NCBI GenBank assembly: GCA_947630145.1
Contig: CANRGL010000002.1
Span: 8,437-72,436, forward strand
DNA: 64,000 bases
Direction of reading: 5' to 3'
Source: an uncultured Clostridia bacterium
Lineage (GTDB): Bacteria > Bacillota > Clostridia > TANB77 > CAG-465
Shown: positions 1-64,000 of the stretch, piece by piece
Position numbering within the stretch: the first letter of the stretch is position 1
Layout: each line of letters starts with the position of its first letter
The notes under the pieces: generated by a model
Seen by the model: the letters and a program-made list of their open reading frames with translations, nothing else
Told to the model about the DNA's origin: nothing
Databases searched by the model: none
Position numbers and translations under genes: made by a program

Positions 1-2
1 AT

Positions 3-131
3 CATTACTTATGTATTTATAAAATAATAAAATTTTAAAATATCTTGAACATTTTTATTGAGAATTCTTAGTAATAAACTGAACATTATTACTAAGAATT
101 CACACATTACTTATGTATTTATAAAATAATA
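3..131. repeat. 27-bp perfect direct repeat (3-29 and 105-131) bracketing a hairpin
   Basis: 'cattacttatgtatttataaaataata' read twice, 102 bp apart. Confidence 0.85.
62..101. repeat. Perfect inverted repeat / hairpin (16-bp stem, 8-nt loop)
   Basis: 'gaattcttagtaataa' (62-77) pairs with 'ttattactaagaattc' (86-101). Confidence 0.85.
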
Positions 132-133
132 TA

Positions 134-161
134 TTGACAAATAACTAGACGTAGTTATAAT
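134..161 (+). promoter_or_regulatory. Sigma-A-type promoter
   Basis: TTGACA (134-139), 16-nt spacer, TATAAT (156-161), upstream of the RBS GGAGG and the ATG at 183. Confidence 0.6.
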
Positions 162-182
162 ATATATATGGAGGTAATATTA

Positions 183-317
183 ATGGGAAGAGGAAAATAT
201 GATACATGTGAAAATTGCATAAACTATGATGAAAGAAGAGGAATATGCACATTAGATAGAAGTGAAGTAGATGAAGATGATTGGTGCAAACATCATAAAA
301 GTGAAGATGAAGATTAA
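183..317 (+). CDS. Small acidic Cys-containing protein (44 aa), possible zinc ribbon
   Basis: ORF below the track cut-off: MGRGKYDTCENCINYDERRGICTLDRSEVDEDDWCKHHKSEDED. GGAGG RBS 7 nt upstream, promoter upstream, hairpin downstream. Confidence 0.5.
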   Translation: MGRGKYDTCENCINYDERRGICTLDRSEVDEDDWCKHHKSEDED

Positions 318-342
318 GATCAACAAATTTTACATAGCGTAC

Positions 343-371
343 AAGGCGCCTAGATAATTTCTAGACGCCTT
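343..371. terminator. Bidirectional terminator-like hairpin between convergent genes
   Basis: 'aaggcgcctaga' / 'tctagacgcctt' stem with one mismatch, followed by a T-rich run. Confidence 0.55.
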
Positions 372-377
372 TGATTT

Positions 378-803
378 TTATAACAACCCTATACTTTCGA
401 ACTTTATTAAATTAATATCAGGACCGTCATTCATATTCCTAGGAATAAAAATGACAATCTCCTTAAGATCAGATCTAAGTTTAGGTATTTCGATATCAAA
501 ATTATTGGGTACACGTTCTCCCAAAATTATAATATCTTTTGAATCTTCTGGTGAACCATTGGATTTTTCTGTTTTAAATTCAACAGTAGCATAGATGCTT
601 TCAGAAGATGATGATACAATACTCATTTGTATTCTTTTTATAGAACCAAAATCTGCATCAACGCCATCTCTAATAGCAAATCCAATACCTACCGGCTTAG
701 AAGTAAAATCAATTGGAAATATAGCTCCTTTATATACCCTGCAGATCTTACCAAAATCATCACCTCCAAATGAAAATGCGAACATTTTTTCTACTCGTTG
801 CAT
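378..803 (-). CDS. Hypothetical protein (141 aa)
   Basis: Intact ORF with an AGGAGG RBS just upstream of the ATG. No family recognised. Confidence 0.55.
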   Translation of the reverse strand: MQRVEKMFAFSFGGDDFGKICRVYKGAIFPIDFTSKPVGIGFAIRDGVDADFGSIKRIQMSIVSSSSESIYATVEFKTEKSNGSPEDSKDIIILGERVPNNFDIEIPKLRSDLKEIVIFIPRNMNDGPDINLIKFESIGLL

Positions 804-993
804 AAAAAATCCTCCTTAAATTTGACTTGGATTTAAAATTTCTTACATAAGTATTATATCATAATTATATAAAAATGTCAATATTTAAACAGTATTTAAA
901 CTCTTTTTTTACATAATATAGACAATTAACGTTATAAGTTTCGTTCATACAAAATCCCATTTTCATTTATTTATAATTCAGAAGAATTCTCAT

Positions 994-1311
994 CTATTTT
1001 AAATCACTTTCTTCACTTAACCAAATAGCAATATCAACTATATCTATTCCTTCATATTGATAAGTATCATGTTTTGTTCTTGCTATTACTACTTTTGGAT
1101 ACGCATCTTGTATCTTTAATAAAGAGTCTATTTCTCTTTTGAATGTATTCTCATTACTTATATCATCAGATACTTGTATATAAATTTTTTTGCCTTGTTT
1201 TTGTGCTACAAAGTCTATTTCTTTTTTATATAAAGTACCTACATAAACTTCATAGCCTCTTCTTAATAATTCTATGGCAACAATATTTTCAGAAATTCTA
1301 CCATAATCCAT
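994..1311 (-). pseudogene. Orphan C-terminal fragment of a DUF4143-type AAA ATPase (duplicate copy)
   Basis: The 105-aa ORF equals the C-terminal nuclease-like end of the decayed gene at 1984-3035. No N-terminal ATPase part is attached. Confidence 0.7.
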
Positions 1312-1387
1312 ATGCTTGTACCTAGCATTGCATATCTAAAAGAAAGAATATATTACAAAATATATATTAAATAAATAGATAGATAGA

Positions 1388-1419
1388 CAATGGCACACAT
1401 GTAAACATGTGTGCCATTG
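1388..1419 (-). terminator. Rho-independent terminator-like hairpin
   Basis: Perfect palindrome 'acaatggcacacatgt aaac atgtgtgccattgt' directly downstream of the 1429-1686 ORF. Confidence 0.65.
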
Positions 1420-1428
1420 TTTTACCCA

Positions 1429-1686
1429 TTAGCGAGGATTTTGCTCATCGTGGAGAGTGCACCAATCATGGTACAGTGCTACTTTTTCCTGAGCAATTTT
1501 TGCTTGTTCTTGCAATTCCCCCAGAGAAGTTGCTGTCAAAATGGTGTTCAAAGACAATCCTGTAGGAGAATTATCATACAAATATCTACCTACAACCACA
1601 TCTCCACTGTCCAATCGCCGATGCAATTCATCCAAATGAGGATACACTTTCTTTACTCTGTTTTTGAAATCTTCTGGATAAAACAT
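1429..1686 (-). CDS. Hypothetical protein (85 aa), visibly GC-richer than its surroundings
   Basis: Intact ORF with a GGAGGA RBS and its own terminator, sitting between the two copies of the 550-bp duplication. Confidence 0.55.
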   Translation of the reverse strand: MFYPEDFKNRVKKVYPHLDELHRRLDSGDVVVGRYLYDNSPTGLSLNTILTATSLGELQEQAKIAQEKVALYHDWCTLHDEQNPR

Positions 1687-1983
1687 ACTATTGTCCTCCT
1701 ATAAAAAAATATTTTTTGCTATGTGTAGTCTTACCTAAGATGAAAAAATAGAAAACTACACTTGTATAATATTATTATACATTATTTTACATAAAATTTC
1801 CTCCTTAAATTTAACTCAGATTTAAAATTTCTTACATAAGTATTATATCATAATTATATAAAAATGTCAATATTTTTAGCAATATTTAAGTTCTTTTTTT
1901 ACATAATATAGGCAATTAAAGCTATAAATTTCGTTCATACAAAATCCCATTTTCATTTATTTATAATTCAGAAGAATTCTCAT

Positions 1984-3035
1984 CTATTTTAAACCACTTT
2001 ATTTACTTAACCAAGTAGCAATATCAACTATATCTATTCCTTCATATTGATAAGTATCATGTTTTGTTCTTGCTATTACTACTTTTGGATACGCATCTTG
2101 TATCTTTAATAAAGAGTCTATTTCTCTTTTGAATGTATTCTCATTACTTATATCATCAGATACTTGTATATAAATTTTTTTGCCTTATTTTTGTGCTACA
2201 AAGTCTATTTCTTTTTTATATAAAGTACCTACATAAACTTCATAGTCTCTTCTTAATAATTCTATGGCAACAATATTTTCAGAAATTCTACCATAATTCA
2301 TATTGCTTGTACCTAGCATTGCATATCTAAAAGATTGATCTGCTAATAATATTTGTTTTGTGTACTCAATAATTTCTTGCCTTTTATATCGTATCTTTTA
2401 ACTTTATAGAAAGCAAAAGAATTACACAAATACTCTATATAATTATTGATTGTTTTATCTGTTATACTAACATTGTTTGAATTTAAAACATGTGCAATAT
2501 TATTAGCAGATGTTAAATTTGAAACATTATCCATTAAGAAGTCTGTTAAATTTTGAATTATATCTGTATTTCTTATTTTATATTTTTGATTTATATCTCT
2601 AATTATTAAAATATTAAATACATCTTTTATATACTGATACTTTTCTTCTTGTGTTTTATACAGATATGAACCAGACATTCCACCTTCATATACATATTTG
2701 TCAAAAGCTTCTTGTAAATTATTTTACTCATAATATTTTTGAAATTCCTTAAATGAAAATGGATATACTTCTACTTTAAAAGTTCTACCTGTAAATAATG
2801 TTGATAAATCACTACTCATTAAGAATGCATTAGATCCAGTTATATAAATATCATATTTTTCTTCTGCATGAAATCCATTTATTGCTTTTTCAAAACCTTC
2901 ACACATTTACACTTCATCAATTAATATGAAATTTTCAACTCCTTCTTTATAGTTTGATTCAACATATTCTACTAAAGCATTATAATTTTTTAAATTTTCA
3001 AATTTTGGTAAATTATAATTTATATGAATAATATT
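1984..3035 (-). pseudogene. Decayed AAA ATPase (AAA_14/DUF4143 type): 5'-truncated with nonsense and frameshift lesions
   Basis: Fragments 2906-2724, 2678-2343 and 2330-1984 are colinear with the intact paralog at 31249-32547. Walker B 'ILIDEV' is followed by TAA where Q is expected; 'QK*GKK' is a nonsense codon; the Walker A region is missing. Confidence 0.75.
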
Positions 3036-3084
3036 ATTCCTATTCCGAAAAATCAAGTTTTTTTCTTTTTTTCGGAATAGGAAT
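3036..3084. repeat. Perfect 17-bp-stem hairpin at the truncation point of the ATPase pseudogene
   Basis: 'attcctattccgaaaaa' (3036-3052) pairs with 'tttttcggaataggaat' (3068-3084), followed by TTTT. Confidence 0.8.
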
Positions 3085-3139
3085 TTTTAATTCTGTTATT
3101 ATTTCTGTATTTCAACCATTATTTTTTTAAGGTTATTAT

Positions 3140-3590
3140 CATTTTTGATACCACACTTTTTTAATATCCTTACTATTTATATTTTTAGGAGTCCTAATAC
3201 CTTCTTGTCCTCCAAAAAAGGGAATTGCATATACTATTGTATATTGACAAATTAATGTATTCTTATAATTCCATTCAATAAATTCAATTAATTTCTCTTT
3301 ATTGGTTTTATTGCTTTTATATATGCTAGCTAAAGCTAGCTTTTCACATTCATGTATTCACTGGTGTTAATCTTTATATGAAAAATTAATATTTCTATTA
3401 TAATTCTTTATTTTTGTAATTTTAGGAATTTCTTTATTTTCACTATATAAAACATTTTTCCAAATCATTGATGGATAATCTTCTATAATCGTTAAAAATC
3501 TATTTAGTTCTTGATTAATAATTCTCTTATCTTTTTTAGTTGAGTAATATTCTTTTAAAGCAAAGCCTAAACTTATCTGAAATTGATTAT
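3140..3590 (-). pseudogene. Remnant of an unidentified gene with in-frame stops
   Basis: The minus-strand frame reads ...KEYYSTKKDKRIINQELNRFLTIIEDYPSMIWKN...NFSYKD*HQ*IHECEKLALASIYKSNKTNKEKLIEFIEWNYKN... with TAA and TGA stops 9 nt apart. Confidence 0.3.
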
Positions 3591-3721
3591 CCTACAATAT
3601 AGAATTATAAGAGAAATTACAATCATACTATTATTATCCCTTAATATTCCATTTGTAGTATATTCATTTAAATATGAAACGATGTTTCTGTCAAATATAA
3701 CAAACTTATTTTTATTATTTA

Positions 3722-4663
3722 TTATAACATATCTTTTTTCTTAAGGATAAATGTGATAATAGCAGTTACAAGTATTGAAATTATTATTATGCTATAAAAG
3801 CCTAGCGTACCTGTATTAAATGGAAATTGTACATTCATACCTAAAAAACTTGCTATCATTGTTGGTATAGATATAACAAGAGTAATAGAAGTAAGCCATT
3901 TCATAACAGTATTTAAATTATTTGATACTATAGTACCAAACATATCGACAATACCATTTAATATTTCACTATATGTCTGAATCATTTCTATTGCCTGTCT
4001 ATTTTCTATAAGTGTATCTTCAAGAATATCTTCATCTTCTTCATATAATGGCAGCACTTTTCCTTTTTTTAATTTTTCTAATACTACTTGATTTCCTTTT
4101 ACAGAAGCATTAAAATATACCATCGTTTTTTCAAATGTAACCATCTTTAATAATTCCTTATTATCCATTGTTTTTAACATCTGATTTTCAAATTTATCTA
4201 AGTCTCTATTTATATATGTAAGATATCTTATATAATCTTGTGCTATACTGTACAATATCTGGAAAGTAAATCTTGATTTTTTTTCTGTTTGCACACCAAA
4301 TTTATTTTCACTTAAAACTTTATATACAGAATTAATTCTAACTTGAGATATGGTTATAAATATTTCATCTCTTACTATTATCATACCAAGTGGCATTGTA
4401 GTATAAATTTTTTGATTATCTTTCATTTCTGTTGCAGGTGAGTCAACAATTATTAATATTGAATCATCTTCCATATCAATATGGGCCTTTTCAGCTATAT
4501 CAAGAGGATATCTAAGTAAGTGTTCTTTTATTCTTACTGATCTACTAATTTTCCTTATTTCATTATCCGTAGGGGAAACCATATTTATCCAACAACCTTT
4601 CACAGGTTTTTCAATTTTATTAAAATTTCTAGATTTTTGATCTGTTATATATATATCTACCAT
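3722..4663 (-). CDS. corA: CorA-family Mg2+/Co2+ transporter
   Basis: 313 aa with two C-terminal TM helices and the GMN signature ('FLGMNVQFPF'). Confidence 0.9.
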   Translation of the reverse strand: MVDIYITDQKSRNFNKIEKPVKGCWINMVSPTDNEIRKISRSVRIKEHLLRYPLDIAEKAHIDMEDDSILIIVDSPATEMKDNQKIYTTMPLGMIIVRDEIFITISQVRINSVYKVLSENKFGVQTEKKSRFTFQILYSIAQDYIRYLTYINRDLDKFENQMLKTMDNKELLKMVTFEKTMVYFNASVKGNQVVLEKLKKGKVLPLYEEDEDILEDTLIENRQAIEMIQTYSEILNGIVDMFGTIVSNNLNTVMKWLTSITLVISIPTMIASFLGMNVQFPFNTGTLGFYSIIIISILVTAIITFILKKKDML

Positions 4664-4737
4664 TATAATTCCCCCTTCTTTACAATATTATAATTGTATA
4701 ATATTAGTCTAATTTTGTCAATATTTAAACTAAATAC

Positions 4738-6129
4738 TTACATAGTAAGCACACCATTTTTACTATCAATTATAAGTAAAACTTTTTCCTCTTTACCAGT
4801 ATTTGCATTAATGTATATTAAAAACTCTCTATTATCAATTTTTCCTTTAAATTCATATGTTAGTATCTCAGTATTATATTCAGTAGGTATAATAGCTATA
4901 TCAGAAGATATTATTTCAATTTTGCTATTAATAGTCTTTCTTGCAACACTTTCTGATATTTTAGGTGTAATATTTTCCCTTAAAGTATGATTAAATATAT
5001 ATCCTCCTGCCTCTACTCCACAAATTTCTCCATCATCTAAAGCAACTTTTACTTTTACTAAATCAGGATATAGAAAAACTCCATCTTGCACTGCCGCGTA
5101 GTTTATAACGGCTATATTTTCTGTTTTTTGGTAATATGTATCTTTTACATCATCTATACCAATTTTTTTAAGAAACTCTAAACCTTTTTGCTTTGCTTCT
5201 TCTATACTTAATTTTTCTTCTTTTACTCTTTTATCTCCTATCATAAGATATAGCTTACAACCCTTTTTTGTAATACTTATACTTCTTTTTTTCTCTATAT
5301 TTTTTAAACTTACCTCAAAATTATATAAATCTATTCTTCCATTTGACTCTTCTTTTAGTTTTATATCTTCAACATTTTCTTCACCAAAGATTTCATTTAT
5401 ATACTTTTTTGCTTGATCTTCTGAGGTATCATAATCTTCTAAACTTTTAGGAGTCTGAGTTAAAATGTGGTCTGAAAACGCACCGTCATAAATTAATCCC
5501 TCATAATTTTGAAAGGCTTTACTTACCTTTGCAATACTTGACATACTTTCGCCAATTTGTATATTTGACAATTCTTCATTTCCTCTTTTTTCTAACTCAT
5601 CCCATTTTATTACTCCATCATTTAAATCATCATATATATCTTGCATAGATTTTGAAAGTTCTTGAGCTTTTCCATATATATTTTTTATACTATCATATTC
5701 TTCATCTGTTATTTTTTCTTCTGAAATATTTTGTTTCATCAAACTATATGAAAAATCACTTACTTGTGTAAGATATTTAGAAGCATTTGATAAAGCATTT
5801 TGAGAGACAGGTATTGCCTCTAAGCTCTCCTTTGCAAGATTTGCCTGTTTCCATATATCTGCAAGTGTTACTGATGTCATTTTTGGAGTTGAAGTAACAA
5901 GTAACTTTGCAAGATCTACCTCAACATTATTTATGTATGATACTGCAGAATACATTGATTTATTATATTCATCTTGCGTAGAGTTTTTAGCTCTTTTAAA
6001 ATTATTTGTCATTTCAAGTGAGAAAATTATCAATGCACCAAATATCATAAAAACTACTACTTTAGCAATTCTTGGGTCTATTTTTCTTTTTAATTTATTT
6101 ATTTTTATCTCTAATTTTTCTATCATCAT
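4738..6129 (-). CDS. ypeB: Germination protein YpeB
   Basis: 463 aa with an N-terminal membrane anchor and PepSY-like C-terminal half. 4-nt overlap with upstream sleB, as in Bacillus sleB-ypeB. Confidence 0.8.
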   Translation of the reverse strand: MMIEKLEIKINKLKRKIDPRIAKVVVFMIFGALIIFSLEMTNNFKRAKNSTQDEYNKSMYSAVSYINNVEVDLAKLLVTSTPKMTSVTLADIWKQANLAKESLEAIPVSQNALSNASKYLTQVSDFSYSLMKQNISEEKITDEEYDSIKNIYGKAQELSKSMQDIYDDLNDGVIKWDELEKRGNEELSNIQIGESMSSIAKVSKAFQNYEGLIYDGAFSDHILTQTPKSLEDYDTSEDQAKKYINEIFGEENVEDIKLKEESNGRIDLYNFEVSLKNIEKKRSISITKKGCKLYLMIGDKRVKEEKLSIEEAKQKGLEFLKKIGIDDVKDTYYQKTENIAVINYAAVQDGVFLYPDLVKVKVALDDGEICGVEAGGYIFNHTLRENITPKISESVARKTINSKIEIISSDIAIIPTEYNTEILTYEFKGKIDNREFLIYINANTGKEEKVLLIIDSKNGVLTM

Positions 6130-6695
6130 TTTGCCTCCCCAAGTGAAAATTTATGTTCTCCAATTGTTGCTACAACTGGAAGTGAGAATAACCATTTACT
6201 TTTTGTTTTAGATGGGTTATAAAAATAAAGTGCACCATTAGTGGGATCAGAACCATTCATAGCATCTTGTGCCGCTTTATATACAGTTGAATTTTCTTCT
6301 ATAGGTGCATTAAATTGACCATCTTTTATACATGAAAACTGATCTTTTTGATAAATTACACCAGCAATAGTATTTGGAAATTTTGAGCTTTTTACTCTAT
6401 TCATTATAACAGCACCTACTGCAACTTGCCCTTCATATGGTTCACCTCTTGCTTCTCCATTTATCAATCTAGCAAGTAGTTTTACCATATCATCTCCACT
6501 AGGAGTATTTGTACTTGTTGAACTTTCTTCTTGTTTTTTACCATCCATATCTGATATAACGCTTATTATACTATTACTTATATACTTTTTAAAATCAGAA
6601 AAATTAAATGAAGCATATAACAAAAAAGTAAGTAAGATTATTGATGCTAAAAAAAGTACATGTTCTCTTTTAATTTGCATAATTTTTACCTCCAA
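6126..6695 (-). CDS. sleB: Spore cortex-lytic enzyme, SleB/CwlJ (Hydrolase_2) family
   Basis: 'ARLINGEARGEPYEGQVAVGAVIMNRV...FPNTIAGVIYQKDQFS' matches the Hydrolase_2 core. Signal/TM N-terminus; paired with ypeB. Confidence 0.8.
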   Translation of the reverse strand: MEVKIMQIKREHVLFLASIILLTFLLYASFNFSDFKKYISNSIISVISDMDGKKQEESSTSTNTPSGDDMVKLLARLINGEARGEPYEGQVAVGAVIMNRVKSSKFPNTIAGVIYQKDQFSCIKDGQFNAPIEENSTVYKAAQDAMNGSDPTNGALYFYNPSKTKSKWLFSLPVVATIGEHKFSLGEAK

Positions 6696-6752
6696 ATAAA
6701 AATTAGTATTATTTTCTGCAAAATTAAAATTAAATATGCACTTAATTTATTT

Positions 6753-7004
6753 TTAAAAAATATAATGTATAACAATTAATGCTAAAACACCAGGAATTCC
6801 TAATGTTCCAGATATAACAGCAGTTACTATATTAAATGGAATGTGAAGTCCAATATTTTCTCCAAATATATTAGTAATAATTATTAAAATAATACCTATA
6901 GCTATGTTAATTAGTAACTTTAATATTTTTTTAAAAGGCCAAGAAAATATTTTTGCAACTATAATAACAGCTATAACACATAGACAAAATATAACATATT
7001 GCAT
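6753..7004 (-). CDS. bofA: Pro-sigma-K processing inhibitor BofA
   Basis: Small 2-TM protein ending '...NIVTAVISGTLGIPGVLALIVIHYIF', like B. subtilis BofA. The start at MQYV follows a GGGGGT RBS. Confidence 0.75.
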   Translation of the reverse strand: MQYVIFCLCVIAVIIVAKIFSWPFKKILKLLINIAIGIILIIITNIFGENIGLHIPFNIVTAVISGTLGIPGVLALIVIHYIF

Positions 7005-7112
7005 AATATATACCCCCATATAATAATACATTATACTTGTCTAATATTATTTTTATGCTAAATATTTTTTAATTTTGATTAGTGGAATTTTTAACTTTAA
7101 TAAAGTATAAAA

Positions 7113-7136
7113 AATCGAAGTGAATATTCACTTCGA
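7113..7136. terminator. Bidirectional terminator hairpin
   Basis: Palindrome 'tcgaagtgaatattcacttcga' flanked by A-run and T-run. Confidence 0.7.
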
Positions 7137-7155
7137 AATTTTTTACATTTTAAGA

Positions 7156-7548
7156 TTATGCTTGTGGTCCTTGATATTCAGCACTTCCAAATGCAAGTAT
7201 ACATTCAAATATGAAAGATAGGAATACAAGTCCTACAGCAAATCCACCGCCTTTACCAAATGCTTTTGCAAGTTTAATGTTCATTAATACTGCAACAACG
7301 ATATTAGCAATTGGAACTAATAATAGTAATACCATCCAAGGTGATAAACCAACTATCTTAAATAATGTTATTATATTATATATTGGTATTATTGATTTCC
7401 ATCCTGCTTCTCCAGCTTTTGTAAATATTTTAAACATAGCAATAATTGATATTATAGCAATTATAATAGTAGTTACAAGATAACTTATGCTAAATTCAAA
7501 TGAATTAGCTGATGAAGATAAGACTTCAGTATAAACATTATTATACAT
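7156..7548 (-). CDS. DUF5684-like small membrane protein
   Basis: 'FKIFTKAGEAGWKSIIPIYNIITLFKIVGLSPWMVLLLLVP' is the pattern typical of that family (from memory). Confidence 0.6.
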   Translation of the reverse strand: MYNNVYTEVLSSSANSFEFSISYLVTTIIIAIISIIAMFKIFTKAGEAGWKSIIPIYNIITLFKIVGLSPWMVLLLLVPIANIVVAVLMNIKLAKAFGKGGGFAVGLVFLSFIFECILAFGSAEYQGPQA

Positions 7549-7734
7549 ATTATATTCACCTCCTCTTAAAGAAAAATAATTAATACAAAATATAGAATAC
7601 TAAATTCTATGTTATTATTATACAATTAATTAAAAAAATTGTCAAATTTTATTTTTTTGTAAATATTTTATATATTCTATCATATAATTTATTAAATAAA
7701 ATTTTTAAATACTTACAATTGGAGGTAATTTATT

Positions 7735-8082
7735 ATGATTGGTGAAACTTATCAATTAGAAAATGGTTTTTGGATTTATTCTAAAGGGACACTTTTTGAT
7801 CTAGGACTTAACGATGATTTAATTGTGGCTGACTGCTCAAATTTTTCATATGTATCTGGTTCATTAATAATAACAAAAAAGGAAAATGTTATAACCATAA
7901 TATCTTCTACACCAATAGATGATGGAAATACAAAAAAGCCTAACATTCTTGCTGAATTTTCCAATTCTAATACAAATATTTTTGCAAACGTTATTATTAA
8001 AAATATCTGCTATACAATTGATTATAACTGTCAGATCACAGCATGTCCTGCACATAAAGTCATTCATCCAAAAATAAACTAA
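7735..8082 (+). CDS. Hypothetical protein (115 aa)
   Basis: GGAGG RBS, and a terminator hairpin ('atagagttca'/'tgaactctat') at about 8086-8122. Confidence 0.5.
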   Translation: MIGETYQLENGFWIYSKGTLFDLGLNDDLIVADCSNFSYVSGSLIITKKENVITIISSTPIDDGNTKKPNILAEFSNSNTNIFANVIIKNICYTIDYNCQITACPAHKVIHPKIN

Positions 8083-8141
8083 GAAAAAATAGAGTTCATT
8101 TTAAAAAGTGAACTCTATTTCTATTTTCATTACTATTTTTA

Positions 8142-9392
8142 TTATAATATTCTAATTATATCTTTATATGTAACAAATATGGTCAGTAGTATTAATAATC
8201 CCATTCCTATATATGAAATTATCGCTTCTACATTTTCTGATACTTTTTTTCTAGTAATAGTTTCAAATAATACAATTACAACTTTTCCTCCATCAAGAGG
8301 TGGAAAAGGCATAATATTTGCCACTCCTACAGCAAGCGATATTATGGCCATAAGGTTTAAGAAACTTATTATTCCATTTGTCTTAGAAACAACTTCTCCT
8401 ATTCCTACTATACCAGACATATCATTTATTCCAACTTTACCTCTGAACAAATCAACATATGAACCAATTATTCTTGAAACATCATTTACCATATTCAAAA
8501 TAGCATATTTTAAATTTGTATCTACTATTTGTGTACTTGCTATACCTAAATCAAAATTTTCTTTTTCTTTAGGTGTAATATTTATAGTTGTAGTCTCATT
8601 TTTTCTTTCATAAGTCAATTTCATTTCTTTATTTGCATTTTCACGTATTATAGATATAACTTCTGCAGAAGTATTTGTTTTTACATCATTTATACTTACA
8701 ATTTTATCTCCAGCTTTAATTCCTGCTTCAACTGCAGAGCCTCCTCCTGATACCATATCAATTTCATTAGTAGGATTACCTTCATCATCTATTTTAAATA
8801 CTACACCTATATTACCAATTTTTGTTACTGCATTATCTAATTCTACTTCTTTTGTATTCCCATTATGGATATATTCAATTTTTACTTTTTGGCCATAACT
8901 TACATTTTGATTTGTAAGATCATCAAATATTAAAGTTTTTTTACCATTTATAGATACTATTTCATCTCCTACTTCAAGTCCTGCATTTTGTAATACAGAA
9001 TTAGGTGAAAATTCTGTTATTTTTGTTGTAGCAGTTTTATATGAAAATGCAATACTTAAAAATATTGCTATTGCAAGGATTGCATTCATAACTACACCTG
9101 CAACCAAAATTAATATTTTTTTATACCAACTAATTTTAGCAAATGAGTGTTCACTGTCAGTATTTCCGTCTTCTCCTTCTATTGCACAATACCCACCAAG
9201 TGGTATACATCTTAAAGAATACATTGTTCCTTTAAATTGTTTTTGAAATATTTTAGGTCCAAATCCAATAGCAAATTCATTTACTTGAACCTTAAATAGT
9301 TTAGATATAATAAAATGTCCAAATTCATGTATTGTTGCAACAACACATATTATTATTAATAATTTTATAATAGTAATTAAAAAAGTTAACAA
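8142..9392 (-). CDS. rseP: RIP site-2 zinc metalloprotease RseP/RasP
   Basis: HEFGH motif in TM1, central PDZ region and C-terminal TM helices; follows cdsA. Confidence 0.9.
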   Translation of the reverse strand: MLTFLITIIKLLIIICVVATIHEFGHFIISKLFKVQVNEFAIGFGPKIFQKQFKGTMYSLRCIPLGGYCAIEGEDGNTDSEHSFAKISWYKKILILVAGVVMNAILAIAIFLSIAFSYKTATTKITEFSPNSVLQNAGLEVGDEIVSINGKKTLIFDDLTNQNVSYGQKVKIEYIHNGNTKEVELDNAVTKIGNIGVVFKIDDEGNPTNEIDMVSGGGSAVEAGIKAGDKIVSINDVKTNTSAEVISIIRENANKEMKLTYERKNETTTINITPKEKENFDLGIASTQIVDTNLKYAILNMVNDVSRIIGSYVDLFRGKVGINDMSGIVGIGEVVSKTNGIISFLNLMAIISLAVGVANIMPFPPLDGGKVVIVLFETITRKKVSENVEAIISYIGMGLLILLTIFVTYKDIIRIL

Positions 9393-9408
9393 TTATTTTA
9401 CCTCCATC

Positions 9409-10236
9409 TTACATAAACATATAGATTTTTAAAATTATATATACTATAGGTGCAACAAATAATATGCTATCACATCTATCAAGTATTCCACCATGTCCTG
9501 GCATAAGTGTTCCAAAATCCTTTATTTTACAGAATCTCTTAATAGAAGATGCAGCCAAATCACCGAATTGGCCTACTATACTAGAAACTACTCCCATTAA
9601 TAATACAATATATATATTTAAATCTATTTTTAAATAATAATTAGATATAACATATATTACAATATATGATAATATTGTTCCTATAATACCTGCAACAAAT
9701 CCTTCAATTGTTTTTTTAGGACTTATATCAGGGCATAGTTTATTTTTACCAAACTTTCTTCCAAATAAATATGCAAAAGTATCACATGCAAAAGCACCCA
9801 TAATTACAAACCATATAAATAGTCTACCATTTTCCATCATAAGTATAAGTTTTAGAAACGAAAATAAAAATGGTATATAGAAAATTGAAAGAACTGATAT
9901 TGCTACATCAATTATATTAACTTTTAACTTAGTCAAAATTGCATATATAAATGTCAAAATTATAATTATAGGAATAAATATTTTAATGAACAATATTATA
10001 TTACTCGTACTTAAATTAAATTCAAATAAAAATATTGTAAAACAACTTAAATAGCTAAGTATTGGTACTAATTTATATCCTATAGATTTAAAAGCCTTGT
10101 TATATTCATAAATACCTAAAATTGATAGCAAAAATATAAATATTGTATCGATTAATGGAATATTTATCCACAATATTGATATAACTAAGGCTATAAGTAC
10201 TGTTCCAGTAATTACTCTTTTTTTCACTATACTCAA
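9409..10236 (-). CDS. cdsA: Phosphatidate cytidylyltransferase
   Basis: Polytopic membrane protein ending 'SxxKRxxxxKDxGxxxPGHGGxLDRxDS'. Confidence 0.9.
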   Translation of the reverse strand: MSIVKKRVITGTVLIALVISILWINIPLIDTIFIFLLSILGIYEYNKAFKSIGYKLVPILSYLSCFTIFLFEFNLSTSNIILFIKIFIPIIIILTFIYAILTKLKVNIIDVAISVLSIFYIPFLFSFLKLILMMENGRLFIWFVIMGAFACDTFAYLFGRKFGKNKLCPDISPKKTIEGFVAGIIGTILSYIVIYVISNYYLKIDLNIYIVLLMGVVSSIVGQFGDLAASSIKRFCKIKDFGTLMPGHGGILDRCDSILFVAPIVYIILKIYMFM

Positions 10237-10247
10237 ACCTTCCGCTT

Positions 10248-10796
10248 CTATATTTCCATAATTTCTTTTTCTTTTTCTTCTAATTTCTTATCTACATTAG
10301 ATGTAAATTTATCTGTTATTTTTTGAATATCTTCTTCGTTTGATTTTAAGTCATCTTCTGTAATTTCAGAATTTTTTAGCATTTTTTTATACTCATCAAT
10401 TGCATCTCTTCTTATATTTCTAATAGCAATCTTAGCTTCTTCACCTAAAGTTTTTGTTTCTTTAACTAATTGTTTTCTTCTTTCTTCATTTAACTCTGGT
10501 AACATCAATCTTAAAGAATTGCCATCGTTTATTGGATTAAGTCCTAATTCTGCCATATTTATAGCTTTTTCACAAGCAGATACCATACTTCTATCCCAAG
10601 GTGTAACTAATATTTGCCTTGCTTCTGGTACTGATATTGTAGCTACTTGATTAATTGGACTCATAACCCCATAATATTCTACTTGTACTTTATTTAATAT
10701 TGCAGGATTAGCTCTTCCTGCTCTTATTAAACTTAATTCTTCTTCTAAATGTTCAATTACTTTTTTCATTCTTTGTTCAATTTGTTCGTATTCCAT
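10248..10796 (-). CDS. frr: Ribosome recycling factor
   Basis: Classic Frr sequence ('RAGRANPAILNKVQVEYYG...'). The start at MEYEQ sits 6 nt after GGAGG. Confidence 0.95.
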   Translation of the reverse strand: MEYEQIEQRMKKVIEHLEEELSLIRAGRANPAILNKVQVEYYGVMSPINQVATISVPEARQILVTPWDRSMVSACEKAINMAELGLNPINDGNSLRLMLPELNEERRKQLVKETKTLGEEAKIAIRNIRRDAIDEYKKMLKNSEITEDDLKSNEEDIQKITDKFTSNVDKKLEEKEKEIMEI

Positions 10797-10885
10797 AAAA
10801 AACCTCCAAAAATACACTAATTATTATAGCAATAAAACTATAAAAAATCAAGATAAAGTATTTAAATGACAAATATTTAATTTAT

Positions 10886-12838
10886 TTAATAATATCCATA
10901 TAAATATTCATCTCTTGCTTTTTTTAATTTTATGACTCTACTTTTTATATATTCTTCTAATTTATTCATAAATTCATCTTTAGGAATCTTCTTTTCAGCC
11001 ACCATTGTTAGACCTTTTTCCCAACTTGCAGTAAGTTTTGGATTTAACATATCAGGTATAGATTTTTTTACAATATCATAAATTTTTTCTCCTTTTATAG
11101 TGGGAGTTAAAATTTGTGTTTTATTATTTATACTAATATATCCTATTCTATCTAACTTTTTTATTATTTCAGCTCTTGTTGCACTAGTTCCTATTCCACT
11201 TCCTTTTATTTGTTCTCTTAATTCTTCATCTTCTATAAACTTACCTGCATTTTCCATAGCAAGTATAATTGTTCCTGAAGAATATCTAACAGGTGGTGTT
11301 GTTTCACCCTCTTTAATATCAATATCTAAAATATCTATACTTTCACCTTTTTTTAAAGAATTCAATATATCCAAATTATTATTTTTTTCATCGTCATCTT
11401 TTTCTTCTTTACTAGACATATTTTCTTTTGTAACTTCTAAATATCCAGGTAAAGTACAAACTTTTCCTGAAGTACTAAACTCCTCATTATCTATACATAA
11501 TTTAAGAGATATCTTGTTATAACTTGCTGGTGGATAAAAAATACTTAAAAAACGTTTTACAATTATATGATATATATCTTTTTTTAATTTTTCTAGTTTG
11601 TTATAGTTTTCAAATCCCTGACCTGTAGGAATTATTGCATAATGGTCTGTTATTTTTTTATCATTTACATATTTAGTTTTTAATAAATTAGTAGAATACT
11701 TTTCATCAACCATTTTTTTAATATATTTTTTTATATCTTCATCTAAATTTGATTTATAAAGTCCATTTAAATTTTTTGATATTTCTTTTGCTACACTACT
11801 AGATAAAACTCTTGCATCAGTTCTAGGATATGTAACTAATTTTTTTTCATATAATTCTTGAATAATATTAAGTGTTTCATCAGGAGATATTTTAAATTTT
11901 TTTGAACATACATTTTGAATCTCAGCCAGATTAAATAAAAGTGGAGCATTTTCCTTTGTCTTTTTCTTAGTTATTTCTTTTATTACTGCAGTATTTGAAA
12001 AGTTTTTCATATATTTAATATGTGCTTTTGCATCCTCTTGTTTTTTAAATCCTGTTTCATTATATAATATTGGCATATTATATACTTTGGATTTTTCTGT
12101 AGATTGCCATTGTGCCTCAAAGTTATTATTATTGTCTCCAAATTTTCCTATTAGTTTATAAAATTTCTGCTTTTTAAAGTTTCTTATTTCTCTTTCTCTT
12201 ATTACAATCATTCCTAAAACGCAAGTCATAACTCTACCTATAGATATAACAGCTTTTTTATCATTTAAAGCTCTAGCTAATTCTTTACCATATATTAAAG
12301 ATAAAAGTCTTGAAAAGTTAATTCCAATTAGATAATCTTCTTTAGCTCTTAAATATGCACTATCTGATATACTGTTATATTCACTTATATCTTTTGCATC
12401 CTTAATTCCATTAATTATTGCTTCTTCAGTTTGAGAATCAATCCAGACTCTTTTTTTATTTTTACTTGGATTACCAGACATATCATCTACAAGTCTATAA
12501 ATATATTCTCCTTCTCTTCCAGAGTCCGTACATATATATATAGTATCAACATCTTCTCTATTTAATATATTACTTACTATATTAAATTGTTTTTTTACAC
12601 TCTCTATTACTTCATATTTAAAATTTTCTGGTATGAAAGGAAGTGTAGCTAAATTCCAGAATTTTAATTTTTCATCATACACTTCTGGATAACTCATTGT
12701 AACTAAATGTCCTACACACCATGTTACAATATATTCATCAGACTCAATATATCCATCATAATTTTTACCGTTTATTTTTAATATTTTTGCAAATTCTCTT
12801 GCCACACTTGGTTTTTCTGTTATTATTACTTTTTTCAT
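10886..12838 (-). CDS. topB: DNA topoisomerase III (type IA)
   Basis: N-terminal TOPRIM 'MKKVIITEKPSVAREFA', 'CVGHL' and 'TYPRTD' active-site Tyr region. Start chosen at the MKKV after the RBS. Confidence 0.85.
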   Translation of the reverse strand: MKKVIITEKPSVAREFAKILKINGKNYDGYIESDEYIVTWCVGHLVTMSYPEVYDEKLKFWNLATLPFIPENFKYEVIESVKKQFNIVSNILNREDVDTIYICTDSGREGEYIYRLVDDMSGNPSKNKKRVWIDSQTEEAIINGIKDAKDISEYNSISDSAYLRAKEDYLIGINFSRLLSLIYGKELARALNDKKAVISIGRVMTCVLGMIVIREREIRNFKKQKFYKLIGKFGDNNNNFEAQWQSTEKSKVYNMPILYNETGFKKQEDAKAHIKYMKNFSNTAVIKEITKKKTKENAPLLFNLAEIQNVCSKKFKISPDETLNIIQELYEKKLVTYPRTDARVLSSSVAKEISKNLNGLYKSNLDEDIKKYIKKMVDEKYSTNLLKTKYVNDKKITDHYAIIPTGQGFENYNKLEKLKKDIYHIIVKRFLSIFYPPASYNKISLKLCIDNEEFSTSGKVCTLPGYLEVTKENMSSKEEKDDDEKNNNLDILNSLKKGESIDILDIDIKEGETTPPVRYSSGTIILAMENAGKFIEDEELREQIKGSGIGTSATRAEIIKKLDRIGYISINNKTQILTPTIKGEKIYDIVKKSIPDMLNPKLTASWEKGLTMVAEKKIPKDEFMNKLEEYIKSRVIKLKKARDEYLYGYY

Positions 12839-13172
12839 GTTTACCTCTTTAATATTTAATATTATATAATAATTTATATAAAATATCAATCTAAATTTTA
12901 TATTATATAAATAAGTAAAGTAAGCTAGATATAATTATTTATACAAACATATAAAAAGGAGTAAAAAAATCAATATTTTTTTTAAATTTCTATTGGCAAT
13001 TTTAATTGTTTTTATATATAATTATTCTTGATATAGTTTTTGTTTTTCATAGTTAAATTATATAAAAAAAGCTATCTTTTTTTTAATGATTGATAGCTTT
13101 TTTTAATGCAAAAATGAGTGAAAATTTTTCACTCATTTTTGGTAGGAACTTCTTTACAGTCCCTTTAAATTG

Positions 13173-13739
13173 TTATTTGTATATAGCCTGATATAATAAT
13201 TTCACTATTTCTTCATGGTCATTTTTTAATGCAAGTCTCATAGCATAATTATTATTAGATGAGGGATCTACTCTTTCATCCTTAAGTAGCAATTTTACTA
13301 CTTCCGTATGACCGTATGCTGAGGCATACCTTATAGCATAATTATAATCTGCTGAAGGATCGACTCTTCTATCTTGCAAAAGCAATTTTACCACTTCTAC
13401 ATGACCATTTGCTGAGGCATAACTTATAGCATAATTATCTTTATCTGACGGATCTACTCTCTTGTCTTGCAAAAGCAATTTTACCACTTCTGTATGACCA
13501 TTTGATGATGCAATCCTTATAGCATAATTATTATCTACTGAAGGATCTACTCTTTCATCTTTAAGTAGCAATTTTACTACTTCTGTATGGCCACATGTTG
13601 AGGCCAACTCTATAGCAGAATTATTATCTATTGAAGGATCTACCCTTTTATCTTTCAAAAGTAATTGTACTACTTCTATATGACCATTTTCTGATGCATA
13701 CTGTATAGCAAAATTATTAGTTGCTGATGGTTTCAGCAA
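13173..13739 (-). pseudogene. Ankyrin-repeat protein, apparently 5'-truncated
   Basis: 5+ tandem 33-aa ANK units ('D..AI..AS..GHTEVVKLLL.D.RVDPS'). The ORF opens mid-repeat at a TTG with no RBS. A terminator hairpin lies at about 13112-13141. Confidence 0.6.
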
Positions 13740-13779
13740 ACTTGAATGTATAGAATGTGAAATAGGAGATATTAAAGAA

Positions 13780-14094
13780 ATGTTATGGTATATATATGAA
13801 GATTATTATACATTAATTAATGAAGATATATATACAAAAGCTAATCATTACGATAGATTAGGAACATATTTATTAAATATGCATTCTTTATTATTATCAA
13901 AACCAAAAGAAATAAATGAGTTTATAGAAGCTGTTTATAAAGAACGAAAAGCAAGAAATAATGAAAATTCAAAAGAGACAGAAAATAAATCGATAGAAAC
14001 AACTATATTTTATAATGAAGAAAAAAATGAATTCCAAAGAATACCAGTATATAATAGTATAAAGATGGTAGATGGAAAAATAATATATAGTTAG
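13780..14094 (+). CDS. Hypothetical protein (104 aa)
   Basis: ORF with an AGGAG RBS; no family recognised. Confidence 0.45.
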   Translation: MLWYIYEDYYTLINEDIYTKANHYDRLGTYLLNMHSLLLSKPKEINEFIEAVYKERKARNNENSKETENKSIETTIFYNEEKNEFQRIPVYNSIKMVDGKIIYS

Positions 14095-14287
14095 TATTCA
14101 AATTTATATCGAATATACATAGTAGTAGTTTATATTAAAAATAAAAAATATAATTATAGAAGCAAAAAATTTATAACAAGGTCAACTATTGATTTTTATA
14201 GTTAATCGCAAAAATAAATATTAGCAGAAATGCTGATATTTATTTTGTATAATTTTATAAATTTTAAGCATATTATATAGTATGATA

Positions 14288-14333
14288 TTTTTTATGCAAA
14301 AAACTTGCATAAAAAATTAATAAATGGTATAAT
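14288..14333 (+). promoter_or_regulatory. Promoter with extended -10, overlapped by a 12-bp-arm inverted repeat
   Basis: TTGCAT (14305-14310), 17-nt spacer, TGgTATAAT (14325-14333). The IR 'ttttttatgcaa'/'ttgcataaaaaa' (14288-14316) covers the -35. Confidence 0.55.
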
Positions 14334-14359
14334 ATAGAAAATGTTAGGAGGAATTTGTT

Positions 14360-15613
14360 ATGATAACAAGTTTTAGATTTGAAAATTGTTTTGCTTTTGA
14401 TAAGCAAGTAGAGATGGCTTTAAGAGCAGATATGAGGACAAAAAGATTTTCTTCAAATGTTTCAAATATAAATAAAAATATTAATGTATTAAAATCTGTT
14501 GCTATATATGGGCCTAATAATACTGGAAAAACAAGCTTTATAAATTGTATAAGAGCAATAAAAAGAACTTTACAAAATAGAAAAATAATGCTAAATGCTA
14601 ATATATTTACAAATAGTCCAATTTGTTATGAGTCTATTTCTTTTGTTTTTGAAGGCAAAGAATATTGTTATGAATATAAATTTGATTGTAATCAGCGTTC
14701 ATATATATATGAGAAAATGGCTGAAATAACAAGAGATCAGCATAAAAATAAAGGTGAAAATGTAATTTTTATAAAAGATACGATAAATGAACATTATGAA
14801 TGTCCATCGGACTTAAATTTACAAAATGTTTTAAATATAGCTTCTACAAATAATATTCTTATATATACAGTACAAATTGAAAAATTTGAAATTTTGCAAA
14901 AAATAAAAGAAATATTAACAAGTGTTGCTAGTAGTATAGAAATTGTTGATATGAATCATATTCCTAATTCAAAGACTATAGAAATGCTAAAAAATAGAAG
15001 TATGGAAACTAAAAAAATAGTTGACTTTATTAAGAATGCAGATATATATCTAGAGGACTATAGATATGAAGAAGATATACAATTTGAAATTGATGGAAAA
15101 GAAGCTGATGAAAAAGTTTTAAAAAATCAAAATTTTGTAGATCAAATAAAATTAGTTTCAGTTTACAAAGGGAAAGCAGTTCCTAGTATTATTTTTGATT
15201 CTTTAGGAACAAGAAAAATAGCAGCACTTGCTAGTTATGTAATAACAGCTATTGAAGAAGGAAAAACATTAATTGTTGATGAGTTAGACAGTAGCTTACA
15301 TTTTAAAATTACAAGAGCAATAATAAGTATGTTTAACAATGATATAAATAAAAATGCTCAATTAATTGCTACATTACATGACATTAGCTTATTAGATTGT
15401 AAAAAAATGTTTAGGAAAGAGCAAATTTGGTTTACAGATAAGAACGATAATGGAACAGAATTATATTCATTAAGAGAATTTAGCTATGATCAAGCAGGTG
15501 TTAGAGATACTACAGATATACAAGATAGATATAGCAAGGGAGCTTTTGGAGCTATACCAGATCCAGATTTAATTTCTACACTATTGGAGGTTGATATAGA
15601 TGAGAAAGTATAG
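14360..15613 (+). CDS. ABC-type AAA ATPase (AAA_15/AAA_21, COG1106-like), AbiLi/AriA-like
   Basis: Walker A 'GPNNTGKTS', Walker B 'LIVDELDSSLH', 'ATLHD', and C-terminal 'RYSKGAFGAIP'. Confidence 0.8.
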   Translation: MITSFRFENCFAFDKQVEMALRADMRTKRFSSNVSNINKNINVLKSVAIYGPNNTGKTSFINCIRAIKRTLQNRKIMLNANIFTNSPICYESISFVFEGKEYCYEYKFDCNQRSYIYEKMAEITRDQHKNKGENVIFIKDTINEHYECPSDLNLQNVLNIASTNNILIYTVQIEKFEILQKIKEILTSVASSIEIVDMNHIPNSKTIEMLKNRSMETKKIVDFIKNADIYLEDYRYEEDIQFEIDGKEADEKVLKNQNFVDQIKLVSVYKGKAVPSIIFDSLGTRKIAALASYVITAIEEGKTLIVDELDSSLHFKITRAIISMFNNDINKNAQLIATLHDISLLDCKKMFRKEQIWFTDKNDNGTELYSLREFSYDQAGVRDTTDIQDRYSKGAFGAIPDPDLISTLLEVDIDEKV

Positions 15614-16208
15614 TGGCAAGAAAATTTGTATTATCTGTGAAGGGTATGAGGAATTAGATTATATTGAAGCATTAAAAAATAAAGCTGTTTTTTCAAACAA
15701 GTATGATTTTATAACGGTTAATGCTAAGTCAATAAACACTATTATTGCAAGATATCAAGAAAAATACCAATCAGATTCATTTTCATTAGTATTAATATTT
15801 TGCGATACAGATAAAGGACCATCTGAAAAGTATAAGAAAATAAAACAAAAAATAAATGAATTTCATGAAGCAGATGTTGCAGATGACATTATTATATTTG
15901 GTAATCCGTGTACAATGCAAATCATACTTTCACATTTTGCAGAAATAAAATTAACTAGCCAAAGCAAGTCTGTAAATGCTAAATATATAAAAGAACTAAC
16001 AGGAATACAAAGTTACAAAGCAACAGATAAACAAAGAAAAGAATTATTTAGCAAAATCAAAAGAGAAAATTATGATGTAATGAAAGAAAATGTAAAAAAC
16101 TTATCTACAAATGATGAAGAACTATCTAGCACCAACATTTTAAGGTTTATTGAGAAATTTGAGAGTGATGATGATAGTTGGATAGATGAAATAAATAAAA
16201 ATTTATAA
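15600..16208 (+). CDS. RloB-domain (TOPRIM-like) protein, AbiLii-like partner
   Basis: N-terminal 'ICIICEGYEELDYIEAL' resembles the RloB 'CEGxxTExxY' motif. 14-nt overlap with the ATPase gene; GGAGG RBS. Confidence 0.65.
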   Translation: MRKYSGKKICIICEGYEELDYIEALKNKAVFSNKYDFITVNAKSINTIIARYQEKYQSDSFSLVLIFCDTDKGPSEKYKKIKQKINEFHEADVADDIIIFGNPCTMQIILSHFAEIKLTSQSKSVNAKYIKELTGIQSYKATDKQRKELFSKIKRENYDVMKENVKNLSTNDEELSSTNILRFIEKFESDDDSWIDEINKNL

Positions 16209-16280
16209 TTAAATTTTTATTATAAAATAGTATTTAGCAATATATATAAGTATATATTTTAATAAAATATAAGGAAGGAG

Positions 16281-16407
16281 ATGAAAAGTATACAAAAACA
16301 AAGACTAGTAACTCAGGAAAACAGAAAAAAAGATAGTACCTGTAAATGGATACACTAAAAAAGATGAAACAAAAGTAAAATATCATCGCAGATCAACACT
16401 AAATTAA
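16281..16407 (+). pseudogene. Small ORF frameshifted in an A7 run
   Basis: MKSIQKQRLVTQENRKK... shifts frame at A7 (16325-16331) into ...IVPVNGYTKKDETKVKYHRRSTLN*. Confidence 0.3.
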
Positions 16408-16670
16408 AGTGAAGTAGTTCCAAAGTTTAATAACTTTAGAGATTATTTTATCACTATTGTATTATATAAATAAATCTTATTATAACTTAAAAAATGAAAA
16501 ATTTTATAAAATACCTGATGTAAATGTTAAAATAAAACTGATAGAAAAATTCAAAATAAAATTGATAAAATTCTATCAGTTTTTTGATGTAAAATTTAGT
16601 ATAATTAATATATCTTTTCTTAAAAAAAAGATATATTAATGTAAGGGGTGGTAATTAAAGAGATATTTAA

Positions 16671-16850
16671 CATATTTCATTTCATGATTTAATAATACGA
16701 TTAAAGAAAGCACATAGTGAAAATAGATTAGAACAAAGATTAAAACAATTTTGCAAATATAGATTATTAATAATAGATGAAATTGGTTATTTACCAGTAG
16801 ATAGAGATGGAGCAAATTTAGTTATTATTAAGTCATTTAAATATTCATAG
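16671..16850 (+). pseudogene. IS21-family IstB helper ATPase fragment
   Basis: 'HDLIIRLKKAHSENRLEQRLKQFCKYRLLIIDEIGYLPVDRDGANL' is the IstB Walker B region. There is no N-terminus, no IstA and no IS ends. Confidence 0.6.
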
Positions 16851-17006
16851 GATCACCTTAATTATAATATATCATAAAAGAAAATAATTATTTTGTAGAA
16901 ATATAAAAATAGAGTGAATTCTATTTCCACTCTATTTAACAATATAATTTATAATTTTTTAAATATATTTATATTTCTCATAATATATTTTTCCTATTTA
17001 TATATT

Positions 17007-18767
17007 CTAATTTTTCACGTATACTTCTTGTTTATTATACTTTGTATGTAATAATTTATGTGCTTTTTTACCATTTGGTTCTTCTAAAAATTCTTTATAT
17101 AATTTTTTTACTTCTGGATTTTCATGTGATTTTCTATACTTTGCATTTTTATCTGCCTTATATAAAGCTTTTGCACGTAATTTTTTATAATCTACTTTAC
17201 TTGCTACAATATCACTTACAAGTGGTTGACCTCCTCCATTTATACAACCACCAGGACAAGTCATTACTTCAATAAAGCTATATTTTGATTTTCCTTCTTT
17301 TATTTCATCCATAAGCTTAGATACATTTGCAAGGCCTTGTGCTACTGCAATTGTATGTGTTTTTCCTTGTATATCTATTTTTGCTTCTTTTATTCCTTTA
17401 AATCCACGTACAGATTTAAATTCAACATTTTTTATTTCTGTTTTATCTAATAAATAAGATACACTACGAAGTGCTGCTTCCATTACTCCACCAGTTGTTC
17501 CAAATATATGTCCTGCACCAGTAGCTACTCCTAATGGACTATCATAATCTTCTTCATCAAGAGTTTTCAAATCAATATTTGCCTCTTTTAAAAGTCTTGC
17601 CATTTCTCTTACTGTAACTACATTATCAACAGCTTTTATACCATTTTCAAGTTTTAATTCATCTCTTAATATTTCTGCTTTTTTAGCAGAACATGGCATA
17701 AGTGCAACAGAGTAAATATCTTTTGGATTAATATTTTCTTTTTTAGCATAATATGTTTTTATAAGTGTACCCAAAATTTCCATAGGTGATTTTGTTGTAG
17801 ATAAGTGATTTAATAATTCTGGATAGAACTTTTCTGCATAAGTAATCCATCCACTACTACAAGAAGTAATCATTGGTAGATTTCTATTATTCTTTAATCT
17901 TTCAATAAATTCTGTAGCTTCTTCCATTATAGTTATATCAGCACCAAGATCAGTATCAAACACTTTGTCAAATCCAAGTTTTTTAAGTGATGCTACAAGT
18001 TTTCCTGTAACTAAAGTACCAATATCCATTCCAAATTCTTCACCAATTGTAGCACGTGTCGCAGGAGCAGTTTGTATTACAACGTGTTTTTTAGGATCAT
18101 TTAATGCTTCTTTTAATTCTTTTACATTACTCTTTTCAGTTAATGCTCCTACTGGACAATGAATTACGCATTGACCACATCCGACACATGTAGAATCTTT
18201 CATTTTCATATCAAGTGCAACACCTACTCTTGAATTAAAACCTCTATTCATATTACCAATTGCTGCAACACCTTGAACTTTACTACATATATTAACACAC
18301 CTTTTGCACAAAATACATTTAGCTGTGTTTCTAACTATACATGCTGAAGAATCATCAAATTGTGTTTCTGGCATATCTCCTTCATAGTCTAAATCTTCAA
18401 TTCCAAACTTTTTAACTAAATCTTGCAATTTACAATTTGTGTTTCTTATACAAGTAAGGCATTTTTTCTCATGTGATGAAAGTAAAAGTTGTAAAATAGT
18501 ACGTTTAGTATCAAGTAATTCTTTAGTATTTGTTCTTACTACCATACCATCTTCTGCAGGATATACACATGATGCCTTATATCCTCTAACTCCTTCTATT
18601 TCTACTAAACACATTCTACAATTTCCTACCTCATTTATGTCCTTTAGAAAGCATAGTGTTGGTATATCAATATTTAATTTTCTTGCTGCCTCTAGAATAG
18701 TTGTTCCTTTATCTACTTCTACTTTTTTACCATCTATAGTTAACTGTATTCTTTCTTTCTTTAACAT
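17007..18767 (-). CDS. hydA: [FeFe]-hydrogenase catalytic subunit (HydABC/Hnd type)
   Basis: N-terminal 2Fe-2S and multiple 4Fe-4S Cys motifs. H-cluster motifs 'MPCSAKKAE' and 'EVMTCPGGCINGGGQP'. Motif 1 reads 'TSCSSGW'. Confidence 0.9.
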   Translation of the reverse strand: MLKKERIQLTIDGKKVEVDKGTTILEAARKLNIDIPTLCFLKDINEVGNCRMCLVEIEGVRGYKASCVYPAEDGMVVRTNTKELLDTKRTILQLLLSSHEKKCLTCIRNTNCKLQDLVKKFGIEDLDYEGDMPETQFDDSSACIVRNTAKCILCKRCVNICSKVQGVAAIGNMNRGFNSRVGVALDMKMKDSTCVGCGQCVIHCPVGALTEKSNVKELKEALNDPKKHVVIQTAPATRATIGEEFGMDIGTLVTGKLVASLKKLGFDKVFDTDLGADITIMEEATEFIERLKNNRNLPMITSCSSGWITYAEKFYPELLNHLSTTKSPMEILGTLIKTYYAKKENINPKDIYSVALMPCSAKKAEILRDELKLENGIKAVDNVVTVREMARLLKEANIDLKTLDEEDYDSPLGVATGAGHIFGTTGGVMEAALRSVSYLLDKTEIKNVEFKSVRGFKGIKEAKIDIQGKTHTIAVAQGLANVSKLMDEIKEGKSKYSFIEVMTCPGGCINGGGQPLVSDIVASKVDYKKLRAKALYKADKNAKYRKSHENPEVKKLYKEFLEEPNGKKAHKLLHTKYNKQEVYVKN

Positions 18768-18799
18768 AATATACTTCTCCTTTCGAGCTACTAAAATTA

Positions 18800-19192
18800 T
18801 TATTTAATAATATCTAATACATACTTCTTAAATTTGCTTGATATTTTAATAATATATTGGTTATTATAATCGGCATAATAATCATCATTGTCATCAAAAG
18901 TTATAGTATTTCCATCACTAAATTTTAATTTAACTGATCCTAAAAATGCTAAATTCAACTCATGTTTTGTTTTGGTATTAGTATTTTTATAATATTTTAC
19001 TATATCGTGTTGCTGTTTAGATGTTAATTCTACCTTTTTATATTTAATTTCACTAGAAATATCTTCCATATCTCTTAAAAACAACTCTACTGTTAAATTA
19101 TTATTGCGCTTGTTATTTAAATAAAAGATTCCTATTATCAGTAAGCTAATAATTAAAAATGATAATAATATAATTAAAATATATTTTTTCAT
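18800..19192 (-). CDS. Hypothetical membrane-anchored protein (130 aa) inserted between hydB and hydA
   Basis: N-terminal TM helix followed by a soluble Asn/Lys-rich domain. Same strand as the hyd genes. Confidence 0.5.
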   Translation of the reverse strand: MKKYILIILLSFLIISLLIIGIFYLNNKRNNNLTVELFLRDMEDISSEIKYKKVELTSKQQHDIVKYYKNTNTKTKHELNLAFLGSVKLKFSDGNTITFDDNDDYYADYNNQYIIKISSKFKKYVLDIIK

Positions 19193-19254
19193 TAATTTTC
19201 CTCCGATAGTTTTGACTTTAATTTATATAAAATAATACTATGAGTTTTATTTGT

Positions 19255-21078
19255 TTACTTTTGAATTGCTTTAAATGGACATTTTGTAATACATACTCCA
19301 CATTTTATACATTTTTCTTGATTAATTTTAAATGCTACTTTTCCAACTTCTCCATTTATTGCACCTACAGGACAATTTTTTGCACATATTCCACATTTTT
19401 TACATTTATCAGGATCAATTCTTACTTGAGTTAATGATTTACAAACTCCAGCAGGACATCTTTTTTCATATATATGTGCAACATATTCATCTCTAAAATA
19501 TTTTAGTGTACTAAGTACTGGATTTGGTGCTGTTTGACCAAGTCCACAAAGCGATGCGTTTTTTATATCTTTTGCCAATTTTTCTAGTTTTTCAATATCT
19601 CCATCTTTTCCTTTTCCTTCAGTTATTCTTGTAAGTATTTCAAGCATTCTCTTAGTACCTATTCTACAAGGTGGGCATTTACCACAAGACTCATCTACAG
19701 TAAATTCTAAGAAAAACTTTGCTATATCTACCATACATTTAGAATCGTCCATTACTATAAGTCCACCAGATCCCATCATAGCACCAATTTCTGTAAGAGA
19801 ATCATAATCTATTGGTGTATCAATATACTTTTCTGGTACACAGCCTCCACTAGGTCCTCCCATTTGTGCTGCTTTAAATCTTCTTTTATTAGGTATTCCT
19901 CCACCTATATCATAAACAATTTCTTTTAAGGTAGTTCCCATTGGTACTTCAACAAGTCCAACATTTGTTATATTACCTCCAAGGGCAAATACCTTAGTTC
20001 CTTTAGATCCTTTAGTACCAATTTTGTTAAACCAAGAAGCACCTTTTAATATTATTTGTGGGATATTAGCATAAGTTTCTACGTTGTTAAGTAAAGTTGG
20101 TTTATTAAATAATCCTTTAACTGCTGGAAATGGAGGACGTGGTCTAGGCTCTCCTCTTTTACCTTCAATTGAATTCATAAGTGCAGTTTCTTCTCCACAT
20201 ACAAAAGCACCTGCTCCAAGTCTTAATTCAAGATTAAAGCTAAAATTTTTACCTAGTATATTTTTACCTAAAAATCCCATTTTTTTAGCTTGTGATATAG
20301 CTATATTTAACCTTTCTACAGCAATTGGATATTCTGCTCTTACATAAATATATCCTTCATCTGCACCTATAGCATATCCTGCTATTATCATAGCTTCAAT
20401 AACTGAATGTGGATCGCCCTCTAATATACTTCTATCCATAAAAGCTCCAGGATCTCCTTCATCAGCATTACAACATACATACTTTTTATCGCTTTGTGAA
20501 GCTTTAGTAAACATCCACTTTTTACCAGTTAAAAATCCTGCTCCACCTCTTCCTCTAATTCCTGAATCAGTAACTTCTTTTATTATTTCATCCTGAGTCA
20601 TATTAAGTGCTTTTTTAAGTGCCATATATCCATCCATAGCTATATACTCTTCTATTTTCTCGGGATTAATTTTTCCACAATTTCTTAAAGCTATTCTTTG
20701 TTGTTTGTTATAGAAGTTTAATTCATGCCATTTTTGTATAATTTTATCTTGTTCTTTTGCAAGAAGTCTTTCAACTATTTCATTTTTTCTTACTGCTTCT
20801 ACAATTTCTTTTGCATCTTCTACTTTTACTTGCTCATAAAAAATCTCATCTGGATCAATTACAACAATAGGTCCTTTAGCACAAAATCCAAAGCAACCTG
20901 TTTTTTCTGCTGTTATATCTTTAACTCCTTGAGATTTTAGTTCTTTTTTTAAATTATCAAGCAAAACATTACTCTTTGATGATGTACATCCTGTACCTGA
21001 ACATACCATTATTCTCTTTCTTTTTAATTTTTCTGTATATTCTTTTTTTATATTTTCAATATTTTTTAAAGAAGACAT
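19255..21078 (-). CDS. hydB: NuoF-like NAD(P)H/FMN-binding hydrogenase subunit
   Basis: 'GRGGAGFLTGKKW', an N-terminal thioredoxin-like 2Fe-2S domain, and a C-terminal 2x CxxCxxCxxxCP. Confidence 0.9.
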   Translation of the reverse strand: MSSLKNIENIKKEYTEKLKRKRIMVCSGTGCTSSKSNVLLDNLKKELKSQGVKDITAEKTGCFGFCAKGPIVVIDPDEIFYEQVKVEDAKEIVEAVRKNEIVERLLAKEQDKIIQKWHELNFYNKQQRIALRNCGKINPEKIEEYIAMDGYMALKKALNMTQDEIIKEVTDSGIRGRGGAGFLTGKKWMFTKASQSDKKYVCCNADEGDPGAFMDRSILEGDPHSVIEAMIIAGYAIGADEGYIYVRAEYPIAVERLNIAISQAKKMGFLGKNILGKNFSFNLELRLGAGAFVCGEETALMNSIEGKRGEPRPRPPFPAVKGLFNKPTLLNNVETYANIPQIILKGASWFNKIGTKGSKGTKVFALGGNITNVGLVEVPMGTTLKEIVYDIGGGIPNKRRFKAAQMGGPSGGCVPEKYIDTPIDYDSLTEIGAMMGSGGLIVMDDSKCMVDIAKFFLEFTVDESCGKCPPCRIGTKRMLEILTRITEGKGKDGDIEKLEKLAKDIKNASLCGLGQTAPNPVLSTLKYFRDEYVAHIYEKRCPAGVCKSLTQVRIDPDKCKKCGICAKNCPVGAINGEVGKVAFKINQEKCIKCGVCITKCPFKAIQK

Positions 21079-21566
21079 TATTTTTCCTCCTTGTATTTTT
21101 CAATTAATTCATCTACTTTCTTTTCATCCATTTTGCCATATACTTCTTTGTCAATAACAATTGCAGGTGCAAGTCCACAAGCACCTATACATCTTACAGA
21201 CTCTAAAGAAAACATTCCATCTTTTGTAGTTTTACCCTCATCAATACCAAGTTTTTGTTTAAATCTTTCTAATACTTTGTCAGCACCTTTAACATAGCAA
21301 GCTGTTCCAAGACATACTTGTATATGATGTTTTCCTTTTGGCTTTAATGTAAATCTTGAATAAAATGTAATTATTCCATAAATTTTTGACATAGGTACAT
21401 TTAACTCTTTTGATAAATATTTTTGTGCTATTTCTGGAATATAACCATATTCATTTTGTACTTCATGTAAAGCACCTAATATACCTCCATCAATATTTTT
21501 ATATTTATTTGCTATATTTACAAGTTTATCATCTATTTTTCCACCATTACAACCTTCACAATGCAC
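21078..21566 (-). CDS. hydC: NuoE-like 2Fe-2S hydrogenase subunit
   Basis: 'VCLGTACYVKG...VRCIGACGLAP' motif. Its stop overlaps the hydB start. Confidence 0.9.
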   Translation of the reverse strand: MHCEGCNGGKIDDKLVNIANKYKNIDGGILGALHEVQNEYGYIPEIAQKYLSKELNVPMSKIYGIITFYSRFTLKPKGKHHIQVCLGTACYVKGADKVLERFKQKLGIDEGKTTKDGMFSLESVRCIGACGLAPAIVIDKEVYGKMDEKKVDELIEKYKEEK

Positions 21567-21831
21567 ACAATCTACCTCCTTAACATACTAATATATATAT
21601 TCATAGCTTGTATTTTTATTTCTAATACGATTATATATTATTTTTCTTTCTATTTCAACATATATTTAATAAAAGAACAAGAAAATATTCATAATTATTT
21701 TTATCTTATCTATATTATCTACTATTTTTATAAATATAAATATAAAGAATAATAATAAAAATGTTTAAAAATATAAACTTAAAATTTTAAGAGGATGCCT
21801 TAAAATTTTGTTTTAAGACATCCCCTTTATT

Positions 21832-23040
21832 TTAATTTGAAGCACTTGTTGTATCATCACTTTCTAATGTAAGCTTTATTTCTTTTTCTTCATTTTGTCT
21901 ATGTATTTTTAAAGTTATTTTATCACCTACATTTTTTGTATTTTTAACTTCATTTAACTCCTCCATTGTAGTTATATCTTTTCCTTCTATTCCTATAACT
22001 ACATCTCCTTTTTGTATACCTGCTTTTGAAGCTGGAGAATTATTTACTACTTGAGCTACATATACACCTTCTGGAATATTATTTCTTTTTGCAGTTGTTT
22101 CATCAACATTTATACCAGATATTCCAATATATGGTCTTACAATCTTTTTATCCTTTATTAATTTATTAATAATTTCTATTGCATCGTCACTAGGTATTGC
22201 AAAGCCTAAGCCTTCAACAGATGTTCCAGAGATTGAAGATCCTATTTTAACAGTATTAATTCCAACTACTTGACCTTGTGAATTAACTAATGCACCCCCG
22301 CTATTACCAGGATTTATAGCTGCATCAGTTTGTATTAATTTATATGTTCTTCCACTTGTAGTTATTTTCCTATTTAATGCAGATATATATCCAACAGTTA
22401 CACTTCCTGCAAATTCTTGACCCAATGGATTTCCAATAGCTACTGCAATTTCTCCTACTTGTAAATCTGATGACTTACCAAATTCTGCAGGTGTAAGTCC
22501 ACTTTTTTCTATTTTTATAACTGCTAAATCTGTTGGTTCATCATAACCTACAATACTTGCTTCTACAGTTTCATCTGAATTTGCAAGAGTAACAGTTATT
22601 GCTGCAGAACTATCTTTTATTGCACTTTCTATAACATGATAATTTGTAACTATATATCCGTCTTGAGAATATATAATTCCTGATCCTTCTTCACTTGATT
22701 CTTGTAGTGATCCAAATATTGTTTGTGAAAGAGCATTAATTTTTATTCCAACAATTGAAGGGCCAGCCTTCTTGGCAATTGCTACAACTGGACTATCAGT
22801 AGATTCAATTTTAATTTTTGTTGTACTTCCTGTATTATTATTAATGTTATTTAATACATTAAGTCCCTTTGTTAATATTAAATACATTGCGCCACTACCT
22901 ATTATGCTTGCTATTAACGCAGTAACAAGTACTATTACAAAAATAGGTGAGCCATTTCTTTTTTCCTTAATATACATACTAGTATTTACTTTTTTATACT
23001 CATTTTTTTCTTTTGTATTTTTATCTTCTTTTTCATTCAT
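21832..23040 (-). CDS. htrA: HtrA/DegP-family serine protease with PDZ domain
   Basis: TM anchor, 'TNYHV', 'DLAVIK' and 'GNSGGALVN' catalytic triad contexts, and a C-terminal PDZ. Confidence 0.9.
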   Translation of the reverse strand: MNEKEDKNTKEKNEYKKVNTSMYIKEKRNGSPIFVIVLVTALIASIIGSGAMYLILTKGLNVLNNINNNTGSTTKIKIESTDSPVVAIAKKAGPSIVGIKINALSQTIFGSLQESSEEGSGIIYSQDGYIVTNYHVIESAIKDSSAAITVTLANSDETVEASIVGYDEPTDLAVIKIEKSGLTPAEFGKSSDLQVGEIAVAIGNPLGQEFAGSVTVGYISALNRKITTSGRTYKLIQTDAAINPGNSGGALVNSQGQVVGINTVKIGSSISGTSVEGLGFAIPSDDAIEIINKLIKDKKIVRPYIGISGINVDETTAKRNNIPEGVYVAQVVNNSPASKAGIQKGDVVIGIEGKDITTMEELNEVKNTKNVGDKITLKIHRQNEEKEIKLTLESDDTTSASN

Positions 23041-23056
23041 AATTTTACCTCCTATA

Positions 23057-24307
23057 TTAATTTATATTATTTCCAGCTGCAACGCCAGTAGAAAAAGCTA
23101 TCTGAAGATTGTAACCTCCAGTATACGCATCTATATCAAGTAATTCTCCAACTATATATAATCCTTTTATAATCTTTGACTCCATTGTTTTAGGATTTAC
23201 TTCCTTTACATTTACTCCCCCACTTGTTACAATTGCCATATCTATAGGCATAAAATTCGTAATAGTTACCTCTAAATTTTTAATTATATTAACAATATTT
23301 AACCTTTGCTCTTTTGTGATTTGATGCACTTTTGTATTTTCATTAATTTTAGATAATTTTATAACTTCAGGAATTAATTTCTGAGGAAGTAAGTCATTTA
23401 GGGCATTTTTTAATTCTTTATTTGTGTACTTTCCAAAGTCTCTTATAACCCTCTTATCTAGCATATCATTACTTAATGCAGGTTTTAAGTCTATTACTAA
23501 TTTAATATCACTGTTTTTAAATTTTATATCTAAATTCTTTACTTTATTTAGCCTACTACTAGCACTCAAAATTATAGGTCCAGTCACTCCAAAATGAGAA
23601 AACATCATCTCCCCAAAATCGGAATATATTATATTTTTATTTTCCTTATCTATTAAGTCAATTTTCACATTTTTAAGAGATAGTCCTTGTAATCTTTTAC
23701 ATATATCATCATTTGATTTTAACGGCACTAATGCAGGATATATATTAGTTATACTATGACCTATTTTTTTTAATAGAAAATACCCATCTCCTGTACTACC
23801 AGTGGAACTGTAACTTTTTCCTCCTGTTGCTATTATACATCTATCTAAAGTAATTGTTTTTCCATCTTTTAGTTTAACTCCTATAATTTCATTTTCTTTT
23901 ATTAATAGTTTTTTTACATCTGCATTTAATATTATATTAACATTATATTTCTTTAATTCATTTTTTAGTGCATCTACTACATCACTTGCTTTATCACTTT
24001 GTGGAAATACTCTGCCACCTCTTTCAATTTTTGTTTTAACACTGATTTCATTAAAATAGTTTATCACATCAATATTACTAAAATTTGAAAAAGAGCTGTA
24101 CATGAATTTGTAATTTTTAACTATATTATTTTTAAAGTCATCTTCATTACCATCAAATGTAAGATTACATCTTCCTTTTCCAGTTATTTTTAATTTATTA
24201 CCAAGTGATGATGTCTTTTCAAGTAATATAACTTCATTATTATTCTTAGCTGCAGTTATGGCAGCAATCATACCTGAAGCACCACCACCAATAACTACCA
24301 CTTTCAT
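23057..24307 (-). CDS. HI0933/BaiN-like FAD-dependent oxidoreductase
   Basis: 'VVVIGGGASGMIAA' dinucleotide fold; the length and C-terminus 'DIDAYTGGYNLQIAFSTG' are typical of the family. Confidence 0.8.
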   Translation of the reverse strand: MKVVVIGGGASGMIAAITAAKNNNEVILLEKTSSLGNKLKITGKGRCNLTFDGNEDDFKNNIVKNYKFMYSSFSNFSNIDVINYFNEISVKTKIERGGRVFPQSDKASDVVDALKNELKKYNVNIILNADVKKLLIKENEIIGVKLKDGKTITLDRCIIATGGKSYSSTGSTGDGYFLLKKIGHSITNIYPALVPLKSNDDICKRLQGLSLKNVKIDLIDKENKNIIYSDFGEMMFSHFGVTGPIILSASSRLNKVKNLDIKFKNSDIKLVIDLKPALSNDMLDKRVIRDFGKYTNKELKNALNDLLPQKLIPEVIKLSKINENTKVHQITKEQRLNIVNIIKNLEVTITNFMPIDMAIVTSGGVNVKEVNPKTMESKIIKGLYIVGELLDIDAYTGGYNLQIAFSTGVAAGNNIN

Positions 24308-25575
24308 CTACTATCACCACTTAATATTTTAGATACTGCTGTACATATTGCAATTTTAGCCGATTCATAAGTAAGTCCTCCCTGCATATATGCAGTATAT
24401 GGTTTTCTTATTGGAGAATCTGCTGAAAGTTCAATTGAGGCACCATCTATAAATGTTCCTGCTGCCATTATCACAGGATCATCATATCCTGGCATATCCC
24501 ATGGTTCTGGCAATACATGACTATCCACAGGACTTTGTCTTTGAATTTCTTGTATAAAAGTGATCATTTTTTCCTTGTCATTAAATTTTATTGCTTGAAC
24601 TATGTCTGATCTTTTTTCAAAAGGATCAGGATAAACTTCAAAACCTAAATCTTTTAAAAGACCAGATGCAAATACTGCTGATAGCATTGCATTTTTAACA
24701 ATAGAAGGAGCGATAAATATTCCTTGTAATATATTTCTATTTTGATCAAGTGTAGCTCCACATTCTTTTCCTATTCCAGGACATGTTAATTTCTCAGCAC
24801 AAAGATTAATAATATCTTTTCTACTAGCAATATATCCTCCAGTTTCGCATAGTCCTCCTCCAGGATTTTTTATTAAACTACCACAAACAACGTCCGCTCC
24901 GACATCGGTAGGCTCTAGTTTTTCTGTAAATTCCCCATAACAATTATCTACCATTATAATTACATTTTTATCTATTTTCCTAATATGATCTATTACTTCT
25001 TTTATATCCTCAATATTTAGTGATTTTCTTAAAGCGTATCCTTTAGATCTTTGTATATGTATAACTTTAACTTTATTTTCTTTTAAGTAATCTTCTATTT
25101 TTGCTATATTAAAATTTCCATCTTCTTTTAAATCAATTTCATCATATTCAACTCCATATGAAATTAATGACAACTTATTTTCAGTTATTCCTATAACCTC
25201 ACATAAAGTATCATATGGCCTCCCGCTAATTGCAAGTAATTTATCTTTTGGCATAAGCAAGGCATTAAGTACCGTAGCTATTGTATGAGTACCATTTACA
25301 AATTGCACTCTTACTAAACTATCTTCTGTATGAAATATATCAGCATATATTTTTTCTATTACTTCACGTCCTACATCGTTATATCCGTATCCTGTTGTTT
25401 TGTTCATGTGCATACCAGATACTCTATTATCTTTGAAAGCTTTTAAAACTTTTGCTTGATTATATAACGCTATTTCATTTATGTTATTATATACACTCTT
25501 TAAATCTTCTTCTATTTTAGCAGATTTATCTAATATGTTTTTTTTTATGCCAAACATATCTTCTATATTATACAT
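24304..25575 (-). CDS. Methionine gamma-lyase-family / aluminium-resistance (YnbB-like) PLP protein
   Basis: 423 aa; the overall pattern ('...GYGYNDVGRE...SLIKNPGGG...') matches the YnbB family. Confidence 0.7.
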   Translation of the reverse strand: MYNIEDMFGIKKNILDKSAKIEEDLKSVYNNINEIALYNQAKVLKAFKDNRVSGMHMNKTTGYGYNDVGREVIEKIYADIFHTEDSLVRVQFVNGTHTIATVLNALLMPKDKLLAISGRPYDTLCEVIGITENKLSLISYGVEYDEIDLKEDGNFNIAKIEDYLKENKVKVIHIQRSKGYALRKSLNIEDIKEVIDHIRKIDKNVIIMVDNCYGEFTEKLEPTDVGADVVCGSLIKNPGGGLCETGGYIASRKDIINLCAEKLTCPGIGKECGATLDQNRNILQGIFIAPSIVKNAMLSAVFASGLLKDLGFEVYPDPFEKRSDIVQAIKFNDKEKMITFIQEIQRQSPVDSHVLPEPWDMPGYDDPVIMAAGTFIDGASIELSADSPIRKPYTAYMQGGLTYESAKIAICTAVSKILSGDSR

Positions 25576-25759
25576 ATTTTTATCACCTTATGAATTATAT
25601 CACAAACTTCTTTTATTGTGAATATACATAACATAATTTCACTAAATTTTCACTATATATCAATATTTTAACATATTTGATTTAATAAAAGGGACTTTTT
25701 TTACAGCCCCTTTTCACTAATACCAAAAAAAGAAAGGAAATTAATATTCCTTTCACATT

Positions 25760-26116
25760 TTATTCATCTTCTTCATCTTCTTGATTTTTTGTAAATTCAT
25801 CAAATACTTTCTTTCCTAGTTCTTCATCAGTTACAGTATCGTAAACTTCTTCGCCATCAACTTCTTTTATCTCAAGTATTGTAACTTCGACATTATCTTC
25901 ATCTTCTCTTTCTGGCTCAGCAACAATTAGAAATTCTCTTCCATCATCTAAAGTTACAACATCGATTATTTCAAACTTAACATCATTTCCTTCATCATCA
26001 GTTAATGTAACTATTGGACTCATATCATCTGGAAGCTCCATATCAAAATGATCATGTCCACATCCACTACATCCTTCACATCCAGAAGCACAACCTTTTA
26101 CTTCCTCATCTTTCAT
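25760..26116 (-). CDS. DUF1292 (YrzB-like) protein with Cys-rich N-terminus
   Basis: 'LTDDEGNDVKFEIIDVVTLDDGREFLIV' core. Conserved position after ruvX. Confidence 0.7.
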   Translation of the reverse strand: MKDEEVKGCASGCEGCSGCGHDHFDMELPDDMSPIVTLTDDEGNDVKFEIIDVVTLDDGREFLIVAEPEREDEDNVEVTILEIKEVDGEEVYDTVTDEELGKKVFDEFTKNQEDEEDE

Positions 26117-26178
26117 AATTTTTACTTACCTCCTTTTTTATATACTTTGTATACTTTTTATTATTTATACATTTATTT

Positions 26179-26598
26179 TTATTTACTTATACTATTTAGA
26201 TATCCTTCTAAAATATATGTTGCAGCTAATTTATCAGCATAAATATTTTTCTTTTTTTGAGATATATTAAGATCCTTCATAGTTTTATATGCAGAAACTG
26301 TTGTAAGTCTCTCATCCCATTTTATTACTTTAAGATTTAATTTACTTTCTATTTTTTTTGCAATGTCATCTATAATATTAGACTTTGCTGACTTAGTTCC
26401 ATCCATATTTTTAGGATATCCAATTACCACAGTTGAAATATCATATTTATCTTTTAAGTTTAATACATGTGATAATAACTTTTTTATACTTCCATTTATT
26501 ACAAGTGTATCTATCCCTTGTGCCGTTATTCCAAGTTCATCGGATAAGGCTAGTCCTACTCTTACGTCACCATAGTCAATTCCTAATATTCTACTCAT
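26179..26598 (-). CDS. ruvX: Holliday-junction resolvase-like nuclease RuvX/YqgF
   Basis: 'ILGIDYGDVRVGLALSD' N-terminus; 139 aa. Confidence 0.9.
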   Translation of the reverse strand: MSRILGIDYGDVRVGLALSDELGITAQGIDTLVINGSIKKLLSHVLNLKDKYDISTVVIGYPKNMDGTKSAKSNIIDDIAKKIESKLNLKVIKWDERLTTVSAYKTMKDLNISQKKKNIYADKLAATYILEGYLNSISK

Positions 26599-26605
26599 AC
26601 CTTAC

Positions 26606-26851
26606 CTATAAATCTAAATATTTCTTTATCATTTCTTGTAGTAAATCATCTCTTTCAATCTTGCAAATTAAAGCTCTTGCATTTTGATGTGACGTTATAT
26701 ATGTCGGATCTCCTGATAGTATATATCCAATTATTTGGCTAACAGGCTCATATCCTTTATCTTTTAATGCCACTACAACTTGTTCCATAATTTCTTTTAC
26801 TCTTCTAGACTCATCTTTTTGTGGTTTAAAAACTGTTGTATTTTGATCCAT
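26606..26851 (-). CDS. ireB: IreB-family regulatory phosphoprotein (UPF0297/YrzL)
   Basis: 'KGYEPVSQIIGYILSGDPTYITSHQNAR' signature. Synteny ireB-ruvX-DUF1292. Confidence 0.85.
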   Translation of the reverse strand: MDQNTTVFKPQKDESRRVKEIMEQVVVALKDKGYEPVSQIIGYILSGDPTYITSHQNARALICKIERDDLLQEMIKKYLDL

Positions 26852-26912
26852 AATATCACTCCTTTATTTAATATATGACGATTTTGCAAAAACAATGATT
26901 AATATTTATAAA

Positions 26913-27986
26913 CTATATTATTTTTATTGTATTTGTTGAATTCATTCCCTCTATATAATCTACCATCTTCTCTATTTCTAAATCGACATCACTTTGATTT
27001 TTTACAGTATGTAGTAGAAATTGAGACTCTAACGTAATCTTATCTTCTCCAACATATTCACTTTCTAAATTTAATTTTGCAAGTAATCTTTCCATTGTTG
27101 GTTGAACAGCAGGTGCAGTTGTATTTGGCATTATTACCAAAAGTCTAATACCACTATATCTTATTAGTATAACACCTTTATTAACAAAATTTTTTATACA
27201 GTTAGCAGCTTTAATTAGTAAAGCATTACCTATATTTCTTCCATATTTATCATTTATATCAGGAATATTCTTTAAGCATATCATTGCAATAGCATTATTG
27301 TTATTATTTTTTAGAATCTTCCTTGTTCCTGAATATAAATATAAATTGTTATAAAATCCTGTTTGTTTATCTATATTTTGTGCTTGTTCTATAGATTTTT
27401 GAAATTCAACTATATCTAAAAATACACCTAAATTAGTTTTTAATTTTGATAATTCATTTTTCTTAATACTATCAAAAGCATTTTCTACAGTATCTTCTAA
27501 TAACCAAAATCCTAAATATACTCCATTACAATATATTGGAGAAAACATAGCAGATTTTATTCTTCTTTCAATAGCACTCCTATATAACAAAGTTTTTCCA
27601 GGAGCAGTAGTTAAATATTTAGATACATTCTTTGATATATTAACTTTAAAATCATTTTCAGTCGCTATATCTTTTATTCTATCCTTATATGTATTTTCTA
27701 TATTACTAGCTGTAACACTATATTCATATCCATCAAACATACAAATTGTAGAATACTTTACTCCATAGTTATTAATTATAACATCATTTAATGTCCTTAT
27801 TTTATCTTCAGCAGAAAGCTTAGCAGCCATTATTTCTAACATATTTTGCACAATATTCATATCTGCTACATTTTTAGAAAGTGTCTTTAAAGTGCTTAGG
27901 TGCTTTCTTTGAACGGATATAATTATTATTGAAGATAAAAGTAATAAGAAAATTATGATAATTAAAGTTATAATTATAAACTCCAT
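26913..27986 (-). CDS. Membrane-anchored sensor protein with degenerate GGDEF domain
   Basis: GGDEF-fold context 'DINDKYGRNIGNALL...IRYSGIRLLVIMP', where YSGIR replaces GGDEF/GGEEF. Confidence 0.55.
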   Translation of the reverse strand: MEFIIITLIIIIFLLLLSSIIIISVQRKHLSTLKTLSKNVADMNIVQNMLEIMAAKLSAEDKIRTLNDVIINNYGVKYSTICMFDGYEYSVTASNIENTYKDRIKDIATENDFKVNISKNVSKYLTTAPGKTLLYRSAIERRIKSAMFSPIYCNGVYLGFWLLEDTVENAFDSIKKNELSKLKTNLGVFLDIVEFQKSIEQAQNIDKQTGFYNNLYLYSGTRKILKNNNNNAIAMICLKNIPDINDKYGRNIGNALLIKAANCIKNFVNKGVILIRYSGIRLLVIMPNTTAPAVQPTMERLLAKLNLESEYVGEDKITLESQFLLHTVKNQSDVDLEIEKMVDYIEGMNSTNTIKII

Positions 27987-28009
27987 TCAATCCACCTCAC
28001 TTTTTAAAA

Positions 28010-29830
28010 CTACTGTTTAACTTCTTTTTCATATGCATTTTCATCTGAGTTATTATAACTTGTACTATTTTTTTTAAATATACCTCCAAAAGAATTCTTT
28101 TTCTTAGTAGGAGTATATGTGCTTCTAGGAGCTACACTTCCACCTATAGGATAAATTGCATTTATTATTTTAAAAAGATTTGATGTAAAGTCTTCAGTAA
28201 ATGTAGAAAACTTATTTGTATATTTATATAACATTTCTATATATTTTGTATAATTTTCTTGATCGAAAGGTAATATATAGTATGGTATTGTTGCTGAATT
28301 AAACAATTCATCAAACATTTTTAAATCATAACTTGTATAAGTTGCAATTCCATCTATTATATCTTTAGCAGTAAGAGAACATCTTACATGTTTATTTATT
28401 ATTATTCTTATTTTATTCATTGGTACACCATGAGATTTTAGTTCTCTTAAAAACATAGTTGTCTGCGAAATATTTAAAACATTCATATCTTGAACTAAAT
28501 ATATCTCTTGACATAATCTAAAATAATCATATGGTGTAGTAAAATCTGTATCAATTAAAACAACATTATTATTTTGCATTATAGTATCTATAGCTACACT
28601 AGCATTATATTGTTTTCTATCATCTCCTGGCATACCAGTATATACACTAAATTTATCATATATAAGTGGCTCATTAAGACCATTTGATGCGTATTTTAAA
28701 CTTTCTGCTGCTATAGCTCTTTTACCTTCATTATCATAAGTATAAATCGTGTAAGTATCTCTTTTTCTTGTAACATCACAAATTGCTGTTTTTATTTTAT
28801 TTCTTGCTAAATAAGTTCCTATTGCATTTATACAAAAAGTAGTACCTGATTTTGGTGCTCCAACAAAACAAACAATTTTTTTGTAATCTTTAGGAACTTC
28901 AAATACATTTTTAACTACTTCTTTTTCTACAACTTTTGTAACAACAGGTGCTGGTGTAGGTACTTTTTGAACAACAATTTTTTCTATTATCTCAGGTTCT
29001 TTTTTTATTTGTATTGCATTTGCATCCTTTTCTACAATTTTCTTTTGATGTCTTACCTCTTCTTGTTTTTGTACAACATCTTGAGATTTTTGTGGTTGTT
29101 GAACTTGCTTAGTTTCAGTCACATTTTCTACAGGTTGTTGTGCTTCAGTAGGCTGAGGCACTGCAGGAACATTTAAACTTTTATATTTTTCATTATTAAA
29201 AGATAAATATTGTTTTACATCTGCTGGTAAAAAGCTAATTATTACTTTTAATTGTTCATCTGTATATTGTGAAGATATCCTATCAAAAATTTCATTATAC
29301 TTATCTGGCACACCATTTTGATTTCTATAATATGATATTATTCTTTGTATCTCAATTTCTGATACTTCAGCTGTATTATATATATTTTCAGTCATACCTT
29401 TATCATAATATTTTTTTACATCAATCTTTTGGAATGGCTTATTTATTCCAGCAGCAACTTTTCCTTTTGTCCTATCTTGTCCTGTAAGAACTGTATAAAT
29501 TCCCAAGTTAAATAATTTAGCTAGGAAATCATCTCCTAATTTTCTTCTATCTGATGCTACATATACAATATTTTTTGCATCATATACATCAGTTATGGCA
29601 TCGATATTTTTAAAAAGATATTCGTCTATTTGCGCATAATTATTTGTAGGGAATTTTTCTAATTCTTCAAGAAAAACTGCTCTTTCATATTCACCAGATG
29701 AAAGTTCCTGTACAAATTGTTTAAAATAATATACATTCTTATATTCTATTTTTTCTTGATACTTTTGTTCATAAAACTCAACTATTCCTTTAACTGTATC
29801 ATCATTATTTATTCCAAAAAGTACTTTCAT
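28010..29830 (-). CDS. Hypothetical 606-aa protein: receiver-like N-domain, P/Q/V-rich linker, MinD/ParA-like C-domain with atypical P-loop
   Basis: 'VCFVGAPKSGTTFCINA' sits where KGGxGK[ST] is expected. Linker 'PAVPQPTEAQQPVENVTETKQVQQPQKSQ'. The architecture is reminiscent of CpaE/TadZ. Confidence 0.35.
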   Translation of the reverse strand: MKVLFGINNDDTVKGIVEFYEQKYQEKIEYKNVYYFKQFVQELSSGEYERAVFLEELEKFPTNNYAQIDEYLFKNIDAITDVYDAKNIVYVASDRRKLGDDFLAKLFNLGIYTVLTGQDRTKGKVAAGINKPFQKIDVKKYYDKGMTENIYNTAEVSEIEIQRIISYYRNQNGVPDKYNEIFDRISSQYTDEQLKVIISFLPADVKQYLSFNNEKYKSLNVPAVPQPTEAQQPVENVTETKQVQQPQKSQDVVQKQEEVRHQKKIVEKDANAIQIKKEPEIIEKIVVQKVPTPAPVVTKVVEKEVVKNVFEVPKDYKKIVCFVGAPKSGTTFCINAIGTYLARNKIKTAICDVTRKRDTYTIYTYDNEGKRAIAAESLKYASNGLNEPLIYDKFSVYTGMPGDDRKQYNASVAIDTIMQNNNVVLIDTDFTTPYDYFRLCQEIYLVQDMNVLNISQTTMFLRELKSHGVPMNKIRIIINKHVRCSLTAKDIIDGIATYTSYDLKMFDELFNSATIPYYILPFDQENYTKYIEMLYKYTNKFSTFTEDFTSNLFKIINAIYPIGGSVAPRSTYTPTKKKNSFGGIFKKNSTSYNNSDENAYEKEVKQ

Positions 29831-29869
29831 ATCATTCTCCTCTTATTCTTTTTTATTATTTTCATATGT

Positions 29870-30208
29870 TTATCTCATTATTATAAAAGCATATAAAAGT
29901 GGCAAACATTGTATAATAACCATAAATATTGCAATACCTATTAGTAAACGTCTACCTAATAACTTATGTTCTAACACCTCTGATCCTATAACATAAAATT
30001 GATATAGTGCATATACAAAAACTAGAGTAACTACAGGCCAAGAATATTTTTGCAAAAATATTAAGACTTTCATTGTGCCATCCATTATTTGATCATTTGT
30101 ATAAGTATCTTCTGTTGCAAAAACAAAATTTGAAACTATACTTAATACTATAGATATCACTAAACATATTATAACTAATCTTTTATATCCAATACTTTTA
30201 TACTCCAT
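29870..30208 (-). CDS. Small membrane protein (112 aa)
   Basis: Signal-like N-terminus plus hydrophobic helices. Lies immediately upstream of, and on the same strand as, the 606-aa gene. Confidence 0.45.
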   Translation of the reverse strand: MEYKSIGYKRLVIICLVISIVLSIVSNFVFATEDTYTNDQIMDGTMKVLIFLQKYSWPVVTLVFVYALYQFYVIGSEVLEHKLLGRRLLIGIAIFMVIIQCLPLLYAFIIMR

Positions 30209-30400
30209 TTTTTACCTCGCATTTATTATTTTACTATACTATAACATTTTACTATAAAAAAAAGAAAATAGCAAGATATAGTAAAAAAAATATTAAAAAT
30301 TATGTTGATTTTATAATATTTTTACTTTATATTCTTTAAAGCAATTTATTCCAACAAAAATAGATAAGTTTTTTTTAATTAAACCTATCTATTTTTAACA

Positions 30401-31195
30401 TTAAGTATTGTTTTTTATTAAATATATTTTAAAAATTTCTTTTAAGTAATCTATAAATTCAGATTTTTTCACAGATTCTGATAAAACTATATCACTTTCT
30501 CCTACCTTTTCATTAGTTTCTTTATTAAATATTTCAATTTTTCCAACGGCATCTGAAATGTTTAAAGGTGCACATATGTTATCATCAAATGTTATTTTTT
30601 CTATTGTATCTAATTTAGCTCCTTTATCAGATAATATAGAAATATCATCTTTTATGATAACTTGTTGCTTTTTACCAACACATTTATTTACTTTTATATC
30701 ATCCACTACAACATTTTTTTCACAAACTTTTTTTACTTCATAATTAGAAAATCCGTAATCTAATAACATTTTTGTTTCTTCTAATCTTACATTACTTGAT
30801 GGCGCTCTCATAATAACTGCAATAAAAGTAGTTCCATTTCTTGTGGCAGTACCTGATAAATTAAATAATGCCTGTGATGTTGAGCCTGTTTTTAATCCAT
30901 TTGCTCCCTCATAAAAACGTATTAATTTATTTGTACTATTAAGTCCAAAAGTTCCATTTCTTAAAGTATCTTGCCAAATAGATGTATATTTTAGTATATT
31001 AGGATGTTTGGTTATAAGTTCTCTAGACATTATTGCGATATCTTTAGCAGTAGTATAATGCCCTTCTTCATCTATTCCATGAGAATTTTTAAAGCATGTA
31101 TTTTCCATTCCTAATACTTTTGCTTTATCATTCATCATTTTAACAAAATTTTCTTCACTACCACCAATTTTTTCTGCAACAGCAACTGTAACATC
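30401..31195 (-). pseudogene. D,D-carboxypeptidase (PBP5/DacB/DacF-like), C-terminal part of a split gene
   Basis: The frame is open upstream of the listed Met: ...DVTVAVAEKIGGSEENFVKMMNDKAK.... Contains the 'LKTGST' KTG box and the C-terminal beta-sandwich domain. Confidence 0.85.
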
Positions 31196-31248
31196 TCTAT
31201 GGGTTAAATCATGCAGGAAAAAGTTTTATTACTATATATAATTTTTTA

Positions 31249-32547
31249 TTACAATAAATTTTTAATATATTCAATCATAAATAACGGAATATTAATTATT
31301 TTTCCATTTTTACTTAAATTATTCATAGAAAATCTAATAGATAAATCATTTTTAAATTTTTCATTATATCTTGTCAAACTTATATTATTAGTAGAAATAT
31401 TTGATTTTACTTCAATTGGAATTATATTATTTTTGTATTGCATAACAAAATCAATTTCGTGTCTATCAAAAGTAAAATAATTTGGAACTGTATTAAAAAC
31501 ATATACTAACATATTAAGTACATAATTTTCTGTAAAAGCACCTTTAAATTCTTCAAATAATTTATTTTTCTTTATAATAATATTACTATCTAAATTTGCC
31601 ATTTTCCTAAGTAATCCAATATCATTTATATATATCTTAAAACTACTTAAATCATAATATGCTTTAAGAGGAAAATCAGTTTTGTTTACATTATATATTT
31701 TATATATTAAATTTGCATCATTTAACCAATTTAGTGCACTTTCATATTCTCTTGCTCTAGCTCCTTGTTTTACTGTTTGATATAAGAATTTTTTATTTTC
31801 TTTAGCAAGTTGAGATGTTATACTATTCCAAATTAGTGAAATTTTATTTGCCTCACTATTTTCAGTATGTTTAGAAAAATCTGATTCATATGCAGTTAAA
31901 ATATCCTCTTGTATTTTTGTAACTTTTTCTATATCCTTTTCCATAATCCAAGAGTTTACTACTTCTGGCATTCCACCTATTATAAAATACATTTTTAATT
32001 TTTCTTCTAACTGATTGAAAAATATATCAGGAATATTATTTATACTATTAATTGATTTTAAGTATTCTACTAAATTTTCATTTCCATTTGCAATTAAAAA
32101 TTCACTAAATGTCATTGGATACATATTTAAAAAATCTACTTTACCAACAGGAAATGATGTGTGTGACAGTCTTATCCCAAGCAGACTACCAGCACATACT
32201 ATATGATATTCATTTGCTTCTTCGTTAAAATATTTTAGACTATTTAGTGCATCTGGACACTCTTGTATTTCATCAAATATAATTAAAGTTTTTTCTTTTA
32301 AAATTGCTTTACCATATATAAATGCTAATTGCTCTATTATTCTATTTGGAGATTTTGTATTTTTAAATAGATTATATAAGTCTTTATCATGATCAAAATT
32401 AAAATATGCTACTGATTCATAATACATATCTCCAAATTGTTTTAGTATATATGTTTTTCCAACCTGTCTTGCACCTTTTAAAATTAAAGGTTTTCTATTC
32501 TTACTTTCTTTCCATTTTATTAATTCGTCTAATATAAATCTTTTCAT
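31249..32547 (-). CDS. AAA ATPase with DUF4143 / nuclease-like C-terminus (AAA_14 family)
   Basis: Walker A 'GARQVGKTY', Walker B 'LIIFDEIQ', and a C-terminal 'EIDFV...PIEVK' PD-(D/E)xK-like motif. Confidence 0.8.
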   Translation of the reverse strand: MKRFILDELIKWKESKNRKPLILKGARQVGKTYILKQFGDMYYESVAYFNFDHDKDLYNLFKNTKSPNRIIEQLAFIYGKAILKEKTLIIFDEIQECPDALNSLKYFNEEANEYHIVCAGSLLGIRLSHTSFPVGKVDFLNMYPMTFSEFLIANGNENLVEYLKSINSINNIPDIFFNQLEEKLKMYFIIGGMPEVVNSWIMEKDIEKVTKIQEDILTAYESDFSKHTENSEANKISLIWNSITSQLAKENKKFLYQTVKQGARAREYESALNWLNDANLIYKIYNVNKTDFPLKAYYDLSSFKIYINDIGLLRKMANLDSNIIIKKNKLFEEFKGAFTENYVLNMLVYVFNTVPNYFTFDRHEIDFVMQYKNNIIPIEVKSNISTNNISLTRYNEKFKNDLSIRFSMNNLSKNGKIINIPLFMIEYIKNLL

Positions 32548-32655
32548 TTAATTTCTCCATTCCAGTTATATTATATACCATTTTCACATTTTTGTAAACA
32601 TTTTTTAATAAAAAATCACATTTTGACAAATAAAGTATAAAATTCAATCACATTT

Positions 32656-34182
32656 TTACAATTTAGAAAAGTTATAATAAACTTGTACATGTTCTTTAGA
32701 TATATCAATTCTATAAATTAGTTTATCTATTAATTCTTTGCTTATATTATTTCCTAATTCTTGTTCTTTATTTTTTAAAATATTTTTCAATTCAATAATA
32801 TCTTCATTTTCAAAATTCTTTTCTATAAATTCGCATTCTTTTATTTCAGCTTTTATTTCTTCTCTTTTAGCTTTTAAAGATTCTGTATTTTTTAAATATT
32901 CATTTTTAGTTATTTTTTCATCTAATAATTCCATATACATAAAGTCAATATTATCATTTATTCTATTATAATCGAAATTTAACTTTTTTATTCTTTTGCT
33001 TATACTTATTATATTATTTTCTTTCTTTTTTAAAAGTATTTCATTTTCTGCTTTAGAAAAATCAAATAAATTATTATAATGTTCTTTTATATTATCTAGT
33101 ATTTTCTTTTCTAACTTATAATAATTATAATAAAAAGTATCACAACAATGTATTTTAGATTTTGGACAAGATATATCTACTTGTTTTTCACTTCTTGTAT
33201 TAAATTGTACTTTTCTTCCACATTTTGCACAGTAAAGATAAGGTCTTAATAAATAGTTATATTTTAATCCTAAATTTTTTCCATTTTTAGACTTTATAAT
33301 TTCTTGTACTTTATAGAAAACATCTTTATCAATAATAGCTTCGTGCATATTTTCAGTAATAATCCATTCTTTCTCATTTGTTTTCTTTTTATATTTTGAT
33401 TTATATGATATTTTGTTTATAACATTTCTTACAACATTTCCTATATATACCTGATTTTTAAGAATTCTAAGTATTTGTGTACTTTTCCAAACTTTATAAG
33501 TATTCATATCTTTATATTGAATAATAATATTATAATATTCAGCTGGTGTCTTAATTTTTTTGTTATTTAAGTATTTAGCAATATAACTAAAGCTTTTTCC
33601 ATTTAAATACATATTAAATATTTTCTTTACTATATTACTAGAATATTTTTCTACTAATAGCTTTCCTTTATTATTAGGGTCTTTTATATATCCGTATGGT
33701 GCGTATGTTCCAGTATAAACTCCTTTTTCCATATTAGCTCTTTTACTTTTTTTCATTTTCTCTGATACATCTCTTGCAAACTTTTGGTTATTATATAATT
33801 TAAACTCTAAAAGTTCATTTGCAAGTTTATCTAAATATGTATCTACATTATCTAAAACTGCAATAAATCTAATATCATATTCAGGAAAAATTTTTTCTAT
33901 ATAATCTGCCCCATTTATAGATTCTCTTGCAAATCTTGATAAATCTTTTACTATTACAGTATCAATAACTTTATTTTTTATATCTTCTATCATTTGCTTA
34001 AAAGCAGGTCTATTAAAATTTGTTCCACTATATCCATCATCAATATATTCTTTTTTTATTTTAACACCAATATCTTCTGCATATCTAGTCAGTAATTTTC
34101 TTTGATTAGTAATACTCTCACTTTCAATTTTATCTCCATCTTCTTTAGATAATCTCATATATATACTTACATTATTAAACAT
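32656..34182 (-). CDS. Large serine recombinase (downstream copy)
   Basis: 'YMRLSKEDGDKIESESITNQR' catalytic Ser region, recombinase domain, Cys zinc-ribbon 'CAKCGRK...CPKSKIHCC', coiled-coil tail. Confidence 0.9.
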   Translation of the reverse strand: MFNNVSIYMRLSKEDGDKIESESITNQRKLLTRYAEDIGVKIKKEYIDDGYSGTNFNRPAFKQMIEDIKNKVIDTVIVKDLSRFARESINGADYIEKIFPEYDIRFIAVLDNVDTYLDKLANELLEFKLYNNQKFARDVSEKMKKSKRANMEKGVYTGTYAPYGYIKDPNNKGKLLVEKYSSNIVKKIFNMYLNGKSFSYIAKYLNNKKIKTPAEYYNIIIQYKDMNTYKVWKSTQILRILKNQVYIGNVVRNVINKISYKSKYKKKTNEKEWIITENMHEAIIDKDVFYKVQEIIKSKNGKNLGLKYNYLLRPYLYCAKCGRKVQFNTRSEKQVDISCPKSKIHCCDTFYYNYYKLEKKILDNIKEHYNNLFDFSKAENEILLKKKENNIISISKRIKKLNFDYNRINDNIDFMYMELLDEKITKNEYLKNTESLKAKREEIKAEIKECEFIEKNFENEDIIELKNILKNKEQELGNNISKELIDKLIYRIDISKEHVQVYYNFSKL

Positions 34183-35769
34183 CTAATTTATTAAATTAAT
34201 CTCCCTAAAATTAAATATTATTTCTATATTTTTATCTTTATCTATATATATTTTATCAACTAATCTATCTAAAGTTTCTCTTGAGATTTTTTTAGAAAAG
34301 TCCAAAGTTTTTAATACTTTTTTTAATGATTTATCATTTAACTTACTATCTTTTTCTTCATAATTTTTTTTATATTCACTTTTTAGATTTTCTAACGAAT
34401 CTTGAATATTTTCTTTTCTTTTTTTTAATAAATCTGATATTCTGTTATAATCCTCATCTGAAATTATATTATCTAGTTTATCTATATAAGACCTATCTAG
34501 TTTTTGATTGCATTTTTCAATTTCTTTTTCAAAGTTTTCTATTCTATTTCTATATTCTTCTAATTTTTTTCCTAATAAAGCTTTATTTTGAGCTCTAATT
34601 TTTGATAAATTTACACTATTTAAATATTTATCAACTATTTTATTTATTTCTGATAATATTTTTTCTTCTACATAATCATAATTAAAATATTTTTTAGTAC
34701 ATTTTTTTACTCCAACCTCCTTTATAGCTGTAGGACACATTCCATATCTTCTAATAGTTACTTTATCTTTATATTTTTCTTTTTTTGTCACCCAAGTGAT
34801 AGAACATCCACAATCTTTACATTTAACAATTCCTCTTAACAAATATTCGTATTTACTTATTTTACTTGATTTATTTGCCTCTAATTTTTTTAAAACTAAC
34901 TCAAAATCTTTTCTATTTATAATGGCATCATGAGTATTTTTTGTTACAATCCATTCCTCAGGGGGTAGATTTATTACTTTTTTGCTTTTATAATTTATTT
35001 TTCTTTGCTTATTAAGTACAGTATCGCCAACATAAACCTCTTTTTGTAAAATTCTTTTAACAACTGCCGGATACCATTGTTTAGTTATACTAGTACAATT
35101 TTTTCTATTTGTAGATGGAACATTAACCTTTTCCTCATTAAGTTTTTTTGCTATTTGATAAGTTCCCATTCCATTTAAAAACATATCAAAAATTCTTTTT
35201 ACAATTTTGCTTTCTTCTTCATTAATAATTAAGTGTCCTTTTTTATTTGGATCTTTCATATAACCAAATGGAGCTTCAACAGATACATATAGTCCATCTT
35301 TTTTCTTATTATATAACATTGCTCTAAATTTTCTTGATGTATCTTTACAGTATAAATCATTTAATACTGCTTTTAAAGGTAACATATCATCTGTTTCTGT
35401 TATAGTATCTACTTCATCATAAATAGCAATAAATCTAACATTATGTTCAGGAAAATATCTTTCTAAATATCTTCCTACTTCTGAATAATCTCTACCAAGT
35501 CTTGATAAATCCTTTACAACTACCATATTAATTTTATTTTCTTCAATTTCATTTTTTAACTCTAAAAATGCAGGTCTATCAAACTTGAGTCCTGAAATTC
35601 CATCATCCACAAATTCCTTATAGTTTTTCAATCCATTTTCTTTACAAAATCTTTCAAGTATATTTCTTTGATTAGTAATGCTCTCACTTTCGCTCTTATC
35701 TCCATCCTCCTTAGATAATCGTAAGTATAGTCCTACTTTGTAATCTTTGTTAATTTTAAAGATGTTCAA
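34183..35769 (-). CDS. Large serine recombinase (upstream copy)
   Basis: 'YLRLSKEDGDKSESESITNQR', 'CKDCGCSITW...CP' zinc ribbon, coiled-coil tail. TTG start after AGGAGGG preferred. Its stop abuts the next ATG. Confidence 0.9.
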   Translation of the reverse strand: MNIFKINKDYKVGLYLRLSKEDGDKSESESITNQRNILERFCKENGLKNYKEFVDDGISGLKFDRPAFLELKNEIEENKINMVVVKDLSRLGRDYSEVGRYLERYFPEHNVRFIAIYDEVDTITETDDMLPLKAVLNDLYCKDTSRKFRAMLYNKKKDGLYVSVEAPFGYMKDPNKKGHLIINEEESKIVKRIFDMFLNGMGTYQIAKKLNEEKVNVPSTNRKNCTSITKQWYPAVVKRILQKEVYVGDTVLNKQRKINYKSKKVINLPPEEWIVTKNTHDAIINRKDFELVLKKLEANKSSKISKYEYLLRGIVKCKDCGCSITWVTKKEKYKDKVTIRRYGMCPTAIKEVGVKKCTKKYFNYDYVEEKILSEINKIVDKYLNSVNLSKIRAQNKALLGKKLEEYRNRIENFEKEIEKCNQKLDRSYIDKLDNIISDEDYNRISDLLKKRKENIQDSLENLKSEYKKNYEEKDSKLNDKSLKKVLKTLDFSKKISRETLDRLVDKIYIDKDKNIEIIFNFREINLIN

Positions 35770-35839
35770 ATAATCCCTCCTAACAAAGCTACTTATCAAT
35801 AAAATGATATATTATTCTAGTTTTAAAAGTCAATTCCTT

Positions 35840-35935
35840 TTAAGAATCTAATTCTTTTAAAAGAAGTTCCTCTATAATTTCTTGAAAAGTAGGACCATTA
35901 TCATTAAATTTATATGTTACATTATATTCATCCAT
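35840..35935 (-). CDS. Tiny ORF (31 aa) upstream of the recombinase pair
   Basis: MDEYNVTYKFNDNGPTFQEIIEELLLKELDS, with a GAGG-like RBS. Below the ORF-track cut-off. Confidence 0.3.
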   Translation of the reverse strand: MDEYNVTYKFNDNGPTFQEIIEELLLKELDS

Positions 35936-36197
35936 TTTCTGCACCTCTCTACATATTATTAAAATTTAATATTTTTAGAACATTACTTTTTATTTCTTTC
36001 TTTTTCTAATCTTTTCAACTCACTATATATTTTGTTTACAATCTTCTTTCAGGATTTCTTCTTTTTTACATATTTTAAAATTAAAAGCAATATAATTAAT
36101 GGCATTTCCAAATTGAAATTGTGTTTTATAATTATATATATTTTTTAATGTACAATGAAAAGATTTTTAGTGTCTTTACTATTACACGTTACATTTA

Positions 36198-36226
36198 TTG
36201 AACTTTTTATATTCTTTTGTTATAAT
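36198..36226 (+). promoter_or_regulatory. Sigma-A-type promoter for the Nudix gene
   Basis: TTGAAC, 17-nt spacer, TATAAT. It lies inside the long version of the track ORF, which favours the ATG at 36254. Confidence 0.6.
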
Positions 36227-36253
36227 ATTGAATATTATATAGGAGTTTTGATT

Positions 36254-36739
36254 ATGGAAGATATTGAAATAAGAATTAATAATAAAAAGTTTAAGTATAG
36301 GGTTAATGGTATAGTTTTGAAAAACAACAAAATTCTAACATTAAGAATGAAAAATAATATATCATATTGCTTACCAGGTGGACATGTAGAACTAGGTGAA
36401 GACAGTAATTCTGCAATTATTAGAGAAATGCTTGAAGAACTAGATACAAAAGTTACAATAAAAAAAGAACTTGCAATGGTAGAAAATTTTTACAAAGATA
36501 AAAATAATTTACTGACTCATGAAATAAGCTTTTACTATATTGTTGTTCCTGAATCTTTTTCTAAAATACCCTTAGAAAATTATTCAAGATCTGAACATGA
36601 TAAAGGGCAGTTAAAGCAACATAATTTTGTATGGTTAAATTTAGACAATATAACAGACTTTGATTTTAGGCCATCATTTATTAAAGATAAGCTAGTTAAT
36701 AACAATTATGATTTTGAACATATTATAGTAAAAGATTAA
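36254..36739 (+). CDS. Nudix hydrolase
   Basis: Nudix box 'GGHVELGEDSNSAIIREMLEELD' (GX5EX7REUXEEXGU); AGGAG RBS. Confidence 0.85.
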   Translation: MEDIEIRINNKKFKYRVNGIVLKNNKILTLRMKNNISYCLPGGHVELGEDSNSAIIREMLEELDTKVTIKKELAMVENFYKDKNNLLTHEISFYYIVVPESFSKIPLENYSRSEHDKGQLKQHNFVWLNLDNITDFDFRPSFIKDKLVNNNYDFEHIIVKD

Positions 36740-36986
36740 TAGCTATATTTTCTTTTATCTAATAATTTTTTTATTTGAAGTTGCTGTAAAAAAGTCCAAT
36801 AAAAAATTAGGTTTGTATCAAAAATATGATATAAATCTAATTTTTTGATCTTATATTTATAATATAAATAATTTTTATTGATATATTTCTTTTTTTGATA
36901 CAACAAAAGGGGACTTTTTTACACCCCCTTCTAAATTATCAATACTTTCAACAGATATATTTGTATACTTTGTTTTGCTTTATTCT

Positions 36987-37484
36987 TCAATTTTCATTAT
37001 TATTTTTTTCTTTTATTATATCTTTTATAAATTCTGGTAAATTGGTAAATGTAGCTACTATACCTTTATTTGTAAGTGCAAATATATCTCTTGTTTTTTT
37101 ATTTATTTCTTCCTTTACTGCTTTAGGGACTTTAATAGATATTCCTGCTTTTTTATATTCTTGCTCTATGTATTTCTCTAAAGTTGGAAACATATTTTGA
37201 ATTAGAAAAACTGCTTTTTTCCCAGCTAAATTTCTTGCAAAGACAAAATTATTAGGTTCTATACCTTTTTTCAATTTAATATCATTATATACTTTTAAAT
37301 ATTTATCATATTTAGAAGACATTGGCACAAACCATAATATGTTTTTGTCTGTTTTATCTCTAAAACAAAAATAAGTTGGCCTTTTTGTACCAGTTTGTTT
37401 ATTTTCCATCAAATGATATTTTTTATTATACTTATTTATAAACTCATCCTTTATAAAATATAATTTTCCCTCAGTTATTTCCAT
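36987..37484 (-). CDS. ToxN/AbiQ/CptN-like endoribonuclease toxin (type III TA)
   Basis: 'KLYFIKDEFINKY...', '...ILWFVPMSSKYDKY' and 'LIQNMFPTLEKYI' parallel ToxN 'KFYTISSKYIEYL', 'YLAPLTSPK' and 'INLKFMIPIIE'. About 165 aa. Preceded by a repeat RNA plus terminator. Confidence 0.6.
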   Translation of the reverse strand: MEITEGKLYFIKDEFINKYNKKYHLMENKQTGTKRPTYFCFRDKTDKNILWFVPMSSKYDKYLKVYNDIKLKKGIEPNNFVFARNLAGKKAVFLIQNMFPTLEKYIEQEYKKAGISIKVPKAVKEEINKKTRDIFALTNKGIVATFTNLPEFIKDIIKEKNNNEN

Positions 37485-37499
37485 TTTACTCCTCATACA

Positions 37500-37626
37500 A
37501 TAATAAGGGAGTACTAAACTCCCTTATTTATTCACCAGTGTATTTTCTCTTTGCCAACTGGGTGGCTGTTATATCGTTTATCTAGGGTATTTTACTCTTC
37601 GCCTCCTAGTAGGCAGTTTTATTTAT
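37500..37626 (-). ncRNA. Candidate type III antitoxin RNA: two divergent ~47-nt hairpin repeats plus terminator
   Basis: Unit A CUAGG-AGGCGAAGAGUAAAAUAC-CCUAG; unit B CACCCAGU-UGGCAAAGAGAAAAUAC-ACUGGUG. The loops are conserved and the stems covary. The own promoter is upstream; the hairpin ends 6 nt before the toxin RBS. Confidence 0.5.
37502..37528 (-). terminator. Hairpin between candidate antitoxin RNA and toxin ORF
   Basis: 11-bp perfect stem 'aataagggagt'/'actcccttatt' with a 5-nt loop. The U-tract is weak. Confidence 0.5.
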
Positions 37627-37632
37627 ATAATA

Positions 37633-37661
37633 ATTATAGCATTTAATTGTTCAATTGTCAA
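37633..37661 (-). promoter_or_regulatory. Consensus sigma-A promoter driving the RNA-toxin module
   Basis: On the minus strand: TTGACA (37661-37656), 17-nt spacer, TATAAT (37638-37633). Confidence 0.7.
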
Positions 37662-37840
37662 TAATTTTTAATAATATTTCTATAATTATTATATATTATA
37701 TGATATGAAACTTATAAATATATAATACGAATATTTTTAATTTTTAAGTAATTTTATAAGTAAATTATATTTTTTACAATTTTCAACTTTGATAAATAGC
37801 TTATTTTCAATATTTTCTTTCCTGCTAAAATTTAACATAC

Positions 37841-38286
37841 ACATCATTTGCAGAAACTACACATATTGCTTTTAGAGCTTCATCAACTGTCAGTTCTTCA
37901 TTTTCTTTAAACCATATTTGAGATCCTCCCATTTTTGAAGCTTTAGTACTACATTTTATTTTATCTTGATATGTCATTTTCCCAGAATCTATTTGTTCCA
38001 TAGTAAGTAACAATGTCATAATCTTTGTTACAGATGCTGGTAATAATTTTTCATTTTCATTATTAGCATAAAGTATTTCTCCTGTTGTAGGCTCCATTAA
38101 AACTTGTGCTTCTGATTGAAAAGAAAATTCAGGATTACTTGCAAGTGTGCTTATACTACTTGCTTTTGTTTCTTTATTTTTATTTATAGGATACATATAT
38201 GTTGCAAATACAAAATTACCACTTAATAAAAACAACATAAACAAAGCTATACTTATTTTTTTTATTTTAAATATCAAATCAATCAC
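37841..38286 (-). pseudogene. D,D-carboxypeptidase, N-terminal part of the split gene
   Basis: Signal peptide, SxxK 'SVTK' and SxN 'SAND'. After ...SANDV the frame runs into the element (YVKF*). Confidence 0.85.
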
Positions 38287-38402
38287 CCCAAAAAAAAGAA
38301 TAATATAACTATTACATTATATTATTCGACTTAATTTTTATGTATATATATTCTTATTTTCAAGAAAATGAGAGTTATAAGCTCTCATTTTCTAATTATA
38401 TT

Positions 38403-38903
38403 TTATGCATCTGCACCAGTTGGTCCTTGTGGTATAGTTAAATTAAGAACAAAATTTGGTGCACTTCCTTCAATTGTTGCAGCAGCCTGAGTACCTGGCA
38501 AACCAGTTGTAACTTGACCTATTGTAATACTTGGAGTAAGTCCATCAGTACCGGCTGGCCCTTGTGGTCCTTCTGGACCTATTGCACCTTGAGGTCCTAC
38601 CGCACCAGTTGCACCTTGTGGACCTGTTGGTCCTTGTGGTCCTTGAGGTCCGGCTGGTCCTGTTGCTCCTGCTGGACCAGTTGCCCCAGTTACACCATTA
38701 GCTCCAGGTAATCCTTGTAATCCTGGAACACCTTGTGGACCTGTTGGTCCAATTGGTCCAGGAACACCTTGAATACCTTGAACACCTTGAGGTCCTGTTG
38801 CACCAGTAGGACCTGTCATACACATTACTCCTGTTGGAGTAGGACAAGGATTAGGAAAAGGTCTACAACCACCCATAAAATCACAAGAATTGTAGTTATT
38901 CAT
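38403..38903 (-). CDS. Collagen-like triple-helix repeat protein (BclA-like)
   Basis: About 30 uninterrupted GXY triplets ([16 protein letters not shown]...), a Cys/Pro-rich N-terminus and a short non-collagen C-terminal domain. Confidence 0.8.
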
Positions 38904-39002
38904 TTAAAATCCTCCTTTATAATATAGTAAAAAATTACTATATTATAATTTATGCCTTCATACTACAATGTGTGAATATCTTTATTTTCACTTAACACTT
39001 AA

Positions 39003-41999
39003 TTATCTAATATTTCTTTCATTCATTATTTTAGAACATACTGGACATAAATATCTATATTTTATATCCTTTCCAAGATCTTGAGAATAGTTTTTACATC
39101 TTTTGCATTCCATTCCTTCTGCAATTTCTATTTTTATATAACTATCATCTGAAATTTCTGTTTTCAATACTGATACATTAAGTGATCTTAAAAAGTCCTC
39201 ATGATTTGAATCTATGAAATTCTTTGTACTTTCATTTACACCTAATATAACTTTAGCTTGTAAAGAATTTTTAATTTTTCTACTTATTATTTCCTTTTTT
39301 AACTGTTCATTAACTTTTTTTATTATAAAGAATATATTATCCCATTTCTTTATTGATTCACTATATTCATCTTTGTTTACTAATTTTAAATCACTTCTAG
39401 TTAATAATATATTCCCTTCTTCCTCAGCACTATTATGCCATATATATGTCCATGTTTCCTCAAATGTAAAAGGAATAATAGGCTCAAGGAATTTTAAAAG
39501 TGTCATGAATATTTCATATAAAGTTGATTGTGTACTTCTTCTTTTCTTATCATTAAAATTTAAAACATATAATCTAAATTTAATAATATTAAAATATTTT
39601 CCACACAAAACTTCTCTACAATATTTATATATAACGTCAAAAACATTATATAAATCTAAATTATTATAGCTTTCTTCTAATTTTTCTTTTACCTCATAAA
39701 GTTTTATATACATATATTTGTCTAAATCATCTCTATCTGAAATTGGAATCACATTTTTTATAGGGTTAAAATCAGAAATATTGGATATTATAAATTTAAT
39801 TGTACTTCTTATTTTTCTATATATTCTGTTAGTATATAATATACTAGATTCATTTAAATTACTATTTTTATTACTTCTTTGTATACACCACAAACGTAGT
39901 ATATCAATACCATATTTCTTTACTATACTATCAACATTAAAACTCTTGTCTACATTTTCTTCATTTTTTACATCTAAATTATTAGGTTTTGCATTTTGTA
40001 TATTTTTATTAGTTTTTCCAAGATAAAAAAATGTTTTACTTTTCTTTTCCTGTTTTTCCTTACTAATATCATTATCAACATTTTTAACATCATTATTGGA
40101 AACTTCTTCCTTATTTTTATCGTCTTTATTATCTACAATATTAACCTTTGAATGTAATAAAATGTTATTAATTTTACATACTTGTTCTAGACTATCCTCA
40201 TCAAAACTAAATGATATGATTTTTCTTATAAAATCTTCATAATTTTCTATGCAAATATCTATTTTATTTATATCGTTATTATTTGAATTGTTAGTATTTT
40301 TATTTTCTCTTATTAAAGGAATACACATATATTTAAAGAAACTATTTATTGTACTACTTCCTTTAAATAAAAAAGTACAACCACAGTTATTACATTTTAC
40401 TTTACCTTGAAATATTTCTTCAGGAGTTTCCTTAAACCATGATTCAATTCCTCTGGTATTAAATACATTTTTTAAAGTTGAAATAGACTCTTCAGTAATT
40501 ACCTCACTTGAGCATTCTGCACAATACAACATTGGTAAAGGAATACCAAAATTATCTTCACTAGAAATAACCTTTTCTTTATTTTTTATACTATTATATA
40601 GCTTTTGTTTAATAATATCTTTATTTTCCGCAGAGCATTGACTTATTTTAGATATAATACTATCAAATGATTGTTTTAATTTTTCATCATCAGCTGTCTT
40701 TTTTAAATACCATACCTGTTCAGATCTAAGTATTACTTCTTCATTGCATTCTTTACATCTAGAAATTTTTAATTGTATATTATCTGTACATAAAATTCTC
40801 TTGTTTTGTTTTAACATTTCTATAACTTTAGTATTACATTGTTTATAATCCATGTTCTTAAAGTTATATGCAAGCATGGTAGTCTTACCTTCTTTAGTTA
40901 AATTATTATTTATTTTTACGGCTATATTTTCTTTTGAAACTAAATAATCTATATATAAATTCCCAGAAGATATTATTGAGATTCCTGACGATTTTTTATC
41001 ATTTGCCATAATATATTCTTTTTTTACTGGAATGACTTGAAGATCCTTAGCATTATCTACCACACTTTTACAAGTCATACCTATAAGTTCACTACCTAAA
41101 ACTTTTTTCTTTACTTCGTATTTTATAAAAAATGATAAGTCCATTATATAATCAACATTTTCAGAAGAAATAATATAATGTACTTTTTTATCATTTTGAC
41201 TTACCTCTACAACACTATATTCCATATCTTCAATTACTGATAAATTATTATCAAAATCAAGTACCCATGGTTTAGTAACATTAGCCACAAAATATGTGTT
41301 TTCTAAATTATTTAATTCCTTAAAAACATCTTTATCATAACTAACTTTAAAATTTAAAAAATAATTAATTACATTTTCATTCTCACGTTTAATATCTTCT
41401 CTTTCTGGAGTTTTATTACAATGTGCACACCAACTTACAGGCCTCAATTTATGATATATTTTATTATCATTATACAATTTCCAAAATTTATCAATTACTC
41501 TTGCTTCAAATCCTGAATTAAGAGTTGAACTATTGAAATTTCCGTAATCAATAATAGTTCCTAAATTTTTAATCTCTTGAATTTGTTTTTTTGCACTTTC
41601 GCTAAGTTCTTTCTTTTTTAATTCTCTTTTTTTTATAAGTTCCTGCGTTTTTGCAGATTTATTTGTCTTATCTTCTAGTATATTATATATATATGCAAAA
41701 TCAATATTATGATTAACTTTATTACCATTTAACAGTCTATACCTTATTACAATATCTTTTAATATTTTATTTTGTATACATGTAGGATCTATGTCATCTT
41801 TTATCATAACAGGATTCTCTAATATATTATATAAAGTATTACTAGACTCATTTTTCTTTAATACTTCTCTATATCTTCTAACATCTTGAATCCTTGCTAA
41901 AAAAAACGTTTCTTTTTTTGGAAGATCGGCATTAGTTGCAATTGTCTTTTTAGGCAAGTTCATAGTGTCAGAAAAATCAACCTTATCATTTATTTTCAT
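39003..41999 (-). CDS. Isoleucyl-tRNA-synthetase-like protein lacking HIGH and KMSKS (probable pseudoenzyme)
   Basis: Colinear with type-1 IleRS: 'NLPKK', 'NKILKDIVIRY', 'FGIPLPMLYC', 'KKYGIDILRLW', 'YRKIRSTIKFIISNISDFNP', C-terminal 'CKRCKNYSQDLG...LCPVC'. But 'DIDPTCIQNK' replaces 'GNxHxGHALNK', and an Asn/Lys-rich insert sits where KMSKS should be. Confidence 0.75.
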   Translation of the reverse strand: MKINDKVDFSDTMNLPKKTIATNADLPKKETFFLARIQDVRRYREVLKKNESSNTLYNILENPVMIKDDIDPTCIQNKILKDIVIRYRLLNGNKVNHNIDFAYIYNILEDKTNKSAKTQELIKKRELKKKELSESAKKQIQEIKNLGTIIDYGNFNSSTLNSGFEARVIDKFWKLYNDNKIYHKLRPVSWCAHCNKTPEREDIKRENENVINYFLNFKVSYDKDVFKELNNLENTYFVANVTKPWVLDFDNNLSVIEDMEYSVVEVSQNDKKVHYIISSENVDYIMDLSFFIKYEVKKKVLGSELIGMTCKSVVDNAKDLQVIPVKKEYIMANDKKSSGISIISSGNLYIDYLVSKENIAVKINNNLTKEGKTTMLAYNFKNMDYKQCNTKVIEMLKQNKRILCTDNIQLKISRCKECNEEVILRSEQVWYLKKTADDEKLKQSFDSIISKISQCSAENKDIIKQKLYNSIKNKEKVISSEDNFGIPLPMLYCAECSSEVITEESISTLKNVFNTRGIESWFKETPEEIFQGKVKCNNCGCTFLFKGSSTINSFFKYMCIPLIRENKNTNNSNNNDINKIDICIENYEDFIRKIISFSFDEDSLEQVCKINNILLHSKVNIVDNKDDKNKEEVSNNDVKNVDNDISKEKQEKKSKTFFYLGKTNKNIQNAKPNNLDVKNEENVDKSFNVDSIVKKYGIDILRLWCIQRSNKNSNLNESSILYTNRIYRKIRSTIKFIISNISDFNPIKNVIPISDRDDLDKYMYIKLYEVKEKLEESYNNLDLYNVFDVIYKYCREVLCGKYFNIIKFRLYVLNFNDKKRRSTQSTLYEIFMTLLKFLEPIIPFTFEETWTYIWHNSAEEEGNILLTRSDLKLVNKDEYSESIKKWDNIFFIIKKVNEQLKKEIISRKIKNSLQAKVILGVNESTKNFIDSNHEDFLRSLNVSVLKTEISDDSYIKIEIAEGMECKRCKNYSQDLGKDIKYRYLCPVCSKIMNERNIR

Positions 42000-42071
42000 A
42001 ATATCCCTCTTATTAATATAATTTGTTGTTTTTCTCATTATATCAGATTTTTTTTATTTTTTCAATACAAA

Positions 42072-42119
42072 ATCTAAAAGATAAATATAAACTAAATCTA
42101 AAAGATAAATATAAACTAA
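42072..42119. repeat. Perfect 24-bp tandem duplication (x2)
   Basis: 'atctaaaagataaatataaactaa' occurs twice in the 87-bp gap upstream of the IleRS-like gene. Confidence 0.85.
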
Positions 42120-42125
42120 AACATA

Positions 42126-42833
42126 TTATATATTTATTTTACTATATGGAATTACTACTTCAAAATCACCTAAACAATAAGATGCTATACTATAATTTTT
42201 AAAGAAAATTACTATTCCATCTTTTGAAAAAACAAAATTTTCAAAATTTTTACTTAAAGGTGCTGTTCCCTGTTTTAATTGATCTTCGTTTTCCATTAAT
42301 TGTTCATTTTTCTTTAGAACTTCATATGAATAAGTAGAAATTTTATTAAGTATATCTTTATCTTTTTGTGTAAGAAGATCTATATCAACAAAAGTATTGT
42401 TATCTGCATTATAATTAATTGTAACAATATCCTTATCTGGATGTGCTCCTCCAAAATCAGATGTATACGTAATCAAAAATGATAAATATTTATCATATTC
42501 ATAAGTAGTAAAATTTATATTAAGTTCAAATTTTCTTCCATCTTCTTTAACATTTAATTTATCTATTTTTTTCTTAAATTGATCTATTATATTTGAATAA
42601 GTATTTTGTATTTTCTCATTTAATTTATCAATTTTTGTATTTGGAATGTATGCCTTTAAAATATATTTTTCTTGTTCTTCGTTTATTTCATTTATATCAT
42701 AATTTTTATTAGATACAACATCTTTTATTTTAGCGACTTGCATATAATTTTCAGTTGCAACAAAATACGTAAAAACTATTAAAAATAAACCTAAAAAAAG
42801 TGCCAATATGTAATTTTTGTTCATTTCGATCAC
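42126..42833 (-). CDS. DUF3298/DUF4163-like membrane-anchored protein
   Basis: N-terminal TM plus 'FGGAHPDKDIVTINY' and 'GIVIFFKNYSIASY', typical of that family (from memory). Confidence 0.55.
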   Translation of the reverse strand: MIEMNKNYILALFLGLFLIVFTYFVATENYMQVAKIKDVVSNKNYDINEINEEQEKYILKAYIPNTKIDKLNEKIQNTYSNIIDQFKKKIDKLNVKEDGRKFELNINFTTYEYDKYLSFLITYTSDFGGAHPDKDIVTINYNADNNTFVDIDLLTQKDKDILNKISTYSYEVLKKNEQLMENEDQLKQGTAPLSKNFENFVFSKDGIVIFFKNYSIASYCLGDFEVVIPYSKINI

Positions 42834-42871
42834 CTATTACAATATATGCACTTATTTTTTAATTATAATTT

Positions 42872-43273
42872 TTATTTAAATATATATGGGTAATTTAAAA
42901 AGTCTGTTAATTTCTTAGATACTAACTCTCCATTAATATATGATATAACTTCAATATCTTTACAAAAATCCAACATATATTGCAGACAAAGGCCACATGG
43001 AGATATATTATCATCTATGGTATTACTATCTTTCTTTCCACCTACTATAGCAATTTTTACAAACTCTCTTTCACCATGAGATATAGCATTACTAATAGCT
43101 ACTCTTTCAGCGCAATTACTAAGTGAAGGAATTGCTTTATCTTCAATATTTGCTCCAATATATACAGTTCCAGATTTAGCAACTAAAGCTGCTCCAACCC
43201 CATAATTTGATATATCTGAAATAGAGTTTTTCCAAGCCATTTTAGCTATATTAATTAATTCTTCATTTTTCAT
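42872..43273 (-). CDS. cdd: Cytidine deaminase
   Basis: 'CAERVAI' and 'PCGLCLQYM' zinc-binding motifs; 133 aa. Confidence 0.9.
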   Translation of the reverse strand: MKNEELINIAKMAWKNSISDISNYGVGAALVAKSGTVYIGANIEDKAIPSLSNCAERVAISNAISHGEREFVKIAIVGGKKDSNTIDDNISPCGLCLQYMLDFCKDIEVISYINGELVSKKLTDFLNYPYIFK

Positions 43274-43286
43274 ATTAATATCCTTC

Positions 43287-44120
43287 CTATTTACCTAATA
43301 TGTTATTTAATATACTTGATAACTGTGGTTTCATAAGTGTTATCTGATATATTATTAATACTACTAAAACACCTATTATAGCACTTATTATCATATATAT
43401 AGGTCTTATTTTAGTATTTTCTATCCTTATTTGTGCTATTATTATACTTAGTATAAGGGCAACACCACCTACTAAAATGCTTTTAGTTATAATATACACA
43501 TATGTTGTAAGTCCAAATGCTAGTGCGACTCTTGCACTAGGATATGCCATAGAATAATTTGAACCTTTCCCAATAAATCCTTTTAAAATAACAGCTAATA
43601 TAATAACAGCAAAAATTATAGTAAATAGTATATAAATATTCGAACTAAATATTGTCGCTATTACTGATGTTGTAGCCATAGTAAGCTTGTCAGCAAATAA
43701 GAAAAATGCAACTATTACTGCAACAACAGAAGAGATTAGAACGCCACCTGCTGCTATATCTTTTGCTGCTTTTGCTCTATCATCATATTTATCTGTTATA
43801 AGATCAACTATATATTCAACAGTTGAGTTAATCATCTCAGAAAATATTACAAACCCTATTGTAAGACATAAACACGCAAATTCAGTTTTAGTAAAATCAA
43901 AGAACAGACTACATATTAAAACAAATAATCCAATCACATAATCAATTCTTAAATTTCTTTCAGTTTTAAAAGCTCTAATTACACCATCTAAAGCATGTTT
44001 ATATGCTGTAAAAAAAGTTTTATTCTTAGTATGTTTTAATTCATCTAATCTTTGTTGCTTTTGTTCTTCTTTTGTAAGTTTTTTCTTTTCATCATTTTTA
44101 TTGGAAGTTTTTTTATCCAT
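43287..44120 (-). CDS. dgkA: Diacylglycerol/undecaprenol kinase (DgkA) with extra C-terminal TM domain
   Basis: 'ERNLRI', 'EMINSTVEYIVDLI' and 'AKDIAAGGVL' DAGK_prokar motifs, followed by about 125 aa of additional TM helices. Confidence 0.8.
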   Translation of the reverse strand: MDKKTSNKNDEKKKLTKEEQKQQRLDELKHTKNKTFFTAYKHALDGVIRAFKTERNLRIDYVIGLFVLICSLFFDFTKTEFACLCLTIGFVIFSEMINSTVEYIVDLITDKYDDRAKAAKDIAAGGVLISSVVAVIVAFFLFADKLTMATTSVIATIFSSNIYILFTIIFAVIILAVILKGFIGKGSNYSMAYPSARVALAFGLTTYVYIITKSILVGGVALILSIIIAQIRIENTKIRPIYMIISAIIGVLVVLIIYQITLMKPQLSSILNNILGK

Positions 44121-44639
44121 TTATCTTTTCACTCCTAATTTATTTAAAATCTTTTCTTCTAATGCTCTCATTTTTATTTTATCACTTTCTTCTATATGAT
44201 CATATCCAACTAAATGACACATTCCATGTGTTATCATATACAATAATTCTCTAAAAATACCTGTATTATATGAAACAGCTTGTACTTTTACGATGTCTAA
44301 ACATATTATTATATCACCTAGTTCTATTATCTTAATTTTTTTATTATCATCTTTTTGTTTTGATATATCATCTAATTCTTGAGCCGTAAATATAGGGAAA
44401 GATAATACATCAGTTTCCTTTTCAATTCCCCTATATTTACTATTAATTGCTTTTATTTCTTCTTTTGTTGCACTTGTAATTGATACTGTTACTTCATCTA
44501 CATTTATATTTTGTTCTTCTAATACCATTTCAACTATATTTTGTATATATTTTTCTATATCAATATTCTCATCAATATTATCTTTACAAAATTCTATAAT
44601 TTTATCATCTAAATCTATACTAATTTTGCAACATTTCAC
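44121..44639 (-). CDS. ybeY: rRNA maturation endoribonuclease YbeY
   Basis: 'HGMCHLVGYDH' motif. A GTG start after an AAGGAG RBS is preferred over the longer track ORF. Confidence 0.85.
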   Translation of the reverse strand: MKCCKISIDLDDKIIEFCKDNIDENIDIEKYIQNIVEMVLEEQNINVDEVTVSITSATKEEIKAINSKYRGIEKETDVLSFPIFTAQELDDISKQKDDNKKIKIIELGDIIICLDIVKVQAVSYNTGIFRELLYMITHGMCHLVGYDHIEESDKIKMRALEEKILNKLGVKR

Positions 44640-45828
44640 TTTGGTTACTCCTTTCAACAAATTTTCCAATTTGTTCGTTTATTACATATTCAAATTTAAC
44701 TTTAATACCATCTTCAGTAGGAATTATACTATGAGAGATATCCACAACATTTGGATCAATACATTTTCCTAAAATTTGTTCATTTAAATATTTATCAGCA
44801 TCATTTTTTGCTAGTTCTTCAAGTTCTTCTTTACTTCTTATTACATCTTCTTCTATATACTCTTTGCATGTATATATATCTAATGATATTATATTGCCTA
44901 AAATTTTAAATTCTTTACTATTTTTAGTTATATCATATTTTTTAGATTTATTCAAATAATTTAGCATTTTTTCTTTAGAATTTATGGTAATTCCAAATGT
45001 AGTTCTTTTTTTATTAGTATATATTTTATTTTTATCATTATACTTATATTCTTTTTCAAAGTTATATATACAATCAATTCTTGCATATCCTTGAGCTGGA
45101 ACTTGCCCCATAACTTCTAATTCTTTTGAATATACAGTTCCTTCAATTAACACATTTCCTTCTTGTACATAATCTAGTGCTTTATACTTTGGTGTTCCAG
45201 TTTCAGATACTATTTTAGTAACAACTCCCGATTTAGTAGCTAATATATCTCCAGGATTTTTTTCCTTAACATTCTTTTCATCAATTTTTGTCTTTTCTAC
45301 TATTTTTACTATAGCTTTTGTACCATCTATATCAATTCCAAGCCAAGATATATCAGAATTTTTTGATCTAAATTTATTTACTATATCTTTTTTGTCTAAT
45401 CCTATTTTATTTTTACCTATATATAATCCACTATCTTTTAAAATAGAAATGATTTCTTCTTTTGAAACATTTTCATTACCTATTACATCAATATTCCATA
45501 TAAATGTAGAAAAAGCTATACTAAATACTAGTATCAAAAAAATTAAAATAAATACTAACTTTCTTTTCCTATATTTAAATAATGTAAAATATATTCCTTT
45601 CTTTTCTTTTATATATACTTTACATTTAGTCTTTTTAGCAATAGATCTTATTTTCTTAAAATCAGATATGTTCATTTTTACTCTTATTACGCCTTTTACT
45701 ATATTTCTAATATCCCAAATTTTTATATTATTAATTTTACATAGATTAATAAATCTTTCAGTAAAAAAGCCTTCTATTTGTACTGTAACAACACCAAACA
45801 CATTTTGTATATCACTTGTTAATCCCAT
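44620..45828 (-). CDS. yqfD: Sporulation protein YqfD
   Basis: 'VTVQIEGFFTERFINLC' N-terminus and a central TM. Position after yqfC. Confidence 0.8.
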   Translation of the reverse strand: MGLTSDIQNVFGVVTVQIEGFFTERFINLCKINNIKIWDIRNIVKGVIRVKMNISDFKKIRSIAKKTKCKVYIKEKKGIYFTLFKYRKRKLVFILIFLILVFSIAFSTFIWNIDVIGNENVSKEEIISILKDSGLYIGKNKIGLDKKDIVNKFRSKNSDISWLGIDIDGTKAIVKIVEKTKIDEKNVKEKNPGDILATKSGVVTKIVSETGTPKYKALDYVQEGNVLIEGTVYSKELEVMGQVPAQGYARIDCIYNFEKEYKYNDKNKIYTNKKRTTFGITINSKEKMLNYLNKSKKYDITKNSKEFKILGNIISLDIYTCKEYIEEDVIRSKEELEELAKNDADKYLNEQILGKCIDPNVVDISHSIIPTEDGIKVKFEYVINEQIGKFVERSNQSEMLQN

Positions 45829-45837
45829 AATACACTC

Positions 45838-46173
45838 CTACTTTTGATAATTTACACTATATATATTGCCTTCTATTACTAAGTCAAAGTCTGTTATTTC
45901 TTTTATATCTAAATCTTTTCCGTCTATTAAAATATCAATATTATTCGCTCTAATTTTTATATAGTCATCATAATAATCAATTATTTGTTTATATCCTTCT
46001 ATCAATATATTATTATTTTCTATTGAGGTAAGCTTTGTGGCCTTAGATACTACTTCTTTTGGTAATTCTAGAAAACCTGAAAACTTTTCTTTAGCTTCAG
46101 ATATACTATTTTTTACTTTCATATTCTTAATTAAACTTTTATACCATTTCTTTTTTTCCTTTTTATTCTTCAT
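45838..46173 (-). CDS. yqfC: Sporulation protein YqfC
   Basis: About 100 aa with 'LELPKEVV...ILIEGYKQIIDYDD' pattern; precedes yqfD. Confidence 0.75.
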   Translation of the reverse strand: MKNKKEKKKWYKSLIKNMKVKNSISEAKEKFSGFLELPKEVVSKATKLTSIENNNILIEGYKQIIDYYDDYIKIRANNIDILIDGKDLDIKEITDFDLVIEGNIYSVNYQK

Positions 46174-46348
46174 ATACTCACCCTTTTTAAATTATATTAA
46201 ATTACATATATTTTATTCTTATAACTTCTTAGCTATGTCGAATTTTGTAAACAAATTGTTTAAGAAATGCATATAAATTAATTGACAAATGTAATTTTTT
46301 GTAGTATATTAGTCTCATGTGTAAAAAATTGGAAGTTAAGGAAAAATT

Positions 46349-47023
46349 ATGATTAAAATTGGAATGTGTGATGATAATCTAAATAGTATAAAAATAGCGT
46401 CTAAATTACTTGATGCAGAAATTATAGAACAAGGTTTGGATGCTGAAATATCAATAGTTTCGAGTGATCAAAAAGAAATTTTTGACCAAATTTATTCTAA
46501 AAATATTGATATTTTATTTTTAGATATTGATTTTAAAAATAATGGAAAAAATGGTATTGATTTTGCCAAAGATTTAAGAAAGATAAATAAGGATTTTTAC
46601 CTTGTTTTTTTATCAGCTCATCAAAGATATCTTCATTTATCACTTACAACTAAAGTATTTGATTATCTAGTAAAACCTATAAATAGAGATACAATAAGTG
46701 AACTTGTGTCTAGATTAAAAGATGAATTTACATATAACAATACTTTATTTTTACATTTAAATAAATGGGAATATGTAAGAGCTGATGATATATTATATAT
46801 TGAAAAGTATGGTAAAAAGTCTAATATTATAACATCAAATATAACGTACACTACTACTAAAAATTTAAACACACTTTTAAATGAACTTCCTACAAATTTT
46901 GTACGTTGTCATAAATCATACATTTTAAATCAAAACAAGGTATTAAGCATAGACAGAAAAAATGGATTTGCTATTCTGGAAAAGAATATAACATGTCCGA
47001 TAAGCGCACAGTTTAAATTCTAA
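46349..47023 (+). CDS. LytTR-family response regulator (AgrA-like)
   Basis: Receiver domain ('DILFLDIDF') plus a C-terminal LytTR domain ('ILYIEKYGKK...RCHKSYILN'). Confidence 0.85.
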   Translation: MIKIGMCDDNLNSIKIASKLLDAEIIEQGLDAEISIVSSDQKEIFDQIYSKNIDILFLDIDFKNNGKNGIDFAKDLRKINKDFYLVFLSAHQRYLHLSLTTKVFDYLVKPINRDTISELVSRLKDEFTYNNTLFLHLNKWEYVRADDILYIEKYGKKSNIITSNITYTTTKNLNTLLNELPTNFVRCHKSYILNQNKVLSIDRKNGFAILEKNITCPISAQFKF

Positions 47024-47056
47024 CAAGTAAGAATATATAAAAAGGAGAAATTTATC

Positions 47057-48383
47057 ATGGAAAATATTATTATAACTATAATATCAATATTAATACAAAC
47101 ATTAATTTGTAGTTATTTTTTAACTTCATTTTGCCAATTTATTGGTGATAGACATTTTGAAAAAAAAGAAATTTTAATACATACTATTTTTATGTTATTA
47201 ATTACTATTATACGGAACCCTTACTCAAAACACAATTCCTTTTCTTAATTCTATTTTAACATGGTTATTTATATTTTTGGATATAAAATATGTATTCAAG
47301 TTATCTATACCAAAGTGTATTATTTCCTTAATATCAATAATTGTATTATTACTTATTAGTGAATTATTATCATATTTAATATGTTCGTCTATATTTAATG
47401 CTAGTTCATTTGAATTATTCAATTCAAAAACGATGTTATTTATAACTTTACTCTTTCAAATGCTATTGGCTTTGATTATAATTGAAATAATAAAATGTTT
47501 GCATAAAAAGAATTCAAATAGAATTAATTTTAAAATATTTAATGGTAAACAATTAGGAATATTTTTAACTCTAATAATACTATGCATTTTTCCACAGTTT
47601 ATAATTTTTATATTAAATGAATATGATTACCCTCAACATTTTTTATTATTAAATTCTATTCAAGTTATTATTGTATGTATTGTAATATTTACATCTTTTA
47701 AGAATAGTATTGAAAAAGAAAAAGCACAAAATGATTTAGTAACTATGACTCTTCATAATAAGACTATGACTGGAATGGTAGATGGCGTACGTAAATTAAA
47801 ACATGACTATAACAACATAATGCAAGCTTTAAATGGATATGTATCTACTAAACAATATGATAAATTACAAGAACATATAAATTCTGTAATAGGAGAATGT
47901 AATGATATAAATAATTTATCAACTATAGATTCAAAAATATTTAATGATCCTGCAATATATGGCATTGTTGGTGCAAAATATTTCTTAGCTACAGAAAATA
48001 ATATAAAATTTGAATTTGATATAGCAACTGACATTTCTAAAATAGAATTTTCAATGCCAGATTTATCAAGAATTCTTGGAATATTACTAGATAATGCAAT
48101 TGAGGCAACATCAAAATTGGAATCTGACAGATATATTAAATTAGAAATGCGTTATGATAAAAAGAAATGTGCAGATATAATTAAAGTATATAACACATAT
48201 GATACTAATATTAATATAAATACACAAGATATATTTAAAAAAGGATTTTCAAGTAAAAAAGTAAAGTCAGGAATTGGTCTTTGGGAAGTTAAAAAACTTA
48301 TTGATAAATCAAAAAATTCTCAAATATTTGCAACTATTGAAAAAGATAAATTATTTGTACAAAATATAATTATTGAAAAATAG
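47057..48383 (+). pseudogene. AgrC-like histidine kinase, split into two frames (63 + 368 aa)
   Basis: ORFs 47057-47248 and 47277-48383 (the second frame is open from 47202) are in different frames. Together they give about 431 aa with multi-TM sensor + HATPase_c_5 ('LLDNAIEA', 'SGIGLWEVK'). This may instead be a sequencing indel. Confidence 0.6.
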
Positions 48384-48399
48384 TAATTTGTTATTTATA

Positions 48400-48437
48400 A
48401 CTAAATCGCTATATAGTTTTAGCTATATAGCGATTTT
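48400..48437. terminator. Bidirectional terminator hairpin
   Basis: 'aaatcgctatatag'/'ctatatagcgattt' perfect stem between the convergent kinase and agrD. Confidence 0.7.
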
Positions 48438-48450
48438 AATGTGTAAAAAA

Positions 48451-48564
48451 TTATTTTTCTATTAAGCATCTAGGTGCTTTGGGTTGGTGAATAATAAACA
48501 TAAAGCAACTATTAGTTGAAGACTTAGCATATTTTTCTACAATTTTCTTTATAAACTTTCTCAT
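48451..48564 (-). CDS. agrD: AgrD-like autoinducing peptide precursor (37 aa)
   Basis: MRKFIKKIVEKYAKSSTNSCFMFIIHQPKAPRCLIEK: amphipathic leader, single core Cys, conserved 'HQPxxP' tail. GGAGGG RBS; downstream of agrB. Confidence 0.7.
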   Translation of the reverse strand: MRKFIKKIVEKYAKSSTNSCFMFIIHQPKAPRCLIEK

Positions 48565-48766
48565 ATATTTCCCTCCTTTTTTATTTGATACATAATTTAT
48601 TGATATATAACTACCTTTATTTGCACTATTAGGTAAACTTTTTAATTCAAATATATATTTCATACTATTTCATTACACAAATATACTATCGTATACGTAT
48701 TAAAAATAAAAAGAATTATATAACAATTAATATGTATCTAAAATATTTAAAGAATAATAATATATA

Positions 48767-49408
48767 TCATTCTTTATTAACATTAAAATATTCTTTAAAC
48801 TCATCTGATTCATAACTGTGTTTGCATCTTAGAATCTTATACATAAATTTACTCGTAAAAAAGTTAATAAAAAATATTGTAGAAAGTATTATTTTAGTAT
48901 ACTCCACATTATACTTTGATAATAATAATGTTAATATATAAATTAAAGTAATTAATATTAATGCTTTTATTTTGTAATTTTTTCTTTTTGATTTATTTAA
49001 AATTGGTATTTCTTCTGTATCAGCAGGGACGTGTACATATATAACATATAATGAATAAATAAAAATTATTACAGATATTATATACAAATATATTATTGGT
49101 ATATTTAAAAACATTCCTATAATTACTGGGAGGAAAAAATATAAAGATGTATAGATAAAACACTCTATATTCGTTCTTGCATGTGCTCCACCAACAACAC
49201 TTTTGTATAAAACTGTTATTAACATTACAATACCGACCTTAGGTAAAATATTAAAAAATAAACTTACTATGAATACAAATAAATATTTTGGTACATCTTC
49301 TACTATTCTTGTTACTCCAAATAGCATTATTTCTCGTTCATTTCCTTCAACATTTTCGCCTTTGTATAAAAAGTGATCTAAAAGGTAATTGCTAATTCTT
49401 TCAACCAT
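48767..49408 (-). CDS. agrB: AgrB-like AIP-processing membrane peptidase
   Basis: Polytopic; 'SVVGGAHARTNIECFIYTSL' matches the AgrB 'R..GG.H......C' core. Confidence 0.8.
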   Translation of the reverse strand: MVERISNYLLDHFLYKGENVEGNEREIMLFGVTRIVEDVPKYLFVFIVSLFFNILPKVGIVMLITVLYKSVVGGAHARTNIECFIYTSLYFFLPVIIGMFLNIPIIYLYIISVIIFIYSLYVIYVHVPADTEEIPILNKSKRKNYKIKALILITLIYILTLLLSKYNVEYTKIILSTIFFINFFTSKFMYKILRCKHSYESDEFKEYFNVNKE

Positions 49409-49603
49409 TAGCTTCACCACCCAAAAAAATTATATATTATTTTTTTTAGTTTTCTTATTTTTAGTAATGAAATGTCGTAAATTATACTTATAAGATGTAA
49501 TATGAATTTTTATGCCGATTTTTACTAGTTTTAGGACTGTAATTTTACTTGTAACACTATTAACATTTTTCTCATACTATACTAAAAAAGGAGGTTTTGT
49601 TAA

Positions 49604-50413
49604 GTGAAGGATAAATTTTTAGAAAATAATAACCAAAGATTAGAAATATTAGTAAACGAAGATAATGATAATACCTTAAGAATTGGAGATAAAGCACCTC
49701 GTTTTAATGCTGATACAACTTTTGGAAATATAAAATTAACTGATTATGAAGGAAAATGGTTAATATTATTTTCACATCCTGGAGATTTCACACCTATTTG
49801 TACTACAGAATTCTTAGCTTTTGCTAAAATGTATCCTGAATTTAAAAAGAGAAATTGTGAATTACTAGGATTATCTATTGATAGTACTCCATCACATTTA
49901 GCTTGGGTAAATAATATACATAAAAATACGGGAATTACTATTCCTTTTCCAGTAATAGCTGACAGAGATATGCAGATTGCTAAAAAATATTCAATGATTG
50001 CACCAAATGTAAATGATACTCAAACTATACGAAGTGTATTTTTTATTTGCCCTAATCAAACAATACGTGCTATTTTACAATATCCTATGACCAATGGAAG
50101 AAATATAGCAGAAATTTTAAGACTTCTTGATGCTATGCAATATACTGATGAAAATAATATTATGACACCTGCTAATTGGTTACCTAATCAACCAGGTGTA
50201 ATGCCAATGCCAAAAACATATACTGAACTTATCGAAAAACAAAACAACTTAAGTGGTTTTAACTGTATTGATTGGTACTTATGTTTTAATAACAGTATAC
50301 CAAGTGATATTATAAACAAAAACTCTGACCGTTTTATAGGGATACATGATTTAAATTATATGAACAAATACATAGATAAAAATATTCAAAAAGGAGGTAA
50401 TATATATGAATAA
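49604..50413 (+). CDS. 1-Cys-type peroxiredoxin (AhpC/TSA, Prx6-like) with N- and C-terminal extensions
   Basis: 'FSHPGDFTPICTTE' peroxidatic Cys motif and 'CIDWYLC' C-terminal region. GTG start after GGAGG. Confidence 0.85.
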   Translation: MKDKFLENNNQRLEILVNEDNDNTLRIGDKAPRFNADTTFGNIKLTDYEGKWLILFSHPGDFTPICTTEFLAFAKMYPEFKKRNCELLGLSIDSTPSHLAWVNNIHKNTGITIPFPVIADRDMQIAKKYSMIAPNVNDTQTIRSVFFICPNQTIRAILQYPMTNGRNIAEILRLLDAMQYTDENNIMTPANWLPNQPGVMPMPKTYTELIEKQNNLSGFNCIDWYLCFNNSIPSDIINKNSDRFIGIHDLNYMNKYIDKNIQKGGNIYE

Positions 50414-50555
50414 TAATAATAGTTGTTGTTCTAATTCTGGATGTGGAATATTTGGGGGAAATTGTTGTATTATAATTATACTTATAATAATAGTTCTTTT
50501 CTGCTGTGGTTCATCAGGAAACTCAAATAATAATAGTTGTTGCTCTTTTTTATAA
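50406..50555 (+). CDS. Tiny Cys-rich TM peptide (49 aa), YjcZ-like
   Basis: MNNNNSCCSNSGCGIFGGNCCIIIILIIIVLFCCGSSGNSNNNSCCSFL. The ATG overlaps the last peroxiredoxin codons; GGAGG 8 nt upstream; terminator hairpin downstream. Confidence 0.5.
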   Translation: MNNNNSCCSNSGCGIFGGNCCIIIILIIIVLFCCGSSGNSNNNSCCSFL

Positions 50556-50598
50556 ACAAGTATTAAGGTGCCTAATTATAATTTTAGACACCTTAATA

Positions 50599-51486
50599 TT
50601 AAAAATCTGGAACATATTTTTCCTCATCATTTTCTATATTTTGAATATATCCGTTATCAAAACCTAACTTGTATATGTAATTTTCTATCATACTAAGTTC
50701 TTTTTTGTTTATTTTTCTATTAATTTCAGGAAATATATTTGCTCTATTCGTTGGAAAATATTGAGCCATTATGCTTATATATGCATCTTTTCCAATATTA
50801 TCTTTTATCCATTTTAAAACTTCCTTTGTATTTTTCACATTATTTGGTAGTATTAGATTTCTTACAATTACACCTTTTTGAATTATACCTTCTTTATTAA
50901 ATTTTGGCAAACCTACTTGATTATACATTTCAAGTATAGACATTTTTGCATTCTCAACATAATTGCTTATCCCAGAATATTTTAAAGCAATTTTATTATC
51001 AGAATATTTAAAATCTGGTAAATATATGTCTATAAATCCGTTTAACTCTTTTAATGTCTCTATGCTTTCATACCCACTTGAGTTATATATAATTGGAATA
51101 TTTAATCCCTTTTTTCTAGCTAATATTATAGCCTCTTTAATTTGTAGTGCATAAATAGTCGGAGTAACCAAATTTATATTATTTACTTTCTTATTTTGTA
51201 AGTCAATAAAAATATTTGCTAAATCTTCAATAGTTATTTTATCTCCTTTTCCACCTGAGCTTATTTTATAATTTTGACAATATACACATTTTAAATTACA
51301 ATTAGAGAAAAATACTGCACCAGAGCCGTTTTTGCCACTTATACATGGCTCTTCATAATAAAATACTGATGTTAAAGCAATTTTTAAACTACTATCTGAA
51401 TTACAAAATCCCTTCTCATTATTTTTCCTATTAACTAAACATCTATGTGGGCATAAGTTACATTTTTCTATAGAAATCATTTCCAT
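50599..51486 (-). CDS. Radical SAM protein, PflX/PflA-like
   Basis: 'CNLKCVYCQN' CX3CX2C motif plus the N-terminal 'CNLCPHRC...GFC' cluster motif. Confidence 0.75.
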   Translation of the reverse strand: MEMISIEKCNLCPHRCLVNRKNNEKGFCNSDSSLKIALTSVFYYEEPCISGKNGSGAVFFSNCNLKCVYCQNYKISSGGKGDKITIEDLANIFIDLQNKKVNNINLVTPTIYALQIKEAIILARKKGLNIPIIYNSSGYESIETLKELNGFIDIYLPDFKYSDNKIALKYSGISNYVENAKMSILEMYNQVGLPKFNKEGIIQKGVIVRNLILPNNVKNTKEVLKWIKDNIGKDAYISIMAQYFPTNRANIFPEINRKINKKELSMIENYIYKLGFDNGYIQNIENDEEKYVPDF

Positions 51487-51558
51487 TCTCCTTTTGTATA
51501 ATTATATAACAATTATTACATAATTACAATTAAAAAGAATTTAATATTGTGTGTTAAT

Positions 51559-53187
51559 TTATGCTAAGCAAGCTACTTTTCTTAATTCTTTTGCATTATT
51601 AATAGAAATATTAGATATTACTCCTGATGAAATTCTTGCAATCTCCTCAATAGTTTCATTTTCATTTAAAAGTTTAACTTTAGATACAGTATGATTATTC
51701 TTTACATCTTTTGAAATATAATAGTTATTATCTGCATATGCAGCAACAACTCCAAGATGAGTAATGCATATAACTTGATGATTTAATGATATAGCTTTTA
51801 ATTTACTTCCAACAGCCTTTCCTGCTTTACCACTGATTCCTGTATCAACTTCATCAAAAACAAGTACATCTACATTATCTGATTTTGCTAAAACTTTTTT
51901 TATAGCAAGCATTATTCTTGATATTTCTCCACCTGAAGCAATCTTATTTAAGCTTTTAAATTCATCGCCAACATTAGTAAGTACTTTAAAATAGACAGTA
52001 TCAAGACCATTTATTTTAAACTCATTATTTTTGTTAAAATCTACATTTATTTTTATTTTTGCATTTTTCATCTCTAAATCATTTAATTCATTATTTATAT
52101 TTTCTTGTAATGTTAATGCCTCCTCTTTTCTTATATTACTAATTTTTTCCGCTATATCAATCATTTCTATTTTTATATTTTCTAATCTTTCTGAAACTAC
52201 TTTTAAATGTTCTTCCATATTTTCAATTTCTTCTTTTTTTATTTGTATATTATTTCTATATTCAATTATTTCTTCTATATTATTACCATACTTTCTTTTT
52301 AATAAATAAAGTAAATCAAGTCTTTTAATAACTTCTTTTTTCTCTTGCTCATCAAAATAAATATCCTCTTTATATGAATAAATATTTTGACACACATCCT
52401 CTAACTCATAATATAACCCTTGTAGTCTATCATTTTCAGCTTTATACTTACTATTATAATCAGATATTTTAGATAAGTTTTTTAAAGCCTCACTAATAGC
52501 ATCTAGCACATTAGATGATATTATATTCTCAGCATTATTAATACTTTCATATATTTTTTCAGAGTTTTGTATTATCTTAATTTTATCATTTAAAATTTCT
52601 TCTTCATCTGATTTAAAATTTGCATCGTCAATTTCATTTATTTCATATTCAATTAGATCAAGTAATCTTTTTCTTTCTTTTTCATTACCGTAATTATTTT
52701 TTAATTCCAATTTAAGTAATACATACTCATTATATAACTTTTCATATTTTTCTTTAAGTACTGATAATTTATCTTTAGAATATTCGTCTAAATACTTTAT
52801 ATGATTATTTTCATCTAATAGATTCTGATTTTCATTTTGTCCATGTATGTTTATGACAGATTCCATATAATTTTTTAATTCATTTACCGTTACCATTCTT
52901 CCATTAATCTTGCATTTGTTTTTCCCTGTACATGTTATCTGTCTAGATACAATAATATTATCACTTTCAACATCATCATTTGATATCATAATTTCTACAA
53001 AGCAATAATCTTTTCCTGTTTTTATTATATCTTTAGAAAATCTATTGCCACATATTAGAGATAATGAATCAATAATCAAACTTTTTCCAGCACCTGTTTC
53101 TCCTGTTATTATATTAAGACCTCTTTTAAAATCTACAGTTATATTATCTATTATGCCTATATTTTCAATATGTAGTGTTTCTATCAT
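51559..53187 (-). CDS. recN: DNA repair protein RecN
   Basis: 'GETGAGKSLIIDSLSLICG' Walker A, long coiled coil, 'LVFDEVDTGISG' Walker B. Confidence 0.92.
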   Translation of the reverse strand: MIETLHIENIGIIDNITVDFKRGLNIITGETGAGKSLIIDSLSLICGNRFSKDIIKTGKDYCFVEIMISNDDVESDNIIVSRQITCTGKNKCKINGRMVTVNELKNYMESVINIHGQNENQNLLDENNHIKYLDEYSKDKLSVLKEKYEKLYNEYVLLKLELKNNYGNEKERKRLLDLIEYEINEIDDANFKSDEEEILNDKIKIIQNSEKIYESINNAENIISSNVLDAISEALKNLSKISDYNSKYKAENDRLQGLYYELEDVCQNIYSYKEDIYFDEQEKKEVIKRLDLLYLLKRKYGNNIEEIIEYRNNIQIKKEEIENMEEHLKVVSERLENIKIEMIDIAEKISNIRKEEALTLQENINNELNDLEMKNAKIKINVDFNKNNEFKINGLDTVYFKVLTNVGDEFKSLNKIASGGEISRIMLAIKKVLAKSDNVDVLVFDEVDTGISGKAGKAVGSKLKAISLNHQVICITHLGVVAAYADNNYYISKDVKNNHTVSKVKLLNENETIEEIARISSGVISNISINNAKELRKVACLA

Positions 53188-53235
53188 ATTACCACCTCTT
53201 AAACGTTTGTTCTTTTATATTATACTACATATTTT

Positions 53236-54108
53236 TTAAAAGTCAATACATTTGTTCTTTTTTGTTTCAATATATATTTCTTTTATATTTGTAAATTTAT
53301 ATTTTATCCTTTGCTTTATTCTAAAAATATTTTCATGTATACGTTTTAAATCATTATAATTATTAAAACACAATATAATTATTACAATATACTGATTTCC
53401 TATTGGTTTTGAAATAATTTTTTCAATGCTAAGTACATCTTCATCATTTAAAATTTCATCTTTTATTTGTTCTTCCTCAACACTATCCATTTTCTTATCC
53501 ATTAGAATTTCAAAAGAATGTATAAATAATTTTACTCCATTTATTCCTATAAATATTGATATGACTATTGCTAATATACTATCAATAAAAGTTACACCAA
53601 AATAACTAAATACAAGACCAATTAAAGTACCAATAGTTATATAAATATCATTTCTATGATCTATTTTACTTGCTTTAATTAATATGCTATGTGTCTGTTT
53701 ATATTTAATATTTACATAAACAAACAAAAATAACTTTATTATAATTGTAACTATACATACTAAAACTAATATATATGAAAAATTTACTACTTGCTTTATA
53801 ACAATTCCTTTTATGGAATTTATAAATAATGTTATAGATGTAAAAATCATAAAAATACTAATAAGGAAAGAAAATATATATTCTGCTTTACCAAGTCCAA
53901 AATTATAATTATTACTAGATTTCTTTGAAGATATCATTGCTCCTATGCACGCTAATAAAGACGATAACATATCCTCTAAACTATGCATACTATCAGCAAT
54001 AAGTGCACTACTTTTTGAAAAAATACCTGCAAATAATTTTAATACCATAAGTAATAAATTAGCTATTATTCCTATTATACTTACTTTTTTTATTATTTTA
54101 TTATACAT
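53236..54108 (-). CDS. Cation diffusion facilitator transporter
   Basis: 'ADSMHSLEDM' in TM2, 'HRNDIYITIG' in TM5, C-terminal cytoplasmic domain. The start at MYNK follows GGGAG. Confidence 0.8.
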   Translation of the reverse strand: MYNKIIKKVSIIGIIANLLLMVLKLFAGIFSKSSALIADSMHSLEDMLSSLLACIGAMISSKKSSNNYNFGLGKAEYIFSFLISIFMIFTSITLFINSIKGIVIKQVVNFSYILVLVCIVTIIIKLFLFVYVNIKYKQTHSILIKASKIDHRNDIYITIGTLIGLVFSYFGVTFIDSILAIVISIFIGINGVKLFIHSFEILMDKKMDSVEEEQIKDEILNDEDVLSIEKIISKPIGNQYIVIIILCFNNYNDLKRIHENIFRIKQRIKYKFTNIKEIYIETKKNKCIDF

Positions 54109-54214
54109 TGCAAAAACTCCCAAATACAAAAAAGTAGGCTAATATATCTATTCTCCTACTCCTTTATATTATTATATTAATTTTTGCTTTTTTTGTTATA
54201 TACTTTTATATTAT

Positions 54215-55099
54215 TTATAACGTATGTGGATTTATGTGTATAATAACATCACAAATAAAATCAAACTTATTCATTAATTCTTCCTTTATCTTTCCGCCTA
54301 TATTATGTGCTTTTTCTAAACTCATATCTCCATCCATTGAAACCTTTAAAATAATGATATGTCTATTACCTACTGGTTTTGAAAGAACATCATCTACATG
54401 CAATATTCTTTCATCACTTTCAACAAATTTTATTATCTTTTCATATACACTACTATCTAAACTAGTGTCCATTAGAACTATATATGAATCTTTAAGTAAT
54501 CTTATGCCAACAAATATAATCCATAAAGATATTAAAGCTCCGACAACTCCATCAATCCAATATATTTCAAAATAGCTTGATATAACGCCAATCAAAGTAC
54601 CAATTGTTACAAACATATCATTTCTATGATCTTCACTACTTGCTTTTATTAATATACTATTAGTCTGTTTTTGTTTCTTTTTTGTATAAATAAAAAGTAT
54701 AAGTTTTGTAATTATAGTAATTAAACATATTATCAAAAGAACAATTGAAAACTTAACTTGCTTTTCTAGTATTATACTTTCAATTGATGTTTTCAACATA
54801 AATATTGATGCAACTATCATAGATAGACTAATTATAAAAGAAAAAACATATTCAGCTTTACCATGTCCATACGGATGATCATTATCAGATGGCCTTGAAG
54901 AAAGCTTAGCACCAATAAATGACATAAATGAAGCAAATATATCTCCAGCACTATTTAAACTATCTGCAATCATGGCTTGTGAATTTGATATAAATCCAAT
55001 TGTCCCTTTTATTAAAAGCAAAAATATATTTGCAAATATTCCTAGTATACTTACTTTTTTTATATTATTATCTCTAAGTATTGCTTTATCTTCTTGCAT
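54215..55099 (-). CDS. Cation diffusion facilitator transporter (tandem paralog)
   Basis: 'ADSLNSAGDIF' (His replaced by Asn), 'HRNDMFVTIG', and the same architecture. Confidence 0.8.
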   Translation of the reverse strand: MQEDKAILRDNNIKKVSILGIFANIFLLLIKGTIGFISNSQAMIADSLNSAGDIFASFMSFIGAKLSSRPSDNDHPYGHGKAEYVFSFIISLSMIVASIFMLKTSIESIILEKQVKFSIVLLIICLITIITKLILFIYTKKKQKQTNSILIKASSEDHRNDMFVTIGTLIGVISSYFEIYWIDGVVGALISLWIIFVGIRLLKDSYIVLMDTSLDSSVYEKIIKFVESDERILHVDDVLSKPVGNRHIIILKVSMDGDMSLEKAHNIGGKIKEELMNKFDFICDVIIHINPHTL

Positions 55100-55102
55100 A
55101 AA

Positions 55103-57709
55103 TCACCTCAAGCTATTTATTTTTTTATCTATATCTTGTAACATTTCCTGATATTTGACTAATTTCTCTTTTTCAGCATTTACCAATTTTTCTGGTGCTT
55201 TACATACAAATTTTTCATTTGCAAGCATAGATTTTGCTCTATTTAATTCACTAACTATTTTATTTCTTTCTTCATTTAATTTATTTTTTTCTATATCAAT
55301 ACTTCCAAATAAATCAATATATATACTTAATTTTGGCAAATTTATTATAGTATAGTTTTTGTCTGCATCATCTTCTGATTCTAAATATACTATGTTATCC
55401 AAATATCCTAACCTTTTTATACAATCTTCGCATAGTGAGAATATTTTTTTATCATCCTCTAGTTTTATATATACTTGTGCATTTACCTTTTTAGAATTAT
55501 TTATTCCAGCATTTACCCTTTCATTCCTTATTTGCCTTATCATATTTAAGAATAATTCTATTAATTCTGTCTCCTTTGTAAAATTATAATTATCACTTGG
55601 AAATTCTTCTAGCATTATAGAATCTTTACTTTTATTTAAATTCATATAAATTTCTTCAGTTATAAAAGGCATATATGGATGAAGCATTTTTATAACTTGT
55701 AACAATACATGATTTAAAGTCCATATAGCAGAAGAATATGATGATGTGTTTTGTTTATCATAAAGTCTTGTTTTTACTATTTCTATGTACCAATCACAAA
55801 AATCAGACCATATAAAATCATATAATTTTTGAAGTGGTACACCAATTTCAAATTTATCTAAATTTTCTTTTACTTGTTTTTCTAAATTAGTAAGTTTTGT
55901 AAGTATCCATTTATCAGCAGGTAATAAATCCTCTACATCTTGTTGTGGCATATCACTTACATACATATTAACAAATTTTGCTGCATTCCATAATTTATTA
56001 GTAAAGTTTTTAGCAGATTCTAACTTTTCTTGCATATATCTCATATCATTTCCAGCAGAAATATTTTGAGTAAGTGAAAATCTTAAAGCATCAGTACCAT
56101 AATTTTCTATTACTTCCATAGGATCTACGCCATTTCCTAAGGATTTTGACATTTTTCTACCTTTAGAATCTCTAACTAAACCATGAATGTAAACATTTTC
56201 AAAAGGCACTTTACCAGTATAATGAATTCCAGAAAATATCATTTTACTTACCCAAAACGTTATAATATCATAACCTGTTACAAGTACAGAATTTGGATAA
56301 AAATAATTATAATCTTCTGTATTATCTGGGAAGCCTAAAATTGAAAATGGCCATAATGCTGATGAAAACCATGTATCTAGTGTATCTTCATCTTGAGTAA
56401 GTTTACCACCACAATCACATGTTGTGATATGCTCTTTTGAGACAATTGTTTTTCCACATTTTCCACAGTAATATGCTGGTATTCTATGTCCCCACCATAA
56501 TTGTCTAGAAATACACCAATCCTCTATATTTTCCATCCAATTTAAATATATTTTTTCAAACCTTTTAGGTATAAATTTAACTTCACCTTTTTTTACAGCT
56601 TCTATTGCAGGCTTTGCAAGTTCTTCCATCTTTACAAACCATTGATTAGATATATATGGTTCAATAGTATGATGACATCTGTAACAAGAACCAACGTTAT
56701 GATTATGTGGCTCTACTTTTTCAAGAGCATTTATTTGTTTTAATTCTTCTACAATCTTCTGACGTGCTTCAAGTGTTGTCATTTTCTCATACTTACCTGC
56801 TTTTTCATTTAAAGTTCCATCTTCATTTAATATATTTATAACCTCCAAATTGTGTCTTTGACCAACTTTAAAATCATTAGGATCATGTGCAGGAGTTATT
56901 TTTACAACACCAGTTCCAAATTCAGTATCAACATATCTATCTGCAACAACAGGTATATATTTATTTACAATAGGAAGAAATACTCTTTTACCAATTATAT
57001 CTTTATATCTTTCATCATTTGGATTTACAGCAACGGCAGTATCTCCAAGCATTGTCTCAGGTCTTGTAGTAGCAACTACAACATATCTTTCATTGTCTTC
57101 TAATTTATAACGTATGTACCATAAATTAGATTTTTGTTCTTCATATTCTACTTCGATATCAGAAATTGGAGTTTTACAATAAGGACACCAATTTACAAGT
57201 CTTTCACCTTTATATATAAGTCCCTCGTTATATAACCTATAAAACACTTCAAGTACAGCATTTGAGCATCCTTCGTCCATTGTAAACCTTGATCTTTCCC
57301 AATCACATGAAAGTCCTAATTTTCTTTGTTGATTTATAATTTGTCCACCATATTCTTCTTTCCATTTCCACGCTTCTTCTAAAAATTTTTCTCTTCCTAA
57401 ACTTTCTTTAGTTTTACCCTCTTTTTTTAATTTTTCTACAACCTTAACTTCAGTTGCAATACTTGCATGATCTGTTCCAGGAACATATAATGTTGGATCT
57501 TTTAAAAGTCTATGATAACGTATTAATACATCTTGAATTGTATCATCTAAAGCATGACCTATATGTAACTTGGCTGTTACATTTGGTGGAGGCATTGAAA
57601 TAACAAAAGGCTTCTTTTCTTTATCTATAATTGGTTTAAAATATCCTTTTTCCTCCCAATTTTTATATATTTTTTCCTCTTTTTCTTTAAAATTAAAATT
57701 TTTATCCAT
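55103..57709 (-). CDS. valS: Valyl-tRNA synthetase
   Basis: HIGH ('KLHIGHALDD'), KMSKS ('GRKMSKSLGN') and a C-terminal coiled coil; 868 aa. Confidence 0.97.
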   Translation of the reverse strand: MDKNFNFKEKEEKIYKNWEEKGYFKPIIDKEKKPFVISMPPPNVTAKLHIGHALDDTIQDVLIRYHRLLKDPTLYVPGTDHASIATEVKVVEKLKKEGKTKESLGREKFLEEAWKWKEEYGGQIINQQRKLGLSCDWERSRFTMDEGCSNAVLEVFYRLYNEGLIYKGERLVNWCPYCKTPISDIEVEYEEQKSNLWYIRYKLEDNERYVVVATTRPETMLGDTAVAVNPNDERYKDIIGKRVFLPIVNKYIPVVADRYVDTEFGTGVVKITPAHDPNDFKVGQRHNLEVINILNEDGTLNEKAGKYEKMTTLEARQKIVEELKQINALEKVEPHNHNVGSCYRCHHTIEPYISNQWFVKMEELAKPAIEAVKKGEVKFIPKRFEKIYLNWMENIEDWCISRQLWWGHRIPAYYCGKCGKTIVSKEHITTCDCGGKLTQDEDTLDTWFSSALWPFSILGFPDNTEDYNYFYPNSVLVTGYDIITFWVSKMIFSGIHYTGKVPFENVYIHGLVRDSKGRKMSKSLGNGVDPMEVIENYGTDALRFSLTQNISAGNDMRYMQEKLESAKNFTNKLWNAAKFVNMYVSDMPQQDVEDLLPADKWILTKLTNLEKQVKENLDKFEIGVPLQKLYDFIWSDFCDWYIEIVKTRLYDKQNTSSYSSAIWTLNHVLLQVIKMLHPYMPFITEEIYMNLNKSKDSIMLEEFPSDNYNFTKETELIELFLNMIRQIRNERVNAGINNSKKVNAQVYIKLEDDKKIFSLCEDCIKRLGYLDNIVYLESEDDADKNYTIINLPKLSIYIDLFGSIDIEKNKLNEERNKIVSELNRAKSMLANEKFVCKAPEKLVNAEKEKLVKYQEMLQDIDKKINSLR

Positions 57710-57719
57710 TTTTATCCTC

Positions 57720-57911
57720 CTATTTATATATGTAAATTAAAAAAAGCATACCAATAATTACAATAAATCCCACTATTTTTATAATTTTCGTTGCATTATT
57801 TTCATTTACAGTTTTAAACTTCTTTTTAGCTATATTTCTTGCATTAAATATACTAATTACACAAACTAGTATAATAAGTAGATTTAAAAAAATTATCATA
57901 TTTTTTACCAT
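57720..57911 (-). CDS. Small 2-TM membrane protein between the T-box and valS
   Basis: MVKNMIIFLNLLIILVCVISIF...IVGFIVIIGMLFLIYIYK. GGTGA RBS; its stop is 10 nt before the valS ATG. Confidence 0.45.
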   Translation of the reverse strand: MVKNMIIFLNLLIILVCVISIFNARNIAKKKFKTVNENNATKIIKIVGFIVIIGMLFLIYIYK

Positions 57912-57938
57912 ATTTATCACCACATCTTATTTTATATA

Positions 57939-58195
57939 TAAAAACACAGTCTTTCCTTATATTTTAAGGACGAAGACTGTGTTCGCGGTACCACCTTAAT
58001 TCATGTATAAAACATGCTCTTAATTTGCAAATTAACCGATTGCTAACGGAATATACTTACACATAATAAATTACTTCAGTATATCAGCTCCAAAGCTACC
58101 TTCAAATATACTAGTGTTAAGAAACCTTACAGCTACAAGTTTCTTTCTCTTTTTTCTATATATATTTTACTCCTCTTTATCAACGCTTTTAATAT
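57939..58195 (-). promoter_or_regulatory. T-box riboswitch leader, Val specifier (GUA)
   Basis: Minus strand: stem I 'GCGUUGAUAAAGAGGAGUA', AGAGA box, specifier-loop context 'AGUA...GAA G GUA G', T-box 'AAGGUGGUACCGCG', then a terminator 'CACAGUCUU...AAGACUGUG' plus a U-run. Confidence 0.85.
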
Positions 58196-58269
58196 ATAAC
58201 TTATCTAAAGTATAACATAATTATATTTAAATTTCAACATTTTATTATAAAATACTAATATTTATTATT

Positions 58270-58920
58270 TTATATAAGATACATGTATATAGACCAAAAA
58301 TGGAAAAATGTTCCTAAAATACAAAATATATGAAATACACAATGTATATATTTTACTTTTTTGCCAACTCCATATAATATGGATCCTATTGTATACATTA
58401 CACCACCAAGTATCATATATATTAGTCCTTTAACTCCAACAGATACAAGCAATTTAGATATACCGATTAATATTGACCATCCACTTATCAAATGACAAAT
58501 TACTTCTATAATTTGAAATTTATCAATACTAATACATGTAAAAACAATACCTAAAATAGTAAAAAGGCATACAATACCAAATAAAGTCCAACCAAGTGCT
58601 CCGCCTACTCCTAACAATGCTACTGGAATATATGTTCCTAAAACGAGCAAATAAACGTTACAATGGTCAAGTACTCTTAGAACTTTTTTACCTTCTAAAT
58701 TAGCAGACAATGAATGATATATACAAGACATAGTATATAACATAATGATAGTTGCACCAAATAATGTTACTGTAGTTTCTTCAAGAGCCCCATGTGCTTT
58801 TATAACCATTAAAACTAATGCTGCAATACCAAGTCCAGCACCTACTCCATGAGAAATGGAACTAAATAATTCTTCACTTAATGAATACTTAGGTATCTTA
58901 ATGTTAATCTTTTTAGACAT
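58270..58920 (-). CDS. Hemolysin III / PAQR-family membrane protein
   Basis: 7-TM protein with 'HGVGAGL', 'LDHCNVYLLVLGTYIP' and 'HIFCILGTFFHF' motifs. Confidence 0.85.
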   Translation of the reverse strand: MSKKINIKIPKYSLSEELFSSISHGVGAGLGIAALVLMVIKAHGALEETTVTLFGATIIMLYTMSCIYHSLSANLEGKKVLRVLDHCNVYLLVLGTYIPVALLGVGGALGWTLFGIVCLFTILGIVFTCISIDKFQIIEVICHLISGWSILIGISKLLVSVGVKGLIYMILGGVMYTIGSILYGVGKKVKYIHCVFHIFCILGTFFHFWSIYMYLI

Positions 58921-59028
58921 TATATCACCTCTTTGTATAAAGCATAAGAGCTACTTTGTAGCTCTTATACTTACCTATTATGTAATATTTAGAAATTAAT
59001 TTTGATTAATTACAAACATTAACTAAAA

Positions 59029-59229
<201 letters not shown>

Positions 59230-60057
59230 TTATTTAGCTTTTTTATTATTGATTACCATATCGGCATCATATGTTTCAAATCTTTCTTCTTCTTTTTCTG
59301 TTCCAAATTTTACTTTAACCTTTTTTCTTAAAATATCAACAGAAACAACTTTAGCCTCTTCTTTTTCACCTTTTATTTTAACTGTTGCTCCTACTTTTGG
59401 TAAATATTTCAAATTTTCTTTATATGACTTTTCTTCATATTTTAAACAGCACATTAATTTCCCACAAGCACCTGATAATTTAGACATATTGATTTGCAAA
59501 CCTTGTTCTTTTGCCATTTTAATTGTTACAGGATCAAAGTCTTGAAGAAAAGTTCTGCAACAAACTTCTTTTCCACACATACCAATTGTAGGATATGCTT
59601 TTATTTCATCTCTTGGACCTACTTGTCGTAATTCAATTCTTGTTTTAAACTTTGAAGCTAGATTTTTAACTAATTCTCTAAAATCTACTCTATCTTCTGA
59701 AGAAAAATATATAGTAAGTTTTGTACCGTCTAAAGTATATTCCGAAGTCAGAACTTTCATGTCAAGATTTAATCTTATTGCTTCTTTTTTACAAAATTCT
59801 GTAACTTCTTTAGATTTCTTTTCTTTTTTCTTTAAATCTTCTATATCACTTTTTTTAGCAGGTCTAATAATTTTATCTATTTTTATATTACTATTTAATG
59901 AATTTTTATCTAATATTTTTACAACTCGTCCTATATCTTCTCCATCTTCAGTATTTACTATTACATTATCATTAATAGTAAATGAAAACTTAAGAGGATC
60001 AAAATATTGTAATTTTCCAGTTCTTCTAAACCTTACAGCTATTACTTTATCTCCCAT
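59230..60057 (-). CDS. ricT: PSP1-domain protein RicT/YaaT
   Basis: 'RFRRTGKLQYFD' N-terminus and the 'GMCGKEVCC...GACGKLMCCLKYE' Cys cluster; follows holB. Confidence 0.88.
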   Translation of the reverse strand: MGDKVIAVRFRRTGKLQYFDPLKFSFTINDNVIVNTEDGEDIGRVVKILDKNSLNSNIKIDKIIRPAKKSDIEDLKKKEKKSKEVTEFCKKEAIRLNLDMKVLTSEYTLDGTKLTIYFSSEDRVDFRELVKNLASKFKTRIELRQVGPRDEIKAYPTIGMCGKEVCCRTFLQDFDPVTIKMAKEQGLQINMSKLSGACGKLMCCLKYEEKSYKENLKYLPKVGATVKIKGEKEEAKVVSVDILRKKVKVKFGTEKEEERFETYDADMVINNKKAK

Positions 60058-60066
60058 ATTTTCTCC

Positions 60067-60900
60067 TTATATTTCATCTATTATTTTTAGTATCATATTA
60101 TCTTTAACAATATCATAATTACCATTGTTTTTTAAACGTAATATTGCTCTTTCTACAATTTTAATTGTAGAATATTTTTTTAAAATAAATAACGAATATT
60201 CTAAATATTGAACTATATCTTGATCATTAAAATCAATATTTTCAGATATATTCATAGCATCTATTACATTTCTATCCAAAATGCAAGAAATGAATTTATC
60301 TACTTTTTCAAATTCAGTGATCATATTGTTATTAATTATCTTTATTATTTTGCCTATAGAACCATCAGCATAATTTATAATCTTATCTGGTAAACTAATA
60401 TTTAAATCAGTTTTACAATAATTTATTATATCTTCTTTATCAATGCCAGAAAAATTAATTTTATTTGCTCTTGATAATATTGTAGTAAGTATATTATTTA
60501 GATTAGAACATATTAAAATAATTACTACATATTCTGGAGGTTCTTCTAAGGTCTTAAGAAGTGAATTTTGTGCTGAAATATTTAAATATTCAGCATCGTC
60601 AATTATATATACTTTATGATCACAAGTAATTGGAGCAATATATATATTATCAATAATATCATTTCTTATTTGTTCAATTAATATGTCCTTCTTGTCATCT
60701 AACTTTTTTATATATTTATAATCTGGGCATGTTTCCAAATTATCAGTATTTAATATTTGTTTTGCTATTTGTTTTGCAAATGTTAATTTACCAATTCCTT
60801 CTTTTCCATAAAAAATATAAGAATGTGATATATTATGTTCTTTTATAATATTTTTAAAATAGTTTTTTTTATCTTCATGCCCAATTATATTATCAAACAT
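60067..60900 (-). CDS. holB: DNA polymerase III delta' subunit
   Basis: 'SHSYIFYGKEGIGK' degenerate P-loop and 'SAQNSLLKTLEEPP' motif. Confidence 0.85.
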   Translation of the reverse strand: MFDNIIGHEDKKNYFKNIIKEHNISHSYIFYGKEGIGKLTFAKQIAKQILNTDNLETCPDYKYIKKLDDKKDILIEQIRNDIIDNIYIAPITCDHKVYIIDDAEYLNISAQNSLLKTLEEPPEYVVIILICSNLNNILTTILSRANKINFSGIDKEDIINYCKTDLNISLPDKIINYADGSIGKIIKIINNNMITEFEKVDKFISCILDRNVIDAMNISENIDFNDQDIVQYLEYSLFILKKYSTIKIVERAILRLKNNGNYDIVKDNMILKIIDEI

Positions 60901-60919
60901 TATATATCACCTCTAGTTT

Positions 60920-61798
60920 TTATAATTTTCCAAATTTATTAAATGGCCATACTCTAATTACAACATATCCATTTATTTTTTCTATTGGTACACATCCAAA
61001 AAATCTTGAATCTTTACTTGAAAGTCTATTATCTCCCATCATATATACTGTACCAGCAGGTACAATGATATCGTTATAATTATCTTTATTTGTTCTTTGT
61101 TCGTTTAAATATGGTTCATCTAATTTTTCATCATTTCTATATACAAAGCCATCATCACCTATTACAATGTGATCACCTGGAAGGCCAATTACTCTTTTTA
61201 CATAACTTGATTTCCCAATTCCCATAAAGTTATAAAAGAAAGAATCAATTCCAGTTTTTTCAACGTATGATGCTATATTATTTTCATTTACCTCTAAATC
61301 ATCTTCAAGAGGTGCTTCAAATGTTACTATATCTCCATATTTTAAATCTCTTCCAAAAATTGTAGGTCTTAAAATAATAAGTCTATCGTTTTCTTTAGCA
61401 GTTGGTAACATTGATACCTGTTTTACCCCTGATATAGTTCCTACAAAATAATTAATTATTAAGTATAACAAATATGCTACAACAAAACAAAGAACCCATT
61501 CTAGTATTTCCTTTATTATTGTTTTGCTACCTTTACGAACTTTTGCTTTTGTTTCATTATTTATTTCATCTGCTCTTATTTTATCATTTACATCTATATC
61601 ATCATATATAATTTCTTCTTTTTTTTCTTTCTTATCTTCTTTTTCTTCTACTTTTTTATTTTCTATTTTTTCTTCTTCTATATTTTTTTCTTGGCTTTTA
61701 TTCATTTTTTTGTTTAATTTACTTGCCTTAGTAACTTTTCCATTTTCGTCTATATCGTCAAATTCAATTTCTTTTTTATCATTTTCATTATTTTCCAT
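60920..61798 (-). CDS. lepB: Signal peptidase I with ~100-aa E/K-rich N-terminal extension
   Basis: 'VSMLPT' (catalytic Ser), 'VKRVIGLPGD' (Lys) and 'GDNRLSSKDSRFFG' boxes. Confidence 0.88.
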   Translation of the reverse strand: MENNENDKKEIEFDDIDENGKVTKASKLNKKMNKSQEKNIEEEKIENKKVEEKEDKKEKKEEIIYDDIDVNDKIRADEINNETKAKVRKGSKTIIKEILEWVLCFVVAYLLYLIINYFVGTISGVKQVSMLPTAKENDRLIILRPTIFGRDLKYGDIVTFEAPLEDDLEVNENNIASYVEKTGIDSFFYNFMGIGKSSYVKRVIGLPGDHIVIGDDGFVYRNDEKLDEPYLNEQRTNKDNYNDIIVPAGTVYMMGDNRLSSKDSRFFGCVPIEKINGYVVIRVWPFNKFGKL

Positions 61799-61927
61799 AA
61801 AAATGCTATTACTAAAATATATTAGTAATATTCCTCCTCTCCATATATCAACATAATTATTTTAACATAAATTTAAATAAAAAACAATATTTATGAGTAT
61901 AAAATAAAAAAATAAGGCTGTGTAAAA

Positions 61928-62176
61928 TCACACAACCTTAAAAAATGAACTCAACTTTTTGATTGCACCAGCATAATCACCAACATCTAGCCCGTAAGGT
62001 GCAGGTATTTTATATGATGCTATCCCATCAGTTTCATATTCATATGCCTTAAAGTGCCACCTTATAACACCTTCTATTAGAAACTTATAATAATAATATC
62101 CGTCCTGATTTTTAGTAGCTTCTAAAGAATATTTATCTTTATTAATTAATAATATTCTGTCTTCCAAAGTTGTCAT
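61928..62176 (-). CDS. Hypothetical protein (82 aa)
   Basis: Intact ORF with a GGGAG-type RBS; no family recognised. Confidence 0.45.
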   Translation of the reverse strand: MTTLEDRILLINKDKYSLEATKNQDGYYYYKFLIEGVIRWHFKAYEYETDGIASYKIPAPYGLDVGDYAGAIKKLSSFFKVV

Positions 62177-62257
62177 CTCCCTAATAATATTTATAATTGA
62201 TCGTATACTATATAATTTAAATATATTATATCATTATATATAACTTATTTCAAGAGA

Positions 62258-64000
62258 TTAATGAATATTACTTCCATTTTCTAAAAATCCTTCATTATTA
62301 TCAAGAGTTAATAATTTTACAACATCATTATCTCCTGCTGCAAGTAGCATTCCATTAGATTCTACTCCTCTAAGTTTTGCAGGTTTTAAATTAGTCACAA
62401 CAACTACTTGTTTATTTAAAAGTTCTTCCTCTTTATAGAAAGGTACTAATCCAGATACTATTGTTCTTAAATTTTCTTCTCCTACATCAACTGAAAGCTT
62501 GTATAATTTATCAGATTTTTCTATTTTGCTTACTTCTTTTATTTGTCCTACTTTAAGTTCAACTTTATCTAGCTGATCTATTGTAATAATTCCTTTAGTA
62601 TCTTCATTTTCTTCTTCATCATCTTTTTTGTCTAAGTTTTCATTCATCTTTTTAATCTCCTCTTTAATGTCTATTCTTGGAAATAAATTATCACCTTTTA
62701 TAACTTTAGTACCTTCTTTTAAAAGTCCAAATTCTTTTGCATCATCCCAATTTGTTATATCTAAATCCACTCCTATTTGTCTAAATATTTCATCTGGGAC
62801 ATCAACCATATATGGACGAAGTAAAATTCCTATAATTCTTATACATTCTACAAGATTATATAAAACTACATTAAGTCTATCTTTATCTCCCTGTTTTCCA
62901 AGTATCCATGGCATAGATAAATCAATATATTTATTTGATTTATCTATTAGTTTCCAAATTTGTGTAATTGCATCATTTATTTTTAAATCATCCATTAATT
63001 TCTCTACTTCTATAACAGTATTTTTTGCAAGAGCTATTAATTCATCATCATATTCTTCTTTTTTATTTCCTTTACATACTATTCCGTTATTATACTTTAA
63101 TACCATTGCAGTAACACGACTTACTAAATTACCAAGGTCATTAGATAAATCAGAGTTGGATTTTTCCAAAAATAACTCTTCTGAGAAATTTCCATCTTGC
63201 CCTAAAGTTATTTCATGAAGTAAAAAATATCTTAAAGCATCCCTTGAAGTAGCATTTATATATATTCTAGGATCTTTGTAATTACCAAATGATTTTGAAA
63301 TTTTATTTCCATCTACTACAAGCCAACCATGTCCATATATTTTTTTAGGAAGTGGTAAATTAAGTGCCATAAGTAATGCCGGCCAAATCATAGCATGAAA
63401 TCTAAAAATTTCTTTACCAACAAGATGTAAATCTGCTGGCCAATATTTATTCATATTTAAGTCATTTTCACTTAAATAGCCAAGTCCAGAAATATAGTTT
63501 GAAAGAGCATCAATCCATACATAAACAGTATGCTTTTTATCAAAAGGTACTTCTATTGCCCATTTAACTCCCGTTCTTGAAACGCAAAGATCTTCTATGC
63601 CTTTTTTAAAGAAATTATTTATAAGCTCATTTTTTCTAGATATTGGCTCTAAGAACTCTGGGTTTTCCTCAAAATATTTAATAAGCCTATCTTGATATTT
63701 TGAAAGTCTAAAAAAGTAACTTTCTTCTTTTACTAATTCTACTTCTCTACCACAATCTGGACATTTTCCATCTACAAGTTGTGTTTCAGTCCAAAAAGAT
63801 TCACATGGAGTACAATATAGTCCTTCATATTCTGATTTATAAATATCTCCACTATTATATAATTTTTCAAAAATTTTTTGTACACATTCTACATGCTCTT
63901 TATCAGTAGTTCGAATATACTTATCATAAGTAATTCCTAAGTCTTCCCATAATTTCTTTGTATCACTTACTATATCATTAACATACTCTTTTGGAGTTAT
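62258..64000 (-). CDS. metG: Methionyl-tRNA synthetase (5' end beyond the window)
   Basis: The frame stays open upstream of the listed Met (...HTVYVWIDALSNYISGLGY...KYWPADLHLVGKEIFRFH). 'KISKSFGN' KMSKS variant; C-terminal Trbp111-like tRNA-binding domain. Confidence 0.93.
   Translation of the reverse strand: MTPKEYVNDIVSDTKKLWEDLGITYDKYIRTTDKEHVECVQKIFEKLYNSGDIYKSEYEGLYCTPCESFWTETQLVDGKCPDCGREVELVKEESYFFRLSKYQDRLIKYFEENPEFLEPISRKNELINNFFKKGIEDLCVSRTGVKWAIEVPFDKKHTVYVWIDALSNYISGLGYLSENDLNMNKYWPADLHLVGKEIFRFHAMIWPALLMALNLPLPKKIYGHGWLVVDGNKISKSFGNYKDPRIYINATSRDALRYFLLHEITLGQDGNFSEELFLEKSNSDLSNDLGNLVSRVTAMVLKYNNGIVCKGNKKEEYDDELIALAKNTVIEVEKLMDDLKINDAITQIWKLIDKSNKYIDLSMPWILGKQGDKDRLNVVLYNLVECIRIIGILLRPYMVDVPDEIFRQIGVDLDITNWDDAKEFGLLKEGTKVIKGDNLFPRIDIKEEIKKMNENLDKKDDEEENEDTKGIITIDQLDKVELKVGQIKEVSKIEKSDKLYKLSVDVGEENLRTIVSGLVPFYKEEELLNKQVVVVTNLKPAKLRGVESNGMLLAAGDNDVVKLLTLDNNEGFLENGSNIH

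Follow-up and report, generated by a model that had tools for sequence, protein, structure and literature searches.

A probable AbiL-family cassette of an ABC ATPase gene and an RloB/Toprim-like gene in an uncultured Clostridia bacterium

Pairs of an AbiL-type ATPase and an RloB protein belong to the most common predicted defence modules, and we know of none for which a mechanism has been worked out. AbiL of Lactococcus lactis pND861, consisting of AbiLi and AbiLii, was reportedly described by Deng et al. in 1999, and RloA and RloB of Campylobacter type I restriction-modification (R-M) loci are said to go back to Miller et al. in 2005; the name RloB is derived from type I R-M loci. In the literature, AbiL is grouped with PARIS, OLD and Gabija as systems combining an ABC ATPase with a Toprim protein (PMC11464382, PMC13064643, PMC12065111), in agreement with the parallel to PARIS and OLD/Gabija that the initial annotation of the present locus had drawn. 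Phage resistance is conferred by lactococcal AbiL and by PARIS (PMC13064643, PMC11464382), and Ernits et al. described pairs of AAA and TOPRIM_OLD proteins as toxin-neutraliser pairs in E. coli (PMC10440598). A 2026 review leaves undecided whether AbiL and RloAB work like PARIS (PMC13064643).

Here, we describe a gene pair of this type in a window of 64,000 nucleotides, the whole stretch of DNA that was analysed, from an uncultured Clostridia bacterium (Table 1). We consider it probable (roughly 0.7) that the two genes form a self-contained module of the AbiL family, mobile by horizontal transfer, in which an ABC ATPase and an RloB/AbiLii-type, Toprim nuclease-like protein are expressed from their own promoter. 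The predicted ATPase reading frame contains all of the sequences previously pointed out, GPNNTGKTS, LIVDELDSSLH and RYSKGAFGAIP, and the overlap of 14 nt with the second frame, which starts with MRKYSGKKICIICEGYEELDYIE, is present as proposed (15600-15613). Each gene is preceded by a Shine-Dalgarno sequence, AGGAGG at 14346-14351 for the ATPase gene and GGAGG at 15586-15590 for the RloB-like gene. The hairpin that marks the left cassette edge has an RNA fold energy of -10.9 kcal/mol (z -3.07) and resembles a terminator acting in both directions, which would insulate the cassette from an upstream 104-aa ORF. This ORF (13780-14094) was considered as a third component and rejected; its only other occurrence is in locus L011, which is 97% identical, and Pfam gave no match. 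A search of positions 13700-17050 against Rfam returned no family.

Table 1. Coordinates of the features of the locus within the window.
Feature	Position	Strand	Details
AT-rich hairpin	14211..14246		16-nt arms, 94% complementary, 4-nt loop; left edge of cassette
Inverted repeat	14287..14317		perfect; ATTTTTTATGCAA-aaaac-TTGCATAAAAAAT
Putative sigma-A promoter	14305..14333	+	-35 TTGCAT 14305-14310, 17-nt spacer, TG 14325-14326, -10 TATAAT 14328-14333
AbiLi-type ABC ATPase gene	14360..15613	+	417 aa
RloB/AbiLii-type Toprim protein gene	15600..16208	+	202 aa

Among all PADLOC models, the ATPase is best matched by AbiLi PDLC02335 (E 4.7e-67, 224 bits, residues 1-403), with a weaker match to AriA (9e-22), and a GajA match reaches only 3.5e-4; the match to Pfam AAA_21 has an E-value of 1.9e-20. 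The protein possesses a Walker A motif (G51-T58, G51-x4-G56-K57-T58), an ABC signature (D280-S-x-G-T-x-K286), a Walker B motif (D307-E-L-D310) and an H-loop (H340), of which G51, G56-K57-T58, S281-x-G283-T284-x-K286, D307-E308 and H340 are invariant in 55 sequences. A PDB sequence search with the ATPase gave nothing meaningful; its structural model matches the heads of Rad50, SMC and PtuA (E 1e-11 to 1e-8; Rad50 heads 9e-12). The label AAA-ATPase that the gene had been given is, thus, a loose one, as the fold search places the protein with the ABC ATPases of the Rad50-SMC type. The C-terminal tail is invariant (Y391, G394, G397, A398, P400, P402), yet predicted to be disordered, and it might be speculated that the tail RYSKGAFGAIPDPDL is a docking peptide, either for binding the partner or for forming oligomers. 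Matches of the ATPase in plasmids and phages, as determined by tblastn, were all below 36% identity, the phage collection being searched with the ATPase only; the RloB-like protein had no tblastn match among 72,556 plasmids.

Assignment of the 202-aa protein by profiles is closer to the limit, with a weak match to PADLOC AbiLii PDLC02337 (E 3.6e-8) and a marginal one to Pfam RloB PF13707 (32.2 bits at a cut-off of 31.5), which covers profile positions 1-194 of 195. A precomputed PF13707 match is absent from most of the 120 homologues listed, and a PDB sequence search with the family profile yielded nothing meaningful. With regard to the Pfam families suggested earlier, the pair matches AAA_21 and, barely over the cut-off, RloB, and there is no match to DUF4435. 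Aligned by hhalign to the 192-aa partner protein of the Lactococcus prophage proPhi7, annotated as 'abortive phage resistance protein', the family profile matched over the full length (93% probability, E 2.6e-7). The AlphaFold model (pLDDT 95.6) displays beta-alpha units in Toprim order followed by a helical C-terminal half; this succession of elements would fit a three-layer alpha/beta fold around a parallel sheet of four strands. Its best match in BFVD is a phage RloB-like protein (TM 0.60, E 2e-7); the best match in the PDB is the Toprim-containing C-terminal region of the Burkholderia pseudomallei OLD protein 6nk8 (prob 0.96), although this match is weak (Foldseek E 8.8e-3, TM 0.40). The RloB/TOPRIM-like character that had been proposed for the N-terminus is hence backed by both structure prediction and fold search, which favour an RloB/Toprim-like fold, whose lack had been named as the objection to this proposal, and both the Glu residue and the DxD motif are kept. 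E14 directly follows strand 8-13 of the model; E14, G15 and E17 as well as an E or D at position 18 are found in all 71 sequences (71/71). The DxD motif, D69-T-D71, is situated at the end of strand 63-69 (strand 3), with D69 in 70/71 and D or E at position 71 in 65/71. Further conserved residues are NPCTMQIxLSHF with H112, K123, Y139 and S-T-N179. The Glu of the canonical RloB motif 'NPCFE-W' is replaced by M or L within the clade, which has E17 as an extra invariant Glu. Because of these two differences, the catalytic chemistry of the clade may differ from that of canonical RloB.

Compared to the described systems, the locus is closest to AbiL. The two proteins match the AbiLi and AbiLii profiles, respectively, as well as AAA_21 and RloB, which is in line with the AbiL identity put forward initially, and with AbiL the locus shares the organisation as a two-gene operon, in which a gene for an ABC ATPase of about 410 aa is followed by an overlapping or abutting one for an RloB/Toprim protein of about 200 aa. 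An example of such a pair is ORF55/ORF56 of proPhi7 (MN534320), which matches the same two PADLOC models. Residues common to AbiL-type proteins and the one described here are the EG..E motif, the D of DxD, LxH, Y(D/K) and (P/S)xTN. In contrast, the ATPase is less than 35% identical to that of AbiL (tblastn), the Glu of 'N(P/R)xxE-W' is Met or Leu, E17 and K123 are specific to the clade, and, unlike AbiL of pND861, the cassette lies on the chromosomes of gut Clostridia and Lachnospiraceae and brings with it a promoter block that is conserved. With PARIS (AriA/AriB of E. coli, PDB 8ux9), the pair has in common an ABC ATPase of the AAA_15/21 group, as reflected in the AriA match, and a separate Toprim effector; however, the partner is of the RloB type, the 202-aa protein matches neither DUF4435 nor AriB, AriB ranked only 31st in the fold search of its model (TM 0.26), and the ATPase is shorter, its closest solved folds being the Rad50 and PtuA heads. 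The locus would, at most, work like PARIS and is not a member of it. The Toprim catalytic core, a Glu that follows strand 1 with another Glu close by and the DxD motif, recurs in OLD (P2 Old; the class 2 OLD of B. pseudomallei, 6nk8) and GajA, whose ATPase and Toprim parts are fused in one polypeptide, whereas two genes encode them here. RloA/RloB and the plasmid or phage pairs annotated as 'ATP-binding protein' and 'RloB family protein' show the same domains, gene order and overlap, but their RloB proteins are 220-250 aa long, carry a basic extension at the N-terminus and possess the canonical Glu.

The two genes are strictly linked. The ATPase gene is located directly upstream of the RloB-like gene in 79 of 80 homologous loci from about 80 species of gut Firmicutes, the overlap or a short gap between them is conserved, and the two proteins vary in parallel in their identity across loci. 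Sequence homology to loci of 84-97% identity stops exactly at the RloB stop codon (16208), and its left limit lies at about 14193-14246; the pair appears to move as a cassette of about 2 kb which ends at this stop codon. Its distribution is patchy, as a close homologue was present in only two of the 13 relatives with any ATPase match among 40 relatives. Neighbours at the homologous loci include Thoeris, OLD, retron RT, MADS and Pycsar genes and integrases, and defence genes often adjoin. Within the window, the pair sits amid housekeeping genes rather than in a defence island; the surrounding genes from 8142 to 21566 are rseP, cdsA, frr, a topoisomerase gene, an ankyrin-repeat gene and hydABC. 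In a comparison for an empty site, the regions downstream of hydA in five genomes of the same genus lacked the topoisomerase gene, frr and the ankyrin gene, which lie beyond the islet in the window, so that synteny is not conserved there. The flanks of the pair carry a 59-codon IstB fragment and a frameshifted mini-ORF.

It has to be considered that the pair might belong, as an RloA/RloB-type accessory, to a type I R-M system instead of acting independently. The derivation of the RloB name and a plasmid relative placed between hsdM and hsdS on pCt2 of C. taeniosporum would be in favour of this, but we regard it as highly improbable, given that the pair is, in contrast to RloA/RloB, unlinked to hsd genes (none within 5 kb on either side in the window), that the 80 homologous loci do not frequently have R-M genes as neighbours, and that only two genes lie inside the cassette boundaries. 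It is likewise distinctly unlikely that the copy described here has fallen silent or is decaying, as a leftover among other debris in an islet. The IstB fragment and the mini-ORF at its flanks, together with an RloB gene that is broken in the two closest species-level relatives, point in this direction; however, both ORFs have full length with every conserved motif present, and nothing is damaged in the promoter, the two Shine-Dalgarno sites or the overlap. In one relative (G027), an ORF following the truncated RloB gene was considered as ToxN/AbiQ-like, but has no Pfam match, and was rejected.

Both genes are probably transcribed from a promoter which moves along with the cassette, and translation of the RloB-like gene is probably coupled to that of the ATPase gene. 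By analogy to PARIS and to the AAA and TOPRIM_OLD pairs (PMC10440598), it might be hypothesized that an oligomer of the ATPase keeps the Toprim protein inactive and detects a phage-derived trigger. Infection would then release or activate the Toprim effector, which would cut nucleic acid, with tRNA or other RNA as the precedent from PARIS, and the resulting halt of translation would abort the infection. On this analogy, the ATPase would most likely sense infection and restrain a toxic nuclease. A broken RloB ORF next to an intact ATPase gene occurs at eight loci and the reverse at two (L044 and L061), which fits a costly effector. Such a bias, as well as the toxin-neutraliser pairs of E. coli (PMC10440598) and the compact, self-promoted nature of a cassette found in unrelated contexts, would also agree with a mainly selfish toxin-antitoxin (addiction) cassette, in which the Toprim protein acts as toxin and the ATPase as its antitoxin, with no real anti-phage role, and which persists by post-segregational killing or by hitch-hiking. 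We think this unlikely, since lactococcal AbiL and PARIS confer phage resistance (PMC13064643, PMC11464382) and homologous cassettes adjoin Thoeris, OLD, retron and Pycsar genes; the two roles are, moreover, compatible and not mutually exclusive. Barring assembly errors, L044 and L061, where the ATPase gene is disrupted and the RloB gene apparently intact, argue against a strictly essential antitoxin.

For the predicted defence module, a promoter of its own with a TG-extended -10 had been proposed, and TGgTATAAT is indeed present, with a -35 hexamer that lies, as described, in the inverted repeat, within its right arm. The repeat is perfect, as stated, with arms of 13 nt (14287-14299 and 14305-14317; 5-nt loop), one base longer than the 12 bp reported. 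Since TTGCAT fits the -35 consensus at only 3/6 positions, the promoter is missing from the list of a consensus scanner. In the 20%-GC region of the locus, promoter-like matches are no more common than in shuffles (31 vs 33.2) and inverted repeats are abundant, so that the evidence from the single sequence is weak. Conservation across loci, which strengthens the promoter assignment, suggests that the element is more than chance. The right-arm 13-mer TTGCATAAAAAAT occurs without mismatch in 50 of 68 homologous loci and in none of two controls, and together with the extended -10 the exact 13-mer extends to loci whose proteins are only about 50% identical. A -10-like hexamer follows TTGCAT 16-18 nt in the 3' direction in 65 loci, 56 of which have the TG extension, and the A-tract of the spacer is conserved to at least 90% per column, loci at about 48% protein identity included. 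Ranging from Clostridia to Lachnospiraceae, the promoter block appears, on sequence comparison, to be more strongly conserved than the two proteins, a feature that is new here, while the cassette would otherwise be ordinary for its class.

The perfect palindrome spanning the -35 might be an operator at which a bound repressor shuts the operon off, and the repressor could be the ATPase-RloB complex, as in the autoregulation of type II toxin-antitoxin systems, or a host factor. In favour of this possibility, the block TATTTTTTRTGMAAAAA..TTGCATAAAAAAT shows much more conservation than a -35 hexamer would require, and its sequence is unique in the genome and therefore cassette-specific. We nevertheless consider an operator rather doubtful. 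While the right arm with the -35 is nearly invariant, substitutions accumulate in the left arm (A to G, C to A) that are not compensated in the right; the arms differ from each other at 0-2 positions within the close clade and at 1-6 within the distant one. A Pfam profile search recognised no DNA-binding domain in either protein, and three T/A tracts about 10-12 nt apart fit a bent, strong promoter of the UP-element type. In the close clade, the left arm also supplies, on the minus strand, the -35 of what may be a divergent promoter, by which the symmetry would be explicable without a repressor. The perfect palindrome is confined to close relatives, which leaves the operator as a candidate. 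Of two other roles considered, a site for a global host regulator was rejected, as the 30-nt pattern was found, allowing up to 3 mismatches, only at the locus in the genome; the other, an RNA or DNA structure maintained by compensatory changes, is unsupported, since the changes are one-sided.

The gut-Firmicute clade might even represent a functionally distinct variant of AbiL, with a rebuilt Toprim site, in which the canonical 'NPCFE-W' Glu was lost and the invariant E17 and the clade-specific K123 were gained, and with the promoter-palindrome as a cassette-borne operator that the system itself or a conserved host factor may use for regulation. This is a long shot; if true, it would make the locus a three-part, self-regulating abortive-infection cassette.

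For the genome itself, the probable AbiL-family module is a matter of routine annotation, one accessory defence cassette between housekeeping genes. Beyond this genome, the conserved promoter block offers a handle for studying how a cassette is expressed after transfer between distant hosts. Because of its abundance, its cultured members, a size of 2 kb and a very confident model of the effector, the clade is a convenient test case for a PARIS-like action of AbiL. It comprises 317 clusters at 50% identity, abounds in the Clostridia and Lachnospiraceae of the gut and counts among its cultured strains Eubacterium uniforme ATCC 35992 and Lachnospira hominis NSJ-43.

The gene pair of the window belongs to a divergent yet very common subfamily of AbiL in gut Firmicutes. 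Both open reading frames are located where the initial annotation had placed them, with the motifs quoted there and an overlap of 14 nt. A good Shine-Dalgarno sequence (AGGAGG, 8 nt 5' of the ATG) precedes the ATPase gene, and another (GGAGG, 9 nt 5' of the ATG) precedes the RloB gene within the end of the ATPase gene. Among species-representative genomes, a relative of the 202-aa protein is encoded in 174 stretches, and 80 loci were kept. All but one of these (79) have an ATPase homologue immediately 5' of it in the same orientation; the exception is cut by a contig end. The short overlap of the two genes is kept across the loci, and the identities of ATPase and RloB protein rise and fall together. 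The two genes are obligatorily linked and translationally coupled.

Features of the cassette and its surroundings in the window
Feature	Position	Strand	Description
Ankyrin-repeat ORF	13173-13739	-	opens at TTG
Orphan 104-aa ORF	13780-14094	+	ORF
Terminator-like hairpin	14211-14246	.	bidirectional; ~20 nt downstream of the possible divergent promoter
Possible divergent promoter	14272-14300	-	TTTGCA, 17 nt, TATAAT; 10/12 matches; -10 at 14272-14277
Inverted repeat	14287-14299 and 14305-14317		upstream of ATPase gene; perfect, 13-nt arms
AbiLi-type ATPase gene	14360-15613	+	ORF, 417 aa, with GPNNTGKTS, LIVDELDSSLH, C-terminal RYSKGAFGAIP
RloB-like gene	15600-16208	+	ORF, 202 aa, N-terminus MRKYSGKKICIICEGYEELDYIE
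Small basic ORF	16281-16407	+	MKSIQKQRLVTQENRKK…, continuing past an A-run in another frame …IVPVNGYTKKDETKVKYHRRSTLN
IS21 IstB ATPase fragment	16671-16850	+	59 codons, …LLIIDEIGYLPVDRDGANL…; Pfam IstB_IS21 1.1e-11, profile 126-176 of 238

In line with the initial proposal, the ATPase is assigned to Pfam AAA_21 (1.9e-20) and to AbiLi, which leads all PADLOC models (4.7e-67) with AriA second (9e-22), and the second protein is assigned to AbiLii (PADLOC, 3.6e-8) and marginally to Pfam RloB (32.2 bits, barely over the cut-off of 31.5). The ABC ATPase is intact; Walker A, the ABC signature S-x-G-T-x-K, Walker B with its glutamate and the H-loop are invariant in an alignment of 55 homologues, and the AlphaFold model (pLDDT 81) matches the ATPase heads of Rad50, SMC and PtuA with E values from 1e-11 to 1e-8. 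The last 43 residues (375-417; window 15482-15610) are predicted to be disordered (pLDDT 40-51), while six residues of this tail, Y391, G394, G397, A398, P400 and P402, are invariant in the same homologues. Docking peptides typically show such a pattern, and the tail is a likely interaction peptide. For the 202-aa protein, a library-wide HMMER search yielded 317 clusters at 50% identity. Across 71 aligned full-length members, E14, G15, E17 and Y139 are invariant, E/D18, D69, P103, H112, K123 and N179 are almost invariant, and D/E71 is present in 65. In the very confident AlphaFold model (pLDDT 95.6), four beta-alpha units precede a helical half; E14 is positioned right behind strand 1 and D69-x-D71 closes strand 3, a placement matching the Toprim signature as given for RloB (PMC12065111). 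The Toprim acidic cluster is intact. Among viral folds, the closest match is a phage 'RloB-like protein' (TM 0.60, E 2e-7); in the PDB, the C-terminal, Toprim-bearing part of the OLD nuclease from B. pseudomallei (6nk8) ranks first with a weak match (E 8.8e-3, TM 0.40). Together with the conserved acidic residues, these matches support the RloB/Toprim-like identity suggested at the outset. In addition, a full-length alignment (93% probability) links the family profile to the smaller protein of a gene pair in a Lactococcus prophage, annotated as 'abortive phage resistance protein'; this prophage pair matches both of the same PADLOC models.

By sequence-based tests, the window locus is placed with AbiL, and marginally with RloB. 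PARIS is defined by a DUF4435/AriB effector, which the window locus lacks; in OLD and Gabija, ATPase and Toprim are fused, whereas here they are two separate proteins, and unlike restriction-modification-linked RloAB the locus has no hsd genes nearby. Five canonical RloB proteins share the EG..E, D(x)D, LxH, Y and TN positions with the window clade. In this clade, Met or Leu stands in for the Glu of canonical 'NPCFE-W', the invariant E17 takes the place of a Thr, and the Lys K123 is clade-specific. The subfamily shows a change of its own in the latter half of the Toprim site and an unusually conserved promoter carried by the cassette. In PARIS, AriA oligomers sequester AriB, which is freed as a tRNA nuclease when a phage protein is sensed (PMC11464382), and pairs of AAA and TOPRIM_OLD proteins act as toxin and neutraliser (PMC10440598). 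By analogy, the ATPase would most likely restrain the Toprim protein and sense infection, and the freed effector would most likely cut RNA or DNA and thereby abort the infection. As a 2026 review of lactococcal Abi systems regards a PARIS-like mode of action of AbiL and RloAB as not yet settled (PMC13064643), we assign a probability of about 0.9 to family membership and consider the odds of a PARIS-like mechanism to be roughly even.

The conservation of the promoter block is the sole result that goes beyond routine annotation. Within the window, TTGCAT in the right arm of the inverted repeat is followed after 17 nt by TGgTATAAT. Judged from the window sequence alone, promoter and repeat are not significant, since the region has a G+C content of only ~20%, promoter-like matches are at the level of shuffled sequences (31 versus 33.2) and 21 inverted repeats occur within 3.3 kb. 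Across the loci, the 13-mer TTGCATAAAAAAT is located 51-95 nt 5' of the ATPase start in almost every case, being exact in 50 of 68 and having at most one mismatch in 63; it is also exact in 30 of the 40 loci whose ATPase is less than 60% identical. Two controls, the 13-mer pattern reversed on these sequences and the unaltered pattern 3' of the operon, gave 0-1 matches. A -10-like hexamer follows 16-18 nt further on in 65 loci, with a TG extension in 56. Upstream of the 13-mer, TATTTTTT-R-TG-M-AAAAA is likewise conserved, and the sequence farther upstream is unrelated. The 30-nt pattern has no other occurrence in the source genome. This conservation bears out the proposal that the pair possesses its own extended -10 promoter and indicates that the putative promoter is evolutionarily real: it belongs to the cassette and is under selection. 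The inverted repeat is a possible operator; it is perfect in the window, but among relatives only in some close ones, and its left arm drifts with no compensating change in the right. The spacing of the T and A tracts, roughly one turn of the helix, is that of bent promoters of the UP-element type, and neither the ATPase nor the RloB protein has a recognisable DNA-binding domain. In the close clade, the left arm also supplies the -35 for a plausible divergent promoter, whose sequence is kept in loci with at least ~62% protein identity. Minus-strand transcription from it would meet the terminator-like hairpin, and this putative promoter could give a very short transcript, or none.

The source genome is a metagenome-assembled Clostridia genome of 1.24 Mb (~25% G+C, 88% complete). 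Among 40 relatives, 13 match the ATPase at some level, but close homologues (82% and 66% identical) are present in only two, both with a disrupted RloB gene. The 80 loci stem from gut Clostridia, Lachnospiraceae, Eubacterium, Coprococcus, Roseburia and Holdemanella of rabbit, mouse, human and ruminant hosts, cultured strains among them. Compared with 84-97% identical loci, DNA homology begins at ~14193-14246 and, in five of the seven loci compared, stops precisely with the last codon of the RloB gene (16208), the flanks being unrelated; thus, the mobile unit is a cassette of ~2 kb comprising the promoter and two genes. The RloB ORF is interrupted next to an intact ATPase gene in eight loci and the reverse occurs in two, which lends mild support to a costly effector. 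At locus L003 of the relative G027 (628-1498, minus strand), the RloB homologue is shortened to 83 aa and followed by repeat-like sequence and an unrelated ORF of ~107-158 aa with no Pfam match; an insertion may have destroyed the effector gene.

The cassette family is mobile and associated with defence islands: elsewhere its nearest neighbours, mostly co-oriented, include Thoeris, OLD, retron reverse transcriptases, MADS, Pycsar cyclases and integrases, as is usual for defence islands. In the window, the cassette is instead bordered by the housekeeping blocks rseP-cdsA-frr-topoisomerase and hydABC, and it lies in a small islet that also holds the ankyrin gene, which appears 5'-truncated, the orphan ORF, an apparent frameshifted mini-gene immediately 3' of the cassette, and the IstB fragment. 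The latter, found with no start codon, IstA or IS ends, is mobile-element debris marking the right edge of the islet. The 104-aa ORF has no Pfam match and is common only to the window and its closest relative, the 97% identical locus L011, whose homology sets in at position 13730 of the window, at the very end of the ankyrin ORF. The L011 cassette is flanked upstream by a second, distant AAA_21 ATPase (2818-4029; 29% identical) and immediately downstream by a 616-aa OLD/GajA-like ATPase-Toprim protein (6639-8486), and therefore sits in a defence island. Serine-recombinase genes related to those at 33.8-35.7 kb of the window follow ~3 kb further on.

Follow-up and report, generated by a model that had tools for sequence, protein, structure and literature searches.

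The window analysed here, a stretch of 64,000 nucleotides from an uncultured Clostridia bacterium, contains a D,D-carboxypeptidase gene (dac) that is divided by a 6.65-kb insert bearing a tandem pair of large serine recombinases (LSRs). Such an arrangement raises the question of whether the insert is excised during sporulation to rebuild the gene, like skin in sigK, as the initial annotation proposed, or whether the gene has simply been disrupted by an integrated element, the alternative named there.

The interrupted gene and the ends of the element

The two minus-strand ORFs, present as initially described, are halves of a single dac gene (Peptidase_S11/PBP5_C), split one codon past the SxN motif. 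The C-terminal ORF, running from 31195 to 30401, reads DVTVAVAEKIGG...KTGST..., and in the integrated state the N-terminal ORF continues into the element to a stop at 37825, gaining a tail that ends in ...VYVKF. The earlier claim that deletion of the insert joins the halves in frame as a 411-aa protein held, although the interval given for it, 31196-37840, was 5 bp short: the corresponding 6,645-bp deletion retains two copies of a terminal repeat and shifts the frame, whereas a 6,650-bp deletion (31196-37845, the same as 31191-37840) retains one copy and yields the 411-aa in-frame product ...SANDVTVAVAEK.... The empty-site string predicted along with it, ctgtaacatcatttgcag, was correct. The joined protein matches Peptidase_S11 (1e-65) and PBP5_C, covering its whole length, holds SVTK, SAN and KTG, and is spanned by Pfam and PDB alignments at residues 50-391; it is colinear with intact orthologs (L001-L013, L019, L065 and L069), with no residue gained or lost. 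The product is thus an S11 D,D-carboxypeptidase, in which SxxK, SxN and KTG are colinear with the C-terminal domain of PBP5. Both halves of the window copy are without lesion, a frameshift present in relatives being absent here, and all the interrupted copies seen keep two halves free of new lesions. Across the clade, dac evolves under strong purifying selection (dN/dS 0.05-0.2).

The direct repeat ACATC was confirmed at both junctions (Table 1). The flanks of attL and attR differ on either side of GATGT, as it reads in the dac orientation, and the crossover therefore lies inside these 5 bp. The inverted end blocks TATG / TTAAAT / GCAGGAAA are likewise real and not a product of chance, since they are kept in every related element examined. 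The end beside the N-terminal half shares 90% identity across 79 bp with the elements of loci L014 and L088, although the recombinases are just 59-71% identical; in L014 the matching region stands before a RepA_N gene. Thus the initial description is supported in silico: the insert is a serine-recombinase element, its short core repeat is accompanied by inverted att arms, and its precise excision would rebuild the gene.

Table 1. Features of the interrupted dac locus, in window coordinates.
Feature	Position	Strand	Details
dac C-terminal half	30401..31190	-	V149 to stop; KTG motif, PBP5_C domain, amphipathic C-terminus
Core repeat copy 2, attR	31191..31195	.	ACATC on + strand, GATGT in dac orientation
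Element end beside dac C-half	31196..31225	-	att arm (TTTCCTGCatgATTTAAcccataga); conserved in L085, L088, L014, L092
AAA_14/DUF4143 ATPase, PADLOC candidate defence gene PDC-S01	31249..32547	-	4e-175
LSR2	32656..34182	-	508 aa, abuts LSR1; Resolvase + Recombinase (Pfam)
LSR1	34183..35769	-	528 aa from conserved TTG after AGGAGG; ORF extends to 35799
Sigma-A-like promoter before LSR1	35804..35833	-	TTGACT-N18-TATCAT; conserved in five diverged elements
Conserved 31-aa ORF	35840..35935	-	MDEYNVTYKFNDNGPTFQEIIEELLLKELDS; upstream of recombinases; called in every family member
NUDIX hydrolase gene	36155..36739	+	Pfam NUDIX 7.8e-10; PADLOC PDC-S07 9.5e-12
CptIN-family type III toxin	36987..37484	-	165 aa from ATG following GAGGAG ribosome-binding site
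Putative type III antitoxin region	37505..37661	-	promoter, imperfect repeats, terminator hairpin
Element end beside dac N-half	37761..37840	-	att arm (gtatgTTAAATtttaGCAGGAAAg) + ~55 bp family-conserved
Core repeat copy 1, attL crossover region	37841..37845	.	ACATC on + strand, GATGT in dac orientation
dac N-terminal half	37846..38286	-	codons 1-147 + first base of D148; signal peptide, SVTK, SAN; ends ...CVVSAND
dac promoter region	38287..38345	-	ACATAAA-N15-TATAATGTAATA, then palindrome + ribosome-binding site

The recombinase module and the cargo

LSR1 contains the Resolvase, Recombinase and Zn_ribbon_recom domains of Pfam, the last of which is found in LSR1 only, and both proteins match the PHROG 95 integrase family (1e-99 for LSR1, 3e-95 for LSR2). 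The R-x-S nucleophile motif stands in the contexts YLRLSKEDGD and YMRLSKEDGD, and on these features both genes, which are intact and have complete domain sets, are identified as large serine recombinases. They are 36% identical to each other and co-diverge with matched dN, and their dN/dS of 0.13-0.32 demonstrates purifying selection on both; the two proteins probably act jointly. The 31-aa ORF upstream of them had no match in PHROG and may encode a regulator or directionality factor. Near this ORF and the LSR genes no CATA-type (sigma-E/K) motif is conserved, and the sole conserved promoter there is the sigma-A-like one.

The insert carries three cargo modules, namely the PDC-S01 ATPase, the NUDIX protein and a putative type III toxin-antitoxin system of the CptIN family. 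The ATPase gene, situated between LSR2 and the att arm, is specific to the window and absent from other family members. The toxin passes the equivalog cutoff of NCBIfam NF047359 CptIN (1.6e-38; 131.9 bits, cutoff 90). With short repeats between a promoter and a terminator, upstream of the toxin gene, the antitoxin region resembles known CptIN systems: a perfect sigma-70 promoter, TTGACA-17-TATAAT (37661 to 37633), precedes the repeats (37603 to 37526) and a terminator hairpin (37525 to 37505). It differs in having just ~1.6 imperfect copies of a ~48-nt unit; these were recognised by eye, with no match in Rfam and no call by TRF, so that the repeat assignment is weak and the antitoxin putative. 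We rejected identification of the insert as a prophage: it has no structural, packaging or lysis genes, PHROG yielded matches only to integrase, NUDIX and a single family of unknown function, and a search of IMG/VR gave no match. Neither a relaxase, oriT or transfer genes nor a replication function was identified in the window element.

Site specificity and horizontal spread

Related elements occur in about ten host lineages, all gut Clostridia metagenome-assembled genomes (MAGs), at the same dac codon and with unrelated cargo; conservation within the family is confined to the two ends and the 3.35-kb recombinase module. The LSR1 orthogroup (55-100% identity) was sampled in four further clusters, all of which lie directly upstream of a Dac C-terminal half, and the true left-arm matches in JGI metagenomes all adjoin a Dac N-terminal half. 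The recombinases of L014 and L015 are 99.4-99.8% identical, whereas the dac genes of their hosts show 63 differences in 786 nt (~8%), and the same pattern is seen for L092 and L093 (60 of 783 nt). Furthermore, the dac gene of the empty site L006 differs by 0-1 nt from those of the occupied sites L088-L091, so both states exist in one species, and the distance matrices and trees of LSR and Dac are incongruent. These results clearly show that the family is horizontally mobile, with one lineage always at one target, dac after SAN-D, and with conserved arms.

For the window copy itself, mobility is inferred from its relatives, since a search of 5.8 billion proteins yielded neither an empty-site allele of this very species nor any intact allele above 82% identity. 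The site was occupied in 8/8 contigs bearing this LSR, and the collections searched contained no excised circle or attP junction. The element of L014 carries cargo of the IME/ICE type (RepA_N, ArdC-N, RadC), and those of L085 and L092 a sigma70_r4 + HTH_16 regulatory pair of the Tn916 type. The window copy lacks the RepA_N, ArdC and RadC of its larger relatives and is therefore a stripped-down derivative, probably non-autonomous. The dac gene is also split, at SxN, SxxK or near KTG, by a sister clade of LSR pairs and by at least three other LSR lineages; we found no report of dac as an integration target in the literature.

Among known elements, Tn4451 (TnpX), Tn5397 (TndX) and the streptococcal IMEs in rumA likewise have a large serine recombinase at one end, disrupt a coding gene by site-specific insertion and carry variable cargo, and TndX is the nearest annotated recombinase homolog (31-35% identity). 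They differ in having one recombinase instead of two and another target, and no relaxase was found here. The SCC elements, with CcrA/CcrB, share a tandem of diverged large serine recombinases evolving as a unit, small size, non-conjugative and non-phage character, one conserved chromosomal site, swappable cargo, and a short direct repeat with imperfect inverted repeats. However, integration of SCC at the 3' end of rlmH/orfX spares the gene, whereas the dac element cuts an active-site motif. Identity with CcrAB was rejected on the NCBIfam scores (CcrB 121.7 and 79 bits, cutoff 900; CcrA 67 and 49 bits, cutoff 700) and on the target.

Disruption or developmental rearrangement

From these results, we consider it fairly probable, at roughly two chances in three, that we are dealing with a small integrative element, non-phage and site-specific, whose insertion disrupts a gene that is probably dispensable; simple insertion is thus better supported than the sporulation-linked excision first proposed. 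In this mechanism, the co-evolving pair of recombinases would recombine an attP, in which the arms TTTCCTGCA..ATTTAAC and GTTAAATTTTAGCAGGAAA flank the GATGT core, with an attB of ~25-30 bp, namely the part of a DacF-like D,D-carboxypeptidase gene that codes for the active-site motif SxN (...tct gca aat GAT GTt ac...). Integration would leave the gene in two inactive pieces, precise reversal by the same recombinases may occur with or without a directionality factor, such as the 31-aa ORF may encode, and the variable middle region would supply stabilising and anti-phage genes. The gene dacF is dispensable in B. subtilis, and the host most likely tolerates the insertion because this low-molecular-weight PBP is dispensable too. 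The strong purifying selection on dac sits awkwardly with dispensability, and its repeated targeting by LSRs recalls sigK and other developmentally rebuilt genes, an analogy that counts against simple disruption.

The dac element resembles the sporulation intervening elements, skin (sigK), SPbeta (spsM), vfbin (spoVFB), vrin (spoVR) and gin (gerE), in several respects: it is a serine-recombinase element within a coding sequence of a probable spore former, it has a 5-bp core and inverted repeats, and its precise excision would restore the ORF; gin, too, is small and not a prophage (PMC5595907). It differs in its two recombinases, its clear recent horizontal transfer and a recombinase module without a sporulation-type promoter, and both a mother-cell role of its target and its excision are putative only. 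Were it nevertheless of this kind, it would be retained in the germ line and excised in the terminal mother cell by LSR1/LSR2 and a sporulation-controlled factor, rebuilding dac for cortex maturation. The host, an uncultured MAG lineage, looks like a spore former, with yabP/yqfC, yqfD and PSP1/yaaT within the window and a perfect sigma-K-type promoter (AC-N17-CATAAATTA) before a collagen-like neighbour gene, and the lesion-free, selectively constrained dac halves, the in-frame reconstitution and the recurrent attack by various LSR lineages fit this reading as well. The promoter inspection recommended earlier gave a divided answer. In the dac promoter (ttCATAAA-N15-TATAATGTAATA), the spacing and both blocks are constant across 15 orthologs, and the -35 fits the sigma-E pattern kmATA in 12 of the 15; however, the -10 is TATAAT and not of the CATA type, the LSRs have no sigma-E/K motif, and spmAB was not found in the neighbourhood. 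The sigma-A-like recombinase promoter is not decisive, because CD1234, a gene of the C. difficile skin element, is listed as its sigma-E-controlled component. The target has a DacF-like affinity: the Bacillus genes retrieved with this Dac are dacF within dacF-spoIIAA-spoIIAB-sigF operons (280 bits), the match to B. subtilis DacB being much weaker (132 bits). Since DacF is a product of the forespore, a dacF-type gene could not regain its function there by way of mother-cell excision. The S11 carboxypeptidases of C. difficile sporulation are also under sigma-F/G control (PMC3789822). Together with the incongruent element and host trees, the defence and addiction cargo, as in ordinary integrative elements, and the lack of junctions in the collections searched, this leaves mother-cell excision unsupported and, in our estimation, quite unlikely.

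A DacF-like target would suit a reversible switch in the germ line, whereby the element leaves in the forespore or a vegetative subpopulation and its non-replicating circle re-integrates, turning the enzyme on and off in the manner of active lysogeny at comK. LSRs integrate efficiently without cofactors, and in one species empty and occupied sites share an identical dac sequence; yet the attP junction was found nowhere in the collections searched and the window element has no replication function, and we regard such a switch as very improbable. That the copy is instead an immobilised relic, fixed in the species with excision lost and dac dead, would agree with the uniformly occupied site, the missing intact allele, the loss of RepA_N and other accessory genes and the extra gene beside the att arm. 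Against it, the LSR ORFs, att arms, promoter and 31-aa ORF are all intact and the dac halves undamaged, and this reading is rather unlikely.

Apart from the integrative element that we favour, one broader possibility, which we rate as unlikely, is that dac is an unrecognised rearranged sporulation gene. LSR elements at its SxxK, SxN and near-KTG codons would then be excised on cue in spore development, so that a carboxypeptidase of cortex maturation is rebuilt; this would happen either in the mother cell or, for a DacF-like enzyme, in the forespore with subsequent re-integration. If true, this would mean that developmental DNA rearrangement is widespread in uncultured gut Firmicutes, and the dac element would be the first case driven by a two-recombinase unit.

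The split dac gene and its insert

The two minus-strand fragments that the initial annotation had assigned to one gene were confirmed as parts of a single Peptidase_S11 and PBP5_C D,D-carboxypeptidase gene (dac). In a tblastn search of 80 related loci, both halves aligned colinearly with intact orthologs, in which residues 148 and 149 are contiguous. As had been noted, ACATC (GATGT in gene orientation) stands at both junctions. Deletion of positions 31196-37840, as then proposed, keeps both copies and breaks the frame; once 6,650 bp are removed and one copy is left, the expected 411-aa ORF is obtained and reads ...SANDVTVAVAEK.... The gene is truly split, one codon past the SxN motif (S145-A-N147|D148). 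For the window gene, the empty site (attB) would read ...tctgcaaatGATGTtacagttgct..., and the predicted circle junction (attP) ...atttaacccatagaGATGTgtatgttaaatttt.... PDB and NCBIfam searches did not place the window Dac as DacA, DacB or DacF.

In dac orientation, the insert (G+C 22%, versus 25% for the window) opens with a conserved left end of ~80 bp that holds the arm gtatgTTAAATtttaGCAGGAAAg. It is followed by a type III toxin-antitoxin locus with a perfect TTGACA-17-TATAAT promoter, a putative antitoxin consisting of ~1.6 copies of a ~48-nt unit and then a terminator hairpin, and a CptIN toxin (131.9 bits against a cutoff of 90). The repeat array was not called by TRF, and Rfam returned zero matches at E<=1 for 29-40 kb of the window. 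A NUDIX gene on the opposite strand, a 31-aa ORF kept across the family and a conserved sigma-A-like promoter (TTGACT-N18-TATCAT) precede two abutting large serine recombinases (LSRs), LSR1 of 528 aa and LSR2 of 508 aa, with 36% identity to each other. The insert is completed by an AAA_14/DUF4143 ATPase, a PADLOC candidate defence gene (PDC-S01, 4e-175), and the right arm TTTCCTGCatgATTTAAcccataga. No phage structural genes were found in it, and its membership of a prophage was tested and rejected.

Coordinates of features in the window and in related loci (L-handles) from MAGs and metagenomes
Feature	Location	Remarks
dac N-half ORF	38286->37825 (-)	Signal peptide, SVTK, terminal ...CVVSAND, then five foreign codons
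dac C-half frame	31195->30401 (-)	Resumes dac as DVTVAVAEKIGG...KTGST...
ACATC copies	31191-31195; 37841-37845	
Window counterpart of frameshift site	~37975-37990	GAT TCT GGG AAA, in frame
Frameshift site in relatives	L006:1418-1445; L014:218-245; L088:1277-1304	
dac -10 region	38287-38330 (-)	Within palindrome gaATAATATAAtgtaatagTTATATTATTc, shifted yet kept in orthologs, e.g. L007; TGTCGAA (0A-box/Spo0A-box-like) just upstream, in closest relatives only; the region may be an operator
Hairpin	38363-38393	Between collagen-like gene and dac
BclA-like collagen-repeat gene	38403-38903	
Perfect sigma-K-type promoter	38946-38973 (-)	Upstream of collagen-repeat gene
AAA_21/AAA_23 ATPase (417 aa) and overlapping 202-aa partner	14360-16208 (+)	Partner without Pfam match; among housekeeping genes; looks like a two-gene defence module
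agr-like locus	~46.3-49.4 kb	AgrB, SPOB_a/HATPase_c_5 kinase, LytTR response regulator; adjoins yqfC/yqfD
dac-splitting sites of other elements	L073:360-470 and 9930-10060; L066:2120-2250; L077:9930-10060; L017:1380-1530; L067:2100-2260 and 5850-5960; L094-L096:11150-11760	
Run of N	L094:11217-11300	Exactly at the element/dac junction, unreadable in L094
Spo0A-like proteins (Response_reg and Spo0A_C)	L092:3472-4185; L095:3938-5176	Encoded upstream of the recombinases

Related elements and other recombinases in dac

When a genome collection was scanned with the joined Dac, the host fell within a group of MAGs from uncultured gut Clostridia, e.g. Clostridium sp. CAG:465. In two species representatives (L014 and L015), dac is cut at the identical codon, and the LSR pair is orthologous to that of the window (59% and 64% identity). 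The LSR1 orthogroup obtained by protein search comprised 13 clusters at 55-100% identity, after which identity dropped to 46%. LSR1-LSR2 lay directly upstream of a 258-aa Dac C-half in all four protein clusters with context read (P0121, P0122, P0124 and P0127, the last three amounting to 35 contigs). A 20-nt left-arm probe gave eight matches in JGI metagenomes, of which four were true and all abutted a Dac N-half, one of them in a host Dac just 55% identical; the other four had arisen by chance in unrelated DNA of high G+C content. The left arm was absent from IMG/VR.

Pairwise blastn of five elements revealed conservation of only the left end and a 3.35-kb module (31-aa ORF, promoter, LSR1, LSR2), and junction alignment showed the right att arm (~30 bp) to be likewise conserved. 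The cargo is unrelated from element to element: one set consists of a restriction-modification/helicase cluster with a Tn916-type sigma70_r4 and HTH_16 pair, another of Zeta toxin, radical-SAM and IS66 genes, and another of RepA_N, DUF3846, RadC, ArdC-N and a cell-wall hydrolase; Spo0A-like regulators occur as well. No smaller member of the family was seen than the window element, which is also the only one with a gene placed between LSR2 and the right arm. The DNA upstream of the recombinases in L092 and L095, presumed cargo with the far element ends out of view, contains genes for sigma70_r4 proteins and for cell-wall hydrolases in addition to the Spo0A-like ones. Such gene content hints at a possible interplay of these elements with sporulation of the host.

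The recombinases of L014 and L015 are 99.4-99.8% identical in hosts whose dac C-halves differ at 63/786 nt, and L092 and L093 share an identical LSR1 protein with dac differing at 60/783 nt. The distance matrices are discordant, Dac dN between L092 and L014 being 0.025 and LSR dN 0.23-0.25. Vertical co-divergence of the element with its host was tested and rejected; the family is horizontally mobile and not co-inherited with its hosts. The dac of L006 is uninterrupted, and only 0-1 nt separate it from the occupied copies in L088-L091, so empty and occupied sites coexist within one species. The two recombinases diverge at a matching pace, each under purifying selection (dN/dS 0.13-0.32), which indicates that the pair works as a unit.

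The dac gene is also cut by other recombinases of gut Firmicutes, at 26-45% identity or less. Next in similarity comes an LSR clade with 45% identity to LSR1 that occurs commonly in gut metagenomes. It too is a tandem pair inserted after ...AVVSAND, in reversed orientation; its second recombinase is broken into pieces of 107 aa and 386 aa. Single LSRs of ~26% identity cut at the same GAT|G position in 'Bacilli' and Erysipelotrichaceae MAGs (L073, L066, L077), and further lineages cut within SxxK (L017) or ~12 residues ahead of KTG (L067, L068, L072). No report of dac-interrupting elements was found in the literature searched.

Timed excision weighed against ordinary insertion

The initial annotation had proposed a skin-like sporulation element, with simple insertional inactivation as the alternative. 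The likeness to skin-like elements holds for structure. In favour of such an element, every interrupted dac copy has clean halves, and dac is under purifying selection (dN/dS 0.05-0.2). Moreover, the host has yqfC/yqfD, and the textbook sigma-K promoter (AC-N17-CATAAATTA) of the collagen-like neighbour suggests that this gene is exosporium-type and the host sporulating. For regulation, the likeness is not supported. The recombinase module shows a sigma-A-like promoter only, and in the conserved dac promoter (ttCATAAA-N15-TATAATGTAATA) the -10 is a sigma-A hexamer without the CATA of sigma-E/K promoters. Across 15 orthologs its spacing is constant; the -35 agrees with 'kmATA' in 12 of these and begins with the G of the forespore type in only 4/15; comparison with sigma-F/G, sigma-E/K, sigma-H and sigma-A consensuses gave no clean fit, and local calibration of the sigma-E promoter on yqfC was unconvincing.

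Excision in the mother cell, moreover, cannot serve a forespore gene. The Bacillus genes that the window Dac retrieves sit in dacF-spoIIAA-spoIIAB-sigF operons; its match to one operon DacF reaches 280 bits (41% identity), compared with 132 bits for B. subtilis DacB (PDB 3mfd). It is established that IMEs with serine recombinases can insert into dispensable genes and disrupt them, and the IME serine recombinase that has been characterised best needs no directionality factor either to integrate or to excise (PMC5704250). The sporulation-controlled S11 enzymes of C. difficile belong to the sigma-F and sigma-G regulons (PMC3789822). Uninterrupted orthologs were found in relatives, e.g. L006; the search for excision products yielded neither an attP junction of the whole-family pattern in JGI metagenomes or IMG/VR nor an intact dac allele of the window species in the protein database (best match 82% identity). 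Because the promoter, the DacF affinity, the missing junctions and the IME precedent all weigh against a skin-like element, we favour ordinary site-specific insertion and consider any form of developmentally timed excision rather improbable.

A frameshift in related dac genes and the place of the element among known systems

At least six species share one extra base at the same position of dac, where they read GAT TCN C GGN AAR. It was seen in six relatives whose assemblies are independent (L006, L010, L014, L017, L019, L088) and in metagenome matches L098, L099 and L101. Selection is purifying on both sides of the shift (dN/dS 0.05-0.18 in the frameshifted set), the Gly codon in the +1 frame varies synonymously (GGA, GGT, GGG), and the zero-frame codon is invariably CGG, which is found in 0/13,854 host codons of the window. 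This looks like a candidate programmed +1 frameshift at an unused 'hungry' CGG codon, not a pseudogene. Many 307-312-aa Dac 'fragments' in the protein database correspond to the post-shift part.

In architecture, the element resembles SCC cassettes (two LSRs in tandem, a single conserved site in the chromosome, exchangeable cargo), but its recombinases differ from CcrA/CcrB in falling below the Ccr equivalog thresholds, and SCC membership was rejected. By ancestry it resembles clostridial LSR integrative elements, with TndX as the nearest annotated homolog (31-35% identity). New here are the SxN site of dac as a target, a unit of two recombinases in Clostridia and the finding that several LSR lineages have converged on dac.

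A compact integration module of two recombinases, ~30-bp arms and a 5-bp core is defined; in nature, its attB is the stretch of a widely conserved gene that codes for SxN. The recombinase pair, for which the att sites are defined, is also a candidate genome-engineering tool. If excision were developmentally timed, a new gene and a two-recombinase mechanism would be added to the few programmed sporulation rearrangements. In gut Firmicutes, serine-recombinase elements have repeatedly landed in low-molecular-weight PBP genes, and the elements described here carry anti-phage and addiction genes from species to species within a little-known, uncultured clade.

Follow-up and report, generated by a model that had tools for sequence, protein, structure and literature searches.

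[quoted passage not shown] (2012, PMC3401426). E. rectale CptI, the antitoxin RNA, is cut between GA and AAG with the 2',3'-cyclic phosphate staying on A45, and in the structure its loop L2 makes an A-minor twist along stem S1 (PMC4627078). The active site of E. rectale CptN consists of a Ser-Ser/Thr-Arg triad, Tyr104 and the pair Asp81/Ser85, which sets the scissile adenine. Repeats of cptIN loci are 40-48 nt long and occur in 1.9-3.4 copies (PMC3401426). A 2025 survey characterises the toxI and cptI repeats on record to date as 'nearly identical' and explicitly sets tenpI apart from them (PMC12283969).

Other type III systems are more distant comparisons. ToxIN (Pectobacterium, Bacillus) and AbiQ/antiQ share with the present locus the type III class, the gene order and a Kid/MazF-like toxin fold, and by homology the toxin described here would, like theirs, process its own RNA inhibitor. 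They differ in that the toxin here has no match to the Pfam ToxN_toxin family, and ToxI differs further in its 36-nt repeats, present in up to 5.5 copies, its triplex-containing pseudoknots and its 3:3 heterohexamer. TenpIN (Sci Rep 2025, PMC12283969) is similar in having two non-identical, pseudoknot-capable repeats that standard tandem-repeat finders miss, but its toxin belongs to another family and the survey carries no report of covariation between the units.

The locus lies in a 64,000-nt stretch of DNA from an uncultured Clostridia bacterium, hereafter the window. A sequence-only reading of this stretch had proposed a type III toxin-antitoxin-like module with divergent antitoxin repeats. 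We find that the module, encoded entirely on the minus strand, belongs to type III and, within it, exactly to the CptIN family. A CptIN-family module acting by the mechanism proposed below is in our judgement very probably the best explanation of the locus. The analysis shows to which family the toxin belongs and how it folds, how the module is laid out and that both RNA stems covary; the transcription start, attenuation, cleavage sites, stoichiometry, toxicity and role are inferred.

The toxin

36987..37484, minus strand: cptN, 165-aa CptN-family endoribonuclease toxin, stop codon included (NCBIfam, PDB, AF2, dN/dS)

The ORF of about 165 aa that had been described as ToxN/AbiQ/CptN-like is present and encodes 165 aa. 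Its product matches the NCBIfam CptIN equivalog NF047359 with 132 bits (E 1.5e-38, profile positions 1-145 of 150), well above the equivalog cut-off of 90 bits, and a phmmer search of the PDB returns CptN itself (4RMO_A, E 3.4e-20, residues 8-148, 29-31 % identity). The AF2 model (pLDDT 89.7, pTM 0.84) also has 4RMO_A as its best PDB match in Foldseek (E 2.8e-10, TM 0.76/0.80), followed by MazF, ToxN_Bt and AbiQ, with 4ATO and 4GLK among the matches. The modelled fold is Kid/MazF-like, with a twisted beta-sheet core and surrounding helices, and is nearest to CptN. Having passed the equivalog model and matched 4RMO by both sequence and fold, the toxin bears out the earlier type III call and the ToxN-type fold similarity that it implied. 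The Pfam scan (E<=1) gave no ToxN_toxin (PF13958) match, only two sub-threshold unrelated families, and the PADLOC scan gave no match; the PHROG match is to phrog_33519, of function unknown (E 1e-15).

In the phmmer alignment, E. rectale Ser51/Ser52 and Tyr104 correspond to S56/S57 and Y110, so the Ser-Ser and Tyr104 equivalents are kept, and S56 and Y110 are invariant in 26 homologues. Asp81 and Ser85 of E. rectale, in contrast, align with Ala87 and Ala91. The gene has a dN/dS of 0.07-0.12 at dS 0.7-1.5, indicating strong purifying selection. An alternative in-frame ATG at 37496, upstream of the assigned start, overlaps the RBS and lacks support from homologues.

Promoter, leader and hairpin

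37633..37661, minus strand: sigma-70-type promoter (12/12 hexamer positions matched)
37502..37528, minus strand: terminator-like hairpin between antitoxin and toxin (folding energy, relatives)
37489..37494, minus strand: RBS GAGGAG, 4 nt before the ATG (read from the sequence)
36907..36934, minus strand: hairpin and U-run past the cptN stop codon (z -2.9 for the 92-nt stretch; weak)

The order promoter, two units, hairpin and RBS upstream of the toxin gene recurs in nearly all 80 homologous loci, the exceptions being one without a leader and one that is truncated. The layout of promoter, repeat RNA, hairpin and toxin read earlier is thus common to homologous loci, and E. rectale CptIN shows the same order of promoter, two tandem units, hairpin and homologous toxin.

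The consensus TTGACA-17-TATAAT promoter already recognised on the strand of the ORF comprises a -35 TTGACA at 37661..37656, a 17-nt spacer and a -10 TATAAT at 37638..37633. To this we add TG at 37641..37640, which makes it an extended -10 promoter (TTGACA-17-TGnTATAAT). Both hexamers are invariant across the 17 distinct leaders of the window's clade. From spacing alone, transcription is predicted to start at about A37626. The untranslated stretch before the ORF is indeed GC-richer than its surroundings: the leader (37502..37615) has a GC content of 39.5 % and the two units 43 %, compared with 25 % for the window, 23 % for the CDS and 12 % for the 163 nt upstream of the promoter.

The hairpin at 37528..37502 has 11 bp and a 5-nt loop, with a folding energy of -15.3 kcal/mol (z -5.1) that none of 200 shuffles equalled, and relatives carry it with compensatory stem changes. 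It is followed by AUUGUAU, an interrupted U-tract that is canonical (CCCUUUUUAUUAU) in most relatives, and a consensus terminator scan did not call it. The earlier description of a strong hairpin before the RBS is correct as to the hairpin, while the distance from its end to the RBS is 7 nt and not 6. An AGGAG is found at the RBS position in homologous loci as well. The hairpin at 36907..36934 is likely, on weak evidence, a terminator common to cptN and the convergent NUDIX gene.

Two pseudoknotted RNA units

37615..37626, minus strand: predicted single-stranded 5' tail of unit 1, 12 nt, AUAAAUAAAACU (predicted from the sequence)
37582..37614, minus strand: unit 1 pseudoknot core (sequence, covariation, clade-invariant stems)
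37567..37581, minus strand: inter-unit linker AUAAACGAUAUAACA with predicted CptN processing site (by alignment)
37535..37566, minus strand: unit 2 pseudoknot core (sequence, covariation, clade-invariant stems)
37529..37534, minus strand: unit 2 3' tail UGAAUA, with predicted processing after UGA (between GGUGA and AU)

The antitoxin RNA consists of two units that repeat every 48 nt and are 65 % identical. On computational evidence, both units take the form of a CptI-like H-type pseudoknot, with an S1 of 4-5 bp that encloses the 5' strand of the 5-bp S2, a one-base L1 and an A-rich L2 of 13-14 nt with a conserved AAAU. In unit 1, S1 pairs GCCU (37614..37611) with AGGC (37604..37601), with a possible U37615-G37600 wobble, and S2 pairs CUAGG (37609..37605) with CCUAG (37586..37582); L1 is A37610 and L2 is GAAGAGUAAAAUAC (37600..37587). 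In unit 2, GCCA (37566..37563) pairs with UGGC (37556..37553) to form S1 and CCAGU (37561..37557) with ACUGG (37539..37535) to form S2, L1 being C37562 and L2 AAAGAGAAAAUAC (37552..37540). The H-type topology, the one-base L1 and the long A-rich L2 with AAAU are those of E. rectale CptI. The units differ from it in the length of L2 (13-14 nt versus 9), in the spacing between the S2 5' strand and the S1 3' strand (0 nt versus two) and in their predicted tails (about 12 nt versus 6 at the 5' end, about 3 nt versus 5 at the 3' end).

The sequence-only reading had assigned a hairpin to each unit. Its stem survives as S2 and its compensatory changes (CUAGG/CCUAG versus CCAGU/ACUGG) are real, but a second covarying stem, S1, turns the simple hairpin into a pseudoknot. 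The conserved A-rich loop, with the L2 motif AAGAG-AAAAUAC common to both units, had been likened to ToxN-family cleavage sites; it is instead the counterpart of CptI loop L2.

By analogy, the cleavage sites would lie in the A-rich linkers between units, in a predicted context of GA followed by AA like that of E. rectale CptI. Candidate cuts in the inter-unit linker are between UAGA and UAAAC, or between AUA and AACGAU, which aligns with the junction of GGUGA and AACGAU in related loci. The 3' tail of unit 2 aligns with GGUGA followed by AAAAAU in groups B and C. Cleavage specificity at this locus is uncertain, because Asp81/Ser85 are replaced by Ala87/Ala91 and the alignment shows no conserved G of the GA-A context 3' of unit 1. 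Ten of the 12 positions of the unit 1 5' tail are invariant in the clade. This tail would equal that of unit 2 in length if unit 1 were cut after AUA and before AAC.

Comparative evidence for the fold

Nested folding of the single units is no better than that of shuffles (z -0.9 and -0.5). For the full leader, the nested MFE structure joins the 5' half of one unit to that of the other; such a calculation cannot represent a pseudoknot and was relied on for the terminator hairpin only. A naive pseudoknot pattern scan found at least one match in 48 % of dinucleotide shuffles, since AT-only helices are frequent in this AT-rich DNA, and was dropped in favour of covariation. With single-sequence folding and pattern scanning both uninformative, the case against chance is comparative, built on the two-unit layout and the covarying stems.

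Alignment A2 was built with MAFFT, blind to structure, and holds 84 distinct units that come from 78 loci; in it the pseudoknot leaves 85.7 % of cells paired versus 30-41 % in slid controls. The covariation score is 0.497 versus at most 0.141 when slid, and was reached in 0 of 500 shuffles. A common register raises the paired cells to 96.6 %, a single position showing as many as four pair types, and group D in its own register is 100 % paired. Both S1 and S2 covary across the 84 distinct units, which bears out the covariation that had been suggested from the two units alone. Among the 17 distinct leaders of the window's clade, none of the 36 stem positions in the two units varies; at other sites of the same leaders, only one of five terminator-loop positions and 14 of 44 unannotated positions are invariant.

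A search of the leader with Rfam 15 at a permissive E-value returned chance-level matches only (E at least 0.57, far under gathering scores). This result bears on whether the leader could be a purely cis-acting control of cptN, attenuator- or riboswitch-like, with no trans-acting RNA antitoxin. In attenuators, too, the 5' leader is structured and a terminator hairpin comes immediately ahead of the RBS. However, no Rfam family matches anywhere near threshold, the leader is made of two homologous units of CptI topology and precedes the gene for a protein scoring above the cut-off of the CptN equivalog model, and the repeats act in trans in every tested family member, so that cis-only control is extremely unlikely.

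We likewise consider it highly improbable that the module is an inactive remnant. The ORF is full-length and under strong purifying selection, the promoter is perfect, both pseudoknots are intact and an identical locus is found on several independent assemblies. These observations outweigh the degraded U-tract of the terminator relative to relatives, the many fragmentary homologues returned by the protein search and the known occurrence of truncated cptN with intact repeats (PMC3401426).

Divergence between the units

Two units of about 48 nt are the norm for cptIN, and both their length and their number fall within the published ranges. The previous description of two units of about 47 nt and two-thirds identity thus stands with slight correction, but the number of units, presented there as an oddity, is normal. 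The between-unit identity of 65 % is real, and is unusual for cptI in the light of the 2025 survey (PMC12283969). It reflects compensatory exchanges in the stems, where double substitutions have replaced three base pairs; fold and loop motifs have been retained. Apart from this divergence within the same knotted fold, the module is ordinary for CptIN. The divergence was rightly singled out beforehand, although it is common to the whole clade, milder in related clades, and has a precedent in tenpI.

Tandem Repeats Finder, run on the leader down to score 30, reports no period of about 48 nt because the units are only 65 % identical. The program misses the window's whole clade, and 27 of the 78 loci examined are invisible to it, which makes it likely that surveys relying on repeats overlook roughly one such locus in three in this clade. 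Annotation of the module would normally yield no more than an orphan toxin gene, named by NCBI's CptIN model, because the RNA half has no Rfam family and goes unseen by tandem-repeat finders. We further note that cptI repeats need not be near-identical, which qualifies the recent statement in the literature (PMC12283969). The approximately 80 gut-Clostridia loci also provide natural covariation support for the CptI pseudoknot, known so far from one crystal structure.

In group B, the nearest outgroup, both units are of the unit-2 type, indicating that unit 1 is the derived one. This polarity raises the question of whether only one unit, most likely unit 2, is a working antitoxin, unit 1 being a decaying duplicate or repurposed, for example as a processing spacer or a transcript-stability regulator. 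One CptI repeat suffices for antitoxicity in E. rectale (PMC4627078), and the UGA seen at other junctions is absent from the one aligned 3' of unit 1. Unit 1 is nevertheless as constrained as unit 2, its stems and most of its L2 being invariant in 17 leaders from a clade in which toxin dS reaches 0.7-1.5. The changes between the units are compensatory and not disruptive, with the same L2 motif in both. Furthermore, groups B, C and D and locus L068 each show, independently, differences between the units of a locus that leave pairing intact, which argues against a relic. A single working unit is therefore improbable.

A different interpretation, which we put forward tentatively and regard as possible but doubtful, is that the units are not drifting copies but a maintained pair of different pseudoknots in an obligate hetero-assembly. 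This assembly would be a pseudo-symmetric ring of two CptN molecules and a single copy each of unit 1 and unit 2, and selection for differing S2 helices would prevent repeat mispairing in the precursor or recombinational loss of a repeat. Pairing-preserving S2 differences occur in at least four clades of the toxin family, the window's clade being the most extreme, which supports this interpretation. If it is true, repeat-based searches systematically under-count type III loci.

Proposed mechanism and biological role

The CptIN mechanism that we favour draws on homology with E. rectale for toxicity, antitoxicity, processing and the protein-RNA complex. A strong constitutive promoter would produce an RNA of about 125 nt, mostly ending at the hairpin 37528..37502, and occasional read-through would give the cptN mRNA, so that the antitoxin RNA would be in excess over the toxin. 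CptN, as an endoribonuclease of Kid/MazF fold, would cut the precursor in its A-rich linkers into two RNAs of about 48 nt, each folding into an H-type pseudoknot with its 13-14 nt A-rich L2 along S1. The processed RNAs would remain on CptN via their single-stranded tails, closing an inactive ring. To judge from E. rectale CptIN, this ring may be a heterotetramer of two proteins and two RNAs, which here would naturally contain one copy of each non-identical unit. Should transcription of the labile RNA stop, through loss of the element or phage shut-off, free CptN would cleave cellular or phage RNAs and arrest growth. The prevailing view of how type III systems work is unchanged by any of these results.

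31196..37840, no strand assigned: integrated element, 6,645 bp (flanking repeat, restored Pfam match)

The element carries a DUF4143/AAA_14 ATPase, two large serine recombinases, a NUDIX gene and cptIN, and has ACATC (plus strand) on either side, at 31191..31195 and 37841..37845. It is inserted precisely in a D-Ala-D-Ala carboxypeptidase (Peptidase_S11) gene, whose halves, when joined at the repeat, give one contiguous Pfam match (positions 6-238 of 239, 222 bits). The junction of the reconstituted gene (attB) reads AATGATGT followed directly by TACAGTT. As had been recognised from the sequence, the module sits at the right end of the element; cptIN is its outermost gene, 180 bp from the junction. 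In this the locus differs from published cptIN loci, which are described simply as chromosomal, and it offers a testable case of a type III module ending a small excisable element whose insertion has split a cell-wall gene. The link between module and element is not ancestral, since close homologues of the module occur in other genomic contexts without recombinases.

The most likely role of the module, at about an even chance, is post-segregational stabilisation of the element, given its outermost position in a 6.6-kb excisable serine-recombinase element. E. rectale CptIN stabilises plasmids. Cloned cptIN loci in E. coli gave no phage resistance.

The same molecular mechanism might instead serve mainly in abortive-infection phage defence, or do so as an additional role, and as the main role we consider this conceivable but rather unlikely. 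ToxIN, AbiQ and TenpIN all abort phage infection. Next to cptN homologues, NUDIX genes and a DUF4143/AAA_14 ATPase gene turn up repeatedly and a ToxN-like ORF in one case, a neighbourhood that hints at defence-island-like clustering; an AAA_21/RloB pair is also found in the window. On the other hand, no cptIN locus has so far been associated with phage resistance, only coliphages in E. coli having been tested, and a module placed last in an excisable element is in keeping with addiction. The phage collection searched contained no homologues of the toxin. On plasmids, six distant homologues were found (35-42 % identity), all annotated as hypothetical proteins.

The cptIN module and its toxin

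The type III toxin-antitoxin reading previously made of positions 36987-37661 is real and correctly interpreted, and its coordinates and description are correct; the strand, which it left unstated, is minus. A specialist would see in it a neat confirmation that holds one mild surprise, and not a new kind of system. Added here are a pseudoknot fold backed by natural covariation, the maintenance of two non-identical antitoxin units, and the module's position at one end of a small element bearing serine recombinases.

Features of the cptIN module, in order of transcription
37661..37656, minus strand: promoter -35 hexamer, TTGACA
37638..37633, minus strand: -10 hexamer, after a 17-nt spacer and within TGcTATAAT (extended -10 TG)
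between promoter and unit 1, minus strand: A/U-rich stretch of about 12 nt
37614..37582, minus strand: core of unit 1, one of two related ~48-nt units
between units 1 and 2, minus strand: A-rich linker of 15 nt joining them
37566..37535, minus strand: core of unit 2, the other ~48-nt unit
37528..37502, minus strand: 11-bp hairpin (-15.3 kcal/mol, z -5.1)
37494..37489, minus strand: RBS, GAGGAG
37484..36987, minus strand: cptN toxin ORF, 165 codons

The promoter hexamers match the consensus at 12/12 positions, with the TG present (promoter scan), and the GC content of the leader (the RNA upstream of cptN) is 39.5 %, against 25 % for the window and 12 % for the 163 nt that precede the promoter. 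An alternative in-frame ATG at 37496, overlapping the RBS, has no support from the homologues, all of which begin at the position of 37484.

Pfam and PADLOC scans of the toxin gave no usable match. The protein passes the NCBIfam equivalog NF047359, "type III toxin-antitoxin system CptIN family toxin", at 132 bits (E 1.5e-38) where 90 are required. By sequence, the only relative found with a solved structure is Eubacterium rectale CptN (4RMO; phmmer E 3.4e-20, residues 8-148). An AlphaFold2 model built from 26 homologues (mean pLDDT 89.7) also has 4RMO_A as its top PDB match (E 2.8e-10, TM 0.76/0.80), with MazF toxins, B. thuringiensis ToxN and AbiQ ranking next. In the phmmer alignment, S56-S57 and Y110 correspond to the E. 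rectale active-site residues Ser51-Ser52 and Tyr104, and S56 and Y110 are invariant across the 26 homologues. Asp81 and Ser85, the residues by which E. rectale CptN recognises the scissile adenine (PMC4627078), align to alanines in the window toxin (phmmer alignment), suggesting that its sequence specificity may differ; such a difference is expected, since toxin and RNA co-evolve in the family. The cptN gene is under strong purifying selection (dN/dS 0.07-0.12 at dS 0.7-1.5 against eight close homologues).

Both antitoxin units are predicted pseudoknots

The sequence-only reading described one hairpin per unit with compensatory stem changes. Its stem, here S2, and the changes are real (CUAGG/CCUAG in unit 1, CCAGU/ACUGG in unit 2), but the simple hairpin does not stand, because a second helix, S1, was missed: GCCU (37614..37611) with AGGC (37604..37601) in unit 1 and GCCA (37566..37563) with UGGC (37556..37553) in unit 2. 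As S1 encloses the 5' strand of S2 in both, each unit is predicted to be an H-type pseudoknot, with the strand order S1 5', one-base loop L1, S2 5', S1 3', A-rich loop L2 (13-14 nt), S2 3'. Between the units, double substitutions swap one pair in S1 (U-A to A-U) and two in S2 (U-A to C-G and G-C to U-A). The topology is that of the solved E. rectale CptI, a 45-nt H-type pseudoknot (sequence derived here from a published primer) with a single-base L1 (G13) and a long, A-rich L2 (A27-G35, AUAUAAAUG) that makes an A-minor twist along S1 (PMC4627078). The A-rich loop had been likened to ToxN cleavage sites; it corresponds instead to L2, which in CptI has an intramolecular structural role and is not where cleavage occurs.

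In the single sequence alone the units are not distinguishable from chance, and the support is comparative. When folded as nested structures, the units do not outperform their shuffles (z -0.9 and -0.5), AT-only "pseudoknots" occur in 48 % of shuffles (pattern scan), and in the MFE of the whole leader (-34.9 kcal/mol, z -3.9) the units pair with each other. We note that this inter-unit helix, an interrupted one of 12 bp between the 5' halves of unit 1 (UGCCUACUAGGAGGC, 37615..37601) and unit 2 (GCCACCCAGUUGGCA, 37566..37552) on the minus strand, might be a second conformation of the unprocessed precursor, or else an artefact that a pseudoknot-blind model produces.

A protein search found 236 cptN homologues, and scanning a single genome from each species gave 80 loci, all from uncultured gut Clostridia. 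Nearly all share the order promoter, two units, hairpin and RBS upstream of the toxin; the exceptions are L054, which lacks such a leader, and L005, which is truncated. Slices of 59 nt around each unit (84 distinct) were aligned with MAFFT without structural input, giving a nearly gap-free alignment. In the covariance analysis across homologous loci that had been proposed, both stems covary. The pseudoknot pairs 85.7 % of cells; sliding the 3' partners by 1-3 columns, a control that allows for the relatedness of the units, lowers this to 30-41 %. It scores 0.497 for covariation, with controls reaching 0.141 at most. Both-sided changes occur at 9/10 pairs, and the observed values are reached in 0/500 shuffles, a control that ignores kinship. 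The helices of group D, a related clade, are shifted one or two columns in this alignment; with that group left out, 96.6 % of cells pair and one S2 position shows all four Watson-Crick pair types. Read in the register proper to it, group D reaches 100 % pairing, and four S2 positions covary between the two units of that group.

The two units are divergent and maintained

The sequence-only reading also called the two ~47-nt units unusually divergent. The divergence holds (65 % identity), while having two units is normal: published cptIN repeats are 40-48 nt long in 1.9-3.4 copies (PMC3401426), and the two 48-nt units fall well inside both ranges. The low identity between units is the unusual part of the module, and TRF picks up a 46-49-nt period in only 51/78 loci.

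Identity between units in the window and related clades
Window: unit-unit identity 65 %; not detected by TRF
Window's clade, 17 further loci: toxin identity to window 82-93 %; unit-unit 57-67 %; none detected by TRF
Group B, nearest outgroup: toxin about 60 %; unit-unit 82-96 %; all detected
Group C: toxin about 50 %; unit-unit 69-84 %; all detected
Group D: toxin about 47 %; unit-unit 69-75 %; 1/8 detected

Differences that preserve pairing between the units of one locus arise independently in several groups, such as CCUAU/AUAGG and CCUGC/GCAGG in group C, ACCUAU/AUAGGU and GCUUGC/GCAAGC in group D, and CCAGU/ACUGG and CCGGU/ACCGG in L020-22; in L068, S1 is wholly different (CGCAA/UUGCG and CGGAG/CUCCG). 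Among the 17 distinct leaders of the window's clade, 36/36 stem positions, both promoter hexamers and 20/27 L2 positions are invariant, in contrast to 1/5 terminator-loop and 14/44 unannotated positions. This tight constraint on both units argues for unit 1 being a maintained, functional-looking RNA and against a decaying copy. A 2025 survey reports toxI and cptI repeats as nearly identical so far and non-identity as a tenpI peculiarity (PMC12283969); relative to that statement, the window's clade extends the tenpI feature to cptIN.

Candidate processing sites

CptI is cut in the context GA|AAG, leaving a 2',3'-cyclic phosphate on A45 (PMC4627078). All units of groups B and C have GGUGA|AA(AAAU or CGAU) directly after them, matching the GA|AA cut context of E. 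rectale CptI. From such junctions we infer candidate cleavage positions in the window, where unit 2 is followed by GGUGA|AUAAAU and unit 1 by CCUAGAUAAACGAU. In the alignment, AUA|AAC of the unit 1 junction falls opposite UGA|AAC; GA|UAA, one step upstream, is a possible alternative cut 3' of unit 1. The predicted start at A37626 would give unit 1 a 12-nt 5' tail without processing, and this would equal the unit 2 tail in length if the linker is cut after AUA.

Genomic setting and probable role

The module was correctly placed at the right end of an element, whose junction lies at a 5-bp repeat about 180 bp from the cptIN promoter.

Features of the element and the split gene
30401..31138: C-terminal part of a Peptidase_S11 (D-Ala-D-Ala carboxypeptidase) gene, Pfam profile positions 125-238, plus PBP5_C
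31191..31195 and 37841..37845: 5-bp repeat, GATGT on minus (ACATC on plus), where the reading frames of the split gene meet
31249..32547 and 36155..36739: DUF4143/AAA_14 ATPase and NUDIX genes of the element
37825..38286: N-terminal part of Peptidase_S11, Pfam profile positions 6-108

The rejoined flanks read ...ICVVSAND|VTVAVAEKIGG... and yield a single unbroken Pfam match (positions 6-238 of 239, 222 bits); the Peptidase_S11 gene is precisely interrupted by the element (31196..37840). Its 6,645 bp carry the ATPase, two adjacent large serine recombinases, the NUDIX gene and cptIN, and the arrangement is the same on every contig encoding an identical toxin. The contig also carries the sporulation genes yabP and yqfD close by, so it is conceivable that this is an "intervening element" excised during development. 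Just outside the element lie a collagen-triple-helix-repeat protein with G-x-y repeats (38403..38903, minus) and a class I tRNA-synthetase-like protein of 1,011 aa (39003..42038, minus), whose weak Pfam scores (E about 1e-17) make it unusually divergent for an IleRS-type enzyme. Elsewhere in the window, an AAA_21 ATPase (Pfam "putative AbiEii toxin") adjoining an RloB-like protein (14360..16208, plus) is another candidate defence or toxin-antitoxin gene pair.

E. rectale CptIN stabilises plasmids (PMC4627078), and cptIN gave no phage resistance in E. coli (PMC3401426). By analogy, stabilisation of the element would be the favoured role, ranked above abortive infection, a less likely but plausible alternative.

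The tie of cptIN to this element is not ancestral, because close homologues occupy other contexts without recombinases, where they repeatedly adjoin a DUF4143/AAA_14 ATPase (L083-L085, L018) or a NUDIX gene (L086, L088). Overall, 24/80 loci have a large serine recombinase no more than 4 kb away, among them many loci of the more distant group C. A CptN-like part and a NUDIX domain occur together in one database protein (P0105). At L086, a short ORF (9169..9474) 1.7 kb downstream of the cptIN homologue weakly matches Pfam ToxN_toxin, and two type III toxin families may stand side by side there. Plasmids from Fusobacterium, Megamonas, Virgibacillus, Clostridium perfringens and Oscillibacter encode distant homologues of CptN (35-42 % identity; hits H1-H6, e.g. 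NZ_CP084160.1 and NZ_CP048628.1), each carrying the annotation hypothetical protein; a 2012 survey found cptIN on no plasmid (PMC3401426). Two cptIN loci of different clades and with different stems occur in one genome in Clostridium sp. CAG:245 (L026/L077, scaffold FR880082.1), and the same-genome pairs L024/L050 and L045/L062 likewise differ in clade and pseudoknot stems, which fits the reported strict specificity of CptI and CptN for their cognate partners.

Follow-up and report, generated by a model that had tools for sequence, protein, structure and literature searches.

A gene on the reverse strand of the window (the whole 64-kb stretch of DNA analyzed here, from an uncultured Clostridia bacterium) appears to encode a folded, full-length paralogue of type-1 isoleucyl-tRNA synthetase (IleRS1) that has become a non-catalytic pseudo-synthetase, probably one that binds tRNA; we assign this reading a probability of roughly 55%. 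The first-pass annotation had likewise seen a pseudoenzyme rather than the housekeeping ileS, and the loss of signature motifs, the family-wide extent of this state, purifying selection and a conserved promoter without a T-box all speak for it. The gene would represent a full-length IleRS1 that lacks both catalytic centers and is nevertheless kept by purifying selection across diverse uncultured Clostridia. Selection could then act by itself on the parts of a class Ia synthetase not involved in catalysis, and a core translation enzyme would have a non-enzymatic role not described so far.

Descent from IleRS1 and erasure of the active sites

Profile, structural and phylogenetic comparisons place the protein in the IleRS1 clade by descent. 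It matches the Pfam families tRNA-synt_1, Anticodon_1 (65 bits, full length) and, weakly, zf-FPG_IleRS (18.4 bits, under the cut-off of 21.3); its best PDB sequence matches are the IleRS1 enzymes of P. megaterium and S. aureus, and its AlphaFold model aligns with 8c9e at TM-scores of 0.68/0.72. These results agree with one another and with the colinearity to type-1 IleRS that had been proposed from the letters alone. Like P. megaterium (8c9e) and S. aureus (1ffy/1qu2) IleRS1, with which it is colinear over its full length, the protein has the CP1 domain inside the Rossmann fold, three zinc sites, an Anticodon_1 domain and a C-terminal treble-clef domain with the CxxC...CxxC signature. The pseudo family is monophyletic (100/100 neighbor-joining bootstraps) and nested in IleRS1 (94/100), with IleRS2 separated at 100/100 support. 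This separation, together with the absence of any match to the MupA and MupB models (NCBIfam NF000257/NF000258), rules out an IleRS2, MupA or MupB identity. In contrast to canonical IleRS1, the family lacks the aminoacylation and editing signatures, the KMSKS loop, the wobble-stacking Trp and a T-box, and evolves about three times faster, its long branch having a root-to-tip path approximately three-fold that of canonical sequences. On the NCBIfam equivalog profile for functional IleRS (TIGR00392, ileS), the protein scores 238.7 bits, under the cut-off of 621.4.

Neither the aminoacylation pocket nor the CP1 editing pocket retains its signature residues (Table 1). The losses first reported for the class I signatures hold up: DPTC stands at HIGH, DFAYIY at GWDTHG, and a disordered insert at KMSKS. 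The equivalents of the HIGH residues, H71 and G73, are kept in 0/22 family members, and PPYANG and WCISRQR are also lost in the alignments. More broadly, 61 of the 83 catalytic-core positions that are at least 90% conserved in canonical IleRS1 are lost, and 15/83 canonically invariant positions are kept across 22 family members. The insert that replaces the KMSKS loop is predicted to be disordered (pLDDT 25–29 over aa 625–684) and differs strongly between family members in both length and sequence (mean pairwise identity 0.17). The first-pass annotation allowed that functional HIGH or KMSKS equivalents might have been overlooked; profile alignment placed none. Hidden equivalents were rejected after searches by HMMER, MAFFT and regular-expression scans, with no KMSKS-like peptide anywhere in the protein. 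Loss of the CP1 editing motifs, including the catalytic His of GTGxVHxAPGHG in all family members, is an addition to that annotation, which had only the aminoacylation signatures. Judged by these residues, the protein would be unable to make Ile-tRNA or to clear Val-tRNA(Ile).

Table 1. Features of the pseudo-synthetase gene and its upstream region (positions in the window).
Feature	Position	Strand	Details and basis
IleRS1-derived pseudo-synthetase CDS	39003..41999	(-)	998 aa + stop; P0001, ENA and Logan contig gene calls
Junction domain and C-terminal treble-clef zinc-binding domain	39006..39419	(-)	aa 861-998; alignments
Stem-contact fold and helical anticodon-binding domain	39420..39935	(-)	aa 689-860; Pfam Anticodon_1
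Low-complexity Asn/Lys/Asp/Glu insert in place of KMSKS loop	39936..40139	(-)	aa 621-688, ~68 aa
EGxDQHRGWF position (Ile/adenylate pocket), now ENYEDFIRKI	40218..40247	(-)	aa 585-594; alignments
Editing GTGxVHxAPGHG position, now SSGISIISSGNL	40956..40991	(-)	aa 337-348; alignments
CP1 editing Thr-rich WTTTPWT position, now NVTKPWV	41262..41282	(-)	aa 240-246; alignments
GWDTHG position, now DFAYIY	41685..41702	(-)	aa 100-105; profile and multiple alignments
HIGH position, now DPTC	41778..41789	(-)	aa 71-74; alignments to canonical IleRS1 and PDB 8c9e
RBS AGAGGGA	42004..42010	(-)	4 nt (42003-42000) between RBS and ATG 41999; read from sequence
Sigma-A-type promoter (predicted)	42037..42065	(-)	TTGAAA 42065-42060, 17-nt spacer, TG-extended TATAAT 42045-42037
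Tandem duplication, 2 x 24-nt unit tttagtttatatttatcttttaga	42073..42120	(-)	just upstream of -35; read from sequence

Other synthetase genes of the window served as controls, as the ValRS and MetRS genes were both said to keep perfect motifs. The valS gene is indeed canonical: it keeps HIGH and KMSKS, and its profile score of 1168 bits exceeds the cut-off of 704; the MetRS gene is cut by the window end, so that KISKS is visible, but the control is only half valid because HIGH falls outside the window. Since the adjacent valS is canonical, AT bias can be excluded as the cause of the motif loss, in line with the earlier argument that it is insufficient by itself.

Conservation of the putative tRNA-binding half and candidate functions

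The stem-contact fold and anticodon-binding domain form the most conserved region of the family. They are modeled with confidence (pLDDT 80–93) and keep 18/28 canonically invariant positions, with a within-family identity of 0.46–0.47, the family maximum; identity in the anticodon domain is higher in the pseudo family than in the canonical set (0.40), whereas identity in the Rossmann fold is 0.35 in the pseudo family versus 0.51 in canonical sequences. Over the whole tRNA-binding half, 23 of the 37 canonically invariant positions are kept. All three predicted Cys4 zinc sites are retained, their cysteines (12/12) being invariant in the family, among them Cys965, 968, 985 and 988 of the C-terminal knuckle, which the AlphaFold model renders with low confidence (pLDDT <50 for aa 964–989). 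Going by the alignments, constraint is shifted to the stem-contact fold, the anticodon-binding domain and the C-terminal zinc-binding domain.

We infer tRNA binding solely from this preferential conservation of the C-terminal half. The pseudo-synthetase would work through RNA binding without catalysis, its C-terminal half most likely docking the anticodon arm of tRNA(Ile), and may act as a tRNA holder, chaperone or regulator. The IleRS1 hallmark of anticodon recognition is absent, in that the wobble-stacking Trp is replaced by Lys969 (nt 39093–39095 on the reverse strand); this position is K, R, H or L in 22/22 pseudo members, whereas every canonical sequence examined has Trp. That residue (S. 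aureus W890, E. coli W905) stacks on wobble base 34 (PMC3575796). A basic residue likewise occupies this position in Mycoplasma mobile IleRS, and Arg or Lys there in M. mobile, M. haemofelis and the E. coli W905R mutant opens recognition of the UAU anticodon, although the Mycoplasma proteins are active synthetases (PMC3575796). Since every family member has lost the Trp, wobble reading may be looser or may have been retuned, possibly in favor of the tRNA(Ile2) that decodes AUA. The loss could equally mean that reading of the anticodon is no longer needed.

The latter possibility fits a different selected function, in which the protein is a non-catalytic scaffold or regulator acting through protein–protein contacts or a small molecule in the remodeled pocket, with active IleRS or the adjacent cell-wall or spore-cortex enzymes as possible partners. 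Universal loss of the wobble-reading Trp is in keeping with such a role, as are the new family-specific invariant residues in the former catalytic half (e.g., N50, F101, E260 and Y275) and the long disordered tails of the P0155/P0157 subclade, which terminate with KLGMFEDSFRD, a conserved peptide of the kind typical for protein docking. HisZ and other aaRS-like proteins provide precedents (PMC9437257). Gene order also bears on this alternative: in most lineages the gene is flanked by dacB and by the gene of a DUF3298/PdaC-like membrane protein, an order conserved in deep subclades. This synteny, however, is explained by the general colinearity of related genomes; it is broken in the P0017 lineage, where the context is a different, housekeeping one, and the pseudo-ileS has its own promoter. 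Because the domains under the strongest constraint are those with which IleRS1 grips the anticodon arm of its tRNA, we regard a scaffold as a possible but doubtful explanation. No tRNA gene adjoins any family member, which counts against the tRNA-binding reading.

A narrower version of the tRNA-binding reading, which we consider unlikely, makes the family a dedicated non-catalytic handler of tRNA(Ile2), kept from an ancestral IleRS1 once charging had passed to a type-2 IleRS. With a basic residue in place of Trp, the protein would then hold or accompany tRNA(Ile2), or the CAU precursor before its modification, which might be kept from MetRS or passed to TilS or IleRS2. AUA is the commonest Ile codon in the window (70 per 1000 codons, 61% of Ile codons), which ties the family to the problem that massive AUA usage poses for extremely AT-rich genomes. 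If true, the handler would be a separable, selectable tRNA-chaperone function of a class I synthetase.

Two further roles are very unlikely: stand-alone trans-editing of Val-tRNA(Ile), and capture of an antibiotic directed at IleRS, for example mupirocin, by the protein as a decoy or sponge. In their favor, the AlphaFold model still contains the CP1 domain fold, there are other degenerate IleRS1 lineages (P0162, P0173 and P0186), with P0173, from metagenomes, keeping its editing motifs despite loss of HIGH and KMSKS, and IleRS resistance paralogues are known (PMC5388404, PMC9437257). Yet the Thr-rich motif and the editing His are lost, and there is no recognizable substrate or drug site because residues of the editing, adenylate and mupirocin pockets are gone. 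Neither PADLOC defence-system models nor resistance models matched the protein, and an anti-phage defence or resistance role was rejected on that basis.

Family, selection and the working IleRS

The proposal that this gene is the organism's only working IleRS, with a radically non-canonical active site, is scarcely credible. It draws on strong purifying selection, on the absence of any other ileS in the 64-kb window, on a second ileS having been linked to no host genome, and on the name "isoleucine--tRNA ligase" that NCBI and JGI give to some family members. Against it, HIGH, KMSKS, PPYANG, GWDTHG, WCISRQR and EGxDQHRGWF are all gone, with a hypervariable disordered insert as the KMSKS loop, and loss of the editing site would be lethal for Ile/Val discrimination. 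The TIGR00392 score (239 versus 621 bits), the three-fold branch and the missing T-box likewise count against it, and the PGAP name for the P0017 orthologue is no more specific than "class I tRNA ligase family protein". With Ile making up 11.5% of codons in the window, it is implausible that the organism would rely on a crippled IleRS. The label "isoleucine--tRNA ligase" on such genes in metagenome-assembled genomes (MAGs) is a mis-annotation that can mask a missing or different real ileS.

Since the protein would be unable to charge or edit, a working IleRS should therefore be encoded elsewhere. A scan of genome contigs with generic IleRS motifs gave no second ileS for L008 and L009, the only two family hosts among the matches listed. 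Type-2 queries, obtained via MupA on plasmids and IMG/VR contigs, retrieved a large AT-rich Clostridium/Clostridiaceae clade with canonical IleRS2, of which the L177 subgroup is T-box-led. These IleRS2 contigs shared no sample or contig with the pseudo-synthetase hosts (six contigs plus cluster listings), and NCBI accession blocks of the two sets did not match. A degenerate DNA pattern scan of metagenome contigs gave no match for the known samples among the matches listed, and the final profile search returned already known members only. The search for a canonical ileS elsewhere in the genome, named as a check in the first-pass annotation, thus found IleRS2 in compositionally similar Clostridium MAGs and none linked to the same genome. 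By analogy with those MAGs, the working enzyme is probably a type-2 IleRS.

The pseudo-synthetase belongs to an old gene family that purifying selection has maintained in AT-rich uncultured Clostridia. The family comprises at least 17 clusters at 90% identity and about 14 at 50%, the P0004 cluster alone having 673 members (sequence variants); all hosts found are AT-rich uncultured Clostridia, and all members lack the catalytic motifs. Within-species synonymous variation was uninformative because the five P0121 contigs have identical DNA, so dN/dS was estimated from more distant cluster members. Values of 0.088 and 0.145, compared with 0.06–0.23 in neighboring genes, indicate strong purifying selection similar to that on the neighbors; the first-pass annotation had named dN/dS as a check on its pseudoenzyme proposal. 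A decaying relic, i.e., a functionless pseudogene in the making after displacement by another IleRS, can be given almost no weight: the long branch, the lost motifs and a frameshift near codon 56 of one MAG copy (L009) are what it has in its favor, but more than 25 lineages of only 29–63% mutual identity have an uninterrupted ORF of ~3 kb, dN/dS is 0.09–0.15, both promoter and RBS are conserved, none of the zinc cysteines varies, and the frameshift falls within a run rich in A in a MAG consensus whose close relatives P0014 and P0149 are intact.

Insect SLIMP is a catalytically inactive synthetase paralogue. It derives from SerRS, as HisZ does from HisRS and LeuRS-I from LeuRS, whereas the pseudo family derives from IleRS1. 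HisZ and inactive aaRS paralogues resemble the pseudo-synthetase in that an aaRS scaffold was selected for a non-charging role beside a working synthetase (PMC9437257); HisZ, however, is truncated and has a known partner, HisG, whereas the pseudo-synthetase is a full multi-domain protein. Archaeal LeuRS-I still makes leucyl-adenylate and is non-canonical rather than inactive (PMC9437257). The only IleRS paralogues tabulated in the same source are IleRS2 and SbzA, with no IleRS-derived inactive example (PMC9437257), and our full-text literature search found no IleRS-derived pseudoenzyme.

Streptomyces SbzA, an IleRS-like Ile-tRNA-dependent aminoacyl transferase, is also an IleRS homologue recruited beyond housekeeping charging, and is tRNA(Ile)-dependent (PMC6331615). 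In contrast to the pseudo family, which has none of these features, SbzA is type-2/Thermus-related, keeps HIGH and KMSKS, charges weakly and lies in a biosynthetic cluster (PMC6331615). IleRS2 and MupA are, similarly, second ileS homologues in Firmicute genomes, but they are active enzymes with another C-terminal domain, whereas the pseudo copy is type 1 and dead. Two genomic ileS genes have been stated to be confined to Bacillaceae (bioRxiv 10.1101/2022.02.09.479832), and IleRS ranks with the synthetases regarded as evolutionarily most stable (PMC5388404). The family would offer a natural separation-of-function mutant for IleRS1 roles besides charging.

Start codon and upstream region

The uninterrupted reverse-strand ORF in the ORF list spans 39003..42038 (1011 aa), whereas the database protein P0001, 100% identical, is 998 aa long and begins with the ATG at 41999. 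The earlier span, 39003–42038, is therefore right in its intact ORF and wrong in its start, because the ATG at 42038 overlaps the TATAAT of the promoter (-10 box) and the ATG at 41999 has an RBS; the true CDS is 39003–41999. The intergenic gap given previously as 87 bp consequently becomes 126 nt when measured to the true start. Orthologue start codons are preceded by a comparable purine-rich RBS (AGAGGGA, or GAGAGG in L089/L090).

The sigma-A-type promoter is near-consensus (11/12 matches), with transcription predicted to start some 7 nt downstream of TGATATAAT. TTGAAA-17-TGATATAAT is kept 5' of the L003, L088, L089, L090 and L008 orthologues while the remaining spacer diverges, and a TGATATAAT -10 element is also present upstream of the L314 orthologue. 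No Rfam family, T-box included, matched positions 38800–42900 even at E<=5, upholding the original statement that no T-box leader precedes the gene, and no T-box (RF00230) was found at five orthologous pseudo-ileS loci; a T-box or other leader RNA was rejected accordingly. The sole T-box of the window precedes valS, and the canonical ileS genes of L010 (type 1) and L177 (type 2) are each T-box-led. These features predict transcription of the pseudo-ileS from a conserved sigma-A promoter of its own, giving a short leader without control by a T-box that responds to tRNA charging.

The reported 24-bp tandem duplication is present, with copies at 42120–42097 and 42096–42073. It is absent from the orthologue upstream regions searched and specific to this species, which ruled it out as a regulatory feature; L003 and L008 have a single related TTTAGTTTAT element without duplication. 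Because it is not conserved among orthologues, the repeat probably arose when an AT-rich element upstream was duplicated locally.

Loss of both active sites from an IleRS1 scaffold

The reading frame first annotated at 39003–42038 is open throughout on the minus strand, but its start has to be moved. The first ATG (42038) coincides in part with the TATAAT of a promoter close to consensus, and AGAGGGA precedes the second ATG, at 41999; we therefore start the coding sequence of this gene, pseudo-ileS, at the latter. The second ATG is also the start of P0001, a 998-residue protein of 100% identity that is present in NCBI, Logan and ENA and lies on a 77.8-kb metagenome contig.

Coordinates of pseudo-ileS and associated features (window positions unless a locus is named)
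Feature	Position	Strand	Remark
pseudo-ileS CDS	39003–41999	−	start identical to P0001; AGAGGGA ahead of ATG
Lys969 codon	39093–39095		position of the wobble-stacking Trp
Promoter (TTGAAA, 17 nt, TG-extended TATAAT)	42065–42037	−	near-consensus
24-nt tandem duplication	42073–42120	−	upstream of −35; species-specific
BclA-type gene	38403–38903	−	directly downstream of pseudo-ileS
dacB, both parts	30410–38271		split by insert
dacB residues 8–158	38271–37840		
dacB residues 153–418	31207–30410		
dacB insert	31208–37839		6.6 kb
metG	62258–64000	−	runs off window end
pseudo-ileS, locus L009	995–3941		frameshifted
P0155/P0157 subclade, locus L314	8001–11972		extra low-complexity region

The product is an IleRS1 by descent. 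Pfam returned tRNA-synt_1, a full-length Anticodon_1 and a below-threshold zf-FPG_IleRS, and the NCBIfam ileS equivalog scored 238.7 bits (cut-off 621.4). Among solved structures, P. megaterium (8c9e/f) and S. aureus (1ffy) IleRS1 come nearest, with each alignment broken into two blocks around the KMSKS region. An AlphaFold2 model built from the family alignment (pLDDT 76, pTM 0.69) superposes on 8c9e (TM 0.68/0.72) and also on the S. aureus tRNA complex 1qu2; residues 625–684 form its sole long disordered stretch.

Alignment with canonical IleRS1 confirmed that HIGH, GWDTHG and KMSKS are erased, as the first-pass annotation had read: PPYANG-x-HIGH has become NPVMIKDDIDPTC, GWDTHG has become DFAYIY, and an Asn/Lys/Asp/Glu-rich insert occupies the KMSKS loop. 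WCISRQRxWG is replaced by KVISSEDNFG and EGxDQHRGWF by ENYEDFIRKI. The editing-site motifs, whose loss that annotation did not mention, are likewise erased (WTTTPWT to NVTKPWV; GTGxVHxAPGHG to SSGISIISSGNL), and a trans-editing role is unlikely. Among positions conserved in ≥90% of 22 canonical IleRS1 sequences, the family keeps 15 and has lost 61 of the 83 in the two Rossmann halves and KMSKS region, keeps 10 and has lost 23 of the 48 in CP1, and keeps 23 and has lost 10 of the 37 in the stem-contact fold, anticodon domain and zinc domain. What remains is a folded IleRS1 scaffold that has neither active site.

The G+C content of the window is approximately 25%. AT bias is rejected as the cause of these losses, extending the initial argument against AT bias alone, because valS, 13 kb away, is canonical, with both HIGH and KMSKS and a score of 1168 bits (cut-off 704). 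Of the two synthetases first offered as controls, only ValRS serves fully; metG is unfit as a motif control since its HIGH lies beyond the window, leaving only KISKS, its KMSKS equivalent, visible.

A conserved family under purifying selection

A word-indexed search recovered 17 clusters at 31–62% identity, and an HMM search run exhaustively over 1.84 billion representatives yielded approximately 14 full-length family representatives at 50% clustering, with scores well apart from canonical IleRS. All of these lack every motif, and their hosts are labelled 'uncultured Clostridium sp.' or 'Clostridia bacterium'. Cluster P0004 by itself comprises 673 sequence variants; one of its members, P0121, appears in the index of 138 assembly-collection blocks. 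Neighbour joining placed the family as a monophyletic group (100/100) nested in IleRS1 (94/100), and its root-to-tip path is roughly threefold that of canonical enzymes.

Orthologous pairs gave dN/dS of 0.088 (P0121 and P0134, loci L003 and L088; dS 0.14) and 0.145 (P0136 and P0135, loci L089 and L090; dS 0.23), indicating purifying selection. Flanking genes (ybeY, dgkA, cdd, spoIID and others for L089 and L090; AAA_14 for L003 and L088) gave similar values of 0.06 to 0.23, except spoIIID with zero non-synonymous changes. These ratios exclude a decaying pseudogene, and a dead relic is unlikely. In the GTDB representative MAG CANRQA01 (L009), the gene is frameshifted after approximately codon 56 in an A-rich run, likely a consensus error of the MAG because the close relatives P0014 and P0149 are intact.

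The P0155/P0157 subclade carries an extra region of approximately 320 residues, low in complexity and Glu/Lys-rich or Asn/Asp-rich. Its tail finishes in an identical peptide at the C terminus, KLGMFEDSFRD, resembling a putative docking motif on a flexible tether. The exhaustive HMM search also returned, from metagenomes, three degenerate IleRS1-like proteins apart from the core family: P0162 (HIGH changed to TLGH, KMSKS lost), P0173 (HIGH and KMSKS lost, editing motifs largely kept) and P0186 (everything lost). As these represent further separate degenerate lineages, IleRS1 decay may be recurrent. Ralstonia solanacearum megaplasmids (records H22–H28) encode a protein of approximately 490 residues, annotated as 'class I tRNA ligase family protein' or hypothetical protein, that matches only the middle of IleRS1 (residues 143–686); this truncated IleRS-like protein is unrelated to the family.

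The tRNA-binding half and possible function

All 12 cysteines of three zinc sites (191/194/415/418; 493/496/536/539; 965/968/985/988) are invariant in 22 family members. Family members resemble one another most in the stem-contact fold (pairwise identity 0.47) and in the helical anticodon domain (0.46, versus 0.40 among canonical enzymes), whereas the Rossmann fold falls to 0.35 versus 0.51. As judged from these identities, constraint has shifted from chemistry to the tRNA-gripping half. The exception in that half is the Trp after the first CxxC of the zinc domain, the residue that in the S. aureus complex stacks against the tRNA wobble base; with Arg or Lys in its place, IleRS of Mycoplasma or of mutant E. 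coli can accept the UAU anticodon (PMC3575796). Present in every canonical sequence examined, this Trp is replaced by K, R, H or L across all family members and is also lost, with the same residues, from P0162, P0173 and P0186.

The protein would be a non-catalytic binder of RNA, in the simplest case of the tRNA(Ile) anticodon arm; because the stacking Trp is replaced in every member, its base-34 reading would be either relaxed or retuned. Among Ile codons AUA predominates (70 per 1000 codons, 61% of Ile codons in 29 long window ORFs), and ATC is almost unused (2.5 per 1000). Such usage requires the AUA-decoding tRNA(Ile2) to be a major tRNA of the organism, and makes a role centred on it an attractive but speculative refinement. 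The main rival is a protein scaffold whose role is unrelated to tRNA; the pattern of conservation, read across the alignments, shows selection focused on the tRNA-binding half.

That pseudo-ileS is the sole IleRS is unlikely. The window contains no second ileS, and a genome-collection scan with patterns that also match canonical IleRS1 found at least two host MAGs with pseudo-ileS and, among the matches listed, no canonical IleRS1 from either, which is weak negative evidence. Given class I synthetase chemistry and the 11.5% of window codons that specify Ile, we infer that a working IleRS is encoded elsewhere in the genome. Type 2 is a plausible guess: queries recovered through MupA and IMG/VR revealed AT-rich 'Clostridium sp./Clostridiaceae' MAGs, forming a large clade, that carry canonical IleRS2 of 1036–1053 residues, with a T-box in one subgroup and GC3 of 0.15–0.17 versus 0.13–0.19 for pseudo-ileS. 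No contig, sample or MAG was common to this clade and the pseudo-ileS hosts among the matches listed.

The IleRS paralogues given in reviews are IleRS2/MupA and SbzA only (PMC9437257), IleRS is among the most stable synthetases in a survey of >2500 genomes (PMC5388404), and the co-occurrence of two genomic ileS genes has been called unique to Bacillaceae (bioRxiv 10.1101/2022.02.09.479832). SbzA has HIGH and KMSKS (PMC6331615), unlike this family, which is alike in kind to HisZ-type inactive aaRS paralogues. Full-text literature searches found no IleRS-derived pseudoenzyme. The feature is genuine and conserved and apparently has not been described before; as a family of full-length class Ia synthetases with both sites inactivated, it appears new among inactive aaRS paralogues. 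A drug decoy is unlikely.

Expression and gene neighbourhood

The TTGAAA-17-TGATATAAT promoter is kept in six lineages while the spacer around it diverges, and a seventh (L314) keeps at least the −10 element TGATATAAT; this conservation argues for constitutive transcription by sigma-A. The leader is approximately 35 nt. No Rfam family matched at the locus even at E ≤ 5, five orthologous loci had no T-box (0/5), and the sole T-box of the window precedes valS, bearing out the earlier statement that no T-box leader is present. T-boxes do precede canonical ileS in L010, a type-1 Clostridium, and in L177, an AT-rich Clostridium with type 2. Expression of pseudo-ileS is uncoupled from tRNA charging. 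Motif loss, family conservation, purifying selection and the lack of a T-box together support a pseudoenzyme rather than a housekeeping ileS, as originally proposed. The upstream tandem duplication reported at the outset is also real, and is confined to this species.

The usual gene order is yabP-yqfD-ybeY-dgkA-cdd-DUF3298/PdaC-like, pseudo-ileS, dacB. In the P0017 lineage the gene is instead flanked by rpe/DUF362 and scpB, within a dense cluster of housekeeping genes, so the neighbourhood gives no firm functional clue. No tRNA genes were found near family members and no defence model matched pseudo-ileS. Between L003 and L089 (P0121 and P0136), the flanking 6.6 kb share 83% DNA identity (ybeY 88% and dgkA 98% at the protein level), but the pseudo-ileS proteins are only 50% identical, the downstream gene is dacB versus spoIID, and the gene tree conflicts with the flank similarities. 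These differences point to probable recombination or allele replacement with a breakpoint adjoining pseudo-ileS.

The collagen-like (GxY repeat) BclA-type gene has no counterpart at the same position in orthologous loci. Beyond it, dacB (D-Ala-D-Ala carboxypeptidase) is cleanly split by an insert encoding two large serine recombinases, an AAA_14/DUF4143 ATPase and a NUDIX protein (PADLOC candidates PDC-S01 and PDC-S07, respectively) and a 169-residue ORF, which resembles either a skin-like intervening element or a small defence island. A conjugative element has struck the same 5′ part of dacB in the P0121 species.
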